Shown here: piece after piece, positions 1 through 24,165 of the stretch
Position numbering within the stretch: position 1 is the stretch's first letter
Layout: each line of letters starts with the position of its first letter
Virus record (IMG/VR): IMGVR_UViG_648276649_000003
Source of the DNA: a virus
Lineage: Duplodnaviria; Heunggongvirae; Uroviricota; Caudoviricetes
Reading direction: 5' to 3' (one strand)
Length of the DNA stretch: 24,165 nucleotides
Program-made: the position numbers and the translations under genes
Notes under the pieces: model-generated
The model's input: only the letters and a program-made list of their open reading frames with translations
Databases searched by the model: none
What the model was told of the DNA's origin: nothing

Positions 1-193
1 ATGTGTCTCAGTTTTGTCCCACCTTGTATTACGACTTGCATAGCCAATGAAGATAAACGTGACGACAAACGGCGCAGCAGTCTTCTTTTCCTTCATACTT
101 TCCCCACCCAGCATGCATACCTTTATGCCATAACTGAAGTTTATGTCTGTTATGAGCAAGAAGCGGAAGTTGGCAGTTTTGTGGACTGTCCCC

Positions 194-201
194 ACAAAAG
201 T
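194..201. repeat. Target-site duplication, left copy (ACAAAAGT) of the IS66-family insertion
   Basis: Identical 8-mer ACAAAAGT lies immediately outside both IS ends (194-201 and 2901-2908); 8 bp is the TSD length typical of the IS66 family. Confidence 0.75.
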
Positions 202-254
202 GTAACCGGCTCATTTAAACCGTCTGGTCTGTTTCCTCCGGCTCTACAAAAATA

Positions 255-932
255 ATGTCCATCATTTTTAATGGACACTATCGTATGAAACACCGGACCT
301 GGATCACTGAAGCTTTACGTCTTCACTTTGAAGAACATTTACCCCGGGTTGTGGCCGGGCGTCGCCTGGGTGTACCAAAATCAACAGTTTGTAGTATGTT
401 CGTGCGCTTTCGGAGAGCTGGCCTTTCGTGGCCTTTGCCCGCAGGCATGTCGGAGCAGGAACTTGATGCCTGCCTTTACGGACAATTTTCCACGGTACCA
501 GTCGTACGTCCTGAAAGCACCGTTATATCCGAAGCCCCCATGGTAAAAAAACGTCCCCGGCGGCCCAACTTCCCTTATGAGTTTAAAATCGCCTTAGTGG
601 AGCAGTCACTGCAGCCCGGAGCCTGTGTGGCGCAGATCGCCCGGGAAAACGGAATCAACGATAACCTGCTCTTCAACTGGCGCCATCAATACCGGAAAGG
701 TGGCCTGCTGCCTTCCGGAAAAAATATGCCGGCACTGCTTCCCGTGACGTTAACGCCGGAGCCGGATAATAAAATCCCGGCCCCCGCACAGGAACCAGAG
801 CAGATAAATACACCGTCCGACAGTCTGTGTTGTGAGCTGGTTCTGCCGGCCGGAACTCTCAGGCTTAAAGGTAAACTGACGCCGGCGTTATTACAGACAC
901 TTATCCGCGAAATAAAAGGGAGCAGCCACTGA
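255..932 (+). CDS. IS66-family accessory protein (orf1, TnpA-like, HTH)
   Basis: First ORF of the IS66-type three-gene set; ATG start; stop overlaps the start of orf2 (932). Confidence 0.65.
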   Translation: MSIIFNGHYRMKHRTWITEALRLHFEEHLPRVVAGRRLGVPKSTVCSMFVRFRRAGLSWPLPAGMSEQELDACLYGQFSTVPVVRPESTVISEAPMVKKRPRRPNFPYEFKIALVEQSLQPGACVAQIARENGINDNLLFNWRHQYRKGGLLPSGKNMPALLPVTLTPEPDNKIPAPAQEPEQINTPSDSLCCELVLPAGTLRLKGKLTPALLQTLIREIKGSSH

Positions 933-1279
933 TGATATCTCTCCCTGCAGGTTCGCGTATCTGGCTGGTTGCAGGTATCACCGATATGCGAAATGGCTTT
1001 AACGGCCTGGCATCAAAAGTTCAGAACGTCCTGAAGGATGACCCGTTCTCCGGACACCTGTTCATCTTCCGCGGACGCCGGGGTGACCAGATAAAAGTGT
1101 TGTGGGCTGACAGTGACGGACTGTGCCTCTTCACCAAACGCCTGGAGCGGGGCCGCTTCGTCTGGCCAGTCACCCGTGACGGCAAGGTGCACCTTACTCC
1201 GGCTCAGTTATCCATGCTTCTTGAAGGTATCAACTGGAAGCACCCGAAACGAACGGAACGCGCTGGAATCCGCATATAA
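932..1279 (+). CDS. IS66-family Orf2 (TnpB-like) protein
   Basis: 115-aa product with the characteristic MISLPAG...IWLVAGITDMR...GL N-terminus of IS66 Orf2; translationally coupled to orf1. Confidence 0.85.
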   Translation: MISLPAGSRIWLVAGITDMRNGFNGLASKVQNVLKDDPFSGHLFIFRGRRGDQIKVLWADSDGLCLFTKRLERGRFVWPVTRDGKVHLTPAQLSMLLEGINWKHPKRTERAGIRI

Positions 1280-1298
1280 CCCGTTGTAAAGTGAGGAT

Positions 1299-2870
1299 AT
1301 GGACACCTCACTTGCTCATGAGAACGCCCGCCTGCGGGCACTGTTGCAGACGCAACAGGACACCATCCGCCAGATGGCTGAATACAACCGCCTGCTCTCA
1401 CAGCGGGTGGCGGCTTATGCTTCCGAAATCAACCGGCTGAAGGCGCTGGTTGCGAAACTGCAACGTATGCAGTTCGGTAAAAGCTCAGAAAAACTTCGTG
1501 CAAAAACCGAACGGCAGATACAGGAAGCACAGGAGCGAATCAGCGCACTTCAGGAAGAAATGGCGGAAACGCTGGGTGAGCAATATGACCCGGTACTGCC
1601 ATCCGCCCTGCGCCAGTCTTCAGCCCGTAAACCGTTACCGGCCTCACTTCCCCGTGAAACCCGGGTTATCCGGCCGGAAGAGGAATGCTGTCCTGCCTGT
1701 GGTGGTGAACTCAGTTCTCTGGGATGTGATGTGTCAGAGCAACTGGAGCTTATCAGCAGCGCCTTTAAGGTTATCGAAACACAACGTCCGAAACAGGCCT
1801 GTTGCCGGTGCGACCATATCGTGCAGGCACCAGTACCTTCAAAACCCATTGCACGCAGTTATGCCGGAGCGGGGCTTCTGGCCCATGTTGTCACCGGGAA
1901 ATATGCAGACCATCTGCCGTTATACCGCCAGTCAGAAATATACCGTCGTCAGGGAGTGGAGCTGAGCCGTGCCACACTGGGGCGCTGGACAGGTGCTGTT
2001 GCTGAACTGCTGGAGCCGCTGTATGACGTCCTGCGCCAGTATGTGCTGATGCCCGGTAAAGTCCATGCTGATGATATCCCCGTCCCGGTCCAGGAGCCGG
2101 GCAGCGGTAAAACCCGGACAGCCCGGCTGTGGGTCTACGTCCGTGATGACCGTAACGCCGGTTCACAGATGCCCCCGGCGGTCTGGTTCGCGTACAGTCC
2201 GGACCGGAAAGGTATCCATCCACAAAATCACCTGGCCGGTTACAGCGGTGTGCTTCAGGCCGATGCTTACGGTGGTTACCGGGCGTTATACGAATCCGGC
2301 AGAATAACGGAAGCCGCGTGTATGGCTCATGCCCGGAGAAAAATCCACGATGTGCATGCAAGAGCGCCCACCTACATCACCACGGAAGCCCTGCAGCGTA
2401 TCGGTGAACTGTATGCCATCGAGGCAGAGGTCCGGGGCTGTTCAGCAGAACAGCGTCTGGCGGCAAGAAAAGCCAGAGCCGCGCCACTGATGCAGTCACT
2501 GTATGACTGGATACAGCAACAGATGAAAACACTGTCGCGTCACTCAGATACGGCAAAAGCGTTCGCATACCTGCTGAAACAGTGGGATGCACTGAACGTG
2601 TACTGCAGTAATGGCTGGGTGGAAATCGACAACAACATCGCAGAGAACGCCTTACGGGGAGTGGCCGTAGGCCGGAAAAACTGGATGTTCGCGGGTTCCG
2701 ACAGCGGTGGTGAACATGCGGCGGTGTTGTACTCGCTGATCGGCACATGCCGTCTGAACAATGTGGAGCCAGAAAAGTGGCTGCGTTACGTCATTGAACA
2801 TATCCAGGACTGGCCGGCAAACCGGGTACGCGATCTGTTGCCCTGGAAAGTTGATCTGAGCTCTCAGTAA
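1299..2870 (+). CDS. IS66-family transposase (TnpC)
   Basis: 523-aa product with N-terminal coiled-coil/leucine-zipper region, CxxC...CxxC zinc-finger motif (CPACGG...CCRCDH) and conserved C-terminal core of IS66 transposases. Confidence 0.9.
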
Positions 2871-2900
2871 ATATCAATACGGTTCTGACGAGTCGCTTAC

Positions 2901-2908
2901 ACAAAAGT
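2901..2908. repeat. Target-site duplication, right copy (ACAAAAGT)
   Basis: Exact direct repeat of 194-201 immediately after the right IS end. Confidence 0.75.
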
Positions 2909-3109
2909 GACTACAGAAATAGTTGCAATTCATAATTGATCATGGGTTGTCAGTTAAACTCGTGGCGATTTAAATAGACTAATTGGGAGTGCGTCCATTA
3001 CTTATATCTTGTAATGTTAACTATCAGAAATGATACAAAGATAATATGTCTTTAAAGAAAAGGCTGATGGCGAAAAGTGGCCCGATGAGGGCCACAATAC
3101 GGCTGTCAC

Positions 3110-3442
3110 TTAGACGTAAATATCAATGGTGCCAGCGGTATTTGTATCGTCTTTTTTCTCTTCTTTTTTATCAGGCTGAACTGTCGCGTCTTCATTCTTT
3201 TTCTCTGCCTGCTGCCTTAACAACTGCTCCAGTTGAGCCCTGAGGCTTTCAATTTGCTTCTGTACCAATGCAGCCATTTCTTTTTTCTGCTGTGTCGTCA
3301 TCCCCTCTTCCGATGAGATTTTCCCAAGCTTTTCAGTCAGCACCTGAATTTGTCTTGTGATTTTGGCTATTTCTGATGTTCCTTCCGGGGCGGAGTTGTT
3401 TGAAATAACGGTTGAGGTATTTCCCTGAATTGTGACAGACAT
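3110..3442 (-). CDS. FlxA-like protein (110 aa, Q/K/E-rich coiled-coil)
   Basis: Translation MSVTIQGNTSTVISNNSAPEGTSEIAKITRQIQVLTEKL... matches my recollection of the FlxA-like family from E. coli prophages; the plus-strand sequence downstream of the ATG (rc of 3443-3456) reads AAAGGAGAAATCTATG, giving a Shine-Dalgarno-like AAGGAG. Confidence 0.55.
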   Translation of the reverse strand: MSVTIQGNTSTVISNNSAPEGTSEIAKITRQIQVLTEKLGKISSEEGMTTQQKKEMAALVQKQIESLRAQLEQLLRQQAEKKNEDATVQPDKKEEKKDDTNTAGTIDIYV

Positions 3443-3620
3443 AGATTTCTCCTTTTAAAAAAGCACTATCGACATGCACAAAAAAATCTTTAATCGTATT
3501 TCTTGTGTCATTAATTGTTTGATGTTCAGATTGTTTTCCTCGCGGGCTGGCGCGCCTCAGAAAGTAAAGCTTGTTGACAGGGGTAAACGTTCGGCAATAA
3601 TTTTCTGCCGCATGCGGGTG

Positions 3621-3640
3621 TTGCATAAAACGTGCTACGT
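3621..3640 (+). repeat. Hairpin-repeat copy A (partial): TTGCATAAAACGTGCTACGT
   Basis: Shares the core TTGCATA-NN-ACGTG(G)CTACG with copies B and C; lacks the 5' stem arm. Confidence 0.5.
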
Positions 3641-3998
3641 TCCTTTATCGACAGGTCAGGTCACCGCTCACCCGCCGACGAGAAAGCAACACTGACATGC
3701 TAAAGCAAAAAATAGATGAATAAGTTGAGTTGTGCATATGTAGCCTGACCGTCACAAAGTATATGGTGTCTGTACCAGTAAGATGATGGCCGGACTCTTT
3801 AAAAACGAGCTGACCTGCACAATACAGGATGGACTTAGCAATGGCTGCTCCTGGCACATAGCAGACCAGAGACACTGGCGTAAAGCCATGGAGGATCGGT
3901 GGGAGGAGGTAAAAATCCTCTCATGCAAAAAATACGCAAAATCGATAACAGTTGGAAATCATTCAATACTCGCACTATCGGAAGTTCACCAGCCAGTC

Positions 3999-4044
3999 GT
4001 AGCACGTTCTTGCATATGACGTGGCTACGGGTTTCGAGACCGAC
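3999..4044 (+). repeat. Hairpin-repeat copy B: GTAGCACGT-TCTTGCATATG-ACGTGGCTAC followed by GGGTTTC
   Basis: Imperfect palindrome (about 9-bp stem, 11-nt loop); about 33 of 36 positions identical to copy C in the same orientation; sits upstream of the GIY-YIG gene. Confidence 0.55.
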
Positions 4045-4125
4045 CCGATCATCAAACGAAACATAAAATTAGCTCACATTATGAGGAAAGGTATCTTTTT
4101 GCGCTATGTAAATTCAAAGGGTTAG

Positions 4126-4995
<870 letters not shown>

Positions 4996-5020
4996 GTCTT
5001 TAAGTGATAAGCATAAACCG

Positions 5021-5070
5021 CAGCACGATCTTGCATACGACGTGCTACGGTTTCATTTATCTCCGACCGG
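5021..5070 (+). repeat. Hairpin-repeat copy C: AGCACGATCTTGCATACGACGTGCTACGGTTTC
   Basis: Lies between the convergent stops of the GIY-YIG gene (4995) and pin (5053); palindromic stem AGCACG/CGTGCT with conserved loop TCTTGCATA; T-rich after the stem, so a possible bidirectional terminator. Confidence 0.55.
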
Positions 5071-5607
5071 AAACTTCTTATACAGTGTCGATATACCAAC
5101 ATCATAGATGATCGCCACCTTCTGGCGAGGAACGCCTGATGCAATTAATCGCCCGGCCTGCGCCCATTGTTCTGGTGTAAGTTTGGGACGACGTCCACCA
5201 ATTCGTCCCTGTGCGCGAGCAGCTTCCAGTCCAGCTTTTGTTCGTTCAACAATCAGTTCTCGTTCCATTTCAGCCAGGGCACCCATCACATGAAAGAAAA
5301 AACGCCCCATCGGTGTGCTGGTATCAATAGCATCCGTCAGGCTGCGAAAATTAACGCCACGTTCGCGCAACTCCTCAACCAGAATGACCAGATGCCGCAT
5401 ACTACGCCCTAGCCGATCCAGCTTCCAGACAACCAGAGTGTCACCTGCCGATAATGTCCTGAGCAGTTTTTTCAGTCCCGGCCTTTCGGACTTTGTACCG
5501 CTTATCTTGTCTTCAAAAATCAGCTCGCATCCTGCACAGTTCAGCGCATTACGTTGTAGATCTGTGTTCTGGTCATTTGTTGACACACGTACATAGCCAA
5601 TAAGCAT
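5053..5607 (-). CDS. pin: Serine-recombinase DNA invertase (Pin/Gin/Hin family)
   Basis: MLIGYVRVSTNDQ catalytic-serine N-terminus, resolvase core and C-terminal HTH. Start taken at the MLIGY methionine (5607) rather than the upstream in-frame ATG at 5643. Immediately adjacent to an invertible segment. Confidence 0.85.
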   Translation of the reverse strand: MLIGYVRVSTNDQNTDLQRNALNCAGCELIFEDKISGTKSERPGLKKLLRTLSAGDTLVVWKLDRLGRSMRHLVILVEELRERGVNFRSLTDAIDTSTPMGRFFFHVMGALAEMERELIVERTKAGLEAARAQGRIGGRRPKLTPEQWAQAGRLIASGVPRQKVAIIYDVGISTLYKKFPVGDK

Positions 5608-5633
5608 GGTAGATCTCCCTGACAAAAGCAGGA

Positions 5634-6146
5634 ATGATGCCATTTGCTCGTTATTTCTGCATTTTCATAAACGTTGGTTTGGGAGAAGGTTCTGCATTGC
5701 CGGTTGGCGTCCCCATTCCGTGGCCGTCAGCAACGCCACCAAAGGGATGGCTTAAATGCAACGGAGCCGCGTTCACTGCCTCCCAGTACCCTAAACTGGC
5801 ACTAGCCTATCCAGACATGAAACTTCCAGACCTGCGGGGGGAGTTTATTCGTGGATGGGATGACGGACGCGGGGTTGATACTGGACGTTCGCTGCTTTCT
5901 GCGCAGGGAGGTACTTATATCGGGGTTGACTGGAAGAATGACACGCAGGCAACGGTAGTATTAGCAACAGCAACTGCTTATGACCTTAGCCCATTCCAAG
6001 GGGATAAATCACCATCCACAACTGCATTACAGTCTCAGACAATTACGGGTAGTACAGCGATGAATAAATTGAATGTTGACTCTGGCAACTCCATTGTTAG
6101 CCGTCCACGTAATATCGCATTTAATTATATTGTGAGGGCTGCATAA
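5634..6146 (+). CDS. Silent alternative tail-fibre C-terminal cassette, expressed only after inversion
   Basis: Begins inside the crossover site; its ...GLGEG-SALPVGVPIPWPSATPPKGW... continues in frame from the GLGEG encoded at the other crossover site in the expressed fibre gene; no independent N-terminal constant region. Confidence 0.6.
   Translation: MMPFARYFCIFINVGLGEGSALPVGVPIPWPSATPPKGWLKCNGAAFTASQYPKLALAYPDMKLPDLRGEFIRGWDDGRGVDTGRSLLSAQGGTYIGVDWKNDTQATVVLATATAYDLSPFQGDKSPSTTALQSQTITGSTAMNKLNVDSGNSIVSRPRNIAFNYIVRAA
5665..5688. repeat. Left inversion crossover site (Hin/Gin/Pin type): TTCATAAACG-TT-GGTTTGGGAGAA
   Basis: Dyad-symmetric site; its 13-bp core TTGGTTTGGGAGA recurs inverted at 7486-7498; about 67 bp from the pin start. 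Confidence 0.7.
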
Positions 6147-6751
6147 TGACTAAAGCGATACTGAATAATAATGGTATTTCCACGAAATCAGGTGATATTA
6201 CTGTTTACAATTATGATTGTGAGACGCGCGAATATCTTTCTTCAACGGTTGAATACTTACCCGTTGGTGTCGGCATTCCTGCGAATTCATGCACTGACGC
6301 ACCTGGCGAAAGCAAAGACGGATTTGCTATTTGTCGAACAGCAGACCTTACATCATGGATATACATTATCGACAAAAGAGGCCAAACCGTTTATAGCACA
6401 GAGACGATGCAACAAGTTCAAGTAACGACACTTGGCGATTATCCCACTCATACAACACCCATTGCCCCTACATCATTATATGATAAATGGAATGGGGAAC
6501 AGTGGGTAACAGATGTAGAAGCTCAGCACGCAGCCAATGTCGCTACTGCCGAAGGAGAAAAGCTGTCGAGAACTGACCAGGCCAATGACTATATGAACAA
6601 AAAGCAATGGCCCGGCAAGGCCGCATTAGGACGATTGACAGAGACAGAAAAAGAGCAATATAACCTATGGCTGGATTATCTCGATGCGCTGGAATCTGTG
6701 GACATATCCAGCGCACCAGATATCAACTGGCCTGAGTCGCCGGAGGAGTAG
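6146..6751 (+). CDS. Tail-fibre assembly protein (Tfa/U-like), silent orientation
   Basis: Start overlaps the stop of the preceding cassette (ATGA coupling); C-terminal tail-fibre-assembly domain features. Confidence 0.75.
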
Positions 6752-7154
6752 GCCAGTCCGGGTCTGCTGTATCAACTCGCATCAGCAGCACCCGGTATTT
6801 TTTCCATTCGGCTAATGAAACAGTTTCTTCTTCCGTCGCGATCCCCGCATCAACGGCGTCCTGCCGCCATTCTATTTCAGAGTCAGCTGAAGCACGCAGT
6901 CGCGATTTTTCGGCTTCTGCCAACGCAATAATTTCCTCTTCAGTTGGTTCGGGAATATCTATCCATTCAGGTAAACCATCAGAATTAGGAGCGCGTAATT
7001 TTCCGTTAGGTGTTTCTCCGGCAAACTCAACGAATACGGAATAGTCTACTTCAACGGCATCGTCAGGCCAGCTACCTGCATTTTCATAAATACTTTTTAG
7101 CTCATCAGCGTAGAACGCATTTTCTTTTGCAGAATAAAACATATTAATCACCAT
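6723..7154 (-). CDS. Tail-fibre assembly protein (Tfa), expressed orientation
   Basis: Immediately downstream of, and overlapping, the tail-fibre gene on the - strand; acidic Tfa-like sequence. Confidence 0.75.
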
Positions 7155-7786
7155 CCAATCGCGAAAACTCTAAAGCCACCGTAGCCAGCACATGTAATCT
7201 GAGTTCTTGTTACCGTCGTATAGTATGATCGGCCCACCGCTAAGCTATATGCGGCTGTAGAACTCAAATCAACTGCCCCAGTTGATACATCACTAAATAA
7301 CGGAATCATGCACTCATTTGGGAATGCAATAGGGAAATTCGCAGTTACTGGTGTCACATAATCAGTTGTAGCAGCACCAAACCACTGCAATATGATCACC
7401 CGTTCTTTCCCGGCGACCATTGCCGGGATAGTCATATAGCCTGTAGAGCCGGTCACACACACCGCTGCGCCTAATTTTGCTCCCTCTCCCAAACCAAGGT
7501 TTTCGAGAGCCGTTTTCACCGTGCCATCCGATTTGATATCGCCAAACGGATTCTTGCGGCTTAACAGCAGCGCACGAAGCGCTGTAAGTAGCTGGTCATG
7601 CCGCCCCTTCTCCAGGCTGGCACCGGATGCCTCCACAACACTGCAAAGTTCCTCCTGCAACATGTCAAAGTAGTCATCATCCAGATCGGTGGCAGGTGTG
7701 CCGGTCTGGGGGTTACCACGGGTAAAACCGTTCTTACCCGCGCCGAACTTATCCTTCTGCGCGGTTTTCGTATCTATACGATGCAT
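7148..7786 (-). CDS. Side tail-fibre protein (constant N-terminus plus currently expressed variable C-terminus)
   Basis: N-terminus [29 protein letters not shown] is typical of Stf-type fibres; the crossover site falls at about codon 96-102 (NLGLGEG). Confidence 0.75.
7478..7503. repeat. Right inversion crossover site (inside the tail-fibre gene)
   Basis: Reverse complement reads TCGAAAACC-TT-GGTTTGGGAGAGG, matching the left site at about 21 of 23 positions. Confidence 0.7.
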
Positions 7787-7789
7787 GGA

Positions 7790-8374
7790 TTACTCCGGAT
7801 ATTTAAAAATTACGTAGGTATGCGACGGGCAGAGTTTGTTAAGCACACACTCGACAACGGTGTCGCCCCAGATACGCAGTGCGGAATCACAGGGATCGCC
7901 ACATGTCATCCAGGTGGTGTTGGTGTCGGCTGGCATGTTGACCTGCCAGTAATACCGCCATTCCGGCGCATTCACCGCGTCAGTACAGGCCGATGAGCAG
8001 GTGAACGTGCTTTTGTCGTATCGCGTGATGGTGGCGTCTGGTCTGCCCAGGGCAGCAAGCTGTGCAAGGTAAAAATCCTCATTGATGCCGCCCGCCAGGT
8101 TAACCTTCGCATCCAGTCGTTGCTGACGCTGGCGAAGGGTCTGTGTCCCTGCGGGAATACATTCATCCGGCAGGCCGCACAGACGCTCCCAGCGATTTAT
8201 CAGTTCGGTGGTGGTGCGCGGATCCAGCTCCCGCATCAGGGCATCCGCACGCTGATGAACGCGGGTTAATGACTGTGCCGCACCGGCAATCGCCGGATCG
8301 CTGGCTGACCACGCCGGACCGGGCGGCAGCAGTGCCGACAACAGACGGATGTAATCATCGTTTGTCACGTCCAT
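7790..8374 (-). CDS. Phage tail protein, Mu gp48 / e14 YmfQ-like (DUF2313-type)
   Basis: 194 aa, directly upstream of the tail-fibre gene in the conserved Mu-like order; sequence and length resemble e14 YmfQ as I recall it. Confidence 0.65.
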
Positions 8375-9423
8375 GAAATCGTCCCCAGAACCGCCAGTTC
8401 ATTTTTTGCAATGGAGATATTGTCCGCCGGAGCAAGCAACTGATGGCTGTATTCCCCGTTCGCACCGGAAATCGCTTCACTGATACGCGATACCTTCAGC
8501 TCTCCCTGCGGATAACCATCACGCAGCAGGAATGAACGCAACTCTGCGGTAATGGCAGCCCGTATTTCCGGTGTGTCCGGCGTCACGCGGATATGAAAAT
8601 CCACCGTATGCGCCACCGGCCTGAACACATACAAATCAGAGCCTGCCACCGGGGCCAGTGGCTCAATGTGTTGTCTTGCCGCCGTTTCCGTTGATTCTTC
8701 CGGAATGGGATTAATCAGGTCACTGCTGGCAATCATCACACCGACAGTTCCCGTTCCCATCCAGTGACGGTATGTCCATGCGCGGGTAATGCCGGGCACT
8801 TCTTTAGCCCAGACGACATAGTCCCCGTCAGCCCCGCCCTGCGGCGTCCAGTAATACCGCTCAATGACGCGGGCGCGCCACGTTTCCAGATCTTCAGTAT
8901 CGAATCCGCCAGTCAGGGTATCTGCCACACCGGAAGACGGCAGACCATTCACCGGCGTGACCAGGATTAATGCCGTACCGTCGTCAGCGTTACCGACCGC
9001 GCCTGCAGTTGAGCAGGCGATCGGCACGCGCAGGACACCACCGGAGCTGGTTGCATCAGAAGTTGCCGTGTACTGAACCAGGTCATCGCGCTGAATAACA
9101 CTCCCGGCGGTCACCTTCAGGCCATCGCTGACACCTTCCCAGCGCATATACCCGCTGGCAGACGTGGCCCCCTTGCGCGGACACCGTTTCATCGCAGCAT
9201 GTCGCGCCAGCCAGGACTCATCGCACAGGTCAGGCAGCATGTTCATTGCCAGATAATCGATGTAACCGTAAACCGTATGCAGCGCCGCCGCATACACCTT
9301 TGCCCGCACGTCTTCATCCATGCGCCGGAGCGTGTCGCTGACGTCCAGCCTAGCGAATAAATCGTTACGGAGCATACTGATATTTTCTGCCAGCGTCGGG
9401 CGTTGAAATTCACTGTCCGCCAT
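8365..9423 (-). CDS. Baseplate J-like protein (Mu gp47 family)
   Basis: 352 aa; position and conserved baseplate-J-like sequence in the Mu-type baseplate block. Confidence 0.75.
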
Positions 9424-9838
9424 GCGTTATCGCACTCCACAGATCATCAAAAGAAATCATTACCGGTCCGTCACGACGCCAGAGGGTGATACTGTTACCC
9501 AGCTCATTAATCCCGGTGCGGCGGATATCCAGATCAATACGGGACACTACGCCGTCATCAATCATCCATTGCAGGCATTCGCGGATATATCCCCTTACCG
9601 TCTGCACCAGCTGATTGGTCAGTTTGCTGCGCTGAAGCAGCCACAGTCGGGAGCCGTAACGGTCATTCTGTACCGCAGGCCAGGTATCCCCCCACCATCC
9701 CATCGGGACGTCGGCATTGTCATCAGGTTCAGCCCGCCGCCAGGTGAACAGGGAAATCACCACGGCACGGGTCAGCGGATCCAGCGGTGCGCTGGCGCAG
9801 GTGCGTTTACCGTTCACCGTCAGCCACAGTTCCATCAT
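9410..9838 (-). CDS. Baseplate protein, Mu gp46-like
   Basis: 142 aa; synteny between baseplate V and baseplate J homologues; overlapping starts and stops. Confidence 0.6.
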   Translation of the reverse strand: MMELWLTVNGKRTCASAPLDPLTRAVVISLFTWRRAEPDDNADVPMGWWGDTWPAVQNDRYGSRLWLLQRSKLTNQLVQTVRGYIRECLQWMIDDGVVSRIDLDIRRTGINELGNSITLWRRDGPVMISFDDLWSAITHGGQ

Positions 9839-10383
9839 GCCTCCATCGCTTTATCAGGTTTGTCGGTGTTACTGCCCTGACCGTTCTCTCTGTGACGATG
9901 CCCGTTATAGGCAAGCCGCATCGCTGACATGGTGGTGCCGGTGGAGTCGCACAGGTCTTTCACCTGTCCGGTCACTTCCAGGTCCATTTCAAAACGAGCC
10001 TTAGGCGCATTGCGAAACGTGATCGTTTTACCTGCACCGTCCACCACGATCCCCTCCCGGGTCAGCGTCACGGACTGCCCCTGATCGTCATAGACAGCCA
10101 CCTCCCCCGTATGCAGCCCTTTCAGGCGGTAGCGCCGGTCCGACACCGTAACAACCACCGCATGAGAACGGTCGCCATCCGGAAACAACACCACCGCTTC
10201 CGCACCGCTGTTTGCCCTTGCGGTAAAACCGTAGGGTTCAAGATGTTCAACCCCGGCTTTGGGTTCACCGGCAATCAGGGACACATCCACGGTCTGACAT
10301 TTCGTGGCGGCACTGATGCTTTTCACCACTGCCCGCCCAATCAGGCCGAGAAGTTGTCGCTGCATGGCTTCAATCGTCCTCAT
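9835..10383 (-). CDS. Baseplate assembly protein V / spike (Mu gp45-like)
   Basis: 182 aa; gpV-like spike sequence; synteny. Confidence 0.65.
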   Translation of the reverse strand: MRTIEAMQRQLLGLIGRAVVKSISAATKCQTVDVSLIAGEPKAGVEHLEPYGFTARANSGAEAVVLFPDGDRSHAVVVTVSDRRYRLKGLHTGEVAVYDDQGQSVTLTREGIVVDGAGKTITFRNAPKARFEMDLEVTGQVKDLCDSTGTTMSAMRLAYNGHRHRENGQGSNTDKPDKAMEA

Positions 10384-11462
10384 CAGAACGGGTCCTCCTG
10401 TACTCTGGCTTTTTTCTTTTTCCGCGCGCCGGGGTCTTCAGGTTCAGGCAGATAAGCATCAGGCGGGCCGACACGGATTTCCGTCAGGGTACCGTTCTGG
10501 TCCTGAGTAAACGTGACTTCCGAAACAAGCAGTTCGGTATTGTCAAAACCACAGACCGGATCAAAGACAATCACCCGCTGGTTGGGTTGCCACAGCGTAC
10601 CGTTACCCTGTCGCCAGCCCTGCACCACATAGGTGGTTTCATCCGTCCGCGCCGCCCGTTGCCGGGCTTCAAAGTCAGCACGCGCAATACAGCCTGCCCC
10701 CGTAGCCTGCCCTGTCTGCCTGATATACATCGGACGGTAACGGGCAATAAATGCGTCCTCTGTGCGGGCCCGCAGCGCGGTGGTGGTGGCCTCACCGAAA
10801 TCATCGTCGTTTCCGGCACGCTGCCCCGCCACCTGGTAAACAGAAAACCGCTCCCGGATACTCTTCTCCGTATCGCAGGAAAGGATGTTTTCCCCAAGTA
10901 CCAGCGCGGTATGTGCCCGCGTTGAGCCAATACCGCCAATCACCAGCCTGCCGTGCGGATCGTCGTAAGCCAGTGCCTGCTGCTGACCGAGTATTTTGTT
11001 GATTACCTCAATCACCGTTTCACCGTGATCAGGCTGGACATCAGGAATAACACCCGACGGCGCACCGCTGTTCACCACCTCAATGCCGAAAGGCGCAGCA
11101 AGCGCCTGCGCAATCTGTACCAGCGATCGTCCGTTAAACTGTGTCGGTTCGGCTGCACAGTCAATCAGGTCAGCGGTCAGACTGCGTCCGGCAATACCGG
11201 TGCTGACCGAACGGGCATCGTAACGAACGGGAGTCGCCTCCACCCAGCCGGTGATCACCAGCTCATCACCAATCAGCACTTCCACTTTTGAACCGTTTTT
11301 AATGCGCGGCTGAAGCGTGGTGATACCCTCATCTCCCGGCCACTGGCGGGTGATCTCCACACTGAAATCCCGCGCCAGCCGTTCAATACCGGCACCGATG
11401 CGCACCGAAGTCCAGCCATTCCACTCCCGGCCATTTACCCGTAGCGTGACGTTATCGTTCAT
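10383..11462 (-). CDS. Baseplate hub / tail protein (Mu gp44, P2 gpD-like)
   Basis: 359 aa at the expected position upstream of gp45; translationally coupled. Confidence 0.55.
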   Translation of the reverse strand: MNDNVTLRVNGREWNGWTSVRIGAGIERLARDFSVEITRQWPGDEGITTLQPRIKNGSKVEVLIGDELVITGWVEATPVRYDARSVSTGIAGRSLTADLIDCAAEPTQFNGRSLVQIAQALAAPFGIEVVNSGAPSGVIPDVQPDHGETVIEVINKILGQQQALAYDDPHGRLVIGGIGSTRAHTALVLGENILSCDTEKSIRERFSVYQVAGQRAGNDDDFGEATTTALRARTEDAFIARYRPMYIRQTGQATGAGCIARADFEARQRAARTDETTYVVQGWRQGNGTLWQPNQRVIVFDPVCGFDNTELLVSEVTFTQDQNGTLTEIRVGPPDAYLPEPEDPGARKKKKARVQEDPF

Positions 11463-12127
11463 TGCACTGGCACCTTCAGAGGGATCACCGGCACAAAGCC
11501 GGGATGCGTAATGGCATTACGCCGGATAATGTCCGCGTCACGCGTCGCGTTATCAAACCATGTCGCCGCCAGCACCAGCGCGGGTAAAACCTCATCCGGT
11601 GTGCGCTGAATGATCCGTGCAGACTGTTCAAGGCGCGTGTTGATATCCGCATTCAGATCTGCTTTCACCCGGCGCAGCGCCAGAAACAGCGCATCACTGG
11701 TTGTACGGGACAACTCCTTATCAATTGCCGTATTCAGTGTGTCGCGAATGTCAGTCAGTTCTTCCCACGTCGGCAGATCAACCATGTTTTTCATCGCCGG
11801 TGCATTGTTCAGTGCCGGATGCGTGACGGAAGGCCAGCCGGTGCTCTGTGCAGCTGTTGTTGCCTGCCCCACTGCGGCATTCTGCATCACCGCGGAAGTT
11901 GTTGGCGCAGGCAATCGGGTGACGGCATACGCCGCTTCGCTGATTGCGGTCGTACGAAGGGTGCTGGCAACCACGTTACGCTGCTGCGTCGCCGTAGCGG
12001 TGGTTTTACTGTCCGTTTTCCAGACGCCGCGCGGTTGCAGATCACTGCCGAGGCTGACACCGGAAAGCGTTTTGATCATGGTGACCAGGTCGCTGGCGTT
12101 ACCATAAAGGCGTTTCCGGAACGGCAA
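11459..12127 (-). pseudogene. C-terminal fragment of a tail protein (Mu gp43 DNA-circulation-like), N-terminus deleted
   Basis: 222-aa ORF at the position of the gene upstream of the hub, far shorter than full-length homologues; abuts an unrelated sheath N-terminal fragment in another frame. Confidence 0.45.
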
Positions 12128-12395
12128 TCACATACAGCTCACCAAACGGGTCGGTCTGGCGATAAGCCTCGACCATACGCGCCAGCTGACTTCCCGCACC
12201 ACAAATCTGGCGTGCATAGTCTGCCGACGGCATCAGCACCAGACTGTTGGCAACAATCTCTGCACCGTTATTGGCATGACCAATCAGCAGCGATGCTCCG
12301 CTGTCCTGTGCAGTATTCGCAGCCTGGTTATCCATTTCCGCATAAAACAGCGGAACCAGCGTATTCGACGGAATGGTGTTAAAGCTTATCGTCAT
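12099..12395 (-). pseudogene. N-terminal fragment of a contractile tail sheath protein (truncated after about 98 codons)
   Basis: MTISFNTIPSNTLVPLFYAEMDN... is a canonical sheath N-terminus; the ORF stops at 12099 where the out-of-frame tail-protein fragment begins, so a deletion has removed the rest of sheath, tube and tape-measure genes. Confidence 0.55.
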
Positions 12396-12557
12396 CGGTG
12401 TTCACCTTTTTATTCACGCGCCGGATATCACCCGCTGCTTCACGGCGCAGCCAGTAGTTGTTCTCATCAACATTTCGCCCTTCGGCGGGCAAAAGGTCGC
12501 CGCGGGCAGGGTCAGGCACTGACCGCCCTTTAACAGGTTTCACAAACATGATGATCC

Positions 12558-12978
12558 TCAGGAAGGAAGGGGTATTTCGGTGTGATGTTCGATATCGCCG
12601 TCAGGCCCGTTACCGGGATCGAGATAATCAACATCAATCGCCAGCGTTCGCAGTTCATCCAGACTGTTCAGGTCATCCTGCTGGCGGGTATCGTCTTCGG
12701 TCAGCTCGCTGATGACCGAAAAATCGAACTGATAAATCAGCTCATGACGATTCAGATCCAGCAGCGTGCCGCCGTCATAGGTAATCGGGTTACCGCACGC
12801 TTCCGGGTGCCGACGTTGGTTTCGGCAGACGACGTAACTGCTCAACTATTGCTGCGCACGCCGCGCTCTGGAATTTTCGCCCCGCCTCGCTTATCAGGCT
12901 CTTACCAGCAAACGCTCCTTTGTTGGGGTGTCGCCAGTACGTGTTCACGCTGGGCGGAAAAGGCAGGATCAGCTTCAT
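12558..12978 (-). pseudogene. rusA-like Holliday-junction resolvase remnant (frameshifted or truncated)
   Basis: 62-aa ORF starts MKLILPFPPSVNTYWRH (RusA N-terminal signature) then ends prematurely; the downstream sequence continues in another frame (12558-12845). Confidence 0.45.
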
Positions 12979-13301
12979 ACTTTCAGGTCCCTCTCATGTA
13001 ACCAGTGGGTTGCACGCAGCCTTGCGTTTTCCTCACCGGCAAGCAGTGCGCGGATAATCCCGACCGCCTCGCTGTCGTCGTCCTTCACCGCGGTATGAAG
13101 CGTTATCCCCCGGGCCATGCCACGCTTTATCGTGATGACGCCTTTTTTCTCCAGTGCGCGAAGATGCTCCACCGCTGCATTCACCGAACGGTATCCCAGC
13201 ATGGTTGCCACCTCCTGATTGGTTGGCGGGAAGCCACGTTCTTTCTGATAAGAAATCAGCATATCCAGCACCTGCTGCTGGCATTGAGTTAACGTCGTCA
13301 T
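12975..13301 (-). CDS. LexA N-terminal DNA-binding-domain-like protein lacking the S24 peptidase domain
   Basis: 108 aa; LTQCQQQVLDML...GFPPTNQEVATMLGYRSVNAAVEHLRALEKKGVITIKRGMARGI aligns with the LexA winged-helix pattern (LT.RQQ.V...G.PPT..E.A..LG.RS.NAA.EHL.AL..KGVI.I..G..RGI); no Ala-Gly cleavage site or Ser/Lys peptidase domain follows. Confidence 0.6.
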   Translation of the reverse strand: MTTLTQCQQQVLDMLISYQKERGFPPTNQEVATMLGYRSVNAAVEHLRALEKKGVITIKRGMARGITLHTAVKDDDSEAVGIIRALLAGEENARLRATHWLHERDLKV

Positions 13302-13951
13302 GCCGCCATCTCCCTGACCAGTTTTTCCGCCTGCTGGCGAACCTGCGCCAGAAACGCCTCACCACATGCCTCAAGTTCATCGCGCCCGATGTAGCTGATT
13401 GCCGGTCCCTTCCATGTCTTGTCAAAAACAGCAATAGCACCAGCGAAAAAAGCTCCTGTCGGTACCTGCTTCTCGTCTTTCGGGATAAACCAGACAGGCA
13501 GTTCAAAACCAATACGCCCGCGAATAAAAGCAATATGATCTGCATCTTCCGGCCACCACACTTCGCTGGTGGCAGCTTTGATCAGGAAAACATAGCGCCC
13601 GCCCTTATCACGCATGGCACTGGCATGTTTCATGATGTAACGCATGCCGGTGATGTATTGCCCCTCATGCTGACTGGCGCGGCTGTATGGGGGATTACCA
13701 AAGGCAGCACCTTTAAGCTCCGCAAGACGTTCTGACCAGTCATGCGCCAGCGCGTTGTCTTCCGCCGTGTAATACGCGGCACATTTGGCGTTATCACCGT
13801 CAGTGAACAGATCCAGAACAAACGGGCCAAACAGGGTGTTAATTCCCCAGAAAATGTTGTCCGGCGTGCGCCACTGATCGCCCACTTCCTTCAGTTCATG
13901 GGCTGGTTTGTTCCGCAGTTCCACCAGCGTCTGGCAATATTTATTACTCAT
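13298..13951 (-). CDS. Phage-type N6-adenine DNA methyltransferase (Dam-like, orphan)
   Basis: NPPY-type catalytic motif (FGNPPYS). Start placed at the MSNKYCQ methionine (13951), which overlaps the upstream stop by one base (TAATG); an in-frame upstream ATG at 13984 is an alternative. Confidence 0.7.
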   Translation of the reverse strand: MSNKYCQTLVELRNKPAHELKEVGDQWRTPDNIFWGINTLFGPFVLDLFTDGDNAKCAAYYTAEDNALAHDWSERLAELKGAAFGNPPYSRASQHEGQYITGMRYIMKHASAMRDKGGRYVFLIKAATSEVWWPEDADHIAFIRGRIGFELPVWFIPKDEKQVPTGAFFAGAIAVFDKTWKGPAISYIGRDELEACGEAFLAQVRQQAEKLVREMAA

Positions 13952-14445
13952 TAAGCCCCCACGTAATTCCCTGACAGATACCACTCTTCACCCGATGCAG
14001 CGCGCTTGCTGCTTTTCCGTAAGCACCGCTCACGACGCGCCAGAAAATTGTTTCGTTCTGGCTGGGAGTGGCTTTCACGGAATGCCGCCATCCACACGGT
14101 TGCAGCACGACGGTATAAGCCCCTGGACTCCAGTTCTTCCGCCTGGCGGGTCAGGCACAAAATCACACGGGGATCGTTAGTGCCGACATAGAAATTGCGC
14201 ACAGGTCTGGTTTCACGAACTGGTTGTGGTTCCGGTTCCTGCGCTCTCTCAGTCAGGCGCGGGAAATGTCTGCGTGTATCTCCTTCACAACGGTGAGCCA
14301 CACGCCCACTCTGACGTAACTTGCTTGCTGACTGCAGAACGCGCTGCCGTGAGTAACCGGCAAAAGCATCCGCAATATCTCCGGAAGTACAGCCCGGATG
14401 GGCTTCAATGAATTTCTGAACGTCATTCAAAAGACTCATGCTCAC
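13951..14445 (-). CDS. Putative PerC-family-like regulator with an N-terminal extension
   Basis: C-terminal AEELESRGLYRRAATVWMAAF...RRERCL resembles the PerC/Pch signature as I recall it (AE.LE..GLYRRAA..W...RR..CL); identity is tentative. Confidence 0.45.
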   Translation of the reverse strand: MSMSLLNDVQKFIEAHPGCTSGDIADAFAGYSRQRVLQSASKLRQSGRVAHRCEGDTRRHFPRLTERAQEPEPQPVRETRPVRNFYVGTNDPRVILCLTRQAEELESRGLYRRAATVWMAAFRESHSQPERNNFLARRERCLRKSSKRAASGEEWYLSGNYVGA

Positions 14446-15383
14446 CCCCTGAATCCTGCCGGGATCTGGCTGTAGTCCACGTTGTCGTAACTGGCTTTGA
14501 AGTACGGGTCTTCGCGTTTTTCGGTGTACGTGCTGACGGACGGCGATAAGCGCAGGGAAAGCTCATCCCATTTTTCCCGCAGCTTCGACGGGCTGAGCAC
14601 GTTACGGCACCAGAACGGATCGCGACTGACGCGGCTGTACATCTCGCAGATTTGTTTATGAGTACGACCATCCTGCACACACATCAGGCGAATTTCGTTT
14701 GCCCAGGCTGTCCAGTTCGGTTCTTTGGGACGAACCACCTCGCCGTCACATTCGGCGGCCTGCTCGTACAGGGCGATGATTTTTTTCCAGAGCCACTGTG
14801 CGCAGGTCAAATCATCCTGCGTTCCCCACTGGCGCTTTTTAGGGCTGAATACAACCGCATCAGGATGGCGAGTTAAAAACTCCTGTTCAGCCGTCTGCGT
14901 GTCCGGTTGCGAAGCGTCCGGACGAGAAGTTTTTTTATCTGACGGATCATGTTTTGATTTTACTGACGGATCCCCGCCAGATTCTGACGGGTGAAAAACC
15001 GCTTTTTTGCCAGATTTCGACGCATCAAATTTTGACGGGTCAGATTTTGATGCGTCAGATTTTGACGGGTCAGAATCTGACAGTTGAGAAAATGCCGCTG
15101 CCTGAAGCTTCGCAACGTTAAGCTGATAAACATTCGACGCATTGCGGTTACCTTGGCGACGCGCCTTACGCGTTAACCAGCCTTCTGCTTCCAGCCGTGC
15201 GATAGCCGTTCTGACGGTACTCATCCCCGCGCCAATCTGACGGGCAATAGTTTCAATTGATGGCCAGCACACACCTTCGTCATTACTGAAATCAGCCAGG
15301 CGGGCCATAATTGCCACGCTGGATAATTTCATGCCTGACGCTGCGCAACCATCCCATACATAGCCGGTTAATTTAGTGCTCAT
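14442..15383 (-). CDS. Phage replication-initiation protein (N-terminal winged-helix DNA-binding domain, internal repeat linker)
   Basis: 313 aa; N-terminal HTH region; central low-complexity SKSD/ASKSD pentapeptide repeats encoded by 15-bp tandem DNA repeats; position next to the immunity region. Confidence 0.6.
   Translation of the reverse strand: MSTKLTGYVWDGCAASGMKLSSVAIMARLADFSNDEGVCWPSIETIARQIGAGMSTVRTAIARLEAEGWLTRKARRQGNRNASNVYQLNVAKLQAAAFSQLSDSDPSKSDASKSDPSKFDASKSGKKAVFHPSESGGDPSVKSKHDPSDKKTSRPDASQPDTQTAEQEFLTRHPDAVVFSPKKRQWGTQDDLTCAQWLWKKIIALYEQAAECDGEVVRPKEPNWTAWANEIRLMCVQDGRTHKQICEMYSRVSRDPFWCRNVLSPSKLREKWDELSLRLSPSVSTYTEKREDPYFKASYDNVDYSQIPAGFRG
14938..15085. repeat. Iteron-like tandem 15-bp repeats (CAGATTTTGACGGGT-like, at least 6 copies) embedded in the replication gene
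   Basis: Copies at 14978-14992, 15011-15025, 15026-15040, 15041-15055, 15056-15070 and 15071-15085, plus degenerate upstream copies; flanked by A/T runs (14930-14936, 15003-15008). Confidence 0.6.
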
Positions 15384-15392
15384 GACCGACCT

Positions 15393-15731
15393 CTATTTCC
15401 CTGAATTTACGACGAAACTGTTCGAGCGGGCTGAAGCACTCATGCTCATAGCCTTCACGGAGGTAGATAACCCGTTGTGTTTCCGGCTCCCAACGAATGA
15501 CTCTGACGGGCACTCCGTAGTGATCTTTGAACCAGCGGTTAACTTGTCGCAAAGGACTGTCTCCTTCTGCCGGTTAAAATCACCCACAGCCCACTCTGCA
15601 AAGCTGTGGGTTACAATTACCCTGCCACCTGGTACATTTACTGCATAGCAATACTCCACCTTCGCTTTTCCACCCGGTACAGGAAGCGCAATCAGTTGCG
15701 AGCGACGGTAGTGTGTTGTTAAACTATTCAT
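15393..15731 (-). CDS. Hypothetical phage protein (e14 YmfM-like by size and position)
   Basis: 112-aa ORF in the early-right operon between the immunity and replication genes; no recognisable motif. Confidence 0.45.
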
Positions 15732-16279
15732 GCGTTAGTTTCTCCACAGTCACGACACGCCACGGCGCCCGGAGCTGCACACTCGCGGGCGTCATTACTT
15801 TCTGAAATGCAAAAAATTTTGTAGACCAGTGCTGCATGCTCCTGCAGCTTCGAAATTGAGAGGTACAGCTCGTCGTTAATTGCTGTCTTCTCATGCGGTT
15901 CCACTACACCGTCTTCAATTGCTGAACGAATCTGTTTTGAATAACTGCCGATCTGTTCAATGACCTCCAGCAGGCGTTGGTTGATATCGGCGTTGTCCAC
16001 ATCCTCGACATCAGGAAGAGACACAAAGACGCCATTTGCAGACTGCGCCACAGCGTCAGCAATGAAGTGAGTTCCACCAGCACGTTGCAAAATCATTGCC
16101 CATCCCAGCGGGAAAATCTGATCGCCATCGGCACGAAGGCGGTTAAATAATGCGTTCTCTGTTACATCCAGCCAGTCAGCAGCTTCAGCGTAACCCCCCG
16201 GCAACGCTGCGATAGTTTTTCTGACAGCTTTCACGTACCACTCAGGCTGTTTTTCTACTTTCCAGTGATGCTTACCCAC
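15728..16279 (-). CDS. Hypothetical phage early protein (e14 YmfL-like by size and position)
   Basis: 183 aa, directly downstream of cro in the same operon; overlapping starts and stops. Confidence 0.5.
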
Positions 16280-16532
16280 GGTTCACCTCCTGTTCCTGTG
16301 GTTTAAACCCATTCTGGTTTTGGCTAGATTGAAAACGTGCCGGATAAAGAATCTGCATTTCGCTGACTTCACCCTTAAAAAAATTGGCTAAACGTTCTGC
16401 AAGCTCGATAGATGGAATCTGCTCCAGCCTCTCAATACGACTCAACGTCGCTGGATTGACTTGAACACCCGCAGCAACATGCTGCAAAGTGAAACCATGC
16501 GCCTTACGCACATTTCGTAATGGTGATTGCAT
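16272..16532 (-). CDS. Cro-like HTH (XRE-family) regulator
   Basis: 86 aa with HTH (GFTLQHVAAGVQVNPATLSRIE); divergent from cI; GGAGG Shine-Dalgarno 5 nt upstream of the ATG. Confidence 0.7.
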   Translation of the reverse strand: MQSPLRNVRKAHGFTLQHVAAGVQVNPATLSRIERLEQIPSIELAERLANFFKGEVSEMQILYPARFQSSQNQNGFKPQEQEVNRG

Positions 16533-16629
16533 ATAACCTCCAAATATTGCGCGTTATGCATGTTATTTCACGCAATTATTTTGCGCAAGTTGATTTGCTT
16601 ATCACGCAATAAAGAAATGTAATAAACGC
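16533..16629. promoter_or_regulatory. cro-cI divergent promoter/operator region with repeated TTGC...GCAA-type sites
   Basis: 97-bp intergenic region containing ATTGCGCG (16546-16553), TCACGCAA (16568-16575), palindromic TTGCGCAA (16581-16588) and a 15-bp site TTGCTTATCACGCAA (16595-16609). Confidence 0.6.
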
Positions 16630-17322
16630 ATGAACATAGGAAACCGAGTCAGACAACTTCGCCAAGCGAAGAACATGAAAATCGCCGATCTCGCTGAAGC
16701 AATAGGAGTAGATGCGGCGAACATCTCGCGCTTAGAAACGGGTAAGCAAAAACAATTTACCGAACAAACACTGAGTAATATTGCCAAGAGCTTAGGTGTT
16801 GATATTGCTGATCTCTTTACCTCTGCCCACAAAAGTAATACTGTATATAAAAACAGTAATAATGAGGATGTTGCGCAGGTGAAGGATGTGTTCCGTATTG
16901 AAATGCTGGATATCAGTGCCAGTGCGGGAAATGGCCTTATCCAGGGCGGTGATGTCATTGATGTGATTCATGCCATCGAATACAGAACTGATAATGCTGT
17001 ATCAATGTTCGGCGGACGACCAGCCAATCACATCAAAGTTATCAACGTTCGTGGGGACAGTATGTGTCCAACCATTGAGCCAGGAGATCTCATCTTCGTT
17101 GATGTCAGCATCAATCAGTTTGATGGTGATGGTATATATGTCTTTGGTTTTGATGACAAAATATACGTTAAAAGACTTCAAATGATTCCTGACAAACTGC
17201 TGGTGATTTCTGATAACCAGATTTACCGTGAATGGGGAATTACTAGCGAAAACGAACACCGATTCATGGTCTTTGGAAAGGTCTTAATCAGTCAGTCGCA
17301 AACCCTTAAGAGACATAATTAA
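16630..17322 (+). CDS. CI-like prophage repressor (HTH_XRE plus S24 LexA-like peptidase domain)
   Basis: 230 aa; N-terminal HTH (MKIADLAEAIGVDAANISRLETGKQ); C-terminal S24 signature (GDSMCPTIEPGDLIFVD ... YVKRL). Confidence 0.85.
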   Translation: MNIGNRVRQLRQAKNMKIADLAEAIGVDAANISRLETGKQKQFTEQTLSNIAKSLGVDIADLFTSAHKSNTVYKNSNNEDVAQVKDVFRIEMLDISASAGNGLIQGGDVIDVIHAIEYRTDNAVSMFGGRPANHIKVINVRGDSMCPTIEPGDLIFVDVSINQFDGDGIYVFGFDDKIYVKRLQMIPDKLLVISDNQIYREWGITSENEHRFMVFGKVLISQSQTLKRHN

Positions 17323-17340
17323 CCTCAATATCCCATCCAT

Positions 17341-17363
17341 CGGCCACCGAAAGGTGGCTTTTT
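17341..17363 (+). terminator. Rho-independent terminator after cI
   Basis: GGCCACC-GAAA-GGTGGC hairpin followed by TTTTT, 20 bp after the cI stop. Confidence 0.7.
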
Positions 17364-17376
17364 AATACCTATAAAT

Positions 17377-17413
17377 TTGCATACCTCGCAAATATTACTT
17401 GCATATCTCGCAA
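17377..17413. promoter_or_regulatory. Two direct 15-bp operator-like sites (TTGCATACCTCGCAA and TTGCATATCTCGCAA), an OL-like position
   Basis: 14 of 15 identical, centre-to-centre spacing 22 bp; same TTGC-N7-GCAA pattern as the site at 16595-16609 on the other side of cI. Confidence 0.55.
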
Positions 17414-17661
17414 TTTAATTTTATCTTTTGTTCCAGACCAACTACCGGATTACAACAAAATCTGGTTGCAACACGGTGCATGTGTCGTAAGCAGTCAGTA
17501 AATGTCAAAAACGAACAGGCAGGACGCCCACGAAGTAGCCGCCTGGGGCATATGAAGTCCAGGATGATTCGTTAGCAACAAAAAAGCGCCCTACAGGACG
17601 CTTAGCTCTTTAACAATCTGGTCCCCATCAACAAGTAACTGATAACTTGAGGAGATGTGAA

Positions 17662-17868
17662 ATGCACAAAACAGAACCCAAAATCGTCGCGCCTGGCTAC
17701 ACAGATGAGGAAATTTATGAGTGGATGACAAAGAAGCTGGCAGCTATAAACCAGCTTCGTGAAGTGCTGTCTTATCGACAGGAAACAATAGACTCTTTAA
17801 AAAAACTGGATCAGGAAATCACGGTTTTATCACAGGATGTTACTTTAGATATTGTGCAGACAAATTAG
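17662..17868 (+). CDS. Hypothetical small acidic protein (68 aa), first gene of the presumed early-left operon
   Basis: ORF track begins at a TTG (17647); the in-frame ATG at 17662 is preceded by GAGGAG; 3' end overlaps the convergent 144-aa gene. Confidence 0.45.
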   Translation: MHKTEPKIVAPGYTDEEIYEWMTKKLAAINQLREVLSYRQETIDSLKKLDQEITVLSQDVTLDIVQTN

Positions 17869-18274
17869 GATCCCATTCATTTTCGTCAAAATCATCAAAG
17901 TGATGAATTTGTGATCTCCAGTCTCGATAATCTAAAAATTTCTGGGCGGTTACGCTTATTTTATCAAGTGTGAGTTCATCCTGAATTGAAAGAAGAAGTT
18001 CATCAAATTTCATCTCATTAATCTGTTTTGGCATCCAGTGATGCTTCATCAGAATAAGGTGAACCAGAGCCTTTTTCCCATTCAACTGATTATAGGGAGT
18101 GCCGAATTTCTTCCGGTGCTCATGTAAGACAAGGTCCAAAAGAGTAAGTAATGTTGCCCTTGATTCAACTTTGCTTATTTCGACTGATGACACTACCCCA
18201 CTGATTTCAATGCCCCGATACTTTCCAACATTTTCACAGTGGGATTTGTACAGCGTATAGATATTACCGGACAT
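17840..18274 (-). CDS. Hypothetical protein (144 aa), AT-rich, antisense to the early-left operon
   Basis: Clean ORF with no large competing frame; unusual composition and orientation suggest acquired cargo; no recognisable motif. Confidence 0.5.
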   Translation of the reverse strand: MSGNIYTLYKSHCENVGKYRGIEISGVVSSVEISKVESRATLLTLLDLVLHEHRKKFGTPYNQLNGKKALVHLILMKHHWMPKQINEMKFDELLLSIQDELTLDKISVTAQKFLDYRDWRSQIHHFDDFDENEWDPNLSAQYLK

Positions 18275-18289
18275 TTCTTTTCCTTTTGC

Positions 18290-18720
18290 GTTGTTGGGGA
18301 TAACCAGATTAACCGAATCCTTGTTGTTGGGGAATAACTAGGTCCACCTCGCCTGATGTGGCTAAAAGCAGGCACATAACAGCTAAGTATTTTCAACCAG
18401 AGAGAATCCTTAGCGTTGTGGTGAATGCGGCTCAGCGCACGCGGGTTAAGGTTGAGGCTGACAGTCGACCTTCTGTGGATACCCACCCGCCTGGTGTGCA
18501 ACCTTCGCCAGGCACCGGGAGGCACCCGGCACCACAACTTTATGCTGTGTGTAGTCTTGGCGGTACCAGCTTGTACCCTTGCTTCCGGCTGGTACCGTCC
18601 TTTTTACAAAACAGAGAAGAGCATCACCGGACGACGGGCTCATAACCCAATCCATCCGGGCGGCAGTCACCGCAGGTGTTCTTCTCTGTTTTGTGGAGAA
18701 ACTAACCGACCTTGCAGGGT
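18290..18720. other. GC-rich structured non-coding island (candidate regulatory RNA or leader)
   Basis: About 430 bp with only short mutually overlapping ORFs; many perfect hairpins, including a 10-bp stem and a 13-14-bp long-range stem; direct repeat GTTGTTGGGGA(A)TAA at 18283-18296 and 18314-18328. Confidence 0.4.
18561..18605 (+). terminator. Intrinsic-terminator-like hairpin (CGGTACCAGC / GCTGGTACCG, 17-nt loop) followed by TTTTT
   Basis: Perfect 10-bp stem at 18561-18570 and 18588-18597, then T5 at 18601-18605, on the strand of the early-left genes. Confidence 0.55.
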
Positions 18721-18742
18721 CGATATGATGAGGAGCAGCAAA

Positions 18743-19105
18743 ATGGCTAGCGAACGCAGTACTGATGTGCAGGCATTTATCGGGGAGCTGGACGGCGGCG
18801 TATTTGAAACCAAAATCGGCGCAGTTCTCAGTGAAGTCGCTTCCGGTGTGATGAACACGAAAACCAAAGGTAAGGTCTCGCTCAACCTGGAAATCGAACC
18901 GTTTGATGAGAACCGAGTGAAAATCAAACACAAACTCTCATATGTTCGCCCGACTAACCGCGGGAAAATTTCCGAAGAAGACACCACCGAAACGCCGATG
19001 TATGTCAATCGCGGTGGTCGCCTGACTATTCTGCAGGAAGACCAGGGACAGTTACTGACTCTTGCCGGTGAACCTGACGGAAAACTCCGCGCAGCAGGTC
19101 GTTAA
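18743..19105 (+). CDS. Hypothetical phage protein (CPS-53 YfdP-like by size and position)
   Basis: ATG at 18743 preceded by GAGGAG; 120 aa; the ORF-track start at 18425 is a 5' extension into the structured region and is rejected. Confidence 0.55.
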   Translation: MASERSTDVQAFIGELDGGVFETKIGAVLSEVASGVMNTKTKGKVSLNLEIEPFDENRVKIKHKLSYVRPTNRGKISEEDTTETPMYVNRGGRLTILQEDQGQLLTLAGEPDGKLRAAGR

Positions 19106-19170
19106 TATCGTTTTTAATTAACTGATTATTTATCTCATCACTGAATATCTTTATATAGTGAGGACTTATT

Positions 19171-19995
19171 ATGTCTCAGAACTTAGACGCAACCGCAATT
19201 AATCAAATCCATGCCCTTATTTCTGCTCAGGGTGTTAATGAAATTATCAGTAAGATTGGTGCCGATGCTGTGGCATTGCCTGAGAATTTCCGCATTCATG
19301 ATCTGGAAAAATTTAATTTAAATCGCTTCCGTTTCCGTGGTGCGCTTTCCACTGCCAGCATCGATGACTTTACCCGTTATTCTAAAGATCTTGCAGATGA
19401 AGGCACCCGCTGCTTTATCGATGCTGATAATATGCGTGCCGTCAGTGTGCTTAACCTGGGTACTATTGATGAACCAGGTCACGCAGATAACACCGCCACA
19501 CTCAAACTGAAAAAGACAGCACCGTTCTCTGCTCTGTTGTCTGTTAACGGCGAGCGTAACTCCCAGAAGTCACTGGCAGAATGGATTGAAGACTGGGCCG
19601 ACTATCTTGTGGGCTTTGATGCTAATGGTGACGCTATTCAGGCAACAAAAACGGCTGCGGCTGTCCGTAAAATCACGATTGAAGCAAACCAGACCGCTGA
19701 TTTTGAAGATAATGACTTCAGCGGCAAACGCTCCCTGATGGAGTCTGTCGAAGCGAAGACCAAAGACATTATGCCAGTGGCATTTGAATTTAAATGCGTT
19801 CCGTTTGAAGGTCTGAAAGAACGTCCGTTTAAATTACGCCTCAGTATTATCACTGGCGATCGTCCTGTACTGGTTCTACGCATTATTCAGCTGGAGGCGG
19901 TGCAGGAAGAAATGGCTAACGAATTTCGTGATCTGCTTGTTGAGAAATTCAAGGACAGCAAAGTAGAAACCTTTATTGGTACTTTCACCGCCTGA
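19171..19995 (+). CDS. yfdQ: DUF2303-type protein, YfdQ-like
   Basis: 274 aa; N-terminus [21 protein letters not shown]...; size and order match the CPS-53 yfdPQRST block as I recall it. Confidence 0.6.
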
Positions 19996-20122
19996 TTTCA
20001 TTACTGCAAATGCCCCTGCGGGGGCATTTATGGAAACGTAATTTACTCAATAATCGCCGGATGGTGAGGGATTCTTTTTACCAGAATTCAGCGCGGTGCA
20101 GCGCATATACGTGGAGAACAAA

Positions 20123-20659
20123 ATGTCATTTATTAAAACTTTTTCCGGGAAGCATTTTTATTATGACAGGATAAATAAAGACGACATCGATATTAACGAT
20201 ATCGCGGTTTCCCTTTCAAATATCTGTCGCTTTGCCGGTCATCTTTCGCACTTCTACAGCGTCGCCCAACATGCGGTTCTTTGCAGCCAGCTGGTGCCGC
20301 AGGAATTTGCTTTTGAAGCGTTAATGCATGATGCAACAGAAGCGTATTGCCAGGACATTCCCGCACCACTGAAACGCCTTCTTCCTGACTATAAACAAAT
20401 GGAAGAAAAAATAGACGCCGTAATCCGTGAGAAATACGGGTTACCCCCAGTTATGAGTACGCCCGTGAAATATGCCGATCTCATCATGCTGGCAACCGAA
20501 CGCCGCGATCTCGGGCTTGATGATGGCTCTTTCTGGCCTGTACTGGAAGGTATCCCGGCAACAGAGATGTTCAACGTGATTCCACTGGCTCCGGGCCATG
20601 CCTACGGGATGTTTATGGAACGCTTTAACGAGTTATCGGAGTTACGCAAATGCGCATGA
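20123..20659 (+). CDS. yfdR: HD-domain phosphohydrolase, YfdR-like (YfbR-type 5'-deoxynucleotidase fold)
   Basis: HD signature (H...H...HDATEAY); start chosen at MSFIKTF (178 aa) inside ORF 20096..20659. Confidence 0.65.
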   Translation: MSFIKTFSGKHFYYDRINKDDIDINDIAVSLSNICRFAGHLSHFYSVAQHAVLCSQLVPQEFAFEALMHDATEAYCQDIPAPLKRLLPDYKQMEEKIDAVIREKYGLPPVMSTPVKYADLIMLATERRDLGLDDGSFWPVLEGIPATEMFNVIPLAPGHAYGMFMERFNELSELRKCA

Positions 20660-21012
20660 ATGTTTTCGAAATGGAAGGGTTTCTTCGTGGGAGATGTGTA
20701 CCGCGAGATCTGAAAGTAAATGAAACAGATGCTGAATACCTAGTGCGTAAATTCGATGCGCTTGAAGCTAAATGTGCAGCACAGGAAAACAAAGTAATAC
20801 CAGTGTCAACTGAACTGCCACCAGCAAATGAAAGTGTTTTGTTATTCGATGCTAACGGAGAAGGCTGGCTAATTGGCTGGCGTTCTCTCTGGTACACCTG
20901 GGGACAAAAAGAAACCGGAGAATGGCAGTGGACATTTCAGGTCGGGGACCTTGAAAACGTCAATATCACTCACTGGGCAGTAATGCCAAAAGCACCGGAG
21001 GCTGGAGCATAA
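20650..21012 (+). CDS. yfdS: Hypothetical protein, YfdS-like (120 aa)
   Basis: Size and synteny; overlaps neighbouring genes, consistent with translational coupling. Confidence 0.5.
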   Translation: MRMNVFEMEGFLRGRCVPRDLKVNETDAEYLVRKFDALEAKCAAQENKVIPVSTELPPANESVLLFDANGEGWLIGWRSLWYTWGQKETGEWQWTFQVGDLENVNITHWAVMPKAPEAGA

Positions 21013-21317
21013 TGACCACTTTTACCGACAAAGAACTGATTAAAGAAATTAAAGAGCGTATCAGCAGCCTTGACGTGCGAGACGATATTGAGCGCCGTGC
21101 TTATGAAATCGCACTCCTATCTCTGGAAGTAGAACCAGATGAACGCGAAGCTTATGAATTATTCATGGAAAAGCGTTTCGGTGACTTAGTAGATCGTCGG
21201 AGAGCAAAAAACGGCGATAACGAATACATGGCATGGGATATGACTCTCGGTTGGATCGTCTGGCAGCAACGAGCTGGTATCCATTTTTCAACAATGTCAC
21301 AGCAAGAGGTGAAATAA
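21012..21317 (+). CDS. yfdT: Hypothetical protein, YfdT-like (101 aa)
   Basis: Size and synteny; its stop overlaps the xis start (TAATG). Confidence 0.5.
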   Translation: MTTFTDKELIKEIKERISSLDVRDDIERRAYEIALLSLEVEPDEREAYELFMEKRFGDLVDRRRAKNGDNEYMAWDMTLGWIVWQQRAGIHFSTMSQQEVK

Positions 21318-21667
21318 TGGAGCCATACAGCCTCACACTCGATGAGGCCTGTCATTTTCTCAAGATATCCAGACCGACTGCCATTAACTGGATACGCACA
21401 GGGCGTCTTCAGGCAACACGCAAAGATCCCACTAAGAATAAATCTCCTTACCTCACAACACGACAAGCCTGCATTGCGGCTCTTCAGTCTCCGCTGCATA
21501 CTGTCCAGGTGAGCGCGGGTGATGGCATAACAGAGGAAAGAAAATGTCACTCTTCCGCAGAGGTGAAATATGGTACGCCAGTTTCACATTGCCGAACGGT
21601 AAAAGATTTAAACAGTCTCTTGGAACAAAGGACAAAAGGCAGGCGACAGAACTCCATGACAAGCTAA
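21317..21667 (+). CDS. xis: Excisionase (Xis, AlpA/e14 XisE-like HTH); 3' end uncertain
   Basis: [36 protein letters not shown] is an excisionase-type winged helix; the frame stays open to 21667 and so overlaps the int start by about 120 nt. Confidence 0.6.
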
Positions 21668-22707
21668 AGGCTGAAGCATGGCGGGTCAGCAAACTTGGTG
21701 AAATACCTGATATAACGTTCGAGGAAGCGTGTGTCAGGTGGCTTGAAGAGAAAGCACATAAAAAATCACTGGACGATGACAAAAGCCGGATCGGATTCTG
21801 GCTTCAACATTTCGCAGGAATGCAACTAAGAGACATTACTGAATCAAAAATTTATTCAGCAATGCATAAAATGACGAACCGGCGTCATGAGGAAAACTGG
21901 AAACTCAGGGCAGAAGCATGCAGAAAAAAAGGGAAACCTGTTCCAGAATACACGCCAAAACCAGCGTCCGTTGCAACGAAGGCTACGCATCTTTCATTTA
22001 TAAAGGCCCTACTAAGAGCCGCAGAGCGTGAATGGAAAATGCTGGATAAGGCACCAATTATTAAAGTGCCCCAACCAAAGAATAAACGGATCCGCTGGCT
22101 GGAGCCCCATGAAGCACAAAGGCTGATTGATGAATGTCCGGAGCCATTAAAGTCTGTTGTTGAATTTGCACTGGCAACAGGCCTAAGACGCTCGAACATC
22201 ATCAACCTTGAATGGCAACAAATAGATATGCAGCGCCGGGTGGCATGGATAAACCCGGAAGAGAGTAAATCAAACCGCGCAATTGGCGTTGCGCTGAATG
22301 ATACTGCATGTCGCGTATTGAAAAAACAAATCGGGAATCATCACCGTTGGGTATTTGTGTACAAGGAAAGCTGTACCAAACCAGACGGAACGAAAGCGCC
22401 AACAGTCAGGAAGATGCGGTATGACGCAAACACAGCCTGGAAAGCGGCGCTGAGACGGGCTGGTATTGATGATTTCAGATTTCACGACTTGAGACACACC
22501 TGGGCAAGTTGGCTGGTTCAAGCCGGAGTCCCGTTGTCAGTGTTACAGGAAATGGGAGGCTGGGAGTCTATCGAAATGGTTCGTCGATATGCTCACCTTG
22601 CACCTAATCACCTTACCGAACACGCACGGCAAATAGACTCGATCCTGAACCCATCGGTCCCAAATTTGTCCCAGTCAAAAAATAAGGAAGGTACTAATGA
22701 TGTGTAA
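21544..22707 (+). CDS. int: Tyrosine-recombinase phage integrase (lambda/e14 IntE-like)
   Basis: 387 aa; N-terminus [21 protein letters not shown]; catalytic-domain motifs (...[11 protein letters not shown]...VRRYAHL); stop is 15 bp from the tRNA 3' end. Confidence 0.9.
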
Positions 22708-22721
22708 CTTATTGATTTAAA

Positions 22722-22797
22722 TGGTGCCGATAATAGGAGTCGAACCTACGACCTTCGCATTACGAATGCGCTGCTCTACCAACTGAGCTATATCGGC
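22722..22797 (-). tRNA. thrW: tRNA-Thr (anticodon CGU)
   Basis: Reverse complement reads GCCGATATAGCTCAGTTGGTAGAGCAGCGCATTCGTAATGCGAAGGTCGTAGGTTCGACTCCTATTATCGGCACCA: cloverleaf with anticodon loop TTCGTAA and encoded CCA. Confidence 0.9.
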
Positions 22798-22911
22798 CCT
22801 GAAAGGACATGTTCACGAACGTGAATCACGGTGGACAAGGTTAAAACTAACCGGGCGATGCGTCAATGGCCTTGTGAATCAAATGGCTACTTTTGCATCA
22901 CCCGGTTTTAT

Positions 22912-24165
22912 TTACGCACGAATGGTGTAATCACCAATGCCGATCCACTTGTAAGTGGTCAGTGCTTCCAGCCCCATTGGGCCACGCGCGTGGAGTTTTT
23001 GTGTGCTTACCGCCACTTCCGCACCCAGACCAAACTGGCCGCCGTCGGTAAAACGCGTAGAGGCGTTAACGTAAACAGCGGACGAATCCACTTCGTTAAC
23101 AAAACGCTGGGCGTTGCGCATATCGCGGGTCAGGATCGCATCGGAGTGTTGTGTGCCGTGTTCACGAATATGGGCGATGGCATCGTCAAGATCGCTGACG
23201 ATTTTGACGTTCAAATCTAATGACAGAAACTCATCGTCATACTCTTCGGCTTTAACAGCAACCACCTTCGCAGGGCCTGCCTGCAACTGCGCCAGTGCAG
23301 CTGCATCTGCGTGTAATGTCACGCCGCTTTCCGCCATTTGTTTGCTTAATGCGGGCAGGAAGCTATCGGCGATGTTTTTATTCACCAGCAACGTTTCAAC
23401 CGTATTACATGTGCTCGGACGCTGAGTTTTCGCGTTGACGATCACTTTTAATGCTTCAGCGATCTCTACACTTTCATCAACGTAAATATGGCATACGCCT
23501 ATACCACCTGTGATCACCGGGATTGTCGACTGTTCACGGCACAGTTTATGCAAACCAGCGCCACCACGCGGGATCAGCATGTCGATGTATTTATCCATAC
23601 GCAGCATTTCACTGACCAGCGCACGGTCAGGATTATCAATCGCCTGCACGGCACCCGCCGGTAAGCCGCAGGATTTCAGGGCGTCCTGAATCACCGCCAC
23701 CGTTGCAGCGTTAGTGCGACACGTTTCTTTGCCACCGCGCAGGATCACCGCATTACCGGTTTTCAGGCACAGCGAAGCGACATCAACCGTCACGTTCGGG
23801 CGCGCTTCATAAATCACGCCAATAACCCCCAGCGGTACGCGACGACGCTCAAGACGCAGGCCGCTGTCCAGTACGCTGCCATCGATTACCTGCCCCACCG
23901 GATCGGCGAGGTTACACACCTGGCGCACATCATCGGCAATGCCTTTCAGCCGTGCGGGCGTCAGTGCCAGACGGTCAAGCATCGCTTCGCCAAGGCCATT
24001 GGCACGCGCGTCAGCAACATCCTGGGCGTTAGCGTTGAGGATGATTTCGCTTTGTGCTTCCAGTTCATCGGCGATTTTTTCCAGCACGCGATTTTTTTCG
24101 CGGCTGGAGAGTTGCGCTAATTTATACGAGGCTTGCTTCGCGGCAATGCCCATTTGTTCCAGCAT
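22912..24165 (-). CDS. proA: Gamma-glutamyl phosphate reductase
   Basis: 417-aa product ([38 protein letters not shown]...) recognisable as enterobacterial ProA; the start codon coincides with the window end. Confidence 0.95.

Follow-up and report, generated by a model that had tools for sequence, protein, structure and literature searches.

The closest described system to the locus studied here is the P segment of e14 with its invertase PinE, reported by Plasterk & van de Putte in 1985 (as cited in PMC4272514) and later by Goldberg 2014 (PMC4272514) and Kirigo 2025 (PMC12529663). Inversion of this segment by PinE has been demonstrated experimentally (PMC4272514; PMC12529663), and the e14 of K-12 flips in ordinary cultures (PMC4272514). 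The e14 repeat is given as TTGGTTTGGGAGAAGG (PMC12529663).

The DNA analysed here is a stretch of 24,165 nucleotides (the window). With a probability of about 90 per cent, we read one of its modules as a site-specific inversion switch that has two states, depends on Fis and an enhancer, and belongs to the e14 P-segment type. Its recombinase is 95 per cent identical to K-12 PinE (175/184); the pin-side crossover site agrees with the pinE-side site of e14 at 26/26 positions, and the fibre-side site with the stfP-side site at 25/26. The constant part of the fibre is one residue off K-12 StfP (compared by eye) and YmfQ is 98 per cent identical. The gene order (ymfQ, Sc-Sv, tfa, tfa', Sv', pin) is also the same, and in both elements the crossover codes for GLGEG. 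The variable cassettes, however, have diverged, with overall identities of 138/203 to StfP and 105/167 to StfE; the 201-aa Tfa is identical to TfaE at 113/198 positions, and the 143-aa Tfa is only distantly related to TfaP. The surroundings differ as well: e14 sits at icd, whereas the prophage of the window lies at thrW-proA with a CPS-53-like early region, and a GIY-YIG gene follows pin at the place that mcrA occupies in e14. Neither integration at icd nor the mcrA/lit flanks were found. Because the integrase lies beside proA and pin is followed by the GIY-YIG gene and not by mcrA, the module is e14-type and the element itself is not e14.

The G segment of Mu and D108 is inverted by Gin (protein match with Pin at E 1e-93), likewise a serine invertase of the Fis-enhancer type, whose gene carries the enhancer at its 5' end. 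The invertase gene has its 5' end toward the site in both cases, the layout S(c/v)-U / U'-Sv' is shared, and the tail module of the window is Mu-like, with homologues of gp44-48. The DNA identity is only about 72 per cent, however; the G segment measures about 3 kb, its fibre parts are much longer, and in Mu no ORF is open across the invertase-side site. The P1 C segment has an invertase of the same family (Cin), an enhancer at cin nt 19-90 that aligns with pin, and 26-bp cix-like sites with an AAACC..GGTTT core; it differs in that the 3' end of cin is toward cixL and in its size of 4.2 kb with long inverted repeats. The R64 shufflon (Rci) and the p15B Min system also exchange the C-termini of adhesins or fibres by DNA inversion, the former with a tyrosine recombinase acting on several segments and the latter at six crossover sites. 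The switch of the window has only two states, since only two sites are present. The term shufflon, used in the original prediction by analogy with Mu G, P1 C and e14 P, is therefore loose for a two-state Fis/enhancer-type switch that is not a multi-segment Rci shufflon, although the analogy itself stands. The Salmonella Hin/H segment shares the invertasome design, with 26-bp sites and, about 100 bp from hixL, a 65-bp enhancer that carries two Fis sites (PMC3798978). Hin differs in that it inverts a promoter of flagellin genes instead of a coding cassette, and in that hin lies inside its segment.

Components of the inversion module

The features of the module are as follows.

5053-5607, minus strand: pin, encoding a DNA invertase (184 aa) that belongs to the small serine recombinases of Gin/Hin/Cin/Pin type (Pfam, structure and PinE matches)
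5518-5589 (pin nt 19-90): predicted recombinational enhancer, with Fis-consensus sites at 5571-5585 and 5523-5537
5662-5687: pin-side 26-bp crossover site, TTTTCATAAACG and GGTTTGGGAGAA on either side of the crossover dinucleotide TT (5674-5675)
5674-7497: invertible segment, about 1.82 kb between crossover centres; its inversion makes the window collinear with strain KW21
5677-6146, plus strand: alternative fibre C-terminus Sv', Collar type, unexpressed; ORF open from ATG 5634, 170 aa, StfE-like
6146-6751, plus strand: tfa of 201 aa, TfaE-like chaperone of the Collar-type cassette (Caudo_TAP, E 2e-32; phrog_105, tail fibre assembly)
6723-7154, minus strand: tfa of 143 aa, chaperone of the currently expressed cassette (Caudo_TAP, E 9e-34; phrog_188)
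7148-7786, minus strand: tail-fibre gene as currently arranged, 212 aa (Gp53-like_C, E 2e-9)
7484-7509: fibre-side 26-bp crossover site, CTCTCCCAAACC and GGTTTTCGAGAG on either side of the crossover dinucleotide AA (7496-7497)

Two copies, and no more, of the 13-mer TTGGTTTGGGAGA are present in the 24-kb window, one at 5674-5686 (plus strand) and one at 7485-7497 (minus strand). Chance predicts 0.01 matches, and two copies were found in 0/100 shuffled sequences. This core extends to a 21-nt inverted repeat (5669-5689 and 7482-7502, 90 per cent complementary), the best inverted repeat of the region. The degenerate invertase-site pattern TCNNAAACSWWSGTTTNNGA matches twice in the whole window (0.04 matches expected), at the two crossover sites. 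Both 26-bp sites have imperfect dyad symmetry, their half-sites agreeing by manual count at 8/12 positions (5662-5687) and 10/12 positions (7484-7509); they are opposed in orientation, have the matching centres TT and AA, and are the only two in the window. A 15-nt exact direct repeat (5657-5671 and 7076-7090) was considered as a third crossover site and rejected, as it consists of a half-site alone with no dyad partner.

The dyad site next to pin and the inverted second core inside the fibre gene had both been predicted, and both are present, but the coordinates had to be corrected by 1-3 bases: the first site occupies 5662-5687 (26 bp) and not 5665-5688, and the second core lies at 7485-7497, one base off the earlier 7486-7498. 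The 67 bp given between pin and its site reach to the crossover centre (5674) when counted from the start codon of pin (5607), whereas the edge of the site is 54 bp from the start codon. The coding of GLGEG at both sites, claimed for the expressed fibre and the silent cassette, is seen in both ORF translations, that is, in the 212-aa fibre and in the pin-proximal ORF (...INVGLGEGSALPVG...).

The pin product begins MLIGYVRVS; a 196-aa version of the ORF uses an upstream ATG. It matches the Pfam families Resolvase (E 9e-52) and HTH_7 (E 5e-13) and, over residues 1-181, the Gin structures 3UJ3 and 4M6F (E about 1e-93), with Ser9 present and VRVSTNDQ conserved. Together with the identity to PinE, these matches bear out the assignment to Pin-type recombinases, here a Gin/Pin serine invertase. 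The identical sequence was found on 998 public contigs, and the RefSeq pipeline PGAP labels the gene pinE. Residue 114 is Met; both Gin structure sequences have Val at this position, which we take to be an activating, Fis-independent substitution, and on that assumption Met114 would fit Fis dependence of Pin. A GGAG Shine-Dalgarno sequence lies 7 nt upstream of the pin ATG (5607). A simple scan revealed no convincing sigma-70 promoter for pin: over 5400-7900, promoter and terminator hits were no more numerous than in shuffled sequence, and none was upstream of pin.

The 5' end of pin is predicted to hold a Fis-site enhancer by positional homology. In the P1 record, nt 19-90 of cin are annotated as its enhancer, and pin, K-12 pinE, D108 gin and P1 cin all have the Fis consensus KNNYRNNWNNYRNNM at nt 23-37 and again, 48 bp on, at nt 71-85. 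The two consensus sites of pin together span 63 bp and the proximal one is about 97 bp from the crossover centre, in agreement with the published geometry of Hin. Because the Fis consensus is very degenerate (about one match per 128 nt), it is the position of these sites and not the motif itself that argues for an enhancer.

The fibre gene is composed of a constant part, Sc (about 7498-7786), and a variable part, Sv (Gp53-like_C, 7148-7497). The two tfa genes, predicted at 143 and 201 aa, were both found at these lengths and both match Caudo_TAP; they are convergent and their 3' ends overlap by 29 bp. In-silico inversion of 5674-7497 places the second cassette in frame behind the constant N-terminus of about 101 aa, and the resulting fibre of 253 aa is directly followed by the 201-aa chaperone, so that inversion would indeed swap the fibre C-terminus together with its cognate chaperone, as had been proposed. 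Compared with known receptor-binding domains, the two C-termini differ in kind: the fused Collar-type fibre matches the Collar domain (E 4e-15) and the tip of T4 gp37 (2XGF, E 1e-16), and the Gp53-like C-terminus weakly resembles the foot of the R1-pyocin fibre (6CXB, E 1e-3). The layout is that of a host-range module, with a constant N-terminus outside the segment and, inside it, two opposed C-termini that each have their own Tfa and are in frame when flipped. The window is in the state of the K-12 reference, called A below; the A-state junction reads TTTTCATAAACGTTGGTTTGGGAGAAGGTTCTGC with its partner, and those of the flipped B state read TTTTCATAAACGTTGGTTTGGGAGAGGGAGCAAA and CTCTCGAAAACCTTGGTTTGGGAGAAGGTTCTGC.

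Pin dimers would bind the two mutually inverted 26-bp sites (5662-5687 and 7484-7509), and on supercoiled DNA the Pin-bound sites and two Fis dimers on the enhancer within the 5' part of pin would form an invertasome. All four strands would then be broken at the central TT/AA, with Ser9 forming the phosphoserine links, one pair of subunits would turn by 180 degrees, and religation would leave the 1.82-kb segment flipped. Since the fibre promoter and the first ~101 codons sit outside the segment, the flip would replace the receptor-binding C-terminus, the Gp53-like type and the 143-aa Tfa giving way to the Collar type and the 201-aa Tfa. The Fis dependence, the supercoiling dependence and the strand-exchange chemistry of this scheme are those of the family and presumably extend to Pin.

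The carrier prophage and its decay

The prophage is integrated at thrW/proA with its integrase beside proA; a tRNA-Thr is annotated at the matching position of KW21, where the window is 100 per cent identical. The carrier, a myovirus prophage of the SfV/e14-like kind, has an early region (yfdN to yfdT) that resembles CPS-53. It is defective, its tube, tape-measure, head, lysis, late-control and most sheath genes being missing; the Q antiterminator and the late-promoter region have been lost as well. Alignment of the window itself reveals two deletions that are absent from Combat11I9 and KW21. The loss of sheath, tube, tape-measure and head genes claimed before is confirmed by this alignment, except that the sheath is mostly, not wholly, lost. 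Because the head, tube, tape-measure and late-control genes have recently been lost, the switch probably has no virion left to act on.

The remaining DNA is 100 per cent identical to the intact prophage of KW21 over 11,360 bp and 99.9 per cent identical elsewhere. The survival of the switch therefore reflects recent decay, which the original prediction had named as one reason and which is directly supported by this identity; the switch persists simply because the time was too short for it to decay. Its survival in a defective prophage had also been presented as notable, a view that we do not share, since the e14 of K-12, although it has decayed much further, still undergoes inversion (PMC4272514, PMC12529663).

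Alternatively, the switch might have been kept in the defective prophage as a host-beneficial defence toggle, in which a chimeric pin-proximal protein blocks phage adsorption. In the flipped state this product would be a 129-aa analogue of K-12 StfE2, composed of the leader MMPFARYFCIFINVGLGEG and the Gp53-like domain. StfE2 is reported to arise when the P segment of e14 inverts and to prevent adsorption of T2, and the inversion is reported to be reversible (Kirigo et al. 2025, PMC12529663). The window has a homologous pin-proximal ORF with the same leader and ATG codons at 5634 and 5637, the same leader occurs in Salmonella phage MET_P1, and the 129-aa B-state product exists on 13 contigs. 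We nevertheless consider the toggle unlikely. The intact sister prophage is 99.9-100 per cent identical, and persistence therefore needs no selection. The variable domain is ~35 per cent identical to StfP/StfE2 (an estimate from 138/203 overall), so that specificity would not carry over. Read on the opposite strand, the ATGATG of the leader is TGGCATCAT, a motif that is conserved ahead of invertase genes even in cases without an open ORF (P2-T22), and D108 has TGGCATGAT there and no leader ORF. The leader ORF is present with the e14-type site (K-12, MET_P1), absent in P2-T22 and D108, and overlaps a conserved non-coding motif. Both substitutions in the leader relative to K-12 are non-synonymous, and AGGA just 0-3 nt from the leader ATGs makes a poor ribosome-binding site. 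It is unlikely that the host has co-opted the switch in the manner claimed for e14, each flip toggling a short chimera of the leader and the facing receptor-binding domain; if it had, the result would be a reversible bet-hedging defence against phage adsorption. Owing to the second deletion, the SOS-inducible early operon now lies immediately upstream of what is left of the tail genes and might provide transcription.

Orientation of the segment in public genomes

Once its segment is flipped, the window aligns collinearly to KW21 over 9,228 bp with 99.95 per cent identity, whereas the native window aligns in three pieces, with 5669-7502 reversed. The exact 212-aa fibre of the A state was found on 65 public contigs and the exact 253-aa fibre of the B state on 14; of the corresponding pin-proximal ORFs, that of the A state occurs on 54 contigs and that of the B state (129 aa) on 13. 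Overall, about 18 per cent of the contigs are in the B state.

An A/G marker, the last base of the inner half-site, moves with the segment and the outer half-sites remain fixed (10/10 A and 10/10 B loci). Reciprocal hybrid sites are present in 20/20 loci, and the crossover maps inside the 13-bp core. This pattern has the signature of conservative exchange within the core, and comparison among related genomes indicates that the segment inverts in this way at the site cores. As far as sequences can tell, no part of the switch is missing, inversion preserves the reading frame, and both states exist in nature; the predicted Pin-type tail-fibre inversion switch with both of its sites is borne out by the sites, the recombinase, the frame and the natural flipped form. 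In relatives, inversion could in principle also be driven in trans by other Pin-like invertases, for example PinQ and PinR (PMC12529663).

In the assemblies CP021726 and PDLJ01000002 the contig ends overlap, untrimmed, by >30 kb, and the segment is inverted between the two copies of the overlap; both states are therefore present in the reads of those assemblies. The differences within the overlaps are nearly all indels. A true duplication was considered for the two Combat11I9 copies and rejected: the end and start of the record are collinear over >30 kb with 51 gap openings and 2 substitutions, and such gap-dominated differences point to an untrimmed circular overlap. Untrimmed long-read assemblies can unintentionally record heterogeneity at invertible segments.

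It is very unlikely that the switch of the window is a fossil, with intact parts in a copy that no longer flips (for example because pin is unexpressed) and with orientation differences that go back to old, fixed events. The promoter scan described above, which found none upstream of pin, is in line with this possibility, as are the four loci that share the prophage deletion and carry pin, all in the A state (n=4, by lookup of a deletion-specific 98-aa chimeric ORF); these four are probably clonal and, with about 18 per cent of contigs in the B state overall, carry little weight. However, e14 of K-12, with near-identical pin and sites, inverts in ordinary cultures (PMC4272514). The switch region is base-for-base identical to that of Combat11I9 (100 per cent over 3,001 bp), where both orientations occur in the read set of one assembly, and A and B states coexist among prophages that differ by less than 1 in 1,000 bases.

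Inverted repeats can in principle recombine through RecA, and draft assemblies can mis-orient repeats, but as sources of the orientation polymorphism in place of Pin both are hardly credible and were rejected: the uninterrupted identity of the arms is about 14 bp (the 13-bp core and one base, by manual reading), RecA needs some 23-27 bp, an assembler could not flip the segment without read support because ~14 bp is far shorter than the reads, and the crossover lies inside the core in 20/20 loci with reciprocal hybrid sites. Moreover, deletion of pinE locks the segment in K-12 (PMC12529663).

This locus is another, ordinary copy of a textbook phase-variation system that is already known, and its importance hardly extends past getting the annotation right. 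In the output of annotation pipelines, the B-state fibre appears as a pseudogene although it is intact, and the pin-proximal cassette as a gene of its own. The cassette pair itself is rare, being present in 2/5,426 complete E. coli genomes, and illustrates the exchange of cassettes at conserved crossover sites.

Organization of the switch and product of inversion

Table. Genes and crossover sites of the region 5053-7786.
5053-5607, minus strand: ORF for the serine recombinase Pin, 184 aa
5634-6146, plus strand: pin-proximal ORF, 170 aa
5662-5687: pin-side 26-bp invertase site, TTTTCATAAACG-TT-GGTTTGGGAGAA
6146-6751, plus strand: ORF of a tail-fibre assembly gene, 201 aa; Caudo_TAP match
6723-7154, minus strand, convergent: ORF of a tail-fibre assembly gene, 143 aa; Caudo_TAP match
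7148-7786, minus strand: ORF of the tail-fibre gene, 212 aa
7484-7509: fibre-side 26-bp invertase site, CTCTCCCAAACC-AA-GGTTTTCGAGAG

The 13-mer TTGGTTTGGGAGA occurs twice in the window, at 5674-5686 (+) and 7485-7497 (-), against a chance expectation of 0.01; the inverted repeat around it reaches 21 nt with 90% complementarity. Across the whole 24 kb, a degenerate invertase-site pattern matches the two 26-bp sites only. The originally predicted crossover coordinates are therefore correct within 1-3 bases. The term shufflon is a misnomer: with just two sites there are only two states, and the recombinase is of the serine, not the tyrosine, type. An exact 15-nt direct repeat, CTGCATTTTCATAAA (5657-5671 and 7076-7090; by our estimate, approximately 0.004 expected by chance), has one copy overlapping the outer half of the pin-side site and the other in the 5' part of the 143-aa assembly gene; it was rejected as a third crossover site because its dyad partner is absent. 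The motif CGTTTATGAAAATGCAG is kept upstream of the P2-T22 invertase gene, where it lies outside the crossover site.

In silico inversion of 5674-7497 keeps the reading frame. GLGEG joins the first approximately 101 fibre codons, which are constant and sit outside the invertible segment, to the second cassette, giving a 253-aa fibre (state B; the window is in state A) with the 201-aa chaperone gene immediately after it, as expected if inversion swaps the fibre C-terminus together with its chaperone. Comparison with known receptor-binding domains, also proposed originally, gave a Gp53-like_C match and a weak resemblance to the R1-pyocin fibre foot (6CXB) for the current variable end, and a tail Collar domain resembling the T4 gp37 tip (2XGF, E 1e-16) for the alternative one. 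The two ends are thus unrelated receptor-binding modules.

The pin-proximal ORF is a homologue of StfE/StfE2 of Escherichia coli K-12. Its 19-aa hydrophobic leader, MMPFARYFCIFINVGLGEG (5634-5690, +), reads through the crossover site, and the second cassette, previously described as silent, is thus provided with a start codon of its own whichever way the segment points. Inversion of the e14 P segment, the K-12 switch run by PinE, is reported to create the chimeric pin-proximal protein StfE2, which blocks T2 adsorption (Kirigo et al., PMC12529663). The homologous leader ORF would allow a similar adsorption block by the window's locus; however, the leader start codons coincide with a motif kept upstream of invertase genes even where the ORF is absent, and the variable domain has diverged from its e14 counterpart. 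We consider this role improbable for the window's locus.

Beyond the fibre gene lie Mu-like baseplate genes: the gp48 homologue YmfQ, then J, gp46, gp45 and gp44 homologues. Downstream, pin adjoins a gene for a LEM-3-like GIY-YIG domain protein (4171-4995, +; phrog_5356, function unknown), a slot occupied in e14 by the restriction gene mcrA. Related strains code beyond flxA for Dcm with EcoRII, for reverse transcriptases or for OLD/UvrD-like proteins, which suggests a hotspot for defence cargo at the GIY-YIG/flxA end of the prophage.

Both orientations in related genomes

Against strain KW21 (CP117672), the unmodified window gives three alignment blocks, the one at 5669-7502 being reversed; once flipped, it aligns as a single block of 9,228 bp at 99.95%. 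The fused KW21 fibre is the predicted 253-aa protein, intact; its PGAP (NCBI pipeline) label as a truncated pseudogene (KW21 locus L002, 7717-8238) is an annotation artefact. Exact-sequence look-ups in public contigs retrieved the A-state fibre from 65 contigs and the B-state fibre from 14 (54 and 13, respectively, for the two versions of the pin-proximal ORF). In all loci retrieved for mapping, ten per state, the outer half-sites remain with the flanks, and one A/G difference, at the final base of the inner half-site, travels with the segment. This pattern maps the exchange to within the 13-bp core and fits reciprocal, conservative recombination.

Two long-read assemblies, Combat11I9 (CP021726) and PDLJ01000002, carry the locus twice, once per state, at both contig ends. 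Collinearity of these ends extends over more than 30 kb, with hardly any differences other than single-base indels; this marks them as untrimmed overlaps of circular assemblies, and real duplication was rejected. The opposite states imply that both sequenced cultures held both orientations. The window's switch is 100% identical to a Combat11I9 copy over 3,001 bp. In these complete or near-complete records the terminal overlaps, with many indel frameshifts, duplicate the whole prophage, an assembly artefact.

Pin and its relatives

Pin has Resolvase and HTH_7 matches, can be aligned over its full length with Gin crystal structures (E approximately 1e-93) and has the catalytic Ser9. Residue 114 is Met; both Gin structure sequences have Val there, and this Val is an activating, Fis-independent substitution. 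In the genome record of P1, nt 19-90 of cin are annotated as the Cin enhancer, and Fis consensus matches lie 48 bp apart, at nt 23-37 and 71-85, at aligned positions of pin, pinE, gin and cin. In the window these are:
5571-5585: predicted Fis site, degenerate consensus, approximately 97 bp from the crossover centre
5523-5537: predicted Fis site, degenerate consensus

The geometry matches that of Hin, where hixL lies approximately 100 bp from a 65-bp enhancer that has Fis sites at both ends (PMC3798978). We infer a putative two-site enhancer in the 5' part of pin, relying on homology because the Fis consensus is degenerate.

The module is an allele of a known system, the e14 P segment, with which it shares Pin (175/184 residues identical to PinE), the sites (26/26 and 25/26), the constant fibre N-terminus and YmfQ; it differs in cassettes and host prophage. 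Mu G/Gin, P1 C/Cin and P2-like phage invertase modules have the same design and are more distant. Of 5,426 complete E. coli genomes, only 2 have the window's cassette pair and approximately 150 the right-hand cassette on its own, showing independent exchange of cassettes. The inversion switch is confirmed, and its original interpretation supported.

Decay of the surrounding prophage

The window is not e14: its integrase adjoins proA, with a tRNA-Thr gene between them (by identity to the KW21 annotation), its early region is CPS-53-like and its late region is homologous to SfV/e14. Deletions were scored against the apparently complete prophage of KW21.

Table. Features linked to decay or insertion.
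203-2899: IS66-family insertion, 2.7 kb; ORFs of 225, 115 and 523 aa in tnpA/tnpB/tnpC arrangement
12099-12395, minus strand: marker of deletion 1, a chimeric ORF of 98 aa in which the sheath N-terminus continues into out-of-frame sequence
12114-12123 and 12806-12808: deletion-linked junctions (comparison with KW21)

Deletion 1 (4.5 kb, with 10-bp microhomology at the junction) removed the N-terminal part of the DNA-circularisation protein, the tape measure, a tail assembly gene, the tube and most of the sheath. Deletion 2 (14.2 kb) removed part of the tail terminator, head genes, terminase, lysis genes, the Q antiterminator and neighbouring genes. The gene losses originally reported are therefore correct. 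The remaining DNA matches KW21 at 100% identity over 11,360 bp and at 99.9% in its other parts, in agreement with the recent decay proposed at the outset. Decay is so recent that a 2.7-kb module, even if unselected, would not have gained mutations, so survival of the switch needs no further explanation. In ordinary cultures, the far older e14 remnant of K-12 continues to invert (PMC4272514; PMC12529663).

An identical chimeric ORF occurs in a different, pin-less prophage remnant beside smpB (other assemblies, L029, L032 and L034-L037); the deletion allele is therefore common to prophages at two chromosomal sites. KW21 and Combat11I9 lack the IS66-family insertion in a flank that is otherwise identical, and a short target duplication is apparent around ACAAAAGTG. 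At 12806-16300 (-), loss of the Q antiterminator and the late region through deletion 2 has brought the remaining baseplate and fibre genes immediately downstream of the early-right operon (O-like, PerC/YfdN, Dam, LexA-like and RusA' genes). A CI-like repressor (16630-17322), which has a Peptidase_S24 domain, controls this operon; read-through into the baseplate and fibre genes upon SOS induction is conceivable.

Follow-up and report, generated by a model that had tools for sequence, protein, structure and literature searches.

A stand-alone LexA-type winged-helix protein in the early operon of SfV-like prophages: a candidate uncleavable binder of SOS boxes

A gene in the nin region of the prophage DNA analysed here (24,165 nucleotides; "the window") encodes a 108-residue protein that resembles the DNA-binding domain of LexA and stops short of the autocleavage domain. 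The locus thereby raises the question of what a LexA-type winged helix without a protease would bind, and what it would do, when it is made from a phage operon.

Profile and structure searches bear out the identification of this reading frame, made in an initial annotation from sequence alone, as a LexA winged helix. The protein matches Pfam LexA_DNA_bind (PF01726) over the whole profile (residues 1-65 on positions 1-65 of 65; E=2.1e-19; 69.5 bits against a cut-off of 23.7) and PHROG 362 ("transcriptional repressor") end to end (residues 1-108 on positions 1-106 of 106; E=1.5e-58), both memberships being above threshold and over the full domain, and a phmmer search of the PDB returns the E. 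coli LexA chains 1lea, 1jhh and 3jso with E about 1e-15. An AlphaFold2 (AF2) model built from 22 family sequences (mean pLDDT 80) has helices at residues 6-22, 28-35 and 40-52 and strands at residues 56-58 and 66-68; that is, the topology of LexA. Foldseek aligns the model with 1lea and 3jso over 66-67 columns at 51-52% identity and an rmsd of 1.1-1.3 Å, and DNA-bound E. coli LexA (3jso) superposes on the model at 1.1 Å. The protein thus shares its winged helix-turn-helix (1.1 Å, 51% identity) and the recognition-helix pattern SxNAAxEH with the LexA N-terminal domain, the autocleavage fragment 1-84.

The same searches uphold the second part of the identification: that is, the absence of the autocleavage domain. 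The Pfam search finds no Peptidase_S24 domain in the protein, which stops at residue 108, and the NCBIfam lexA equivalog profile, TIGR00498, is aligned at positions 1-91 of 203 only, with 71.1 bits against a cut-off of 110.95. Of the features that define LexA proper, the N-terminal winged helix-turn-helix is present; the S24 peptidase/dimerisation domain with its Ser119/Lys156 dyad, a full-length score and a functional Ala-Gly cleavage site are absent. Because the S24 domain is missing, RecA-stimulated self-cleavage of the protein is impossible. A PADLOC search gave a single result, weak and irrelevant. We conclude that the protein is a LexA-type winged helix without a protease, a match far beyond chance. 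The coordinates of the gene, its parts and its neighbours are collected in Table 1.

Table 1. Features of the LexA-like gene and its surroundings, in window coordinates.
Feature	Position	Strand	Basis or context
LexA-like gene (stand-alone LexA N-terminal-domain protein, 108 aa)	12975..13301, stop codon included	minus	ORF; PF01726, PHROG 362 and PDB LexA matches
Winged helix-turn-helix, residues 1-70	13092..13301	minus	AF2 model, Foldseek
Recognition helix, residues 39-52, SVNAAVEHLRALEK (LexA: SPNAAEEHLKALAR)	13146..13187	minus	sequence alignments
Segment resembling LexA hinge and cleavage-site strand, residues 71-91, vestigial AG at 88-89	13029..13091	minus	phmmer, TIGR00498
Family-specific C-terminal tail, two helices (75-87, 93-103), putative dimerisation module	12993..13079	minus	AF2, conservation
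Dam methyltransferase gene (phage), upstream of LexA-like gene; stop overlaps LexA-like start (ATGA)	13298..13984	minus	PF05869, E=1e-45
Truncated rusA, 62 aa; start overlaps LexA-like stop (ATGA)	12790..12978	minus	blastn against SfV
Immunity region: cro-like gene 16272..16532 (minus), divergent operator/promoter region, cI-like S24 repressor gene 16630..17322 (plus)	16272..17322		ORFs and homologue annotation
Near-consensus SOS box TACTGTATATAAAAACAGTA, 26.8 bits, candidate cis target	16839..16858		within linker of cI-like gene (plus)

The protein does not end where the linker of LexA begins, as had been supposed; the similarity continues through the hinge and the cleavage-site strand to about residue 91. 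In the phmmer alignment, residues 2-90 lie on LexA 2-86, with IIRALLAGEE opposite VGRVAAGEP, and the AG pair of LLAGEE aligns with the LexA cleavage site A84-G85. The glycine of this pair, G89, is not conserved in the family, the corresponding segment reading LLANE in close relatives and LLTGGD or MIAEEL in distant ones, and the segment is modelled by AF2 as a helix-turn, not a strand. The AG pair is vestigial.

Beyond the LexA-like part, the protein has a two-helix tail, which LexA lacks. Model confidence is 84-87 (pLDDT) over residues 81-100 and 61 over residues 71-80, where the first tail helix starts. The two-helix tail is conserved in mEp390 gp43 (47% identity) and in Klebsiella phage ST846-OXA48phi9.1 (39%), and when its 40 C-terminal residues were searched against 1.84 billion representative proteins, every match fell within the protein's own family. 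Other stand-alone lineages have other endings: the 71-residue protein of Edwardsiella phage EPP-1 has no tail, and that of Proteus phage vB_BPM-V3 has a NinF-type Cys-rich one. These differing tails fit the view that loss of the dimerisation domain was made good separately in each lineage, and the tail helices probably dimerise, taking the place of the S24 domain. The suggestion that the protein might heterodimerise with LexA fares poorly: LexA dimerises through its C-terminal domain (PMC10584840), which the phage protein does not have, so that heterodimers are unlikely, and the tail is private to the family.

The gene lies between dam and rusA in the nin region, as first reported, though rusA is reduced to a stump. 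The window is an SfV-like prophage adjoining proA, with internal deletions. Window positions 12806-14517 correspond to SfV 30759-29048 (rusA 5' end, orf42, dam, orf40), positions 12114-12811 to SfV 7792-7095, and positions 7475-12126 to SfV 16982-12330 (blastn), revealing within 7475..14517 two deletions relative to SfV: one joins the rusA 5' end to orf9, cutting rusA at about 12806-12811, and the other brings the 5' end of orf11, the tail sheath gene, up against orf15. The prophage is defective: it has lost Q, the terminase, lysis and head genes, and part of the tail genes, among them those for the sheath and the tape measure. The rusA stump has no Pfam match, and its junction occurs in none of 5426 complete E. 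coli genomes, so that the DNA may come from Shigella or from a private lineage. The LexA-like reading frame is intact, and the prophage also carries a CII (CP76)-like ymfL gene and a replication-O-like gene.

The start and stop codons of the LexA-like gene overlap those of its two neighbours, and we found no sigma-70-like promoter or terminator flanking it on its own strand. SfV has an annotated weak promoter for dam (TTGCGC/TACGGA), which in the window has decayed further, to CTGGCG. The proposal that the gene is a moron, with its own promoter and terminator and expressed from the repressed prophage, was therefore rejected. From the overlaps and the lack of signals of its own, the gene is best described as part of the early-right operon, translationally coupled to its neighbours; the order of the genes, with no signals between them, points to an operon under CI control, presumably exercised from the cI/cro immunity region. 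The gene would be expressed after loss of CI and not in the lysogen.

The family already carries annotation, and proteins of its kind are known: truncated LexA homologues encoded by phages. NCBI labels it "LexA family transcriptional regulator" (WP_000210137.1; SfV orf42; mEp460 gp46), the same protein family as PHROG 362; our literature search found no experimental or functional study of the enterobacterial family, existing names being annotation labels, and a paper on Gifsy-1 STM14_3218-3220 proved to be unrelated to it. Short proteins with a stand-alone LexA domain are also frequent elsewhere among phages, tectiviruses and mycobacteriophages included. DNA of the gene is present in 2233 of 5426 complete E. 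coli genomes (41%), with up to four copies in each, and tblastn finds the gene in 61 phage records, including SfV (orf42, "unknown"), SfII, SfIV, mEp460, cdtI, and Stx2a, Stx2c and Stx2k phages; close relatives occur in Citrobacter, Salmonella and Hafnia. Its location is constant: the nin region, where rusA follows it immediately or DUF968 and Q are no more than two genes away, whether or not dam is present. The window copy is identical in DNA sequence to copies in six E. coli genomes, and its protein is 95-97% identical to those of SfV, mEp460 and cdtI; the substitutions V62M and G105D are private to the window copy. For pairs among the six phage copies compared, dN/dS is 0.00-0.32, and for pairs that include the window copy it is 0.08-1.28, on few differences. 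By these ratios, the gene is under purifying selection.

Which DNA such a protein would bind can be approached through its recognition helix. In LexA, helix 3 contacts bases through S39, N41, A42, E44 and E45 (PMC3091678), and across phyla this helix sets LexA motif specificity (PMC4951493). The phage protein keeps four of the five contacts (S39, N41, A42, E45) and replaces E44 by V; family-wide, S39 and N41 are invariant and E45 is nearly so. Four of five divergent stand-alone lineages in enterobacterial phages retain the motif S-x-N-A-A, and the recognition helix of the Klebsiella lineage has diverged. The wing is more basic than that of LexA (K59 R60 vs V59 S60). With four of five contacts kept, binding to SOS boxes (CTGT-N8-ACAG) is plausible.

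Palindromes in the phage genomes point the same way. We counted CTGT/ACAG palindromes at spacings of 0-16 in 13 loci from carrier and related phages and compared the counts with shuffled sequences. The canonical spacing, N8, was the only one enriched (21 observed vs 3.8 expected); for CTGT-type half-sites in these 13 loci, no non-canonical palindrome tied to the LexA-like gene was enriched. A second enriched pattern, CCACAG-N14-CTGTGG, goes with a ymfL-like (CII-family) gene, and we rejected it as the operator of the LexA-like protein: it accompanies the ymfL-like gene, also in phiNP, in an 18-kb stretch of which no LexA-like gene was detected. In the window this palindrome (ACCCACAG-N14-CTGTGGGT, 15586..15607) is intergenic, between the ymfL-like gene (15728..16279) and a DUF4222-like ORF (15373..15552), and it recurs downstream of the ymfL/orf36-like gene in three sequence contexts: the SfV group, the window group and phiNP. 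The product of that gene is named "regulatory protein CII" in Stx2a_1447, and the window copy matches Pfam Phage_CP76 CII. Within the early-right operon the palindrome may serve as an operator or as a processing site.

The only strong SOS box in the window is the one inside the cI-like gene. It lies in the linker that separates the HTH domain from the S24 domain, with TTTACC-N17-TACTGT before it and GAGGA and in-frame GTG/ATG codons after it; box and TTTAC(C/A) element are kept in mEp460, Stx2a_1447 and the approximately 70%-identical phiNP repressor, although the protein sequence of the linker differs. The box may be a LexA-gated internal promoter for a repressor fragment consisting of the C-terminal domain alone. 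A further strong box (22-23.5 bits) starts 8 nt inside an N6_N4 DNA methylase gene placed between Q and the lysis genes, in Stx2 phages just upstream of stx. In SfV it occupies 34170..34189, and it recurs in other loci (L001:8659, L003 (mEp460):41021, L004 (cdtI):44083, L005:15934, L011:9071, L012:9067 and L013:9071). This box is conserved from E. coli phages to those of Klebsiella and Citrobacter; the window prophage has lost this region by deletion. Tandem SOS boxes precede a prophage dinI-like gene in mEp460 (23255/23283) and cdtI (26720/26748), both of which carry the LexA-like gene.

The late-methylase box and the LexA-like gene occur together in at least about 25 of 29 phage records, a co-occurrence that linkage within one module can explain. 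A strict rule that the gene tracks phage-borne SOS boxes was rejected, with Kati, mEp390 and phiNP as exceptions: neither Kati nor an 18-kb stretch of mEp390 contains an SOS box of 12 bits or more, though both carry the gene, and in 18 kb of phiNP, where SOS boxes lie in the cI and late-methylase genes, no copy of the LexA-like gene could be detected. Since carriage does not follow phage-borne SOS boxes, the targets, if they are SOS boxes, would be mainly in the host or in other elements.

A separate lineage offers an arrangement of a different kind. In EPP-1 (4231..5210), the stop codon of a Rha-family (antirepressor-like) gene overlaps the start of the gene for the 71-residue LexA-domain-only protein, and a 24.7-bit SOS box lies before the Rha-family gene, just upstream of a TACAAT −10-like hexamer. 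Judged by this arrangement, the unit would be SOS-controlled and potentially self-limiting; it suggests an SOS-induced antirepressor paired with a possible uncleavable LexA mimic, in a pulse-generating feedback.

We consider the best explanation, to which we would give slightly less than an even chance, to be that the LexA-like protein is an uncleavable SOS-box binder and repressor, supplied by the early operon, that re-represses LexA targets opened by RecA* once CI is lost. On this view the protein is a LexA paralogue that cannot be cleaved, has a recognition helix of gammaproteobacterial type and a short two-helix tail, and is encoded in the CI-repressed early-right operon in translational coupling with dam and rusA. 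From that position it would be made only after repressor loss or infection, at a time when, on this account, RecA* would already have destroyed the host LexA. It would then re-occupy CTGT-N8-ACAG boxes, from which RecA* could not remove it, and the SOS regulon would be damped or reset, in the SOS genes of the host, in functions that LexA controls in rival elements and in SOS-boxed genes of the phage itself.

In favour of this explanation we count the fold and sequence match, the retained contacts and S-x-N-A-A motif, the more basic wing, the low dN/dS among phage copies, the placement in the early operon, the enrichment of the canonical N8 spacing and the EPP-1 unit. We also count in its favour that the N-terminal domain of LexA, once freed, keeps its SOS-box binding and its repressor activity, for which reason ClpXP must remove the fragment in the host (PMC10584840). 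Against it we count the substitution of E44, a LexA contact residue; the diverged recognition helix of the Klebsiella lineage; dimerisation through the tail, which is putative; carriage that does not track phage SOS boxes; and the precedent of gp6 of GIL01, a Bacillus thuringiensis tectivirus, which shows that a truncated phage LexA homologue can switch operator and activate (PMC6182141).

That precedent defines the main alternative: a phage-specific transcription factor, which would bind its own operator and act as an activator or repressor of phage genes, such as those around Q and in the late region, and not of host SOS genes. gp6, the sole characterised phage-encoded truncated LexA homologue, is likewise a LexA DNA-binding domain without a catalytic domain, encoded in an early operon; it binds the changed operator GaCACAnnTGTGaC at the late promoter P3, using K38, and activates it (PMC6182141). 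The placement of the enterobacterial gene just upstream of DUF968 and Q in all lineages would suit such a role, as would the abundance of stand-alone LexA-domain proteins in phages of many hosts, and E44V together with the new tail could alter specificity, dimer geometry or contacts with RNA polymerase. The recognition helix nonetheless keeps host-type contacts, whereas gp6 reads a different operator; among CTGT-type half-sites in the 13 loci, non-canonical palindromes show no enrichment within or close to the co-inherited module, the CCACAG-N14-CTGTGG pattern belonging with the ymfL-like gene; and the protein has a helical tail that gp6 lacks and resides in lambdoid phages, the late genes of which already have the Q antiterminator. 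We regard this alternative as possible but on balance unlikely.

Were the protein instead a modulator acting through protein contacts, its LLAGEE segment and tail might serve as a decoy for S24 sites (in LexA, CI or UmuD), for RecA* or for ClpX; the initial annotation's idea of a dominant-negative modulator falls under this heading. The extension of LexA similarity through the cleavage-site strand is in keeping with a decoy, and phages do tune SOS by protein contacts, as with GIL01 gp7 on LexA (PMC4551915) and AriS of a Listeria phage. gp7 and AriS have the same outcome as that proposed here, a temperate phage that damps or reshapes host SOS and so influences co-resident elements; gp7 binds LexA itself and AriS acts through its ANT/KilAC domain, and neither is a LexA homologue or a proposed operator competitor. 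The variation at G89, the predicted helical state of the segment and the lack of the domain through which LexA dimerises all speak against the decoy, and the most conserved part of the protein is its set of DNA-contacting residues, an indication that selection has favoured DNA binding; we judge contact-based modulation improbable. Least probable of all, and by our estimate very unlikely, is a functionless, decaying fragment of a captured lexA. The erosion of the window prophage, with Q, lysis, head and part of the tail genes gone, and the private changes V62M and G105D could suggest decay, at least in this defective prophage; but the frame is intact, dN/dS among the six phage copies is low, the architecture is kept in other genera down to 39-47% identity, and the gene is found in viable phages as well as in 41% of complete E. 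coli genomes.

Compared with E. coli LexA, then, the phage protein shares the winged helix and the similarity through the hinge to the cleavage-site strand, lacks the S24 peptidase/dimerisation domain with its Ser/Lys dyad, carries V at position 44, a more basic wing and an added two-helix tail, and is encoded in a phage early operon, not behind SOS boxes of its own. A stronger form of the SOS-box explanation, which we hold to be conceivable but on balance unlikely, would make the protein an "SOS off-switch": an uncleavable dimer, joined by its two tail helices and made after CI is lost, that re-represses the whole LexA regulon during lytic growth. If so, it would silence SOS toxins, colicins, mutagenic polymerases and LexA-gated antirepressors of rival prophages, and would close the phage's own SOS-boxed promoters. 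Given carriage by Stx2 phages and by so many E. coli genomes, it could shape the induction dynamics of Stx phages and competition between prophages. If SOS boxes are indeed re-repressed, thousands of E. coli and Shigella prophages, Stx2a and Stx2c phages among them, would hold a RecA-proof damper of the DNA-damage response, which would affect antibiotic induction of toxin phages, the winner in polylysogens and SOS mutagenesis in lysogens. If the protein is instead gp6-like, it would add an unrecognised layer of control to lambdoid late development.

At the tail end of the window prophage, positions 255..2870 and 5053..6751 hold an IS66-family element (orfA-like, TnpB_IS66 and a 523-aa DDE transposase) and an invertase cassette, in which a Hin/Gin-type DNA invertase gene stands beside tail-collar and tail-fibre-assembly segments; it looks like an invertible host-range cassette.

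Follow-up and report, generated by a model that had tools for sequence, protein, structure and literature searches.

A probable replication origin within the linker-coding part of the initiator gene of an SfIV/CPS-53-type lambdoid prophage

Results

Initiator gene and genomic setting

The stretch of viral DNA analysed here (24,165 nucleotides, hereafter the window) carries an O-like gene whose features are collected in Table 1. In a profile search its product matches phrog_391, 'replication initiation O-like', over its full length (E=6.8e-135; residues 1-313 against profile positions 1-298 of 298), confirming the replication initiator named in the initial annotation; phrog_277 also matches. 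The gene is the equivalent of SfIV gp41, of the SfII 'O protein family' gene and of an intact yfdO. It shares 99.4% nucleotide identity with the gene of SfIV, an isolated and characterized phage, and is 100% identical to a gene of the E. coli KW21 prophage at thrW-proA. The host element is an SfIV/SfII/CPS-53-type prophage at thrW-proA. Homologues of the initiator number 2367 at E<=1e-10, and 2725 of 5426 complete E. coli genomes contain a match to the gene, 1576 of them in a near-full-length copy.

Like lambda-type phages, the prophage has the gene order repressor, cro, cII-like gene and initiator. Downstream of the initiator follow yfdN (PerC family), a Dam methylase, a LexA-like protein and RusA. 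A P-type helicase-loader gene was not found directly downstream, the module being without P, DnaB or DnaC, and none of the three is annotated next to the initiator in SfIV. In the lambda O-P module, by contrast, the P gene comes after the initiator. YfdN was considered as a hidden P analogue and rejected, as it has no similarity to lambda P and belongs to the PerC family; its N-terminal half is a weak winged helix. A sigma-70 promoter scan of 14300-16700 gave no promoter-like site in the initiator gene, and a terminator scan of the same interval gave three weak sites, all on the non-coding strand, with an overall count not above that of shuffled sequences.

Table 1. Features of the initiator gene, in positions of the window
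Feature	Position	Strand	Sequence or basis
Replication initiator gene, O-like, 313 aa	14442..15383	-	listed ORF; phrog_391
N-terminal winged-helix DNA-binding domain coding region, aa 1-98, presumed iteron reader	15090..15383	-	Pfam HTH_36
Tandem iteron array, five in-frame 15-bp units	15009..15083	-	repeat finding and position matrix
Unit	15083-15069	-	CTG TCA GAT TCT GAC (LSDSD)
Unit	15068-15054	-	CCG TCA AAA TCT GAC (PSKSD)
Unit	15053-15039	-	GCA TCA AAA TCT GAC (ASKSD)
Unit	15038-15024	-	CCG TCA AAA TTT GAT (PSKFD)
Unit	15023-15009	-	GCG TCG AAA TCT GGC (ASKSG)
18-bp A6-GCGG-T5 spacer between tandem array and proximal iteron	14991..15008	-	A- and T-tracts conserved in distant relatives
A/T-proximal iteron, sixth unit	14976..14990	-	CCG TCA GAA TCT GGC (PSESG)
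Two half-units	14969 and 14945	-	start CCGTCAG; within A/T-rich stretch
Conserved A/T-rich block, candidate DNA-unwinding element	14925..14975	-	stability and third-position conservation
Mosaic junction	14929..14938	.	downstream C-half shared with initiators of unrelated N-domain and unrelated repeats
C-terminal domain coding region, aa 163-280, lambda O / phi80 gp15 homologue	14544..14897	-	BLASTP
C-terminal tail YSQIPAGFRG, like E. coli DnaT end DSQIPPGFRG	14445..14474	-	8/9 residues identical

Domains of the initiator

The N-terminal domain matches Pfam HTH_36 at aa 23-70 (E=4.3e-11), with weaker GntR, MarR, DnaD_N and RP-C matches. Its AlphaFold model (pLDDT about 85) has helices at 3-16, 20-31, 43-50 and 54-66 and a wing at 70-74/84-88, and the recognition-helix residues S55, T56 and V57 are invariant or nearly so. 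Foldseek leads to winged-helix DNA binders of the MarR/ArsR type, in agreement with a sequence search of solved structures, which gave weak MarR-type winged-helix matches only. The C-terminal domain is modelled with a pLDDT of about 90. BLASTP aligns aa 131-277 with lambda O 139-270 (35% identity, E=2e-25) and gives the same values for phi80 gp15, and it finds no alignment to lambda O in the N-terminal part. Consistently, the Pfam matches lack the N-terminal family of lambda-type replication protein O and consist of HTH_36 and other winged-helix families, so that the N-domains of lambda O and of the window protein come from different families. Judged by sequence, the protein would belong to the lambda O family in the strict sense by its C-domain and not by its N-domain. 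The annotation 'Replication protein 15' of a homologue raised the possibility of identity with phi80 gene 15, which was rejected, since phi80 shares the C-domain alone and has an N-domain and iterons of its own.

Between the two domains, aa 102-162 are predicted to be disordered (AlphaFold pLDDT below 50). The repeats described below occupy aa 101-150, in frame, between the winged-helix domain and the confidently folded C-domain, which bears out the earlier proposal that they encode an interdomain linker.

The repeat array

The units, read in frame on the coding (minus) strand, each consist of a variable 3-nt spacer followed by the core TCA RAA TCT GA(C), and encode x-S-K-S-D. A repeat search found the copies at 15-bp spacing together with many inverted repeats, and Tandem Repeats Finder reports 15011-15074 both as 4.3 copies of period 15 (81% matches, score 86) and as 2.1 copies of period 30 (88% matches, score 100). 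At least six tandem 15-bp units had been proposed; the 15-bp repeats are there, and five of them are contiguous, with a sixth displaced rather than strictly tandem. All units share the 11-bp core TCA(A/G)AATCTGA, which is close to a palindrome, and the core of the proximal iteron, TCAGAATCTGG, is one base off the perfect palindrome TCAGA-A-TCTGA. With at most one mismatch, TCARAATCTGA occurs six times in the 24-kb window, always at 14977-15080, against 1.06 occurrences expected by chance; none of 100 shuffles reaches six. Besides the single-unit dyad TCAGAATCTGA, an alternative dyad site, TCTGAC-NNN-TCAGA, can be read across the spacer. CTGACGG matches in the N-domain coding region (15205-15244) were dismissed as chance, the codons there varying freely among 76 loci.

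The adjoining A/T-rich block

The A/T runs said to flank the repeats are indeed present (T7 at 14931-14937, A5/T6 at 14995-15009). The least stable 40-mer of the initiator gene starts at 14925 (14925-14964), adjoins the iterons, and falls in the top 1.6% of the window with 72.5% A+T; 40-mers of lower stability are found at other places in the early region, one of them at 16830. The block is moderately A/T-rich at this value over 40 bp, and the lambda unwinding region is richer in A/T. It holds a half-site repeat, GATCCGTCAG, in two copies, together with two Dam (GATC) sites, at 14945 and 14969. Its third-position information is mostly 1.2-2.0 bits; the first GATC is found in 71 of 71 loci, and the second, 24 nt away, in 61 of 71. 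GATC sites within the unwinding region are also a trait of P1 oriR and oriC. The DnaA box TTWTNCACA has no match in the 24-kb window.

Conservation of the DNA across relatives

A position matrix was built from 442 units of 76 species-level loci, in which the core and the adjoining block hardly vary, synonymous sites included. Most of core positions 4-14 carry 1.3-2.0 bits, third codon positions included, with about 0.9 at positions 7 and 14, and the spacer positions carry 0.4-0.8 bits; within each unit, the codon that varies is the one formed by the 3-nt DNA spacer. Third-position information in the conserved block averages 1.30 bits versus 0.55 bits in the N-domain, whose synonymous sites vary freely, and the third codon positions of the proximal iteron are nearly invariant in 71 loci. 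Codon choice within the units follows the same pattern: Lys is AAA in 221 of 221 cases versus a background of 63%, and Ser is an AGY codon in 8 of about 890 versus 47% in the remainder of these genes. The frame of the proximal iteron is swapped by compensating 1-nt indels in phiP27 and in a Citrobacter prophage, where CC(G/T)TCAGAATCTG is kept and read as T(R/L)QNL, not PSESG. In more distant relatives, CCAGAATCTGG is kept and the peptide is changed to PPESG. These patterns clearly show purifying selection that preserves the DNA of the repeats and of the A/T block beyond coding needs, and not the encoded peptide. Among close relatives, polymorphism in the repeat region is not below that of the N-domain, at a distance too short for an informative comparison.

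The repeat number varies by whole units among the relatives compared, as expected from the suggestion that it is a hotspot of contraction and expansion. Some prophage copies in Salmonella and Klebsiella are without the whole tandem array, which means that the array is not essential or that these copies are defective.

Modularity

All phrog_391 members examined combine the N-domain with TCARAATCTGA repeats and with the conserved A/T block, and this set co-occurs with three unrelated C-terminal domains. Conversely, mEp460_4F5 matches the window at 14442-14938 only (97% identity), and the match of a further E. coli copy, which bears the annotation 'phage replication protein O', spans 14442-14929. 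The resulting mosaic junction lies just past the A/T block. Initiators with other N-domains carry their own repeats at the equivalent position, of about 19-20 bp in lambda, 23 bp in mEp460_4F5, about 21-24 bp in mEp460/SfV and 21 bp in Min27; in phi80 the annotated gp15 sites are 15-16 bp long with a spacing of about 21 bp. In addition, a subfamily with the recognition helix STVK[SA]AI has a shifted core, TCAA-N3-TTGAC.

A DnaT-like tail

The extreme C-terminus of the initiator, SQIPAGFRG, agrees in 8 of 9 residues with that of DnaT, SQIPPGFRG, and in 36 homologues G310, F311 and R312 never vary. We considered a homology between the C-terminal domains of the two proteins and ruled it out, because hhalign aligns just the 10-residue tail. 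Similarity to the rest of DnaT was not detectable, and the window protein has no DnaT family match in Pfam or NCBIfam. It shows homology to neither the N-terminal trimerization domain nor the C-terminal helical ssDNA-binding domain of DnaT. Since only the tail aligns and no DnaT family match exists, the 'primosomal protein' annotations in phage records overstate the relationship. A Rac-like member of the family ends in EPDTEIPPGFRG and is followed by an IstB/DnaC-like gene, just as dnaC follows dnaT in E. coli. Brezellec et al. 2017 described DopC as an O-like HTH_36 protein with a DnaT C-terminal motif (PMC5509034). Lambda O, unlike the window initiator, has no such tail.

Discussion

Comparison with known origins

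Ori-lambda combines iterons and an A/T-rich tract in the middle of gene O, with four iterons in lambda and six in Stx phages (PMC7466680). In lambda and phi80, annotated initiator-binding iterons lie at the equivalent place in the initiator genes. The window resembles ori-lambda and the related arrangements of the Stx phages P27 and 933W and of phi80 gene 15 in its direct repeats with an internal dyad and an A-rich centre, in the placement of the repeats in the linker-coding middle of the initiator gene with an A/T-rich region downstream, and in a homologous C-terminal initiator domain. Three traits of an origin of this type are found here: at least three dyad-containing direct repeats in the linker-coding part (aa 101-136), an A/T-rich region directly downstream of them in the direction of transcription, and repeats that are selected as DNA and co-vary with the DNA-binding domain. 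There are also differences. The window has an 11-bp core at 15-bp spacing, with one pentapeptide per unit, whereas lambdoid origins have repeats of about 19 bp at a spacing of 20-24 bp, and it has five tandem units and one displaced unit versus the four iterons of lambda. The suggestion that the locus mirrors the lambda arrangement therefore holds for the layout of the origin and not for the whole module, which has no P-like helicase-loader gene.

Iteron plasmids such as pSC101, R6K, RK2 and P1 oriR also place initiator-binding direct repeats, read by winged-helix proteins, beside an A/T-rich element. Their iterons are usually 17-22 bp long, spaced by about 22 bp and located outside the rep gene, often with DnaA boxes. 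The window repeats, spaced by 15 bp, located inside the gene and accompanied by no DnaA box, do not fit a plasmid-type iteron origin.

The window protein is a full-length member of the phrog_391 initiators, together with SfIV gp41, the SfII O-family protein, phiNP Rep, phiP27 L17 and E. coli yfdO. Members of the HTH_36 O-like group differ in their C-terminal domains and in whether DnaC- or DnaB-like genes follow. For SfIV, SfII, CPS-53 and yfdO of this group, we found no description of an origin in the searchable literature, and the SfIV genome paper does not mention one (PMC3851460).

Alternative explanations

The units could be a low-complexity linker, (x-S-K-S-D)n, made by slippage and devoid of a DNA function, with the origin elsewhere. 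The predicted disorder of the segment, its changes in copy number by whole units and the existence of array-less protein variants all suit this idea. Yet synonymous sites are fixed in the units where those of the N-domain are randomized, the DNA motif outlasts a change of frame as well as changes of the peptide, and the one variable codon is a 3-nt spacer of the DNA, which leaves a linker without further function highly improbable. We give just as little credence to the idea that the constraint stems from an RNA or ssDNA hairpin of the self-complementary array, affecting for example the translation or stability of the mRNA, or from a gene that overlaps in another frame. The minus strand of 14925-15095 does fold strongly as RNA (z=-5.25), and alternative-frame ORFs of 55 and 60 aa cross the repeats. 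However, it is base identity and not complementarity alone that is kept, and the copy number, hence the pairing partners, varies; the unit sequence by itself leaves the alternative frames open, and the compensating indels of relatives shift frames with the DNA kept, arguing against any coding-frame constraint. The sole Rfam match, to a microRNA precursor family, was rejected at 30.7 bits versus a gathering score of 97, far below the threshold, and reflects the hairpin-like array.

A function as protein-binding sites for regulation (autoregulation, copy control or a transcriptional roadblock) rather than as an unwinding site deserves somewhat more weight, because selection and co-inheritance with the N-domain indicate a DNA function and not which one, and because the A/T block is only moderately unstable. 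Against it, repeats at this place in lambda and phi80, whose initiators have homologous C-domains, are an origin or annotated initiator-binding sites (PMC7466680), a conserved A/T-rich block directly follows the repeats, and neither a further copy of the motif nor a DnaA box marks an alternative origin anywhere in the 24-kb window. A purely regulatory role is therefore improbable in our view.

Proposed mechanism

We conclude that 14925-15083 is very probably the replication origin of this SfIV/CPS-53-type lambdoid prophage, set within the stretch of the initiator gene that encodes the linker. It would be of the lambdoid type, with iterons and an A/T-rich candidate unwinding element in the layout expected from lambda. 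We infer its activity as an origin, and the binding, unwinding and helicase recruitment behind it, as follows. Dimers of the N-terminal winged-helix domain would bind the 11-bp near-palindromic cores, five in tandem and one proximal. The nucleoprotein complex would distort the adjacent A/T-rich block (14925-14975) with its two GATC sites, leading to its opening. The lambda-O-like C-domain and the DnaT-like tail may then recruit the host DnaB-DnaC helicase complex, a partner that we propose because P, DnaB and DnaC genes are all missing from the module. This recruitment step draws on the 10-residue similarity of the tail. The geometry of the complex is uncertain, since both the core (11 bp) and the spacing (15 bp) fall short of those in characterized lambdoid origins, whose repeats are spaced by about 20-24 bp.

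A bolder reading, which we regard as possible but rather unlikely, is that of a 'solo' lambdoid replicon, in which the tail IPxGFRG replaces the phage loader and GATC methylation gates firing. The tail would dock on the partner of the DnaT tail, presumably in the DnaB-DnaC loading pathway, and methylation of the two conserved GATC sites would fall to the Dam methylase that the phage itself encodes two genes past the initiator. If true, this would offer a handle on the undefined step of handover between DnaT and DnaB-DnaC, and would point to a prophage module of this kind as the ancestor of the dnaT-dnaC operon.

Significance

The textbook view of lambdoid replication is unchanged by the probable origin at 14925-15083. 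It does locate a probable origin for a very common prophage family, whose members include the serotype-converting Shigella phages SfII and SfIV as well as the cryptic CPS-53 of K-12, and supplies an 11-bp putative recognition core for winged-helix initiators of a class so far uncharacterized. The region could serve as a starting point for prophage-derived replicons, and could tell replication-competent prophages from defective ones in which the array is deleted or the N-domain truncated. It could also account for length polymorphism in the initiator gene. In addition, the locus is a clean natural case in which an overlapping DNA element dictates the sequence of a protein linker, with the motif conserved across reading frames.

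The initiator gene and its neighbourhood

The segment 14938-15085 falls within a 313-codon open reading frame on the minus strand (14442-15383). This initiator gene is 100% identical to that of a prophage of E. coli KW21 integrated beside tRNA-Thr and proA, and 99.4% and 98.4% identical to gp41 of Shigella phage SfIV and to the SfII 'O protein family' gene, respectively. The neighbours are typical of a lambdoid early-right operon, with a divergent CI-like repressor, a Cro-like HTH protein, a CII(CP76)-like YmfL, a small DUF4222 gene and the initiator, followed by yfdN (PerC family), a Dam-type methylase, a LexA-like protein and RusA. For the stretch immediately upstream (15373-15731, minus strand), RefSeq and the SfIV record disagree in their gene calls (Table).

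The full-length protein matches PHROG 391, 'replication initiation O-like' (E=6.8e-135). Its N-terminal domain is an HTH_36 winged helix (Pfam). In an AlphaFold model built with 36 homologues, this domain has a pLDDT of ~85 over aa 20-70 and 70-78 at its ends, and its Foldseek matches are MarR/ArsR-type DNA binders; compared with the lambda O N-domain, it is a different domain without a match. The C-terminal domain is well predicted and shares 35% identity (E=2e-25) with those of lambda O and phi80 gp15. Between the two lies a linker (aa 102-162) with pLDDT below 50, and the repeats encode part of it, as the initial annotation had proposed. Genomes of the E. coli K-12 lineage (matches H48-H51, CPS-53 yfdO) match 14442-15150 only; the cryptic CPS-53 yfdO has kept the iteron array and the C-terminal domain, but its DNA-binding domain lacks the first 77-78 codons. 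A genomic SELEX study of SrsR (YgfI) in E. coli mentions yfdO 31 times (PMC9181523).

Layout of the repeats

Coordinates of the repeats and of neighbouring features
Feature	Position	Strand	Sequence or property
Upstream gene, RefSeq call	15373-15552	-	59-aa DUF4222 protein; phrog_1343, E=2e-34; 11-nt overlap with initiator start
Upstream ORF, SfIV record call	15393-15731	-	112 aa, other frame, without family match
Tandem array	15083-15009	-	five units
Unit 1		-	CTG TCA GAT TCT GAC
Unit 2		-	CCG TCA AAA TCT GAC
Unit 3		-	GCA TCA AAA TCT GAC
Unit 4		-	CCG TCA AAA TTT GAT
Unit 5	ends at 15009	-	GCG TCG AAA TCT GGC
Spacer, array to sixth unit	15008-14991	-	A6-GCGG-T5
Sixth, displaced unit (proximal iteron)	14990-14976	-	CCG TCA GAA TCT GGC
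Two half-units	within A/T-rich stretch reaching down to ~14925	-	GAT CCG TCA G...
Least stable 40-mer of initiator gene	14925-14964		
GATC sites of A/T block	14945-14948 and 14969-14972		
DnaT-like tail	14445-14474	-	aa 304-313
yfdN	13951-14445	-	
Dam-family methylase gene	13298-13984		two genes downstream of initiator
Second small tandem repeat	7630-7671		22-bp unit x 2; lysis region, under LysC and DUF2570 genes
Third small tandem repeat	16950-16976		9-bp unit TGATGTCAT x 3; inside CI-like repressor gene
Least stable 40-mer of early region	16830		inside CI-like repressor gene

Of the tandem 15-bp units (at least six) in the initial annotation, five are contiguous and a sixth is displaced. 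Tandem Repeats Finder listed 15011-15074 twice, at period 15 (4.3 copies, 81% matches) and at period 30 (2.1 copies, 88% matches); the 30-bp super-period reflects the alternating spacer codon, CCG then GCA/GCG. The same program listed the two small repeats elsewhere in the window. A repeat search returned the 15-bp spacing and many overlapping inverted repeats. With at most one mismatch, the core TCARAATCTGA occurs six times in the 24-kb window, always at 14977-15080, against a chance expectation of 1.06, and none of 100 shuffles reached this number. The core is an 11-bp near-palindrome, with TCAGA-A-TCTGA as its perfect form and G at position 7 in ~40% of units. Inverted 5-bp half-sites thus alternate along the array, with centre-to-centre distances of 6 and 9 bp. 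Two alternative sites are candidates for recognition by a winged-helix dimer, TCAGA-A-TCTGA or the spacer-spanning TCTGAC-NNN-TCAGA.

Selection acts on the DNA

We compared two sets of relatives with the same N-domain type, namely 80 loci taken one per bacterial species (52-100% N-domain identity to the window) and 80 near-identical IMG/VR loci. All informative species-level loci carry x-S-K-S-D-like repeats followed by the block F(H/D)P(S/P)ESGGDPSV(K/N)S..DPS. The repeats could in principle be a purely peptide-level feature, conserved for the linker that they encode, but this is contradicted by fixed synonymous sites, codon bias and a frame swap. In a matrix of 442 units from 76 non-redundant loci, most of positions 4-14 hold 1.3-2.0 bits, third codon positions included; the exceptions are positions 7 and 14 (~0.9 bits), and the first codon, which encodes the variable residue, holds only 0.4-0.8 bits. 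Lysine is encoded by AAA in 221 of 221 unit cases (background 63%), and AGY serine codons make up 8 of ~890 in the units versus 47% elsewhere in the same genes. When the window is compared with the 31 loci below 80% N-domain identity, codon choice agrees at just 39% of conserved N-domain residues, and at N-domain codons 46-62 all synonymous alternatives are used among relatives. The block after the array averages 1.30 bits of third-position information versus 0.55 bits in the N-domain, and across 71 loci the third base of its TTT, TCA, GAT, TCA, GTA and TCA codons is invariant. The most telling evidence comes from phiP27 and the Citrobacter prophage L085, where the proximal iteron is preceded by a 1-nt deletion and followed by a 1-nt insertion, which place CC(G/T)TCAGAATCTG in another frame; the peptide T(R/L)QNL replaces PSESG, and the DNA is unchanged. 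In addition, CCAGAATCTGG is kept in more distant relatives despite a peptide change to PPESG. An explanation at the level of protein alone fails for the codon, third-position and frame-swap data.

Two other sources of constraint were weighed. Predicted RNA folding of the array is strong (z=-5.25), but any tandem run of palindromes will fold in this way, and what has been conserved is the identity of the bases, not their pairing. Overlapping open reading frames do run through the repeats; they are by-products of the unit sequence and are broken by the compensating frameshifts in relatives.

Copy number varies modestly

Comparison of related prophages gave 2-10 units per locus with a mode of 6 (76 species-level loci), and wherever the linker is readable, differences in its length are whole-unit insertions or deletions; Kp4871-1 and 733R5, for example, differ by two units. 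Among 80 loci with an identical N-domain, the protein has 313 aa in 73, 318 in two, 323 in two, 308 in one and 303 in one, and is frameshifted in one. All 17 full-length matches in a spread sample of E. coli genomes measure exactly 942 bp. The contraction/expansion hotspot suggested earlier therefore holds as whole-unit variation, but the variation is modest and the array is not hypervariable. Four Salmonella/Klebsiella prophage proteins (P0029, P0030, P0064, P0067) lack the tandem array and keep the SGGDPSV block; either these prophages are defective or the proximal part of the origin suffices. Iteron number also varies among lambdoid phages, with four in lambda and six in Stx phages, additional iterons lengthening O by extra residues (PMC7466680).

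The repeats travel with the DNA-binding domain

The N-domain, repeats and A/T block occur together with at least three unrelated C-terminal domains: lambda-O-like (window, Kp4871-1, 733R5), a second type (phiNP, LLS, YeP2, KpnBHU6) and the phiP27 type. Conversely, mEp460_4F5 has the C-terminal half alone in common; its 97% nucleotide identity ends at 14938, just past the A/T block; upstream of that point the N-domain is unrelated and the repeats, 23 bp long, are the phage's own. Each of the other initiator types has its own repeats at the equivalent position in the gene: the four annotated ori iterons of lambda (~19-20 bp), the four annotated gp15 binding sites of phi80, ~21-24 bp repeats in the mEp460, SfV and ST64B initiators and 21-bp repeats in that of Min27. 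A change in the recognition helix (STVK[SA]AI, with one residue inserted) marks a subfamily whose core is shifted to TCAA-N3-TTGAC at unchanged 15-bp spacing.

Downstream of the iterons, the A/T block contains the least stable 40-mer of the initiator gene (72.5% A+T, top 1.6% of the window). It also carries two GATCCGTCAG repeats, each with a GATC site, the two sites being separated by 24 bp. All 71 loci compared have the first GATC; 61 have a second one 24 nt away, and two more have a second one at another spacing. At least 30 of 73 relatives have a Dam-family gene within ~1.5 kb. The conserved GATC pair and nearby Dam-type gene hint at methylation-dependent origin control, a signal inseparable from the block's overall nucleotide conservation. 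A search for DnaA boxes across the whole window found none.

The repeats might instead be binding sites with a regulatory role. This reading is disfavoured by their position-for-position match with the lambda and phi80 repeats, by the adjoining conserved A/T block and by the lack of any other motif copy in the window.

Possible helicase recruitment

No P, DnaB or DnaC gene was found after the initiator in the window, and SfIV, an isolated and characterized phage (PMC3851460), has the same arrangement. YfdN was considered as a P analogue and rejected, having no relation to lambda P. The initiator itself would then have to recruit host helicase loading. In YfdN, the PerC domain occupies aa 100-151, and the N-terminal half weakly matches MarR-type and Ren-like PHROGs. 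A YfdN/PerC-type gene also comes next after the initiator in SfIV, two PerC-carrying relatives (L178, L180) and ST64B, whose copy is annotated b2357/yfdN-like and whose initiator has a different C-terminal domain.

The C-terminal tail of the initiator, YSQIPAGFRG, agrees at 8 of 9 residues with the end of E. coli DnaT (DSQIPPGFRG); nothing beyond this tail aligns with DnaT. Initiators that differ in their C-terminal domains share the tail, even as DNA sequence, and G310, F311 and R312 are invariant among 36 homologues. The tail is the probable reason for 'primosomal protein I' annotations and may be a host-factor docking motif. A DnaT C-terminal motif was noted before in DopC, an O-like HTH_36 protein (PMC5509034), and a 2017 review called the DnaT handover to DnaB-DnaC unknown (PMC5778457). 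In the Rac-like relative L177 (Logan SRR13853430 contig, gene 1501-2448), the initiator follows YdaS/YdaT-type genes, ends EPDTEIPPGFRG and precedes an IstB/DnaC-like gene, paralleling the host dnaT-dnaC pair (L175, 2239-3518). We regard the tail as a lead on helicase recruitment rather than a result.

A probable origin of lambdoid layout

In published accounts, the lambdoid origin occupies the middle of gene O and is composed of O-binding iterons and an A/T-rich tract (PMC7466680). The likeness to lambda drawn in the initial annotation is borne out by repeats in the linker, a homologous C-domain and the equivalent position of the lambda and phi80 repeats. We found no published description of an SfIV/CPS-53-type origin. 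Iterons and unwinding element together very probably form the origin of a lambdoid prophage of this type, located inside its O-like initiator gene. The region keeps the classical lambdoid layout, from which the HTH_36 N-domain, the 11-bp core at 15-bp spacing, the missing loader gene and the DnaT-like tail differ in detail.

Follow-up and report, generated by a model that had tools for sequence, protein, structure and literature searches.

Candidate CI operators on both sides of cI in the lambda-type immunity cassette of an SfII/SfV-type prophage

The window, by which we mean the whole 24,165-bp stretch of DNA that was analyzed, appears to come from a lambdoid prophage of the SfII/SfV type, inserted beside a tRNA gene, and to include its immunity cassette; at the gathering threshold, tRNA was the only Rfam match in the window. 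The repressor gene cI (16630-17322, plus strand) encodes 230 amino acids and is divergent from a cro-like open reading frame of 86 amino acids (16272-16532, minus strand), the two being separated by a 97-bp spacer. The product of the latter matches Pfam HTH_3 (5e-10) and is annotated as Cro in SfII (99% identical). The cI stop codon at 17322 is followed by an intrinsic terminator (17342-17363, plus strand) consisting of a 7-pair stem, a GAAA loop, and TTTTT, which is annotated in SfII and invariant in 80 related loci. A CII-like CP76 protein is also encoded in the window, and the domains found among the early-left genes are those of DUF2303/YfdQ, a YfbR-like HD protein, DUF551, an HTH_17 excisionase, and a tyrosine integrase.

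The 230-amino-acid protein is annotated as CI in SfII and combines an HTH_3 domain (residues 7 to 62, 1e-11) with a Peptidase_S24 domain (residues 104 to 218, 6e-19). Its translation includes an Ala-Gly motif (SASAGNG) as well as GDSM and VKRL motifs, which by analogy only would contain the catalytic residues of self-cleavage. In a comparison with solved structures, its N-terminal domain was distantly 434-like (1per/1sq8, E of ~1e-3); the matches obtained, to HTH and UmuD structures, were all distant, and thus there appears to be no characterized close homolog. The recognition helix segment ANISRLETGKQK is nearly unchanged among homologs of 66 to 92% identity. The CI N-terminal domain did not align with Cro by BLASTP; that the two proteins may share a recognition sequence is suggested by a single observation, a match between helices made by eye (AANISRLETGKQ versus PATLSRIERLEQ).

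An earlier note on this DNA, made from its letters, had described a 15-bp motif shared by the two sides of cI, and the sequences it quoted do stand in the window at the positions it gave. The pattern TTGC-N7-GCAA has exactly three matches in the 24,165 bp, all flanking cI: TTGCTTATCACGCAA (16595-16609), adjoining cI in the cro-cI spacer, and TTGCATACCTCGCAA (17377-17391) and TTGCATATCTCGCAA (17399-17413) downstream of the gene. This count is weak by itself, as 0.9 matches are expected and 8 of 100 shuffled sequences contained three or more. However, all three copies sit in the two noncoding stretches beside cI and have 13 of 15 positions in common (TTGCWTAYCWCGCAA), and this placement and extended similarity are not the work of chance. 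A weight matrix trained on the sites of relatives only was then applied to the ~24,150 positions of the window, and its four best matches, with scores of 19.4 to 14.8, were at 16595, 17399, 16547, and 17377, in that order, while the best score outside the cro-cI region was 8.1. The third-ranked of these, TTGCGCGTTATGCAT (16547-16561), adjoins cro and is a fourth full candidate site with one arm mismatch that the earlier reader had missed. The operator-like sequence is therefore repeated on both sides of cI, with two sites per side, and dyad symmetry is present in each site. TTGC-N7-GCAA, the consensus previously proposed, describes the three exact copies, but TTGC-N6-CGCA(A/T) fits the set better. 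Readings of the motif as a sigma-54 promoter or as a PurR-like site were rejected by eye on spacing.

In the cro-cI spacer, TTGCTTATCACGCAA is found at -35/-36 from the cI start codon and TTGC-N7-GCAT at -83/-84 in all 10 loci compared. TTGCGCGTTATGCAT overlaps the -10 end and the transcription start of a predicted leftward promoter, PR (16560-16588, minus strand), which has a -35 element TTGCGC (16588-16583), a 17-bp spacer, and a -10 element TAACAT (16565-16560) and would start near 16553. With a sigma-70 weight matrix score of 8.04, this promoter is within the top 40 of 241,300 candidates; its -35 lies inside the invariant sequence TTGCGCAAGT, and its -10 reads TAATAT in relatives. Two half-sites had also been claimed for this spacer, and their fates differ. 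TTGCGCAA (16581-16588) is invariant, yet it coincides with, and probably is, the predicted PR -35, whereas TCACGCAA (16568-16575) is not conserved in distant relatives. A tentative cI promoter, PRM, would use the left arm of 16595-16609 as its -35 (TTGCTT-17-TGTAAT) and would start at ~16630, the cI start codon itself; its sigma-70 matrix score is 5.67, and it is weak because the -10 is without the key A at position 2. In this region, the strongest site would overlap tentative PRM at its -35, which predicts autorepression rather than activation in the style of lambda.

No middle site scoring above 2 bits was found by matrix in this region, leaving two full sites 48 bp apart. The candidates considered for an OR2-like position (16561-16575, 16574-16588, and 16581-16595) and the inside-out palindrome CGCAATTATTTTGCG (16571-16585) were all discarded at that value. 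The lambda-like OR/OL layout previously suggested therefore holds insofar as sites lie on both sides of cI, but the OR set is not one of three evenly spaced sites. The fifth-ranked matrix match, ATGCGCCTTACGCAC (16497-16511, score of 10.6), falls within cro codons 8 to 12, and the same position in distant homologs reads TTGCGATTTTCGCAA, ATGCGATTTGCGCAA, ATGCGCAACGCGCAA, and ATGCGACTTACGCAA. It is a tentative fifth operator, since protein-coding constraint could contribute to its conservation.

The downstream sites (candidate OL1-like and OL2-like operators) begin 18 bp past the stem of the terminator hairpin (17342-17359) and are 22 bp apart from center to center, the spacing that the earlier note gave. 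A full or nearly full counterpart of the first is found 54 to 58 bp past the cI stop codon in 8 of 10 loci, and a counterpart of the second 77 to 82 bp past it, also in 8 of 10, the spacing of the pair being 21 to 24 bp across the compared loci. Diversity in the first site is at most 0.07 in the arms versus 0.29 to 0.41 in the center. The second site would contribute the -35 element to a PL-like promoter (17399-17434, plus strand) that points rightward into a small open reading frame, the yfdPQRST-like genes, xis, and int. This predicted promoter, with TTGCAT at 17399-17404, a 17-bp spacer, TATCTT at 17422-17427, and a start at ~17434, is the top plus-strand candidate in 17323-17670 (score of 7.75, within the top 45 of 241,300). 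Its geometry, TTGCxx-17-TATCTT/TATCAT/TATGGT, recurs in the Citrobacter, Trabulsiella, and Buttiauxella homologs; like PR, it is a prediction, and the geometry of both predicted promoters, which overlap 17399-17413 and 16547-16561, is kept across genera. A minus-strand candidate, TTGGTC-18-TAAATT from 17441, nearly equals it in score (7.63), but, as judged by eye, distant relatives do not keep it.

The record of SfII is 98 to 99% identical to the window over 14000-17573, with the same cI, cro, and terminator, and all four sites are kept in SfII, mEp460, PhiR63_1, phiSTEC1575-Stx2k, Stx2a_1447, and 1720a-02. Among these same-immunity phages, substitutions occur in the site centers only (in 16547-16561, in the central 7 bp) and indels only between the two downstream sites. 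The sites are likewise kept at fixed offsets from cI with CI homologs of 66 to 92% identity in five other genera, where 37 sites were found in regulatory segments totaling 2,300 bp versus 9 in 38,697 bp elsewhere. The downstream pair is missing in two of these distant homologs (Pseudescherichia and Klebsiella), both of which resemble truncated prophages. Throughout both groups the arms are fixed and the centers and spacing vary. Alignments of 80, 63, and 80 sequences showed the arms, the -10, and the leader to be invariant and the centers and spacers to be variable, with the right arm CGCAA as invariant as the left. Operators are not annotated in the SfII and mEp460 records, the SfV record marks a "putative operator region" in the cro-cI spacer, and the downstream set is annotated in none of the three. 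A literature search with the exact sequences of four site variants returned no paper.

Heteroimmune relatives carry other repeated motifs in the same two places. SfV, SfIV, and PhiR29_1 have ATGTACC-N7-ATACAT at both, with TTGACA/CATAAT, and 569R4 has ACTAAG-N4-CTTAGT at both, so that three immunity types occur on one backbone, each with its own motif. SfIV, 569R4, and PhiR29_1 match the window at 96 to 99% identity as far as 16304-16307 and once more from 17502-17507 onward, with no alignment between these boundaries. The replaced segment, 16308-17501, contains OR and both downstream sites together with cro and cI and is the segment that we call the immunity cassette. The predicted operator sequence thus covaries with repressor type, and the exchangeable unit is the cassette as a whole.

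The leader that would follow PL extends for 230 nucleotides before the first open reading frame and includes a hairpin (17584-17603) that was also scored as a minus-strand terminator. Just downstream of it lies GCTCTTTAACAA (17605-17616, plus strand), a boxA-like element and the sole exact match in the window; by the rrn/nut boxA consensus, it would presumably function as a boxA. This element belongs to a leader module common to phages of all three immunity types. A permissive Rfam search of 17300-17900 gave only chance-level matches, and the PL leader therefore fits no known RNA family. An unusually structured, put-like leader RNA was dismissed, as the fold of 17434-17665 has a z score of -0.03 relative to shuffled sequences. 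One paper (PMC3851460) reported no N homolog for SfII, SfV, or SfIV. The small RNA sRNA-17 has been mapped by RACE in an mEp460-like prophage of E. coli K1 (PMC7719688). Its 5' end was set aside as a marker for PL, for in mEp460-group loci it maps to the other strand, ~500 bp beyond the operators in the downstream direction, and sRNA-17 is absent from the window.

We consider it very probable that the four sites are CI operators at both early promoters of a lambda-type immunity cassette of the SfII/SfV type. The earlier proposal of CI operators flanking cI as two sets, the downstream pair controlling a PL-like promoter, is supported by four independent comparative results: the fixed positions of the sites in same-immunity phages and with CI homologs down to 66% identity, the other motifs in the same two places in heteroimmune relatives, the enclosure of both operator sets by the heteroimmune replacement segment, and the -35 that 17399-17413 provides to the rightward promoter candidate of highest score, which has an invariant -10. 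CI dimers, and probably Cro, would recognize the 15-bp quasipalindrome by contacting the outer 4 to 5 bp of each half, and the center would not be read base by base. One site in the spacer would cover the start and the -10 edge of predicted PR, the other the -35 of tentative PRM, and CI dimers may occupy the downstream pair cooperatively. CI bound at these sites would silence both early operons in a lysogen, and RecA-stimulated self-cleavage of CI would free both. The two sets are separated by 0.78 to 0.80 kb, and CI-mediated looping between them is possible.

It could instead be that the downstream sites bind CI without controlling a promoter, acting as auxiliary sites (for looping that aids repression at OR or as a roadblock past the cI terminator), with the early-left genes driven from elsewhere. 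A strict sigma-70 scan returned no promoter anywhere in 16200-17900, the PL candidate agrees with consensus at only 7 of 12 positions, and the long hairpin-bearing leader ahead of the first open reading frame would also suit such an arrangement. However, the -10 TATCTT and its 17-bp distance to the second site are kept across genera, and this -10 is invariant in 80 loci in which the positions just upstream are free to vary. Moreover, SfV has a canonical TTGACA/CATAAT promoter at the equivalent place and in the same orientation, and no plus-strand candidate of similar score exists between cI and the early-left genes. We regard the auxiliary role as improbable.

We think it very improbable that the motif is read mainly by a protein other than CI, whether Cro alone, a CII-like protein, or a host factor. 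Cro likewise has an HTH_3 domain, and its gene lies in the same cassette, but use of the same sites by Cro is already expected if they are CI operators, so that it is no true rival. The motif switches together with cI and cro, while the CII-like gene stays 96 to 99% identical in SfIV, 569R4, and PhiR29_1, and this excludes CII and host factors as the determinant of specificity. Nor do we find much credible in the idea that no protein site exists and that the motif is a by-product of promoter-like sequence, with TTGC as a fragment of a -35 in AT-rich spacers; this has, to our minds, only the slightest chance of being correct. Three of the four sites do overlap a predicted promoter element, and the count of the raw 8-base pattern was not significant alone. 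Against this, a promoter gives no role to the invariant right arm CGCAA, none of the predicted promoter hexamers extends into 17377-17391, every site has dyad symmetry, and heteroimmune relatives place different palindromes in the same positions. CI operators at both early promoters remain the reading that we prefer.

Among otherwise identical prophages, the positions outside the arms in the downstream operator region, and those of the 3-nucleotide spacer between the ribosome-binding site and the start codon of cro, vary far more than do synonymous sites. Across 80 prophages whose CI is identical, 46 haplotypes occur in the 49-bp stretch 17365-17413, versus 19 in the 693-bp cI gene, and per-site diversity at the hot positions is 0.3 to 0.5, versus 0.0045 at cI third codon positions. 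Several hot positions are triallelic, and many variants occur on one identical 1.2-kb background. It is possible, though we remain doubtful, that the switch has built-in tuning positions, in the nonarm downstream operator and the cro ribosome-binding-site spacer, that change far faster than neutral sites. If so, there may be recurrent diversifying selection on the induction set point of the lysis-lysogeny decision or a locally raised mutation rate in DNA permanently covered by repressor. This variability is the sole part of the analysis that may lead to something new; conceptually, these operators add nothing to the lambda paradigm.

The immunity type of this prophage is common: a close relative of CI is encoded in 446 IMG/VR stretches, and the serotype-converting Shigella phage SfII, coliphage mEp460, and several Stx2-converting phages all have it. 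In Stx2 phages, the affinity of repressor for operator determines spontaneous induction and, through it, how much toxin is produced. A survey of the CI clades of Stx phages gave operator sequences for no clade and speculated that differences among repressors match distinct target sequences (PMC8951638). The operator consensus, the site map, predicted PL and PR, and the cassette boundaries should ease binding studies, sequence-based immunity typing, and the design of reporter constructs.

The layout is an ordinary lambda-type one, and what is new is the set of sites for a repressor whose sites we found in no searchable paper. As in lambda, cI and cro are divergent, shared dyad-symmetric sites (here putative operators) lie on both sides of cI, PL (here predicted) is downstream of cI and in the same direction, CI combines an HTH domain with a self-cleaving S24 domain, and the immunity cassette is exchangeable. 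Unlike in lambda, the putative operator is 15 bp (TTGC-N6-CGCAA) rather than 17 bp, OL has two sites rather than three, the full sites of OR number two, at a distance of 48 bp, and not three at 23 to 24 bp, there is no rexAB between cI and OL, the operator sets are 0.8 kb rather than ~2.3 kb apart, and there is no evident OR2-like position from which the cI promoter would be activated. The feature of three adjacent sites per region, which permits cooperative binding in pairs, is therefore seen at neither OL nor OR. Phage 933W comes from the same ecological group, the lambdoid phages of E. coli. Three of its operators are in OR and two in OL. Its repressor and site sequence are different, its OR sites are closely spaced, and its binding has been measured, whereas binding here is predicted from sequence. 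In work from the Koudelka laboratory, the 933W operator is a 15-bp site with rotational symmetry about its central base pair and occurs naturally five times across OR and OL; its outer positions are conserved while the inner ones fine-tune affinity (PMC3317979). The five natural sites of 933W suggest that three sites per region are not universal in the family. The operator of phage 434 (ACAA-N6-TTGT) is similar in having short conserved outer arms around an uncontacted center, but it is 14 bp long, has different arms, and occurs as three sites per operator region. Koudelka, Harrison, and Ptashne are said to have found in 1987 that this center, though uncontacted, modulates affinity through DNA shape.

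The window is a lambdoid prophage of the SfII/SfV type, in which a tyrosine integrase gene (21544-22707) and the excisionase gene beside it (HTH_17) adjoin a tRNA gene (22725-22797). In its immunity region, the minus strand carries a CII-like gene (15728-16279, Pfam CP76) and a cro-like gene (16272-16532, HTH_3), and a spacer of 97 bp separates the latter from cI (16630-17322, plus strand, HTH_3 plus Peptidase_S24), which is followed by an intrinsic terminator (17342-17359 and a T run). About 300 bp without a convincing open reading frame (ORF) separate this terminator from the rightward early-left genes, which encode, in order, a 68-amino-acid protein (17662-17868, plus strand), a YfdP-like protein, DUF2303/YfdQ, a YfbR-like HD protein, DUF551, a YfdT-like protein, Xis, and Int; Pfam searches with the YfdP-like and YfdT-like ORFs gave no matches. 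A 144-amino-acid ORF (17840-18274) on the minus strand of this operon, also without a Pfam match, overlaps the 3' end of the 68-amino-acid ORF, apparently ends at a terminator at 17603-17584, and looks like a moron inserted against the direction of the predicted early-left promoter (PL). At the far left, an IS66-family element (255-2870, with TnpB_IS66 and DDE_Tnp_IS66 ORFs) lies beside possible phage structural genes and may have disrupted the prophage.

An earlier note had proposed 15-bp TTGC-N7-GCAA operators on both sides of cI, and every sequence it quoted was found in place. The 24,165 bp contain exactly three matches to the pattern (16595, 17377, and 17399), a count that is unimpressive by itself (0.9 expected; 3 or more in 8 of 100 shuffles); each of them falls within one of the two noncoding stretches flanking cI, and they agree at 13 of 15 positions. 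With one mismatch allowed, a fourth full site emerged that the note lacked, TTGCGCGTTATGCAT at 16547-16561. The repeated unit is the 15-mer itself, because its arms are invariant, its centers differ, and downstream indels fall only between sites; the proposed consensus holds for the three exact copies but is better written TTGC-N6-CGCA(A/T). A weight matrix built only from the sites of relatives and run over the whole window ranked these four sites 1 to 4 (scores 19.4 to 14.8), with a top score of 8.1 beyond the cro-cI region. The fifth-best match, ATGCGCCTTACGCAC at 16497-16511, lies within cro, where the corresponding codons of distant cro homologs (TTGCGATTTTCGCAA, ATGCGATTTGCGCAA, and similar) recreate the operator arms through the choices TTG, CGx, TCG, and CAA/CAT; this could represent an additional operator, some 50 bp downstream from the start of the predicted cro-side promoter (PR).

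The strongest argument that the downstream pair (OL1, 17377-17391; OL2, 17399-17413) would belong functionally to the repressor is its covariation with immunity. The window has its backbone in common with SfV, SfIV, and PhiR29_1, but the cI and cro genes of these three phages are unrelated to its own. The corresponding regions of these phages contain no TTGC-N7-GCAA match; they carry ATGTACC-N7-ATACAT-type palindromes within the cro-cI spacer and two more directly after the cI terminator, the latter overlapping a near-consensus promoter (TTGACA, 16 to 17 bp, CATAAT) directed toward the early-left genes. Phage 569R4, with a third cI, has ACTAAG-N4-CTTAGT-type sites at both places. BLAST alignments of the heteroimmune phages to the window run at 96 to 99% identity as far as 16304-16307, within the 3' end of cro, and resume only at 17502-17507, which places the classical immunity cassette at 16308-17501. 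This cassette contains most of cro, the cro-cI operator set (OR), cI, its terminator, both downstream sites, and the first ~70 nucleotides of the leader. The proposal of CI operators on both sides of cI is thus supported by comparison, as the motif changes with the cI type and the cassette encloses both sets.

Among phages with the same cI type, SfII is 99% identical to the window over 16200-17573 (98.5% over the wider 14000-17573), and mEp460, PhiR63_1, phiSTEC1575-Stx2k, Stx2a_1447/WGPS2, and 1720a-02 show ~90% identity over the stretch between the CII-like gene and 17482. All six have the four sites at identical positions. In the cro-cI spacer alignment, 11 of 121 columns vary; six of these lie in the 7-bp centers of the two full sites, whose arms show no variation. 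Downstream, the arms TTGC and CGCAA are invariant around centers reading ATACCTC, ATATATC, ATATCTC, GCATCTC, or ATAATGC, and indels are confined to the gap between the pair, giving spacings of 22, 23, or 24 bp (21 bp in one further locus). One related locus (L040, IMGVR_UViG_2529293213_000044) has lost exactly one 22-bp operator unit at the equivalent of 17377-17413 and retains a single downstream site; from this loss and the 21-, 23-, and 24-bp spacings, the direct repeat evidently recombines or slips.

The arrangement extends to CI homologs of 92 to 66% identity, scanned with one genome per species, in three Citrobacter species, Pseudescherichia, Klebsiella spallanzanii, Trabulsiella, and Buttiauxella. 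All seven have TTGC-N7-GCAT at -83/-84 and TTGC-N7-GCAA at -35/-36 from the cI ATG, and five have two sites 23 to 24 bp apart directly after the cI terminator, the first being degenerate in C. amalonaticus. The other two lack the pair (one site in Klebsiella, none in Pseudescherichia), and in both the prophage stops right after cI. The regulatory windows of ten loci, 2,300 bp in all, contained 37 pattern matches, versus 9 in 38,697 bp elsewhere (nominal Poisson P of ~1e-54, inflated by shared ancestry). The unchanged arms fit with the predicted CI recognition-helix segment, ANISRLETGKQK, which is nearly unchanged in all distant homologs. At 16617-16622, 8 nucleotides upstream of the cI ATG, a start codon runs directly into a stop (ATGTAA). 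This conserved element belongs to an invariant (A/C)ATGTAAT kept in seven of eight distant homologs (CCTGTAAT in Buttiauxella) and could be either a start-stop mini-ORF or an element resembling a -10.

A strict sigma-70 scan found no promoter in 16200-17900, and all positions were scored with a weight matrix of textbook hexamer frequencies. On the plus strand, the top-scoring candidate in the stretch from cI to the early-left genes is the predicted PL (TTGCAT at 17399-17404, 17-bp spacer, TATCTT at 17422-17427, start at ~17434; score 7.75, top 45 of 241,300), the -35 of which is the left arm of OL2. Its -10 is invariant among 80 close relatives, and the loci from Citrobacter, Trabulsiella, and Buttiauxella share the arrangement, their -10 reading TATCTT, TATCAT, or TATGGT. 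A rival minus-strand candidate from 17441 scored 7.63; its -35 is altered in mEp460, and by eye it is absent in Buttiauxella. The predicted PR (TTGCGC at 16588-16583, 17 bp, TAACAT at 16565-16560, the latter TAATAT in relatives) was the best cro-side candidate, at 8.04, and the site at 16547-16561 would cover its -10 edge and start. Two half-sites had also been proposed: TTGCGCAA exists, within an invariant TTGCGCAAGT, but is better explained as the predicted PR -35, and TCACGCAA is present but not conserved in distant relatives. A candidate cI promoter (TTGCTT, 17 bp, TGTAAT; score 5.67) would have its start at the cI ATG, like lambda PRM, but is tentative and not relied upon because its -10 lacks the critical A.

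We propose that CI dimers would bind the 15-bp sites through the arms, that the 21- to 24-bp spacing downstream, close to two helical turns, would allow dimers to bind cooperatively, and that the promoter-proximal dimer would occlude the PL -35, while one dimer at OR would block PR. Looping between the two putative operator sets, 0.78 to 0.80 kb apart, is plausible. Cro probably uses the same sites, since both proteins are HTH_3 and their helices match by eye (AANISRLETGKQ against PATLSRIERLEQ); BLASTP gave no alignment between CI and Cro.

The non-arm positions in and around the two downstream sites are also hypervariable, as observed in loci L019-L098, L099-L178, and L179-L258. Among 80 IMG/VR loci of the SfII group, with CI essentially identical to that of the window, the 49 bp at 17365-17413 had 46 haplotypes, compared with 19 in the 693-bp cI and 5 in the next 32 bp of leader. 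Per-site diversity was 0.0022 in cI (0.0045 at third codon positions) and 0.0042 in cro, versus 0.10 in OL1, 0.16 in the intersite spacer, and 0.04 in OL2; single positions reached 0.3 to 0.44, and several were triallelic. The three bases between the cro Shine-Dalgarno sequence and ATG (16534-16536) reached 0.34 to 0.50. Fifteen loci on one fully identical 1,192-bp background had nine operator haplotypes and four ribosome-binding-site spacer haplotypes. Amid this variation the arms (diversity of 0.07 or less, except 0.10 at the final base of OL2) stay invariant, as do the leader and the PL -10. The SfV and mEp460 groups likewise have invariant arms with hot centers and spacers, the contrasts being smaller because background diversity is higher. 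The pattern could reflect diversifying selection on the set-point of the switch or a locally raised mutation rate.

Downstream of the cassette, a leader module (17502-17620) is 97 to 99% identical in phages of all three immunity types. It begins at ~17502-17507 with ACGAACAGGCAGGACGCCCACGAAGTAGCC and ends with a hairpin (17584-17603, also the minus-strand terminator) and an exact match to the rrn-type boxA, GCTCTTTAACAA, at 17605-17616. Because this phage group has no reported N homolog (PMC3851460), read-through that relies on boxA but not on N is conceivable. The module had no Rfam match, and its fold was not unusually stable. In mEp460-group phages, the published sRNA-17 of Escherichia coli K1 RS218 (PMC7719688) maps to the interval that separates the downstream operators from yfdP, on the strand antisense to the PL operon (~4516-4708, minus strand, in mEp460 [L002]; also in L004 to L007); it is absent from the window because a different module fills that place.

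The searchable literature yielded no account of operators for this immunity group, and the exact site sequences gave no matches there. The SfII and mEp460 records annotate no operators, the SfV record marks only OR as a "putative operator region," and the SfIV paper mentions operators only generically. A survey of Stx-phage CI proteins lists operator sequences for none of the clades and offers only speculation that their targets are distinct, and no close homolog was found among solved structures. The closest worked-out analog is phage 933W, with a 15-bp symmetric operator at five natural sites, the outer positions of which are conserved while the inner positions fine-tune affinity (PMC3317979). 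The overall arrangement is the lambda layout, with predicted sites on both sides of cI as the earlier note had it. The layout of OR differs: lambda has three adjacent sites, whereas OR here has two full sites 48 bp apart with no scoring middle site.

What the first reader, a model, noticed from the sequence alone, without database searches (positions are those of the whole stretch)
17662..18274. Convergent, overlapping small-gene pair just downstream of cI (the rexAB-like moron position)
A 68-aa acidic ORF with a strong GAGGAG ribosome-binding site (+ strand) and a 144-aa AT-rich ORF (- strand) overlap at their 3' ends by about 29 bp. Neither has a motif I recognise. The location immediately after the repressor gene and terminator is where lambdoid phages often carry exclusion genes expressed in the lysogen, and the 144-aa gene runs antisense to the early-left operon, as expected for independently regulated cargo. 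Candidate abortive-infection or superinfection-exclusion function, or a toxin-antitoxin-like pair.
Basis: inference. Interest (0 to 1): 0.5.

Follow-up and report, generated by a model that had tools for sequence, protein, structure and literature searches.

The report
Conserved convergent prophage gene pair
The two overlapping genes are real and recur together in many enterobacterial prophages: a small YdfC-like gene read with the phage's lytic operon, facing an uncharacterised 144-aa gene that here occupies the slot, and follows the upstream DNA element, of the P22 exclusion gene sieB, so it is a good untested candidate for a new prophage exclusion system.

Summary
ORF68 (17662-17868, +, GAGGAG RBS, pI 4.8) and ORF144 (17840-18274, -, 38% GC) converge and overlap by 29 bp.

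- **Families.** ORF68 belongs to the YdfC family (Qin dicBF operon; function unknown). ORF144 belongs to the NCBIfam "ECs1072" family. It has no Pfam, PADLOC or PDB relative. Its confident AlphaFold model (pLDDT 93) matches no known fold.
- **Pairing.** Among 189 loci with an ECs1072-like gene, 169 carry a YdfC-like ORF convergent with it, overlapping by 29-203 nt (25 of 31 clusters at 60% identity). The two proteins co-diverge (Mantel r 0.70).
- **Position.** The order is always lytic promoter, small gene (sense), ECs1072 gene (antisense), rest of operon. This holds next to cI, between Q and holin, and in a P2-type early operon.
- **This window.** The pair lies downstream of OL/pL, so it is not in the rexAB position. 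The element upstream of ORF144 (18344-18378) is homologous to the P22 sieB-upstream/sas RNA region.

Best reading, inferred and not shown: a prophage-expressed effector, a lytic-phase partner and antisense control, working like sieB/esc/sas. It is not a canonical toxin-antitoxin pair. The biochemical function is unknown.

The parts
16630..17322 (+). cI-type repressor (context)
   Evidence: Peptidase_S24 and HTH_3/HTH_26 domains. 98% identical DNA to the SfII cI region.
17342..17359 (+). cI terminator
   Evidence: 7-bp GC-rich stem followed by TTTTT. -13.2 kcal/mol, z -3.5.
17377..17413 (.). Two OL operator copies, TTGCATACCTCGCAA (17377-17391) and TTGCATATCTCGCAA (17399-17413)
   Evidence: Exact matches to TTGC-N6-CGCAA occur only here and at OR (16595-16609) in the whole window.
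17399..17427 (+). Candidate early-left promoter pL (TTGCAT-17-TATCTT), overlapping OL
   Evidence: Relaxed consensus scan. It overlaps the operator. This is an inference.
17507..17573 (+). Conserved leader segment shared by all cassette types at this slot
   Evidence: Pairwise BLAST of the window against SfV, SfII, SfIV and E. coli prophages. Function unknown.
17584..17603 (-). Minus-strand intrinsic terminator (hairpin followed by TTTTTTG), shared by loci that carry - strand cargo
   Evidence: -11.5 kcal/mol. The shared flank runs to 17621-17634 only in loci with - strand cargo, L006-L008.
17622..18289 (.). The swappable cassette (ORF68 plus ORF144)
   Evidence: Breakpoints against L006-L008 lie at 17621/17634 and 18290/18304. 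Against + strand cassettes they lie at 17573 and 18344. GC is 0.391.
17649..17654 (+). ORF68 ribosome-binding site GAGGAG
   Evidence: Read from the sequence. It lies 7 nt before the ATG.
17662..17868 (+). ORF68: YdfC-family small acidic protein with a predicted coiled coil, first gene after pL
   Evidence: phrog_1744, E 6e-35. 41% identity to YdfC of PPompW and other phages. Family HMM and the motif EPxIxAxGxTxEELxxW.
17733..17758 (-). Minus-strand hairpin inside ORF68, 82 nt past the ORF144 stop (possible first terminator of the ORF144 transcript)
   Evidence: -15.6 kcal/mol, z -4.6. The T-run is weak (UUUGU).
17840..17868 (.). 29-bp 3'-3' overlap of the two ORFs
   Evidence: The same kind of overlap (29-203 nt, median 83) occurs in 43 cluster representatives.
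17840..18274 (-). ORF144: ECs1072-family protein, soluble and all-alpha, antisense to the pL operon
   Evidence: NF033230, 157.8 bits. phrog_5286. 76 representatives in 1.84 billion proteins. AF2 pLDDT 93.4. No TM segment.
18233..18261 (+). Candidate promoter (TTCACA-17-TATAGA) for a sas-like RNA antisense to the ORF144 start region
   Evidence: Consensus scan only. This is an inference by analogy with P22 sas. The same criteria did not find the P22 sas promoter, so the evidence is weak.
18281..18285 (-). ORF144 ribosome-binding site AAGGA
   Evidence: Read from the sequence. It lies 6 nt before the ATG.
18290..18343 (-). 5' UTR/upstream segment shared by different - strand cargo genes at this slot; contains a ~35-nt imperfect duplication
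18344..18378 (.). sieB-upstream/sas-like element (CCAC-N10-GTGG hairpin followed by CTAAAAGCAGGCACA)
   Evidence: Homologous to the 3' part of P22 sas RNA and the sieB upstream region. The regex used to count the element matches its core hairpin (window 18344-18361) in 27 of 31 cI-context clusters and in none of the 13 Q-context or P2-context clusters.

Best explanation
The pair is a conserved, mobile two-gene prophage module inserted at the head of a lytic operon.

**Layout in this window.** The order is cI, terminator, OL/pL, ORF68, ORF144 (antisense), a sas-like element, a sub-threshold STnc100/PasD-type sRNA match, yfdP and onward. ORF68 is a YdfC-family small acidic protein. It is the first gene read from the cI-repressed early-left promoter, so it should be silent in the lysogen and made as soon as pL fires. 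ORF144 is an ECs1072-family soluble all-alpha protein. It is a separate transcription unit pointing against pL. It occupies the slot that sieB occupies in P22-like phages and carries the same upstream element.

**Proposed mechanism.**
1. In the lysogen, ORF144 is made from the sieB-type upstream region. Its transcript runs antisense through ORF68, to the hairpin at 17758-17733 or the terminator at 17603-17584, which keeps ORF68 off.
2. On induction or infection, pL transcription crosses ORF68 and then the whole of ORF144 in antisense. A sas-like RNA may add to this. ORF144 expression is shut down while the ORF68 protein appears.
3. By analogy with sieB/esc/sas, ORF144 would be a prophage-expressed exclusion or abortive-infection effector. 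The YdfC-like protein would be its lytic-phase counter-partner, giving escape or self-immunity.

**Shown here.** The anatomy, family memberships, conserved pairing, conserved polarity, slot homology and cassette exchange.

**Inferred only.** The expression pattern, the antisense control, the protein-protein antagonism and the exclusion function.
For: **Family membership**
- ORF68: phrog_1744, 41% identity to YdfC, family HMM.
- ORF144: NF033230 and phrog_5286, 76 stand-alone representatives of about 150 aa.

**Conserved pairing**
- 169 of 189 ECs1072-like loci have a convergent YdfC-like ORF that overlaps at the 3' end.
- 169 of the 174 partner-HMM hits among 15,969 ORFs sit exactly at that position.
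- 25 of 31 clusters at 60% identity have the partner.
- The two proteins co-diverge: Mantel r 0.70, with 0 of 2000 permutations reaching it.

**Conserved polarity in three genome contexts**
- The contexts are next to cI, between Q and holin/lysozyme, and within the P2-type cox-to-A operon. The small gene is always proximal to the lytic regulator and on its strand.

**Position in this window**
- The operators and pL lie between cI and the pair.
- Minus-strand terminators lie beyond ORF144.
- Different - strand cargo genes share the same flanks.

**sieB-slot homology**
- The element at 18344-18378 matches the P22 sas/sieB-upstream region.
- The P22-like gene order is c2, 24/N, sieB (antisense), ral.
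- The element precedes ECs1072-like genes in 27 of 31 cI-context clusters.
- In relatives it contains TTCACC-17-TATCTT ending 31-35 nt before the ATG.

**Literature**
- P22 sieB is expressed from the prophage (PMC10883804 abstract).
- sas is antisense to sieB and switches its translation (PMC13397905).
- ECs1072 gave a regulated microarray signal in uninduced O157 Sakai (PMC2241611).
- The Qin operon with ydfABC is not toxic once dicB and dicF are deleted (PMC5069750).
Against: - **No promoter in the window.** No consensus sigma-70 promoter was found upstream of ORF144 here. The -10 seen in relatives is replaced in this window (TTAGCC-17-CCTAGT).
- **The dependence is not absolute.** Some ECs1072-like genes have no YdfC-like partner (L010, L110-L116, L119, L188). 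YdfC proper occurs without an ECs1072 gene (Qin; 19 phage records).
- **Late-operon context.** Where the module sits between Q and holin, the partner would be made only late. That fits an early self-immunity factor poorly.
- **Possible compaction.** The C-terminal tail of the partner, which is the overlapping part, is variable and is frameshifted in E. albertii. The overlap may therefore reflect compaction and not regulation.
- **No direct data.** No expression, toxicity or plating data exist for either gene.
- **Survey limits.** The survey loci were found with patterns from ECs1072 subfamilies and are redundant. The partner HMM was iterated on the same loci.
Confidence: 0.4

Rival explanations
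1. The two genes are functionally unrelated neighbours. ORF68 is an ordinary early-left gene (YdfC), and ORF144 is an independent moron that tends to land beside it because both sit at recombination-prone operon heads.
For: - YdfC occurs without an ECs1072 gene in Qin and in 19 phage records.
- Some ECs1072-like genes lack the partner.
- A recombination joint lies inside the pair in E. albertii, where ORF68 is 98% identical and ORF144 only 72%.
- The slot is exchanged often.
Against: - The pair recurs in three unrelated operon contexts with the same polarity and overlap.
- 169 of 174 partner hits are exactly adjacent to an ECs1072-like gene.
- The two proteins co-diverge down to about 30% identity (Mantel r 0.70).
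Confidence: 0.17
2. The pair is a toxin-antitoxin or addiction module. One product is toxic to the host and the other neutralises it, which stabilises the prophage.
For: - It is a conserved two-gene unit of small proteins that moves as a cassette.
- The convergent 3' overlap resembles some type I systems (from general knowledge).
Against: - It is not a co-directional operon.
- There is no DNA-binding antitoxin domain and no known toxin fold.
- Neither protein is a membrane peptide.
- An operon containing YdfC is not toxic without dicB and dicF.
- Each gene can occur alone.
Confidence: 0.08
3. The function is mainly at the RNA or transcription level. Antisense transcription from the ORF144 unit collides with leaky transcription from pL (or pR'). 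This stabilises lysogeny or sets the timing of the operon, and the ORF144 protein is secondary.
For: - The module always sits at the head of a lytic operon, in antisense orientation.
- The upstream region and 5' UTR are more conserved than the coding sequence in cI-context loci.
- Precedents from general knowledge: lambda oop/cII, and the face-to-face promoters of P2 and 186.
Against: - ORF144 is clearly under protein-level conservation. It has invariant residues, the family model is 142 aa long, and the fold is predicted with confidence.
- Other, unrelated cargo ORFs use the same shell.
Confidence: 0.1
4. ORF144 is a lytic-phase accessory protein, for example for host takeover or anti-defence. 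It would be made after infection from its own phage-activated promoter, with the YdfC-like protein as a cofactor and not an antagonist.
For: - No constitutive promoter is recognisable in the window.
- Both proteins are acidic and soluble.
- Some copies lie in the late region.
Against: - The antisense orientation and the overlap make simultaneous high expression unlikely.
- The slot and the upstream element are those of sieB, which is expressed from the prophage.
- ECs1072 was detected in uninduced Sakai.
Confidence: 0.15

Closest known systems
sieB / esc / sas of phage P22 (and lambda sieB)
   Same: - The position and orientation are the same: a gene antisense to the pL operon, convergent with the first pL gene, just beyond cI/OL/pL (L197 map).
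- The upstream element is homologous. The 3' part of sas RNA and the sieB upstream region match window 18344-18378.
- The concept is the same: a prophage-expressed effector, an escape factor made by the phage itself, and cis-antisense RNA control (PMC10883804 and PMC13397905; the esc details are from my own knowledge of Ranade and Poteete 1993).
   Different: - There is no sequence or profile similarity to SieB. PF14163 does not hit ORF144, and hhalign gives probability 0.1%.
- ORF144 is soluble, whereas SieB is described as membrane-associated (from my own knowledge).
- Esc is an in-frame internal product of sieB. Here the candidate partner is a separate convergent gene.
- The first pL gene is the antiterminator 24/N in P22. 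Here it is an acidic YdfC-like protein.
- The same module also occurs outside the sieB slot, between Q and holin and in P2-type operons.
YdfC of the Qin prophage dicBF operon (ydfA-ydfB-ydfC-dicF-dicB-ydfD)
   Same: - ORF68 is a homologue: 41% identity over 66 aa, a shared N-terminal motif and a predicted coiled coil.
- Both are promoter-proximal genes of a repressor-controlled early operon (PMC5069750).
- Both lie upstream of an sRNA on the same strand: dicF follows ydfC in Qin, and here a DicF-like match (18546-18600) lies beyond ORF144.
   Different: - Qin and PPompW-type phages have no ECs1072 gene facing ydfC.
- Here the antisense ORF144 is inserted between the ydfC-like gene and the sRNA region.
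- The function of YdfC is unknown.
ECs1072 family phage-associated protein (NCBIfam NF033230; phrog_5286)
   Same: ORF144 is a full-length member (157.8 bits against a cut-off of 70).
   Different: The family has only a placeholder name and no described function, structure or partner. The pairing and slot relations reported here are not part of its description (literature searches).
lambda rexAB
   Same: It is accessory cargo close to the repressor gene, and a two-gene unit.
   Different: - rexAB lie between cI and OL and are co-transcribed with cI (from general knowledge). This pair lies beyond the cI terminator and beyond OL/pL.
- The two genes are convergent and not co-directional.
- There is no homology.
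Cis-antisense pairs with 3' overlap (lambda oop/cII; type I toxin-antitoxin systems such as bsrG/SR4)
   Same: Transcripts converge and overlap at their 3' ends, so expression of one strand can depress the other (from general knowledge).
   Different: In those systems one partner is a non-coding RNA. Here both strands encode conserved proteins.

Membership tests
YdfC family (ORF68) | Sequence similarity to YdfC over the full length | tested here: met
   tblastn gives 39-41% identity over residues 1-66, E 2e-9. phrog_1744 matches 1-68 of 68, E 6e-35. The HMM seeded with YdfC gives 123 bits.
YdfC family (ORF68) | Promoter-proximal gene of the repressor-controlled early operon of a lambdoid prophage | tested here: met
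   The operators and the pL candidate lie at 17377-17427, and ORF68 is the first credible ORF after them. The layout matches PPompW dicA-ydfC and Qin (PMC5069750).
ECs1072 family, NF033230 (ORF144) | Score above the curated NCBIfam cut-off over the whole model | tested here: met
   157.8 bits against a cut-off of 70; model positions 2-142 of 142.
SieB (PF14163) | Sequence or profile similarity to SieB | tested here: not met
   Pfam gives no hit for ORF144, while the P22-like SieB hits PF14163 at 5e-29. hhalign of the ECs1072 profile against SieB gives probability 0.1%.
SieB (PF14163) | Gene antisense to the pL operon, next to the first pL gene, preceded by the sas/sieB-upstream element | tested here: met
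   L197 map. Element homology at window 18344-18378. This is a shared slot and not membership of the protein family.
SieB (PF14163) | Exclusion of superinfecting phages by the prophage, with escape by the phage's own Esc | not testable with these tools
   This needs plating assays.
RexAB-like exclusion operon | Located between cI and OL and co-transcribed with cI | tested here: not met
   A terminator follows cI (17342-17359), and OL/pL (17377-17427) precede the pair.
RexAB-like exclusion operon | Homology to RexA or RexB | tested here: not met
   No Pfam or PADLOC hit for either ORF.
Type II toxin-antitoxin pair | Co-directional bicistronic operon with translational coupling | tested here: not met
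   The genes are convergent with a 29-bp 3' overlap.
Type II toxin-antitoxin pair | Recognisable toxin fold and DNA-binding antitoxin domain | tested here: not met
Type II toxin-antitoxin pair | Toxicity of one product, neutralised by the other | not testable with these tools
   The only indirect evidence is that the Qin operon with ydfABC is not toxic without dicB and dicF (PMC5069750).
Known anti-phage defence systems (PADLOC-DB v2) | Match to any defence-protein model | tested here: not met
   No hits for ORF68, ORF144 or the alternative cargo proteins at the slot.

The most novel reading that the evidence does not exclude
The ECs1072-family protein and its YdfC-like partner form a previously unrecognised two-protein exclusion or abortive-infection system with built-in self-immunity. 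It would be a non-homologous replacement of sieB/esc that keeps the sieB-type upstream/sas element. The effector would be made by the prophage. The small partner, made by the first transcript of a lytic operon (pL, pR' or P2 Pe), would neutralise it, and convergent overlapping transcription would act as the switch. The effector would also have a fold with no known relative.
Probability: 0.25. Interest if true: 0.72.

Novelty: new variant of a known kind. Interest (0 to 1): 0.6.

Why it matters
- **Distribution.** This cassette is in about 7.5% of complete E. coli genomes. Related pairs occur in Salmonella (ST64B), Klebsiella, Pantoea, Pectobacterium and other enterobacterial prophages. Both families are nevertheless annotated only as hypothetical, and the ECs1072-like gene is not even called in several GenBank phage records.
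- **Testable prediction.** The two genes travel together with fixed polarity at the heads of lytic operons. In the cI context they sit in the sieB slot behind the sieB/sas element. This turns two anonymous ORFs into a specific prediction: a prophage-expressed effector, a lytic-phase partner and antisense control.
- **If true.** It would add a new exclusion system with a new fold. It would also show that the sieB locus is a general expression platform for exchangeable prophage cargo.
- **If false.** The conserved convergent overlap would still need another explanation.

Tried and rejected
**Homology and fold searches for ORF144: nothing informative**
- Pfam, NCBIfam and PADLOC scans.
- Pfam scan of 57 family members.
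- PDB sequence profile search.
- Foldseek against BFVD.
- The afdb50 library was unavailable.

**Ideas rejected**
- Relation to SieB.

**Searches that led nowhere**
- A sigma-70 promoter upstream of ORF144 in the window was not found, even with relaxed criteria.
- The same consensus approach did not find the P22 sas promoter. The candidate sas-like promoter at 18233-18261 is therefore weak.
The converse survey, of how often YdfC-like genes have an ECs1072 neighbour, therefore could not be done without bias.
- The literature holds nothing on ECs1072 beyond one microarray table, and nothing on YdfC function.

**ORF dismissed**
- The 58-aa TTG ORF (17399-17575) starts inside OL/pL and has no homologue, so it was treated as spurious.
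Full report
**1. Observation**

- ORF68 runs from ATG 17662 to a stop ending at 17868. GAGGAG at 17649-17654 lies 7 nt upstream. The protein has pI 4.78.
- ORF144 runs from 18274 to 17840 on the - strand. An AAGGA RBS lies at 18285-18281.
- Their 3' ends overlap by 29 bp, at 17840-17868.
- ORF144 has 37.9% GC and ORF68 40.1%, against 50.6% for the window.
- cI (16630-17322; Peptidase_S24 plus HTH) and its terminator (17342-17359) lie just upstream.

**2. The replicon**

The window is a thrW-integrated prophage of the SfII/SfIV/SfV (CPS-53-like) type.
- The region is 98-99.6% identical to Shigella phage SfIV and to Escherichia phages Kati, 569R4 and 689R6.
- The integrase (21544-22707) abuts tRNA-Thr(CGT) at 22722-22797.
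- Exact copies of the operator motif TTGC-N6-CGCAA occur only at OR (16595-16609) and at 17377-17391 and 17399-17413. The last copy overlaps a TTGCAT-17-TATCTT promoter candidate.
- The order is therefore cI, terminator, OL/pL, ORF68. The pair lies inside the repressed early-left operon and not in the rexAB position.
- The 58-aa TTG ORF at 17399-17575 starts inside the promoter, has no homologue, and is probably spurious.

**3. What the proteins are**

ORF68
- It matches phrog_1744 end to end.
- It is 39-41% identical to YdfC of PPompW-type and other E. coli phages. There ydfC follows dicA and precedes DicF and dicB.
- YdfC is a promoter-proximal protein of the Qin dicBF operon with no known function (PMC5069750).

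ORF144
- It matches phrog_5286 and NCBIfam NF033230, "ECs1072 family phage-associated protein" (157.8 bits, cut-off 70).
- An exhaustive profile search found only 76 representatives at 50% clustering among 1.84 billion proteins. Most are full-length stand-alone proteins of about 145-155 aa; the shorter entries look like fragments.
- Named members come from Escherichia, Salmonella, Pectobacterium, Symbiopectobacterium, Lonsdalea and Pantoea.
- There is no Pfam, PADLOC or PDB-sequence relative.
- Both proteins are soluble and acidic, with no transmembrane segment.

**4. The pair is a conserved module**

A first hint came from tblastn. ORF68 hit an 81-aa ORF that converges on and overlaps the ECs1072-like gene of a Pantoea P2-type prophage.

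A three-sequence HMM then picked out, as its best new hits, the ORFs convergent to the ECs1072-like genes of ST64B (Sb50) and of Klebsiella phages.

I collected 189 loci with an ECs1072-like ORF, using IMG/VR scans with five sub-family alignments plus earlier loci, and iterated the HMM. The results were:
- 169 loci carry a YdfC-like ORF on the opposite strand, convergent, with overlapping 3' ends.
- 169 of the 174 HMM hits among 15,969 ORFs are at exactly that position.
- At the cluster level, 43 of 53 clusters (85% identity) and 25 of 31 clusters (60% identity) have the partner.
- The overlap ranges from 29 to 203 nt, with a median of 83.
- Divergence of the two proteins is correlated (Mantel r 0.70; 0 of 2000 permutations reach it), down to a median of 35% and 31% identity.
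- The partner consensus is KQEPyIfAgGmTnEELedWL followed by a heptad-like helix.

Several apparent exceptions (L012, L015, L117, L123) carry a different convergent ORF of 105-120 aa that overlaps by about 180 nt. L017 has a split ORF that links both types. This second type is tentative, because its conserved part is antisense to the ECs1072 coding sequence.

True singletons exist: L010, L110-L116, L119 and L188. YdfC proper has no ECs1072 neighbour.

**5. Conserved polarity**

Seeded tblastn classification gives three contexts.
- Context A: next to cI. cI is on the partner's strand. cro and cII are on the other strand. yfdP/yfdQ or rdgC lie beyond the ECs1072 gene.
- Context B: between Q and holin/lysozyme, as in ST64B and the Klebsiella phages.
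- Context C: inside a P2-type cox-to-A operon.

In every case the order is lytic regulator/promoter, small gene (sense), ECs1072 gene (antisense), rest of the operon. A crude gene call shows both nearest neighbours opposite to the ECs1072 gene in 31 of 53 cluster representatives.

**6. A swappable slot**

- Pairwise BLAST puts the cassette at 17622-18289.
- Other E. coli prophages with the same flanks carry single unrelated - strand genes of 167-171 aa (L006-L008). These share the - strand terminator side (up to 17621-17634) and the upstream side (from 18290-18304).
- SfV orf33 and L009 carry + strand cargo, with breakpoints at 17573 and 18344.
- The flanks occur in 1927 of 5426 complete E. 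coli genomes, and this cassette in 407.
- None of the alternative cargo proteins has a Pfam or PADLOC match.

**7. The slot is the sieB slot**

- The 90 nt upstream of ECs1072-like genes in many diverged context-A loci are far better conserved than the proteins. The shared sequence is GCCTGtcTTTTcACCACnTCAGGCnnGGTGGTATCTTGG followed by the 5' UTR CTCACACAACCAAGAAGG. It includes TTCACC-17-TATCTT ending 31-35 nt before the ATG.
- The published P22 sas RNA sequence (PMC13397905) contains the same element...AACCACCGAGCCUGACGUGGUUAAAAGACAGGCACAA.
- In a P22-like genome the order is c2(+), 24/N(+), sieB(-), ral(+). sas overlaps the sieB start and the 53 nt upstream of it.
- The window carries the element at 18344-18378 (- strand: TGTGCCTGCTTTTAGCCACATCAGGCGAGGTGG).
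- The regex used to count the element (it matches the core hairpin, window 18344-18361) is found upstream of the ECs1072-like gene in 27 of 31 context-A clusters and in none of the 13 context-B or context-C clusters.
- ORF144 therefore occupies the position of sieB and sits behind the same upstream element. ORF68 occupies the position of the first pL gene.
- P22 sieB is expressed from the prophage (PMC10883804 abstract). sas is the antisense regulator that switches sieB translation (PMC13397905).
- ECs1072 proteins are unrelated to SieB.

**8. Mechanism**

Shown here:
- the anatomy;
- the - strand hairpins at 17758-17733 (-15.6 kcal/mol, z -4.6) and at 17603-17584 (-11.5 kcal/mol, followed by UUUUUUG) beyond ORF144;
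- the absence of any strong + strand terminator between ORF68 and the downstream operon (the only candidate, 17943-17958, folds at -6.6 kcal/mol).

Inferred:
- In the lysogen, ORF144 is transcribed from the sieB-type region. Its 3' UTR covers ORF68 in antisense.
- When pL fires, ORF68 is made and transcription crosses all of ORF144 in antisense. A sas-like RNA may help (candidate promoter TTCACA-17-TATAGA at 18233-18261, which is weak evidence).
- By analogy with sieB/esc/sas, ORF144 would be an exclusion or abortive-infection effector and the YdfC-like protein its lytic-phase counter-partner.

Indirect support:
- ECs1072 gave a regulated signal in uninduced O157 Sakai (PMC2241611).
- Expression of ydfABC is not toxic once dicB and dicF are deleted (PMC5069750).

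**9. Weak points**

- No consensus promoter for ORF144 is present in the window itself. The -10 of relatives is replaced here, and a ~35-nt duplication follows.
- Neither gene depends absolutely on the other.
- In the late-operon context a self-immunity partner would be made late.
- The overlapping tail of the partner is variable.
- There are no experimental data.
- The survey is pattern-seeded and redundant. I therefore rely on the cluster-level counts.

**10. Verdict**

ORF144 is independently organised cargo in a classic exclusion-gene slot, and the pair is real. But the pair is not in a rex-like position, ORF68 is an early-operon YdfC homologue, and the pair is not a canonical toxin-antitoxin system.

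The module and its relation to the sieB locus appear to be undescribed. I rate it a new variant of a known kind (prophage exclusion-type cargo under cis-antisense control), with interest 0.6.

Noticed in passing
window 18385-18608 (+): A sub-threshold match to the prophage sRNA family STnc100 (43.4 bits, gathering score 47, E 1e-7). Its 3' hairpin (18546-18600) also resembles DicF (19.4 bits). It lies in the GC-rich conserved stretch between the cassette and yfdP. A 2026 preprint relates STnc100 to the PasD sRNAs. In addition, 18417-18444 is nearly identical (27 of 28 nt) to PPompW DNA just 3' of its DicF (L004 4268-4295).
   Followed up: partly
window 17574-18343; L002, L003, L006-L009: The slot between the pL leader and the sas-like element is exchanged often. 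Other prophages carry unrelated - strand genes of 167-171 aa, + strand genes of 91-98 aa (SfV orf33), or a 63-aa - strand ORF (SfII_36) between the same flanks. None has a Pfam or PADLOC match. The flanks occur in 1927 of 5426 complete E. coli genomes.
   Followed up: partly
window ~18287-18337 (- strand): An imperfect direct duplication of about 35 nt in the ORF144 5' UTR (TTATTCCCCAACAACAAGG ... GTTATCCCCAACAACGCAAAAGG). It separates the sas-like element from the start codon by more than in relatives. The -10 hexamer TATCTT of relatives is replaced here.
   Followed up: partly
L005 ~2339-2776 (ST64B); L018 and L019 ~2842-3288 (Klebsiella phages): Full-length ECs1072-like genes are not annotated in these GenBank phage records. 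They lie antisense between Q (or sb49/sb50) and the holin gene, overlapping the annotated small gene (Sb50, GP45).
   Followed up: yes
L012 5269-5640, L015 5278-5757, L117 2763-3128, L123 2763-3383, L017 5260-5649: ECs1072-like genes that lack a clear YdfC-like partner have another convergent ORF of about 105-120 aa that overlaps them by about 180 nt. L017 carries a YdfC-like N-terminal piece and this C-terminal type as two adjacent frames. This suggests a long-form partner, or an artefact of conservation on the opposite strand.
   Followed up: partly
L011 (E. albertii) 699-1312: The ORF68 homologue is 98% identical for its first 48 residues and then changes frame. The facing ORF144 homologue is only 72% identical. 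A recombination joint therefore lies inside the pair.
   Followed up: no
window 17507-17573 (+): A leader segment between pL and the first gene is conserved in all cassette types, including SfV and SfII. Its role (nut-like site, processing site or something else) is unknown.
   Followed up: no
window 21544-22797 and 22912-24165: The integrase gene abuts tRNA-Thr(CGT), followed by a 417-aa host ORF. This is the thrW-type attachment end of the prophage.
   Followed up: no
L002 (SfV) 317-505 (-): SfV carries C4 antisense RNA and isrK matches near its replication genes (82 and 64 bits). The gathering-threshold scan of the window found neither.
   Followed up: no

Follow-up and report, generated by a model that had tools for sequence, protein, structure and literature searches.

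The window analysed here is a stretch of tailed-phage DNA of 24,165 nucleotides (Caudoviricetes, IMG/VR record IMGVR_UViG_648276649_000003). Within its early-left operon, upstream of xis and int, a GC-rich gap of some 450 bp precedes yfdP. This gap is a genuine non-coding structured RNA of the + strand. Its neighbours are an ECs1072-family moron gene on the 5' side and yfdP, yfdQ and yfdR. The features referred to below are as follows.

17342-17359: terminator of cI, directly before PL
17377-17427, + strand: early-left promoter PL (-35 TTGCAT at 17399-17404, -10 TATCTT at 17422-17427)
17377-17391 and 17399-17413, + strand: operator-like sites at PL (TTGC-N6-YGCAA)
17511-17572, + strand: element X, a conserved RNA of about 62 nt with an outer helix, a hairpin GGC-AGGAC-GCC and a covarying second stem
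17840-18274, - strand: ECs1072-family moron gene, adjoining the 5' side of the island
18275-18381, - strand: upstream region of the moron gene (5' UTR and probable promoter, the latter a prediction)
18382-18414, + strand: hairpin P0, immediately 5' of the five-helix RNA (inverted repeat I2, 13 nt, 85%; in the MFE fold)
18415-18538, + strand: module 1, a tRNA-shaped five-helix junction (RF02076 match, covariation, MFE folds)
18415-18423/18530-18538, + strand: module 1 helix P1, the closing helix, followed by an AA(U) joint
18426-18439, + strand: module 1 helix P2
18441-18446/18485-18490, + strand: module 1 helix P3
18491-18511, + strand: module 1 helix P4
18515-18529, + strand: module 1 helix P5, loop AGGCA
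18539-18558, + strand: G/U-rich single-stranded linker UUUAUGCUGUGUGUAGUCUU (unpaired in the MFE fold)
18559-18605, + strand: predicted Rho-independent terminator, a 13-pair hairpin followed by C and U5 (sequence, MFE fold)
18601-18699, + strand: module 2, a three-way-junction hairpin (RNAalifold, 25 genera)
18601-18625/18673-18699, + strand: module 2 main helix, incorporating the terminator U-tract
18627-18659, + strand: module 2 branch Pa, holding GGGCUCAUAACCC at 18636-18648
18660-18673, + strand: module 2 branch Pb
18695-18702, + strand: invariant GGAGAAAC (alignment A2)
18707-18722, + strand: small hairpin with loop UUGCAG (helix 4, 97% paired)
18730-18735, + strand: Shine-Dalgarno sequence GAGGAG of yfdP, whose ATG is at 18743

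The sequence-only reading had described 18275-18742 as a GC-rich island packed with inverted repeats. Its composition was borne out: GC content is 0.51–0.60 over 18300-18800 and 0.35–0.42 in the flanks, and the + strand RNA of 18340-18745 reaches a minimum free energy of -172.9 kcal/mol, compared with -134.4 ± 5.5 kcal/mol for shuffled sequences (z = -7.0, 0 of 100 shuffles). Besides the two main stems there are three further ones (18382-18394/18402-18414, 18415-18423/18530-18538 and 18438-18446/18485-18493). A retron had been considered and dismissed in that reading, correctly, as none of the adjacent ORFs encodes the reverse transcriptase that would accompany an msr-msd; the repeats of the island are accounted for by the RNA structures described here. 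The island is not one single element. Comparison across prophages revealed at least three modules, each recombining separately from the others, and the first ~105 nt do not belong to the RNA island at all but are assigned to the moron gene on the opposite strand.

Homology to SfV and SfII begins at 18344 and homology to ST64B at about 18399, while segment 18340-18384 recurs beside minus-strand genes in three other loci (L103, L110 and L059). A direct repeat noticed earlier just upstream of the moron gene is indeed present, though 7–9 nt away from where it had been placed, its copies being GTTGTTGGGGATAA at 18290-18303 and GTTGTTGGGGAATAA at 18323-18337. Two repeat families (D1 and D2) connect 18285-18332 with 18404-18426 at 76–78%. 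Judged by this resemblance, the direct repeat seems to represent the 5' edge of the STnc100-like module in decayed form, not a regulatory repeat. The adjacent hairpin P0 falls inside the match to the STnc100 model (18385-18608), and ST64B carries a hairpin of other sequence, GATAAGAG..CTCTTATC, at the same position.

A scan of the whole window against Rfam at gathering thresholds returned a single match, the attachment-site tRNA (tRNA-Thr, 22722-22797). Below threshold, the island matched STnc100 (RF02076) with 43.4 bits, corresponding to an E-value of 5e-8 in an 801-nt scan and of 1.6e-6 for the whole window. Since the gathering score of this family is 47 bits, standard annotation misses the element. 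Model positions 1-206 were aligned to 18385-18608, including the terminator, and the 21-nt core ACCGGGAGGCACCCGGCACCA is identical to the family consensus. The full-length STnc100 architecture is present, with the closing helix, the internal hairpins, ACCGGGAGGCACCCGGCACCA and a 3' terminator hairpin with U-tail. The ST64B homolog scores 35.1 bits on the same model, and two further types of module 1 (B and C) do not match it. Other sub-threshold Rfam matches in the scan (DicF with 19 bits, ftsZ-DE, hairpin ribozyme) were judged to be chance.

The pairing of P1, P2 and P5 is kept by compensatory changes across types A-D and the STnc100 RNAs of Fels-1. The helices of module 1 were assigned by hand, because MAFFT misaligned types A and D by 1–3 columns in P3 and P5, and this evidence is weaker than that for module 2. 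Folded independently for minimum free energy, the sequences from the window, ST64B and Fels-1 STnc100 all give P1, P2, P4 and P5, and P1 and P2 are recovered in the folds of types B and C. At the sequence level, P1, the AAU joint and the AGGCA loop of P5 are conserved. Types A-D have entirely different interiors, and Kosakonia and Atlantibacter carry a mini version. The three modules are not obligatorily coupled, as Buttiauxella and Kluyvera possess module 1 with neither a terminator nor module 2 downstream.

Fels-1 contains three STnc100 copies at 12432-14187, between Q and the holin gene. Two of them are full length (138 and 83 bits) and contain their own terminator, and the third matches only model positions 19-154. 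They sit in the leader of an antiterminated operon, where one copy directly precedes the first lysis gene. In EDL933, STnc100 copies are transcribed as discrete RNAs, one of which was verified by Northern blot (PMC5331693), and PasD, a relative of STnc100, is an abundant Hfq-bound sRNA (bioRxiv 10.64898/2026.05.13.724894). The suggestion of a stable sRNA is supported in so far as part of the island is related to this prophage sRNA family. Module 1 belongs to the STnc100/PasD kinship and, by analogy, its most likely product is a terminator-ended small RNA. It shares with these RNAs the closing helix, the AAU joint, P2, a P5 that adjoins the 3' strand, and a Rho-independent terminator at the end; like them, it is sense-oriented within the leader of an antitermination-dependent operon. 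There are also clear differences. The published context of STnc100 is the late region, either between Q and the lysis genes (the Q/PR' leader) or downstream of stx, whereas the window copy occupies the early-left leader between cI/PL and yfdP, which gives the STnc100/PasD family a second genomic context. Core and terminator are joined by an unrelated linker, and a second conserved structure follows here but not after the Fels-1 copies. Furthermore, the STnc100 promoter is constitutive, while that of the island is controlled by repressor. Because PL is repressed in the lysogen, the RNA, unlike STnc100 and PasD, may arise only upon induction or infection.

Following module 1, the linker at 18539-18558 (a segment also cited as UGCUGUGUGUAGUCUU) is nearly invariant between genera, and ATTGCTGTGTGTAGTCTT is kept in most rows of alignment A2. 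It is a candidate seed or a candidate Hfq or RNase site; a search of the window for a complementary cis target gave none. The hairpin that comes next had been proposed as an intrinsic terminator. Its 10-bp stem (18561-18570/18588-18597) and T5 (18601-18605) are present as described, and the stem extends to 13 pairs (18559-18571/18587-18599). A simple terminator scan missed it only because its loop exceeds the 8 nt to which that scan was limited. The stem sequences vary, yet a hairpin abutting U4-U8 is present in 86 of the 88 distinct variants, so that, as far as a conserved hairpin with U-tract can predict function, this element behaves as a terminator.

Module 2 includes the terminator U-tract. 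The long-range stem seen earlier is real and longer than first described, with arms of 25 nt at 18606-18630 and 18670-18694 that are 84% complementary. In the alignment of 25 genera, 96.5% of the cells are paired, compared with 44–54% in slid controls, and 14 pairs show compensatory changes versus 5.0 ± 1.2 in shuffled alignments (0 of 500). Its invariant U-G pairs fit the + strand RNA only. The small hairpin further downstream covaries as well, CGACC/GGUCG of the window being replaced elsewhere by GGCGG/CCGCC. Module 2 precedes yfdP in 85 loci; of the other 35 loci, 29 were open to inspection on the downstream side, and in all of these it stands before unrelated first genes, with a clear ORF in 28. 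Likewise, block 18695-18742 is also found before other first genes, for example yfdR-like and RdgC-like ones. Module 2 and the small hairpin probably serve as a processing site (a 23-pair RNase III-like helix) and a platform for translation initiation. Terminator, hairpin and ribosome-binding platform would then be portable, compact RNA parts placed before the first gene of an operon.

Three other ideas about this region were tried and rejected. UGCUCUU in the 3' arm of module 2 could be taken for a boxA/nut sequence, but it is base-paired and reads UGUUCUU in the window. A kissing interaction between the loop of element X (UAUGA) and a module 2 loop (UCAUA) shows no covariation across 123 loci. 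A leader peptide after GGAGAAAC would rest on a 12-codon, UUG-initiated ORF that is confined to the window and shows no conservation.

A transcript containing these modules would start at PL. The motif TTGC-N6-YGCAA was found only at PL and at 16595, in the gap between cI and cro, and equivalent promoters are present in ST64B and mEp460. In ST64B the elements come in the same order, over 815 gene-free bp that separate cI from the homolog of yfdP. Right behind the PL promoters of at least five immunity types lies element X, represented by 88 distinct sequence variants and covarying in stem II and the outer helix. The sequence-only reading had imagined a tL-like terminator with nut- or put-like elements inside 18275-18742. 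The terminator was retained; no nut- or put-like element was shown within the interval, and the best candidate is element X, about 900 nt upstream. By analogy with HK022 putL, X is a candidate put-like antiterminator that probably carries polymerase past 18559-18605. As with HK022 and HK639, the phage is lambdoid, lacks an N-like first gene and has intrinsic terminators in the early-left leader; like put, X follows directly behind PL, measures about 60–70 nt and forms covarying stem-loops (PMC9378689). However, blastn comparison of the leaders of the window, ST64B, L093 and L128 with the put regions of HK022 and HK639 gave chance-level matches only, X lies outside 18275-18742, and nothing inside that interval resembles put in size or shape. 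An svsR/C0293-like sRNA of NC-SV prophages, also considered, is a separate element located where cI ends, on its 3' side. A search of the right operon, where the genes are tightly packed, gave no second element resembling X or module 1.

We favour the reading, to which we give about an even chance, that the early-left (PL) operon of an SfV/ST64B-like prophage has a long leader of which the island makes up the distal half. Transcripts starting at about 17434 would make element X first and then cross the opposite-strand moron gene. Module 1 would follow, then the conserved G/U-rich single strand and the Rho-independent terminator. A polymerase halting there would release a structured RNA of about 190–220 nt, a stable terminator-ended sRNA that is probably trimmed at its 5' end beside P1, by analogy with STnc100, PasD, lambda 6S RNA and StxS. 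A polymerase that reads through, most likely terminator-proofed by X, would go on to transcribe module 2 and the small hairpin, which would form the 5' UTR of the first gene, here yfdP. This arrangement points to a protein-independent early-left control in N-less lambdoid phages, made up of a put-like element and leader terminators.

Known leaders offer partial parallels. In the lambda PL leader, an RNase III-sensitive hairpin lies between nutL and the first gene, N. The order found here is similar in that an RNA signal that would modify polymerase precedes a long imperfect hairpin before the ribosome-binding site of the first gene; the present leader differs in lacking an N gene and boxA/boxB and in having a terminator and an sRNA-like module in between. 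StxS is reportedly a short terminated phage-leader transcript that acts as a regulatory sRNA (as is said to have been described by Sy et al. in 2020). As with lambda 6S RNA and StxS, default termination a few hundred nucleotides into the leader would yield a stable RNA, while antiterminated polymerase would continue. The concept of a short leader RNA arising by termination in an antiterminated phage operon has been set out before (PMC4104026). Lambda 6S RNA and StxS differ from the island in coming from the constitutive late promoter PR' and being made in lysogens, whereas PL is repressed and an antisense moron gene intervenes here; moreover, the island RNA is much larger and more structured.

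It is conceivable, but in our view improbable, that processive antitermination is the work of module 1. It would then be a functional counterpart of HK022 put on a larger scale, its nascent RNA binding the transcribing polymerase and taking it past this and later terminators in cis. In the window, module 1 lies about 980 nt from PL and is preceded by a weak sigma-70 match only (6/12). Four loci (L075, L235, L245 and L274) instead have a 10/12 sigma-70 promoter, TTGACA-18-TACATT, with operators 12 nt before P1. This places module 1 at the 5' end of the transcript, immediately downstream of the promoter, just as putL is placed in HK022; X is absent there, so read-through must be independent of X in these phages. 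In addition, the terminator, where present, is always preceded by module 1, and P1, the AAU joint and the AGGCA loop are conserved in sequence. An antiterminator would hardly be expected, however, to have its interior swapped among types A-D and shortened to the mini version of Kosakonia and Atlantibacter, nor to yield its slot to an ordinary tRNA. Module 1 is not followed by a terminator in Buttiauxella and Kluyvera, the three Fels-1 copies lie downstream of Q, where antitermination is already supplied, and no similarity to the put sequences of HK022 or HK639 was found.

The tRNA in the slot raises another question, namely whether these modules are derived from tRNA and act through their likeness to it. 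In two Phytobacter prophages (L105 and L113), which represent a single species, a real 79-nt tRNA fills the slot of module 1. The upstream flank is the same and the closing stem is shared, reading GTTGTGGCG...CGCCGCAAC in the tRNA vs GTTGTGGTG...CACCACAAC in module 1. The helix order and junction lengths of module 1, with its manually assigned helices, fit a class II cloverleaf: P1 is separated from P2 by 2–3 nt and P2 from P3 by 1 nt, an extra arm is present and long, and P5 directly adjoins the 3' strand of P1. GCUCAG, which is typical of D arms, lies in P2. Module 2 adds a second resemblance, since GGGCUCAUAACCC corresponds to positions 29-41 of the E. coli initiator tRNA (13 nt, checked against the genomic tRNA) and is displayed as a 3-bp stem with a 7-nt loop, some 95 nt ahead of the start codon. 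Known parallels are lambdoid operon leaders that carry tRNA genes and, as a mimic of a tRNA anticodon arm in an mRNA leader, the thrS operator of E. coli.

If this likeness were functional, module 1 might be excised by tRNA-processing enzymes such as RNase P, and module 2 might show an initiator anticodon arm. The two would serve as processing punctuation, or else as early decoys or ligands for tRNA-binding proteins, among them anticodon nucleases such as VapC-type toxins, MetRS or the 30S P site. We regard such a function as unlikely. ARAGORN found no tRNA in any scanned locus carrying module 1, its only hit in the window being the tRNA-Thr at 22722-22797, and the Rfam tRNA model (RF00005, E-values up to 10) detected none in 18100-18900. 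Unlike a tRNA, module 1 has a P5 loop of 5 nt, no T-loop motif, no CCA and a P1 of 8–9 bp. The initiator-like loop of module 2 varies (CUCAUUA, CUCAUUC; GGG to CGG) and is missing in a Serratia locus (L122). With the same reserve, one may speculate that the early-left leader is a string of tRNA-derived RNAs and that module 1, and with it the STnc100/PasD family, descended from a phage tRNA gene and is still handled by tRNA-processing enzymes. The leader RNAs, as the earliest to appear upon induction or infection, would be decoys or ligands for tRNA-directed host factors, for instance VapC-type initiator-tRNA nucleases. Translation would then be protected, or initiation of the first early gene tuned, and RNA decoys would join the anti-defence repertoire of temperate phages. 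A tRNA origin of the family is testable.

The preferred reading, a PL operon leader with a terminator-ended RNA, also has to be set against a riboswitch-like attenuator, in which module 1 would sense a ligand or factor and choose between terminator and antiterminator pairing. In its favour, transcriptional riboswitches are usually laid out like this region, in which P1 closes a multi-helix domain situated 20 nt ahead of an intrinsic terminator. Nevertheless, we consider it very improbable. Types A-D differ in the interior of module 1, which disfavours a ligand pocket; the terminator stems vary widely while the linker is constant, so there is no conserved antiterminator pairing; and no riboswitch family of Rfam matched at E-values up to 10. 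It is equally hard to believe in a DNA-level element (a cruciform, a protein-binding repeat or a site of recombination or replication) or an RNA of the minus strand, despite the long inverted repeats and a minus-strand fold of z = -3.55 for 18340-18745. The + strand z is twice as large, the U-tracts trail the hairpins on the + strand only, and several invariant U-G pairs, like the G-U intermediates in covarying pairs, would turn into C-A mismatches if the opposite strand or the DNA itself were folded. In a DNA element, moreover, arms at least 39 nt apart would enclose an interior that is itself structured and conserved.

Finally, a decayed protein-coding gene is scarcely credible: PGAP labels the equivalent of 18418-18728 a frameshifted pseudogene, overlapping ORFs are annotated at this place in SfIV and other records, RefSeq has a frameshifted hypothetical protein, some phage records extend yfdP upstream, and a 226-aa ORF in the yfdP frame is open from 18425, yet the coding tests were negative throughout. 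Variable sites are distributed over the three codon positions as 10/14/18 upstream of yfdP, without the third-position excess seen within yfdP (1/0/18). Four overlapping ORFs of the island matched no Pfam family, none of the reading frames compared is open throughout the 25 genera, and the upstream extension of the yfdP frame closes 6–42 nt from the ATG in 15 of them. The indels in alignment A2 are not multiples of three, and the substitutions compensate each other within RNA helices. The initial impression that there is no credible ORF was thus correct, and the degraded gene named at that time as the alternative found no support. Database entries call the island 'hypothetical protein' or 'frameshifted pseudogene', if they annotate it at all, and its recognition as a modular RNA leader corrects them. 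The sequence of the island occurs in 2782 of 5426 complete E. coli genomes, about half of them, and also in prophages of many other Enterobacterales.

The 468-nt island upstream of yfdP (18275-18742, plus strand) belongs to an SfV/SfIV/ST64B-like lambdoid prophage. It is found at 100% identity in many E. coli chromosomes (a match is present in 2782 of 5426 complete genomes), at 96-99.8% in phages Kati, SfIV, SfV and SfII and at 78% in Salmonella phage ST64B. Its surroundings are as follows:

Features around the island
16272-16532, minus strand, cro
16630-17322, plus strand, cI-like repressor
17342-17359, cI terminator, before the PL operators
17399-17427, promoter TTGCAT-17-TATCTT
17511-17572, plus strand, element X, an RNA of 62 nt
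after the cI-like repressor and before the next gene listed, plus strand, small ORF
17840-18274, minus strand, ECs1072-family gene
from ATG 18743, directly after the island, plus strand, yfdP, then yfdQ and yfdR
22722-22797, end of the window, tRNA-Thr

Excisionase and integrase genes were assigned after yfdR by homology with related records. From this gene order, the plus direction is that of the 'leftward' early operon. The promoter is overlapped by two operator-like sites (TTGC-N6-YGCAA) behind the cI terminator, a pattern found elsewhere only in the cI-cro gap. This promoter is PL; its counterparts in ST64B and mEp460 occupy the corresponding position.

In RefSeq, the stretch equivalent to 18418-18728 is annotated as a hypothetical protein with a frameshift, and some phage records carry overlapping ORFs over the island. 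Three tests speak against a gene or pseudogene, in agreement with the sequence-only reading, which had found no credible ORF. In a set of 36 distinct close variants, the sites that vary are spread over the codon positions upstream of yfdP (10/14/18) versus 1/0/18 inside it; none of four overlapping ORFs of the island has a Pfam family; and no frame stays open throughout in 25 genera, 15 of which have the upstream extension of yfdP closed within 6-42 nt. The plus-strand RNA of 18340-18745 folds at -172.9 kcal/mol, compared with -134.4 ± 5.5 for shuffles (z -7.0; minus strand, -3.55), and GC reaches 0.51-0.60. The island is real, and the stems first listed are all present. It proved to be more than the structured region then described: three conserved RNA modules follow one another in the early-left leader.

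The core (18415-18538) of module 1 (18382-18538) is a junction closed by helix P1 (GUUGUGGUG/CACCACAAC). Next come AAU, the short hairpin P2, helix P3 around variable sequence, hairpin P4 and hairpin P5 (CCGGG-AGGCA-CCCGG), which abuts the 3' strand of P1. STnc100 was not reported by an Rfam scan at gathering threshold. A permissive scan, a check proposed with the sequence-only reading, aligned 18385-18608 over the entire STnc100 model at 43.4 bits (E 5e-8; 1.6e-6 over the whole window), below the gathering score of 47. At least four sequence types of module 1 precede identical or related yfdP genes, with common P1 and flanks and different interiors: type A (the window, ST64B, Buttiauxella), type B (mEp460, Citrobacter, Serratia, Kosakonia), type C (Izhakiella, Erwinia) and type D (Kluyvera, Klebsiella, Enterobacter, Scandinavium), besides a mini version in Kosakonia and Atlantibacter. 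Across types, and equally when compared with the canonical Fels-1 copies of STnc100, hand-annotated P1, P2 and P5 keep their pairing through compensatory changes, for example CCGGG/CCCGG to GGUGG/CCACC with a constant AGGCA loop, or UGCG/CGCA to GCGCA/UGCGC to CCGCG/CGCGG. Because the MAFFT alignment of module 1 was structurally inconsistent, its covariation support is weaker than that of module 2.

Fels-1 has three canonical STnc100 copies (138, 83 and 59 bits), all sense strand and between Q and the holin gene, so the known context is a late leader, whereas the window's copy lies in the early-left leader. In uninduced EDL933, STnc100 is present in multiple copies that are transcribed, one being verified by Northern blot (PMC5331693), and the structural relative PasD is an abundant Hfq-bound sRNA (bioRxiv 10.64898/2026.05.13.724894). 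Module 1 belongs to this STnc100/PasD class as a divergent member with a different placement.

In two Phytobacter ursingii prophages, ARAGORN predicts a 79-nt tRNA exactly at the position of module 1 (L105 2222-2300; L113 1186-1264), with an unusual AAU anticodon and encoded CCA. It has the same upstream flank as module 1 (AGTGCTCTTTCC), starts with GTTGTGGCG, ends with CGCCGCAAC-CCA and shares closing-stem sequence with module 1; a linker related to the conserved one, a terminator, module 2 and yfdP follow. With helices assigned by hand, module 1 is connected like a class II cloverleaf: P1 is followed by 2-3 nt, P2 and P3 are separated by 1 nt, there is a long extra arm, and P5 directly abuts the 3' strand of P1. 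P2 contains GCUCAG, which is typical of D arms. Unlike a tRNA, module 1 has a P5 loop of five nucleotides and no CCA, and tRNA detectors did not recognize it. We read this as evidence that module 1 derives from a tRNA or can at least be exchanged with one, and not that it is itself a tRNA; tRNA ancestry of the STnc100/PasD-class module is plausible. A tRNA-like fragment, GGCAGGTTCAATCCCTGCCACC, forming a T-arm-like hairpin, was also seen in the leaders of several genera, downstream of X and upstream of module 1 (L093 and L128, e.g. L128 ~2010-2050).

Module 1 is followed by a single-stranded stretch, (A)UUGCUGUGUGUAGUCUU, that is near-invariant across genera (linker and terminator region, 18539-18605); its complement was not found elsewhere in the window. 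The intrinsic terminator recognized from the sequence has the textbook form (hairpin 18559-18599 plus U5). A hairpin abutting 4-8 U is kept in 86 of 88 distinct variants, with differing stem sequences.

Module 2 (18601-18742) is a three-way junction according to RNAalifold on 25 genera. Its main helix of 23 pairs starts in the U-tract of the terminator; branch Pa reads CCGGG-CGAC-GGG-CUCAUAA-CCC-AAUCCA-CCCGG, and the hairpin of branch Pb varies. Downstream come the invariant GGAGAAAC and a small hairpin whose loop is UGGCAG or UUGCAG, followed by the Shine-Dalgarno sequence and the start codon ATG. Covariation, likewise proposed as a check, supports the structure: 96.5% of cells are paired (44-54% in slid controls), and 14 pairs changed on both sides versus 5.0 ± 1.2 in shuffles (0/500). 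Invariant U-G pairs are compatible with plus-strand RNA only. The motif ACGGGCTCATWMCCCAATCC retrieved 120 IMG/VR loci, with yfdP as the next gene in 85. Among the other 35, enough downstream sequence was available for 29, of which 28 begin with unrelated genes (yfdR-like, RdgC-like, excisionase-like) and one has no clear first gene; module 2 is therefore part of the operon leader, not of yfdP. The modules are independent units, since mEp460 and Stx2c phages combine module 2 with a different module 1, some loci miss module 1 entirely, and Buttiauxella and Kluyvera have module 1 without terminator or module 2.

Inside this conserved structure, the hairpin at 18636-18648 (GGGCUCAUAACCC) is identical over 13 nt, three G-C pairs and the anticodon loop, to the E. 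coli initiator tRNA (17 of 19 nt with flanks), whose sequence was confirmed against all 5426 genomes. By rough estimate, chance alone would give ~0.01 matches of 13 nt between ~200 nt of leader and any of the E. coli tRNAs. In most loci the loop reads CUCAUAA, in some CUCAUUA or CUCAUUC; GGG becomes CGG in a few, and Serratia L122 is without the branch. The resemblance is striking, the hairpin being at most a candidate mimic. The motif GGACGGGCTCATAACCCAATCC also occurs outside yfdP-type leaders, in the unrelated viral contig L206 (10448-10467), ~250 nt upstream of a tRNA-Gln, where it possibly belongs to a tRNA-Met-like gene.

An N-like gene is absent. Directly behind PL lies element X, found in 88 distinct sequence variants from many genera of Enterobacterales, immediately downstream of promoters of at least five operator/immunity types. 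Its first half is almost invariant, and its second stem covaries (CCUGG/CCAGG, CCGGU/ACCGG, CCCCA/UGGGG). X resembles HK022 putL (PMC9378689) in position, size and shape, but sequence comparison with the put RNAs of HK022 and HK639 showed no similarity; in ST64B, at least two leader terminators lie downstream of it. Element X is thereby, as we infer, a candidate antiterminator of the put-like kind. The rival reading, in which this role falls to module 1, is kept alive by one group of phages (L075 type) that are without X and carry a near-consensus promoter 12 nt upstream of that module. In the mechanism we favor, transcription would by default end at the leader terminator to give a structured small RNA, read-through would depend on X, and the module 2 region would act as a platform for processing and translation ahead of the first gene. 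We give this joint mechanism, whose functions we infer, about an even chance.

The first ~105 nt (18275-18381) are not conserved with SfV or ST64B and move with the minus-strand moron gene. The direct repeat noted earlier exists, 7-9 nt away from where it had been placed (copies at 18290-18303 and 18323-18337). Both copies resemble, at 76-78%, the sequence GAATCCTTAGCGTTGTGGTGAAT on the 5' border of module 1 and are probably recombination scars. Between element X and module 1 the leader carries an inserted moron cassette (17584-18381), which contains the minus-strand ECs1072-family gene (17840-18274) and also:

17758-17733 and 17603-17584, minus strand, terminator-like hairpins
17647-17868, plus strand, 68/73-aa ORF overlapping the ECs1072-family gene region

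PL transcripts must cross the cassette antisense. In NC-SV-like prophages, a co293-like sRNA (svsR) is reported at the cI 3' end (PMC12803456); the corresponding place in the window is ~17250-17360 (plus strand), where the cI-like gene ends and its terminator lies. C4 antisense RNA and isrK, with no match in the window, match above threshold in the antirepressor region of mEp460 (L003 824-1012) and ST64B (L004 909-1097). The window has a weak Rfam match to IS009 at 6763-6969 (minus strand; 37.6 bits versus a gathering score of 117, E 1.4e-5).

Follow-up and report, generated by a model that had tools for sequence, protein, structure and literature searches.

Positions 18743–21317 of the window (the whole 24,165-nt stretch of DNA analysed here) very probably hold the widespread accessory yfdP–yfdT block of a lambdoid early-left operon in its native, intact context, within a prophage of the SfIV/SfV type inserted at thrW; the block would be expressed upon induction of this prophage, and its products would shut down the initiation of host replication.

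The five-gene cassette and its K-12 counterpart

The original prediction placed five co-directional genes in this region, and matched them in order and size to the yfdP-yfdQ-yfdR-yfdS-yfdT block of the K-12 prophage CPS-53. Both points are borne out: five intact open reading frames of 120, 274, 178, 120 and 101 amino acids are found on the plus strand, and global alignment to the proteins of E. coli K-12 MG1655, which are equal in length, gives 95.8–98.9% identity, as follows:

18743–19105, plus strand: yfdP, 120 aa, 98.3% identical to K-12 YfdP
19171–19995, plus strand: yfdQ, 274 aa, DUF2303 (PF10065), 98.9% identical to K-12 YfdQ
20008–20029, plus strand: GC-rich hairpin in the yfdQ–yfdR spacer, read from the sequence, without a clear U-tract
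20123–20659, plus strand: yfdR, 178 aa, HD-domain phosphohydrolase, 97.8% identical to K-12 YfdR
20650–21012, plus strand: yfdS, 120 aa, C-terminal DUF551, 95.8% identical to K-12 YfdS
21012–21317, plus strand: yfdT, 101 aa, 96.0% identical to K-12 YfdT

At the DNA level, blastn returns a single collinear segment of 2650 bp, at 96.5% identity, between positions 18724–21373 and K-12 positions 2473585–2476234. As judged by sequence, the five genes are true orthologues of CPS-53 yfdP–yfdT, beyond mere likeness. The YfdR length is counted from the ATG used in K-12, and the frame is open back to a GTG at 20096. All five genes had also been proposed to be translationally coupled, which holds for the distal part: yfdR and yfdS overlap by 10 nt, and the yfdS stop and yfdT start overlap as TAATG, as do the yfdT stop and the start of the downstream xis. 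In contrast, 65 nt separate yfdP from yfdQ, and 127 nt separate yfdQ from yfdR.

YfdQ matches PF10065 with 309.2 bits over residues 7–272 (gathering threshold 26.6), and its homologue is found in the PDB as 'YfdQ Protein' (9o7m, 36 chains; E 8e-58 with the family profile). YfdS is a borderline match to DUF551 (PF04448; 22.2 bits for a gathering threshold of 22.0, residues 50–117). PDB sequence searches with YfdP (single sequence and profile), YfdS and YfdT returned nothing significant, PADLOC gave no defence-family match for any of the five proteins, and a literature search on DUF2303 returned nothing functional.

The cassette is already known, and its identification is correct but ordinary. 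RefSeq names yfdP, yfdQ, yfdR (5'-deoxynucleotidase) and yfdT in the same DNA, 3300 of the 5426 complete E. coli genomes contain cassette DNA (1942 of them at full length), and the phages SfIV and SfV have the same layout. With named genes, present in most E. coli genomes and laid out as in SfV and SfIV, the finding as first stated matters little.

Immunity region, leader RNA and integration genes

The region is organized in the following order: cro on the minus strand, cI on the plus strand with its terminator, the operator-like repeats, a small ORF, a moron on the opposite strand, the leader, yfdP, yfdQ, the spacer hairpin, yfdR, yfdS, yfdT and xis, then int and the attachment core. The features outside the five genes are:

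16272–16532, minus strand: cro-like repressor gene, 86 aa (ORF; PHROG transcription-regulator matches)
16630–17322, plus strand: cI-type repressor, 230 aa, with Peptidase_S24 (Pfam, 6e-19) and HTH_3 domains
17377–17391 and 17399–17413, plus strand: two operator-like 15-bp repeats, 22 bp apart (repeat search)
17399–17404 (−35, TTGCAT) and 17422–17427 (−10, TATCTT), plus strand: weak candidate early-left promoter, 7 of 12 positions
18385–18608, plus strand: STnc100-like structured RNA (Rfam RF02076, E 4e-8, model positions 1–206, full length)
18606–18724, plus strand: second part of the leader, a long hairpin with arms 18606–18630 and 18670–18694 (inverted repeat)
21317–21667, plus strand: excisionase gene xis, 116 aa from the ATG at 21317, HTH_17
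21544–22707, plus strand: tyrosine integrase gene int, 387 aa, PF00589 (2e-48), SfV/SfIV type
22722–22767, unstranded: attachment core, the 3' 46 bp of thrW, where phage-genome identity stops

The immunity region had been taken to be e14-like, a description that applies to its flanks alone (15150–16307 on the ymfL side and 18344–18732 in the leader, at 90–95%). The cassette between them, at 16308–17506, differs from those of SfIV, SfV and e14, and is the sole stretch within 14700–22767 that has no SfIV counterpart. Its cI matches e14 YmfK over 39 aa only (38%, E 3e-5), and its cro gave zero matches to e14 YmfT at E ≤ 10.

A terminator-like site (17342–17359) directly follows cI. The pair of operator-like repeats lies inside the swapped immunity cassette, and matches a site in the cI–cro intergenic region (16595–16609); the operator pattern used for searching was derived from these very sites, so exact matches to it are circular. 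The candidate early-left promoter is positioned by the operator-like repeats alone, because a sigma-70 consensus scan found no site near them or upstream of the cassette. The same type of scan found no promoter-like site on the plus strand inside the cassette.

The STnc100-like RNA, which is also present in SfV and SfIV, scores 43.4 bits against RF02076, below the gathering threshold of 47, with all 206 model positions matched, and is closed by an intrinsic terminator (stem 18559–18599, U-tract 18601–18605). ST64B has a leader RNA of 78% identity, whose terminator stem is kept by compensatory changes, while phiES15 has a different terminator. Positions 18385–18742 fold with a z-score of −5.8, and RNAalifold identified compensatory pairs in the long hairpin, in an alignment of five lineages. 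A small hairpin (18705–18724) is located just 5' of the yfdP ribosome-binding site. The full-length model match, the terminal intrinsic terminator and the location in a prophage are shared with the STnc100/PasD family of prophage sRNAs, described as prophage-associated (bioRxiv 10.64898/2026.05.13.724894); the RNA differs from that family in its score below gathering, and it may act only in cis, as an operon leader. A DicF candidate at 18546–18600 was rejected, as its 19.4 bits (for a threshold of 48; E 0.11) reflect a generic terminator-hairpin resemblance.

Downstream of yfdT, xis matches the excisionase family phrog_2907 (1.3e-50, residues 29–144 of the ORF at 21233–21667). Homology to K-12 stops at 21373, and K-12 ypdJ is a remnant of the first 19 xis codons. 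The integrase had been predicted to be specific for thrW, in agreement with its location: int is set against this tRNA-Thr gene (anticodon CGT, 22722–22797, minus strand, by ARAGORN), which adjoins proA, and the 46-bp core is inside the tRNA gene. The integrase, excisionase and attachment core are those of a thrW-integrating prophage of the SfV/SfIV type.

Possible roles of the cassette

Noguchi & Katayama (2016; PMC4776307) reported that K-12 YfdR binds DnaA, that the contact is made with domain I, at Phe46, in competition with DiaA and DnaB, and that multicopy yfdQ and yfdR, together with either yfdS or yfdT, inhibit initiation at oriC. This inhibition has been demonstrated solely for K-12 genes in multicopy or under overexpression; in an in vitro unwinding assay, purified YfdR on its own was not inhibitory, and deletion of the K-12 genes gave no phenotype (PMC4776307). 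The original prediction is accurate on the binding of YfdR to DnaA and on the overexpression effect, but yfdP is dispensable.

In the arrangement described above, the cassette would be silent in the lysogen. Repressor cleavage would allow its co-transcription with xis and int, starting at a promoter within the immunity cassette, with read-through at the leader terminator limiting its expression. By analogy with the K-12 proteins, host initiation would then be shut down during lytic development, with the phage using an origin of its own for replication. K-12 would carry this arrangement as a decapitated remnant, in keeping with the absence of a deletion phenotype there.

A stronger version of this model can be put forward tentatively, and it may well not hold. 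In the intact arrangement, the DnaA-targeting proteins YfdQ, YfdR, YfdS and YfdT might form a programmed step of induction, produced from the early-left transcript under repressor control, gated by the STnc100-family RNA and its terminator, with a conserved leader of hairpins, and chained stoichiometrically to Xis through the stop/start overlaps. If so, the weak K-12 phenotypes that require overexpression would be an artefact of a copy from which a 3.57-kb deletion has taken the promoter and leader, and the ORFs annotated over the leader (ymfH in e14, gp34 and gp35 in SfIV) would in fact be RNA. The K-12 copy, cut off from the immunity region and the structured leader, is the one used in the sole functional study. 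Because it has lost both, intact SfIV-type prophages, or SfIV and SfV themselves, are a better system for the question of whether a temperate phage deliberately blocks initiation at the host oriC upon induction, and they could also reveal the contributions of YfdP, YfdQ, YfdS and YfdT.

YfdR was further characterized by comparison with other HD-domain proteins. H69, D70 and D119 do not vary across 24 sequences, in which H50 shows a conservation of at least 90%, giving the H...HD...D metal ligands of the HD phosphohydrolase superfamily, and the predicted HD signature is present. The four differences to K-12 YfdR (R16K, D23V, Q92R and E170D) do not include an HD ligand. The nearest solved relative is Agrobacterium Atu1052 (PDB 2gz4; E 3e-14, residues 19–175), with the same ligand residues. 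The proposed assignment to the YfbR 5'-deoxynucleotidase type is too strong a label for this HD hydrolase. E. coli YfbR (PDB 2paq) belongs to the same superfamily and shares the ligands, with its H68-D69 and D137 aligned to H69-D70 and D119 of YfdR. However, BLASTP aligns the two at 29% identity across only 45 residues, and YfdR falls below the cut-offs of both NCBIfam NF003009, the YfbR family (20.5 bits for a cut-off of 122), and Pfam PF12917 (25.2 bits for a cut-off of 25.9, residues 41–104). The nucleotide affinities of K-12 YfdR are also far below YfbR's (PMC4776307).

As an alternative, the cassette may mainly alter nucleotide pools, with YfdR as a dNMP phosphatase in phage development and DnaA binding as a side effect of overexpression. 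The catalytic HD residues are strictly conserved, and two annotations point to a 5'-nucleotidase, namely the RefSeq name and phrog_318, which YfdR matches and which is described as 'deoxyribonucleoside 5' monophosphate phosphatase'. YfdR-like HD hydrolases are found in 333 phage records, including records from distant hosts such as Bacillus and Caulobacter, for which contact with the E. coli DnaA cannot be the common function. Because the homologues span such distant hosts, the conserved role of YfdR may be an enzymatic one in nucleotide metabolism and not the binding of DnaA. The lack of inhibition by purified YfdR alone (PMC4776307) goes in the same direction. On the other hand, DnaA binding requires Phe46 and is subject to competition by DiaA and DnaB (PMC4776307), the phenotype requires YfdQ and either YfdS or YfdT, proteins without nucleotidase features, and both roles can coexist. 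I consider a role mainly in nucleotide pools somewhat unlikely.

It has to be considered as well that the genes are cargo benefiting the lysogen, expressed from the resident prophage for tolerance to oxidative or DNA-damage stress, and not lytic functions. Stress phenotypes are on record for K-12, and PMC10834534 repeats them for the DUF551 protein YfdS, but the K-12 copies that give these phenotypes are without their native upstream region. In the window, the genes lie behind a terminator-bearing leader and are chained to xis, a position expected for induction-specific early genes, and the cassette has no plus-strand promoter-like site of its own. Such a cargo function is improbable.

Comparison with SfIV, SfV, K-12 CPS-53 and other phages

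The closest relatives are the serotype-converting Shigella phages SfIV (NC_022749) and SfV (U82619; orf32–orf28, xis and int), in which the leader, the five genes, xis, int and the attachment core follow in the same order. Identity to SfIV is 99.3% over 17507–22767, from beyond cI through yfdP–yfdT, xis and int to the core, and identity to SfV is 98.8% over 18344–22767. Like these myovirus-tailed lambdoid phages, the window carries Mu-like baseplate genes. It differs from them in its cro–cI cassette (16308–17506), of another specificity type than the 224-aa cI common to SfIV, SfV and e14, and in that its prophage is internally deleted, with the gtr end, where the O-antigen modification genes gtrA-gtrB-gtr(type) would be expected, outside the window. 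The prophage is defective, its baseplate genes abutting a truncated rusA at about 12806. The left part of the window contains an IS66 element, PD-T4-3, the Pin invertase, and tail-fibre and baseplate genes.

CPS-53 (KplE1) of K-12 has the same five genes (b2359–b2363), in the same order and with the same lengths, and the shared DNA includes the ypdJ remnant. Upstream, however, the 5' end of the replication gene, ymfL, cro, cI, the morons and the leader are missing, with ∼19 bp left before yfdP. The K-12 junction reads ...GGTTA followed directly by TGATGAGGAG..., corresponding to a clean deletion of 3573 bp (15151–18723) with 2-bp microhomology. CPS-53 is the derived form, with the immunity region and leader lost by one deletion. 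Downstream, torI is found in place of the window xis, and intS is at the other end of the prophage, at argW.

The joining of the cassette to an e14-like immunity region and a thrW integrase had been seen as modular exchange, the window being a newly assembled combination that brings the CPS-53 host-takeover cassette beside these modules. Identity to K-12 does end at 21373, inside xis, followed in K-12 by torI and integration at argW; the cro–cI cassette is unlike that of SfIV; and e14 has the same leader with no yfdP–yfdT ahead of xisE. However, the layout from the cI-distal region to the core is that published for SfIV and SfV, at ∼99% identity, and some 1170 complete E. coli genomes carry the yfdT-xis-int junction unbroken. 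In addition, neither cI nor cro is of the e14 kind, phage mEp460 already combines this cI/cro type with yfdPQRS, and the left joint in K-12 comes from a deletion, not an exchange. A new combination is very improbable, and the mosaic joints, at 16308 and 17506 (immunity cassette, relative to SfIV) and at 21373 (xis/int, relative to K-12), are routine lambdoid mosaicism.

More distant phages, namely ST64B (sb37–sb35), LLS (gp39–gp37), 118970_sal3 and mEp460, have yfdP, yfdQ and yfdR in this order directly after the repressor region and leader. An unrecognised recombination module formed by YfdP and YfdQ, replacing Red/RecET-type functions, is hardly credible and was dropped: the two genes do sit at the position of the Rec module, including in phages without Rec such as LLS and ST64B, but the trio is also found in phage ArgO145 beside a complete, separate Rec module, for which a recombination role was judged unlikely (PMC12315714), and there is no fold similarity. 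The early-left yfdP–yfdT block, in its native context, differs from these relatives at its distal end: ST64B and 118970_sal3 are missing yfdS and yfdT, while in mEp460 yfdS is present, followed by Ea22-like and other genes.

Identity and organization of the five genes

The original prediction placed a module like yfdP-yfdQ-yfdR-yfdS-yfdT, carried in Escherichia coli K-12 by the cryptic prophage CPS-53 (KplE1), at window 18743–21317, and the ORF list agrees exactly in coordinates and sizes:

18743–19105, +, yfdP, 120 aa, intact ORF
19171–19995, +, yfdQ, 274 aa, intact ORF
20123–20659, +, yfdR, 178 aa from its ATG, frame open back to a GTG at 20096
20650–21012, +, yfdS, 120 aa, intact ORF
21012–21317, +, yfdT, 101 aa, intact ORF
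downstream of the five, from ATG 21317, +, excisionase (xis), 116 aa, phrog_2907

Global alignment of the products, in the same order, to YfdP, YfdQ, YfdR, YfdS and YfdT of K-12 MG1655 gave 98.3, 98.9, 97.8, 95.8 and 96.0% identity, bearing out the proposed match. The DNA (18724–21373) is a single segment, 96.5% identical to K-12, and the RefSeq names are yfdP, ‘YfdQ family protein’, yfdR ‘5'-deoxynucleotidase’, ‘phage protein’ and yfdT. Given this identity, the equal lengths, the collinear DNA and these names, the genes are true yfdP-T orthologues, beyond mere similarity, and chance resemblance is not at issue. The identification is already known, being named in RefSeq, and the cassette is common in E. 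coli: the region is present in 3300 of 5426 complete genomes, and full length in 1942 (megablast).

All five genes had been proposed to be coupled. This holds for yfdR/yfdS, which overlap by 10 nt, and yfdS/yfdT, joined by TAATG, but not for yfdP-yfdQ, separated by 65 nt, or yfdQ-yfdR, where a 127-nt gap holds a GC-rich hairpin (20008–20029). The overlap chain runs past 21317, as the yfdT stop and the next ATG again form TAATG; this ATG is assigned to the excisionase because phrog_2907 covers residues 29–144 of the ORF at 21233–21667.

Protein families and published function

YfdR carries the predicted HD motif: aligning 23 family members with E. coli YfbR shows H69, D70 and D119 as invariant and H50 as at least 90% conserved, and H69-D70 and D119 line up with YfbR H68-D69 and D137. 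Calling it ‘YfbR type’ was too strong, as YfdR misses both family cut-offs (Pfam YfbR-like, 25.2 bits where the gathering score is 25.9, residues 41–104 only; NCBIfam NF003009, 20.5 bits against 122) and BLASTP aligns only 45 residues with YfbR, at 29%. The nearest solved structure is that of the uncharacterised Atu1052 (2gz4, E 3e-14), with YfbR (2paq) at E 0.88. Homologues turn up across very different hosts, in 333 phage records.

YfdQ belongs to the DUF2303 family. PDB entry 9o7m, ‘YfdQ Protein’, comprises 36 chains of one 274-aa sequence and is a homologue by the YfdQ family profile (E 8e-58); a literature search found no publication for it. A search for structural neighbours of the AF2 models of YfdQ (pLDDT 78) and YfdP (pLDDT 70) returned none that were informative, and none of the five proteins matched a PADLOC defence family. 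YfdS contains DUF551, a portable domain that occurs in Ea22 variants as well.

The published work to which the prediction refers does exist: in K-12, inhibition of initiation was reported, and YfdR binds DnaA through Phe46, competing moderately with DiaA and DnaB (Noguchi & Katayama, 2016; PMC4776307). However, the minimal inhibitory set is yfdQ together with yfdR plus one of yfdS or yfdT, yfdP being dispensable, and purified YfdR by itself was not inhibitory in the in vitro assay. Chromosomal deletion of the genes gave no phenotype, and according to the authors YfdR has far lower affinities for nucleotides than YfbR does (PMC4776307).

Leader RNA and expression

The region to the left of yfdP contains the following features:

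16308–17506, immunity cassette: cro, intergenic operators, cI, cI terminator and the next 150 bp
17647–17868, +, 73-aa ORF (phrog_1744), in the position of an early-left first gene
17840–18274, −, ECs1072-family gene (NCBIfam NF033230, 1.7e-46), between cI and the leader
18385–18742, structured leader upstream of yfdP

A 15-bp sequence, TTGCTTATCACGCAA, at 16595 in the cI-cro intergenic region recurs twice just past the cI terminator, 22 bp apart, as TTGCATACCTCGCAA (17377) and TTGCATATCTCGCAA (17399). Since both copies lie within the swapped immunity cassette, where repressor-matched operators are expected, I infer that this region is a candidate left operator and promoter. The best promoter candidate (−35 at 17399–17404, −10 at 17422–17427) matches 7 of 12 consensus positions; a promoter scan found nothing at 17399–17427. 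Between these repeats and yfdP lie, in order, the 73-aa ORF, the opposite-strand ECs1072-family gene and the GC-rich leader of ∼360 nt. The ECs1072-family gene has its own terminators (17758–17733 and 17603–17584), and has the look of a lysogen-expressed moron.

Within the leader, 18385–18608 matches the whole Rfam STnc100 model (RF02076) at 43.4 bits, against a gathering score of 47 (E 4e-8), and the match ends in a stem and U5 intrinsic terminator (18559–18605); a family of prophage sRNAs that takes in STnc100 and PasD has been described (bioRxiv 10.64898/2026.05.13.724894). A long conserved hairpin (18606–18694) follows, then a small one (to 18724) ahead of the yfdP RBS. Folding of the entire leader gives z = −5.8, and an alignment with SfV, e14, ST64B and 118970_sal3 shows compensatory changes in 10 of 103 predicted pairs, which cluster in the long hairpin and the stem of the terminator; such changes appear relative to the Salmonella phages ST64B and 118970_sal3. 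At this position phage phiES15 carries another terminator. Coding annotations lie over this leader (window 18418–19105; loci L003 3355–4267 and L005 5070–5381), namely SfIV gp34 and gp35 and e14 ymfH; gp34 is a 226-aa ORF joining leader and YfdP, and gp35 is a ‘frameshifted hypothetical protein’ in strain KW21. These annotations look like over-calls; what is conserved in the region is RNA structure.

The sequence shows the placement of the cassette in the operon. On the best mechanistic reading it would be an induction-specific early-left cassette, whose YfdR, YfdQ and YfdS-T products interfere with DnaA; the DnaA biochemistry is shown for the K-12 orthologues only, and the physiological role is inferred. 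In ST64B and 118970_sal3, yfdP-Q-R follow the shared leader and the downstream genes differ; this trio is unlikely to be recombination genes (PMC12315714).

Prophage context and comparison with related phages

K-12 is the most informative comparison for the left context. Its homology blocks, window 13685–15150 and 18724–21373, adjoin directly (NC_000913, about 2473585; junction ...GGTTA|TGATGAGGAG..., with a 2-bp TA microhomology), so that CPS-53 has lost 3573 bp in a clean deletion and is the deleted form of this arrangement. The deletion truncates yfdO and takes away the replication gene's 5' end, ymfL, cro and cI, along with two small genes and the leader, thus leaving ∼19 bp of native sequence, RBS included, upstream of K-12 yfdP. 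On the right, K-12 identity stops at 21373, 19 codons into xis, the remnant being ypdJ, followed by torI.

The window's own prophage is also internally deleted. Its other features are:

1–2870, IS66-family element: HTH transposase-like ORF (255–932), IS66 Orf2 TnpB (932–1279), DDE transposase (1299–2870)
5053–5643, −, Pin/Resolvase-family invertase
5634–6751, +, tail-collar gene
6723–7154, −, tail-fibre-assembly gene
7148–12127, −, Mu-like baseplate genes
22722–22797, −, tRNA-Thr(CGT), thrW

A truncated rusA and early genes follow within 700 bp of the baseplate genes (about 12127–12806). In strain KW21 the ∼14 kb upstream of rusA carry regulatory, lysis and terminase genes together with head and head-tail connector genes. 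Identity with that strain begins at 12806 and is 100% to 24165 (the right 11.4 kb); the KW21 prophage has phage structural genes on one side and thrW-proA on the other. In 5053–7154 the two tail genes, oppositely oriented, flank the invertase; this host-range segment is invertible and resembles the one in e14 (88% identity to the pinE region). Next to the invertase, in the tail-fibre region, lies a 274-aa GIY-YIG protein (4171–4995) that matches the PADLOC anti-phage defence family PD-T4-3 (E 2.6e-140).

The Shigella phages SfIV (NC_022749) and SfV (U82619) match at 99.3% (17507–22767) and 98.8% (18344–22767), and both carry the same five ORFs (SfV orf32-orf28), then xis and int. Identity to both ends at 22767, 46 bp into thrW, the expected position of an attachment core, which upholds the predicted thrW-specific integrase. 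In complete E. coli genomes, the leader-yfdP junction is contiguous in 1195 and yfdT-xis-int in 1170. The arrangement is canonical for a published phage group; the proposed joining of the cassette, by modular exchange, with an immunity region of e14 type is not supported: the layout is that of SfIV and SfV and common in E. coli, and K-12 is its deleted form.

The immunity region is e14-like only in its flanks (15150–16307, ymfL side, 95%; 18344–18732, 90%). The window cI matches e14 YmfK at 38% over just 39 residues, with the same alignment statistics for the SfIV and SfV cI, and protein comparison found no match between its cro and YmfT. Across 14700–22767 only 16308–17506 differs from SfIV, and this is a classic swap of the immunity cassette when set against SfIV, SfV and e14. 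The 70 bp just after it (17507–17576) are kept in SfIV (99%), SfV (97%) and e14 (86%) amid differing DNA, and could be a nut-like site or merely a cassette recombination joint. Phage mEp460 has the window's cro/cI type, then yfdP-Q-R-S. In e14 the shared leader runs straight into xisE-intE without yfdP-T, which sets the cassette limits at ∼18732/18743 and 21317.
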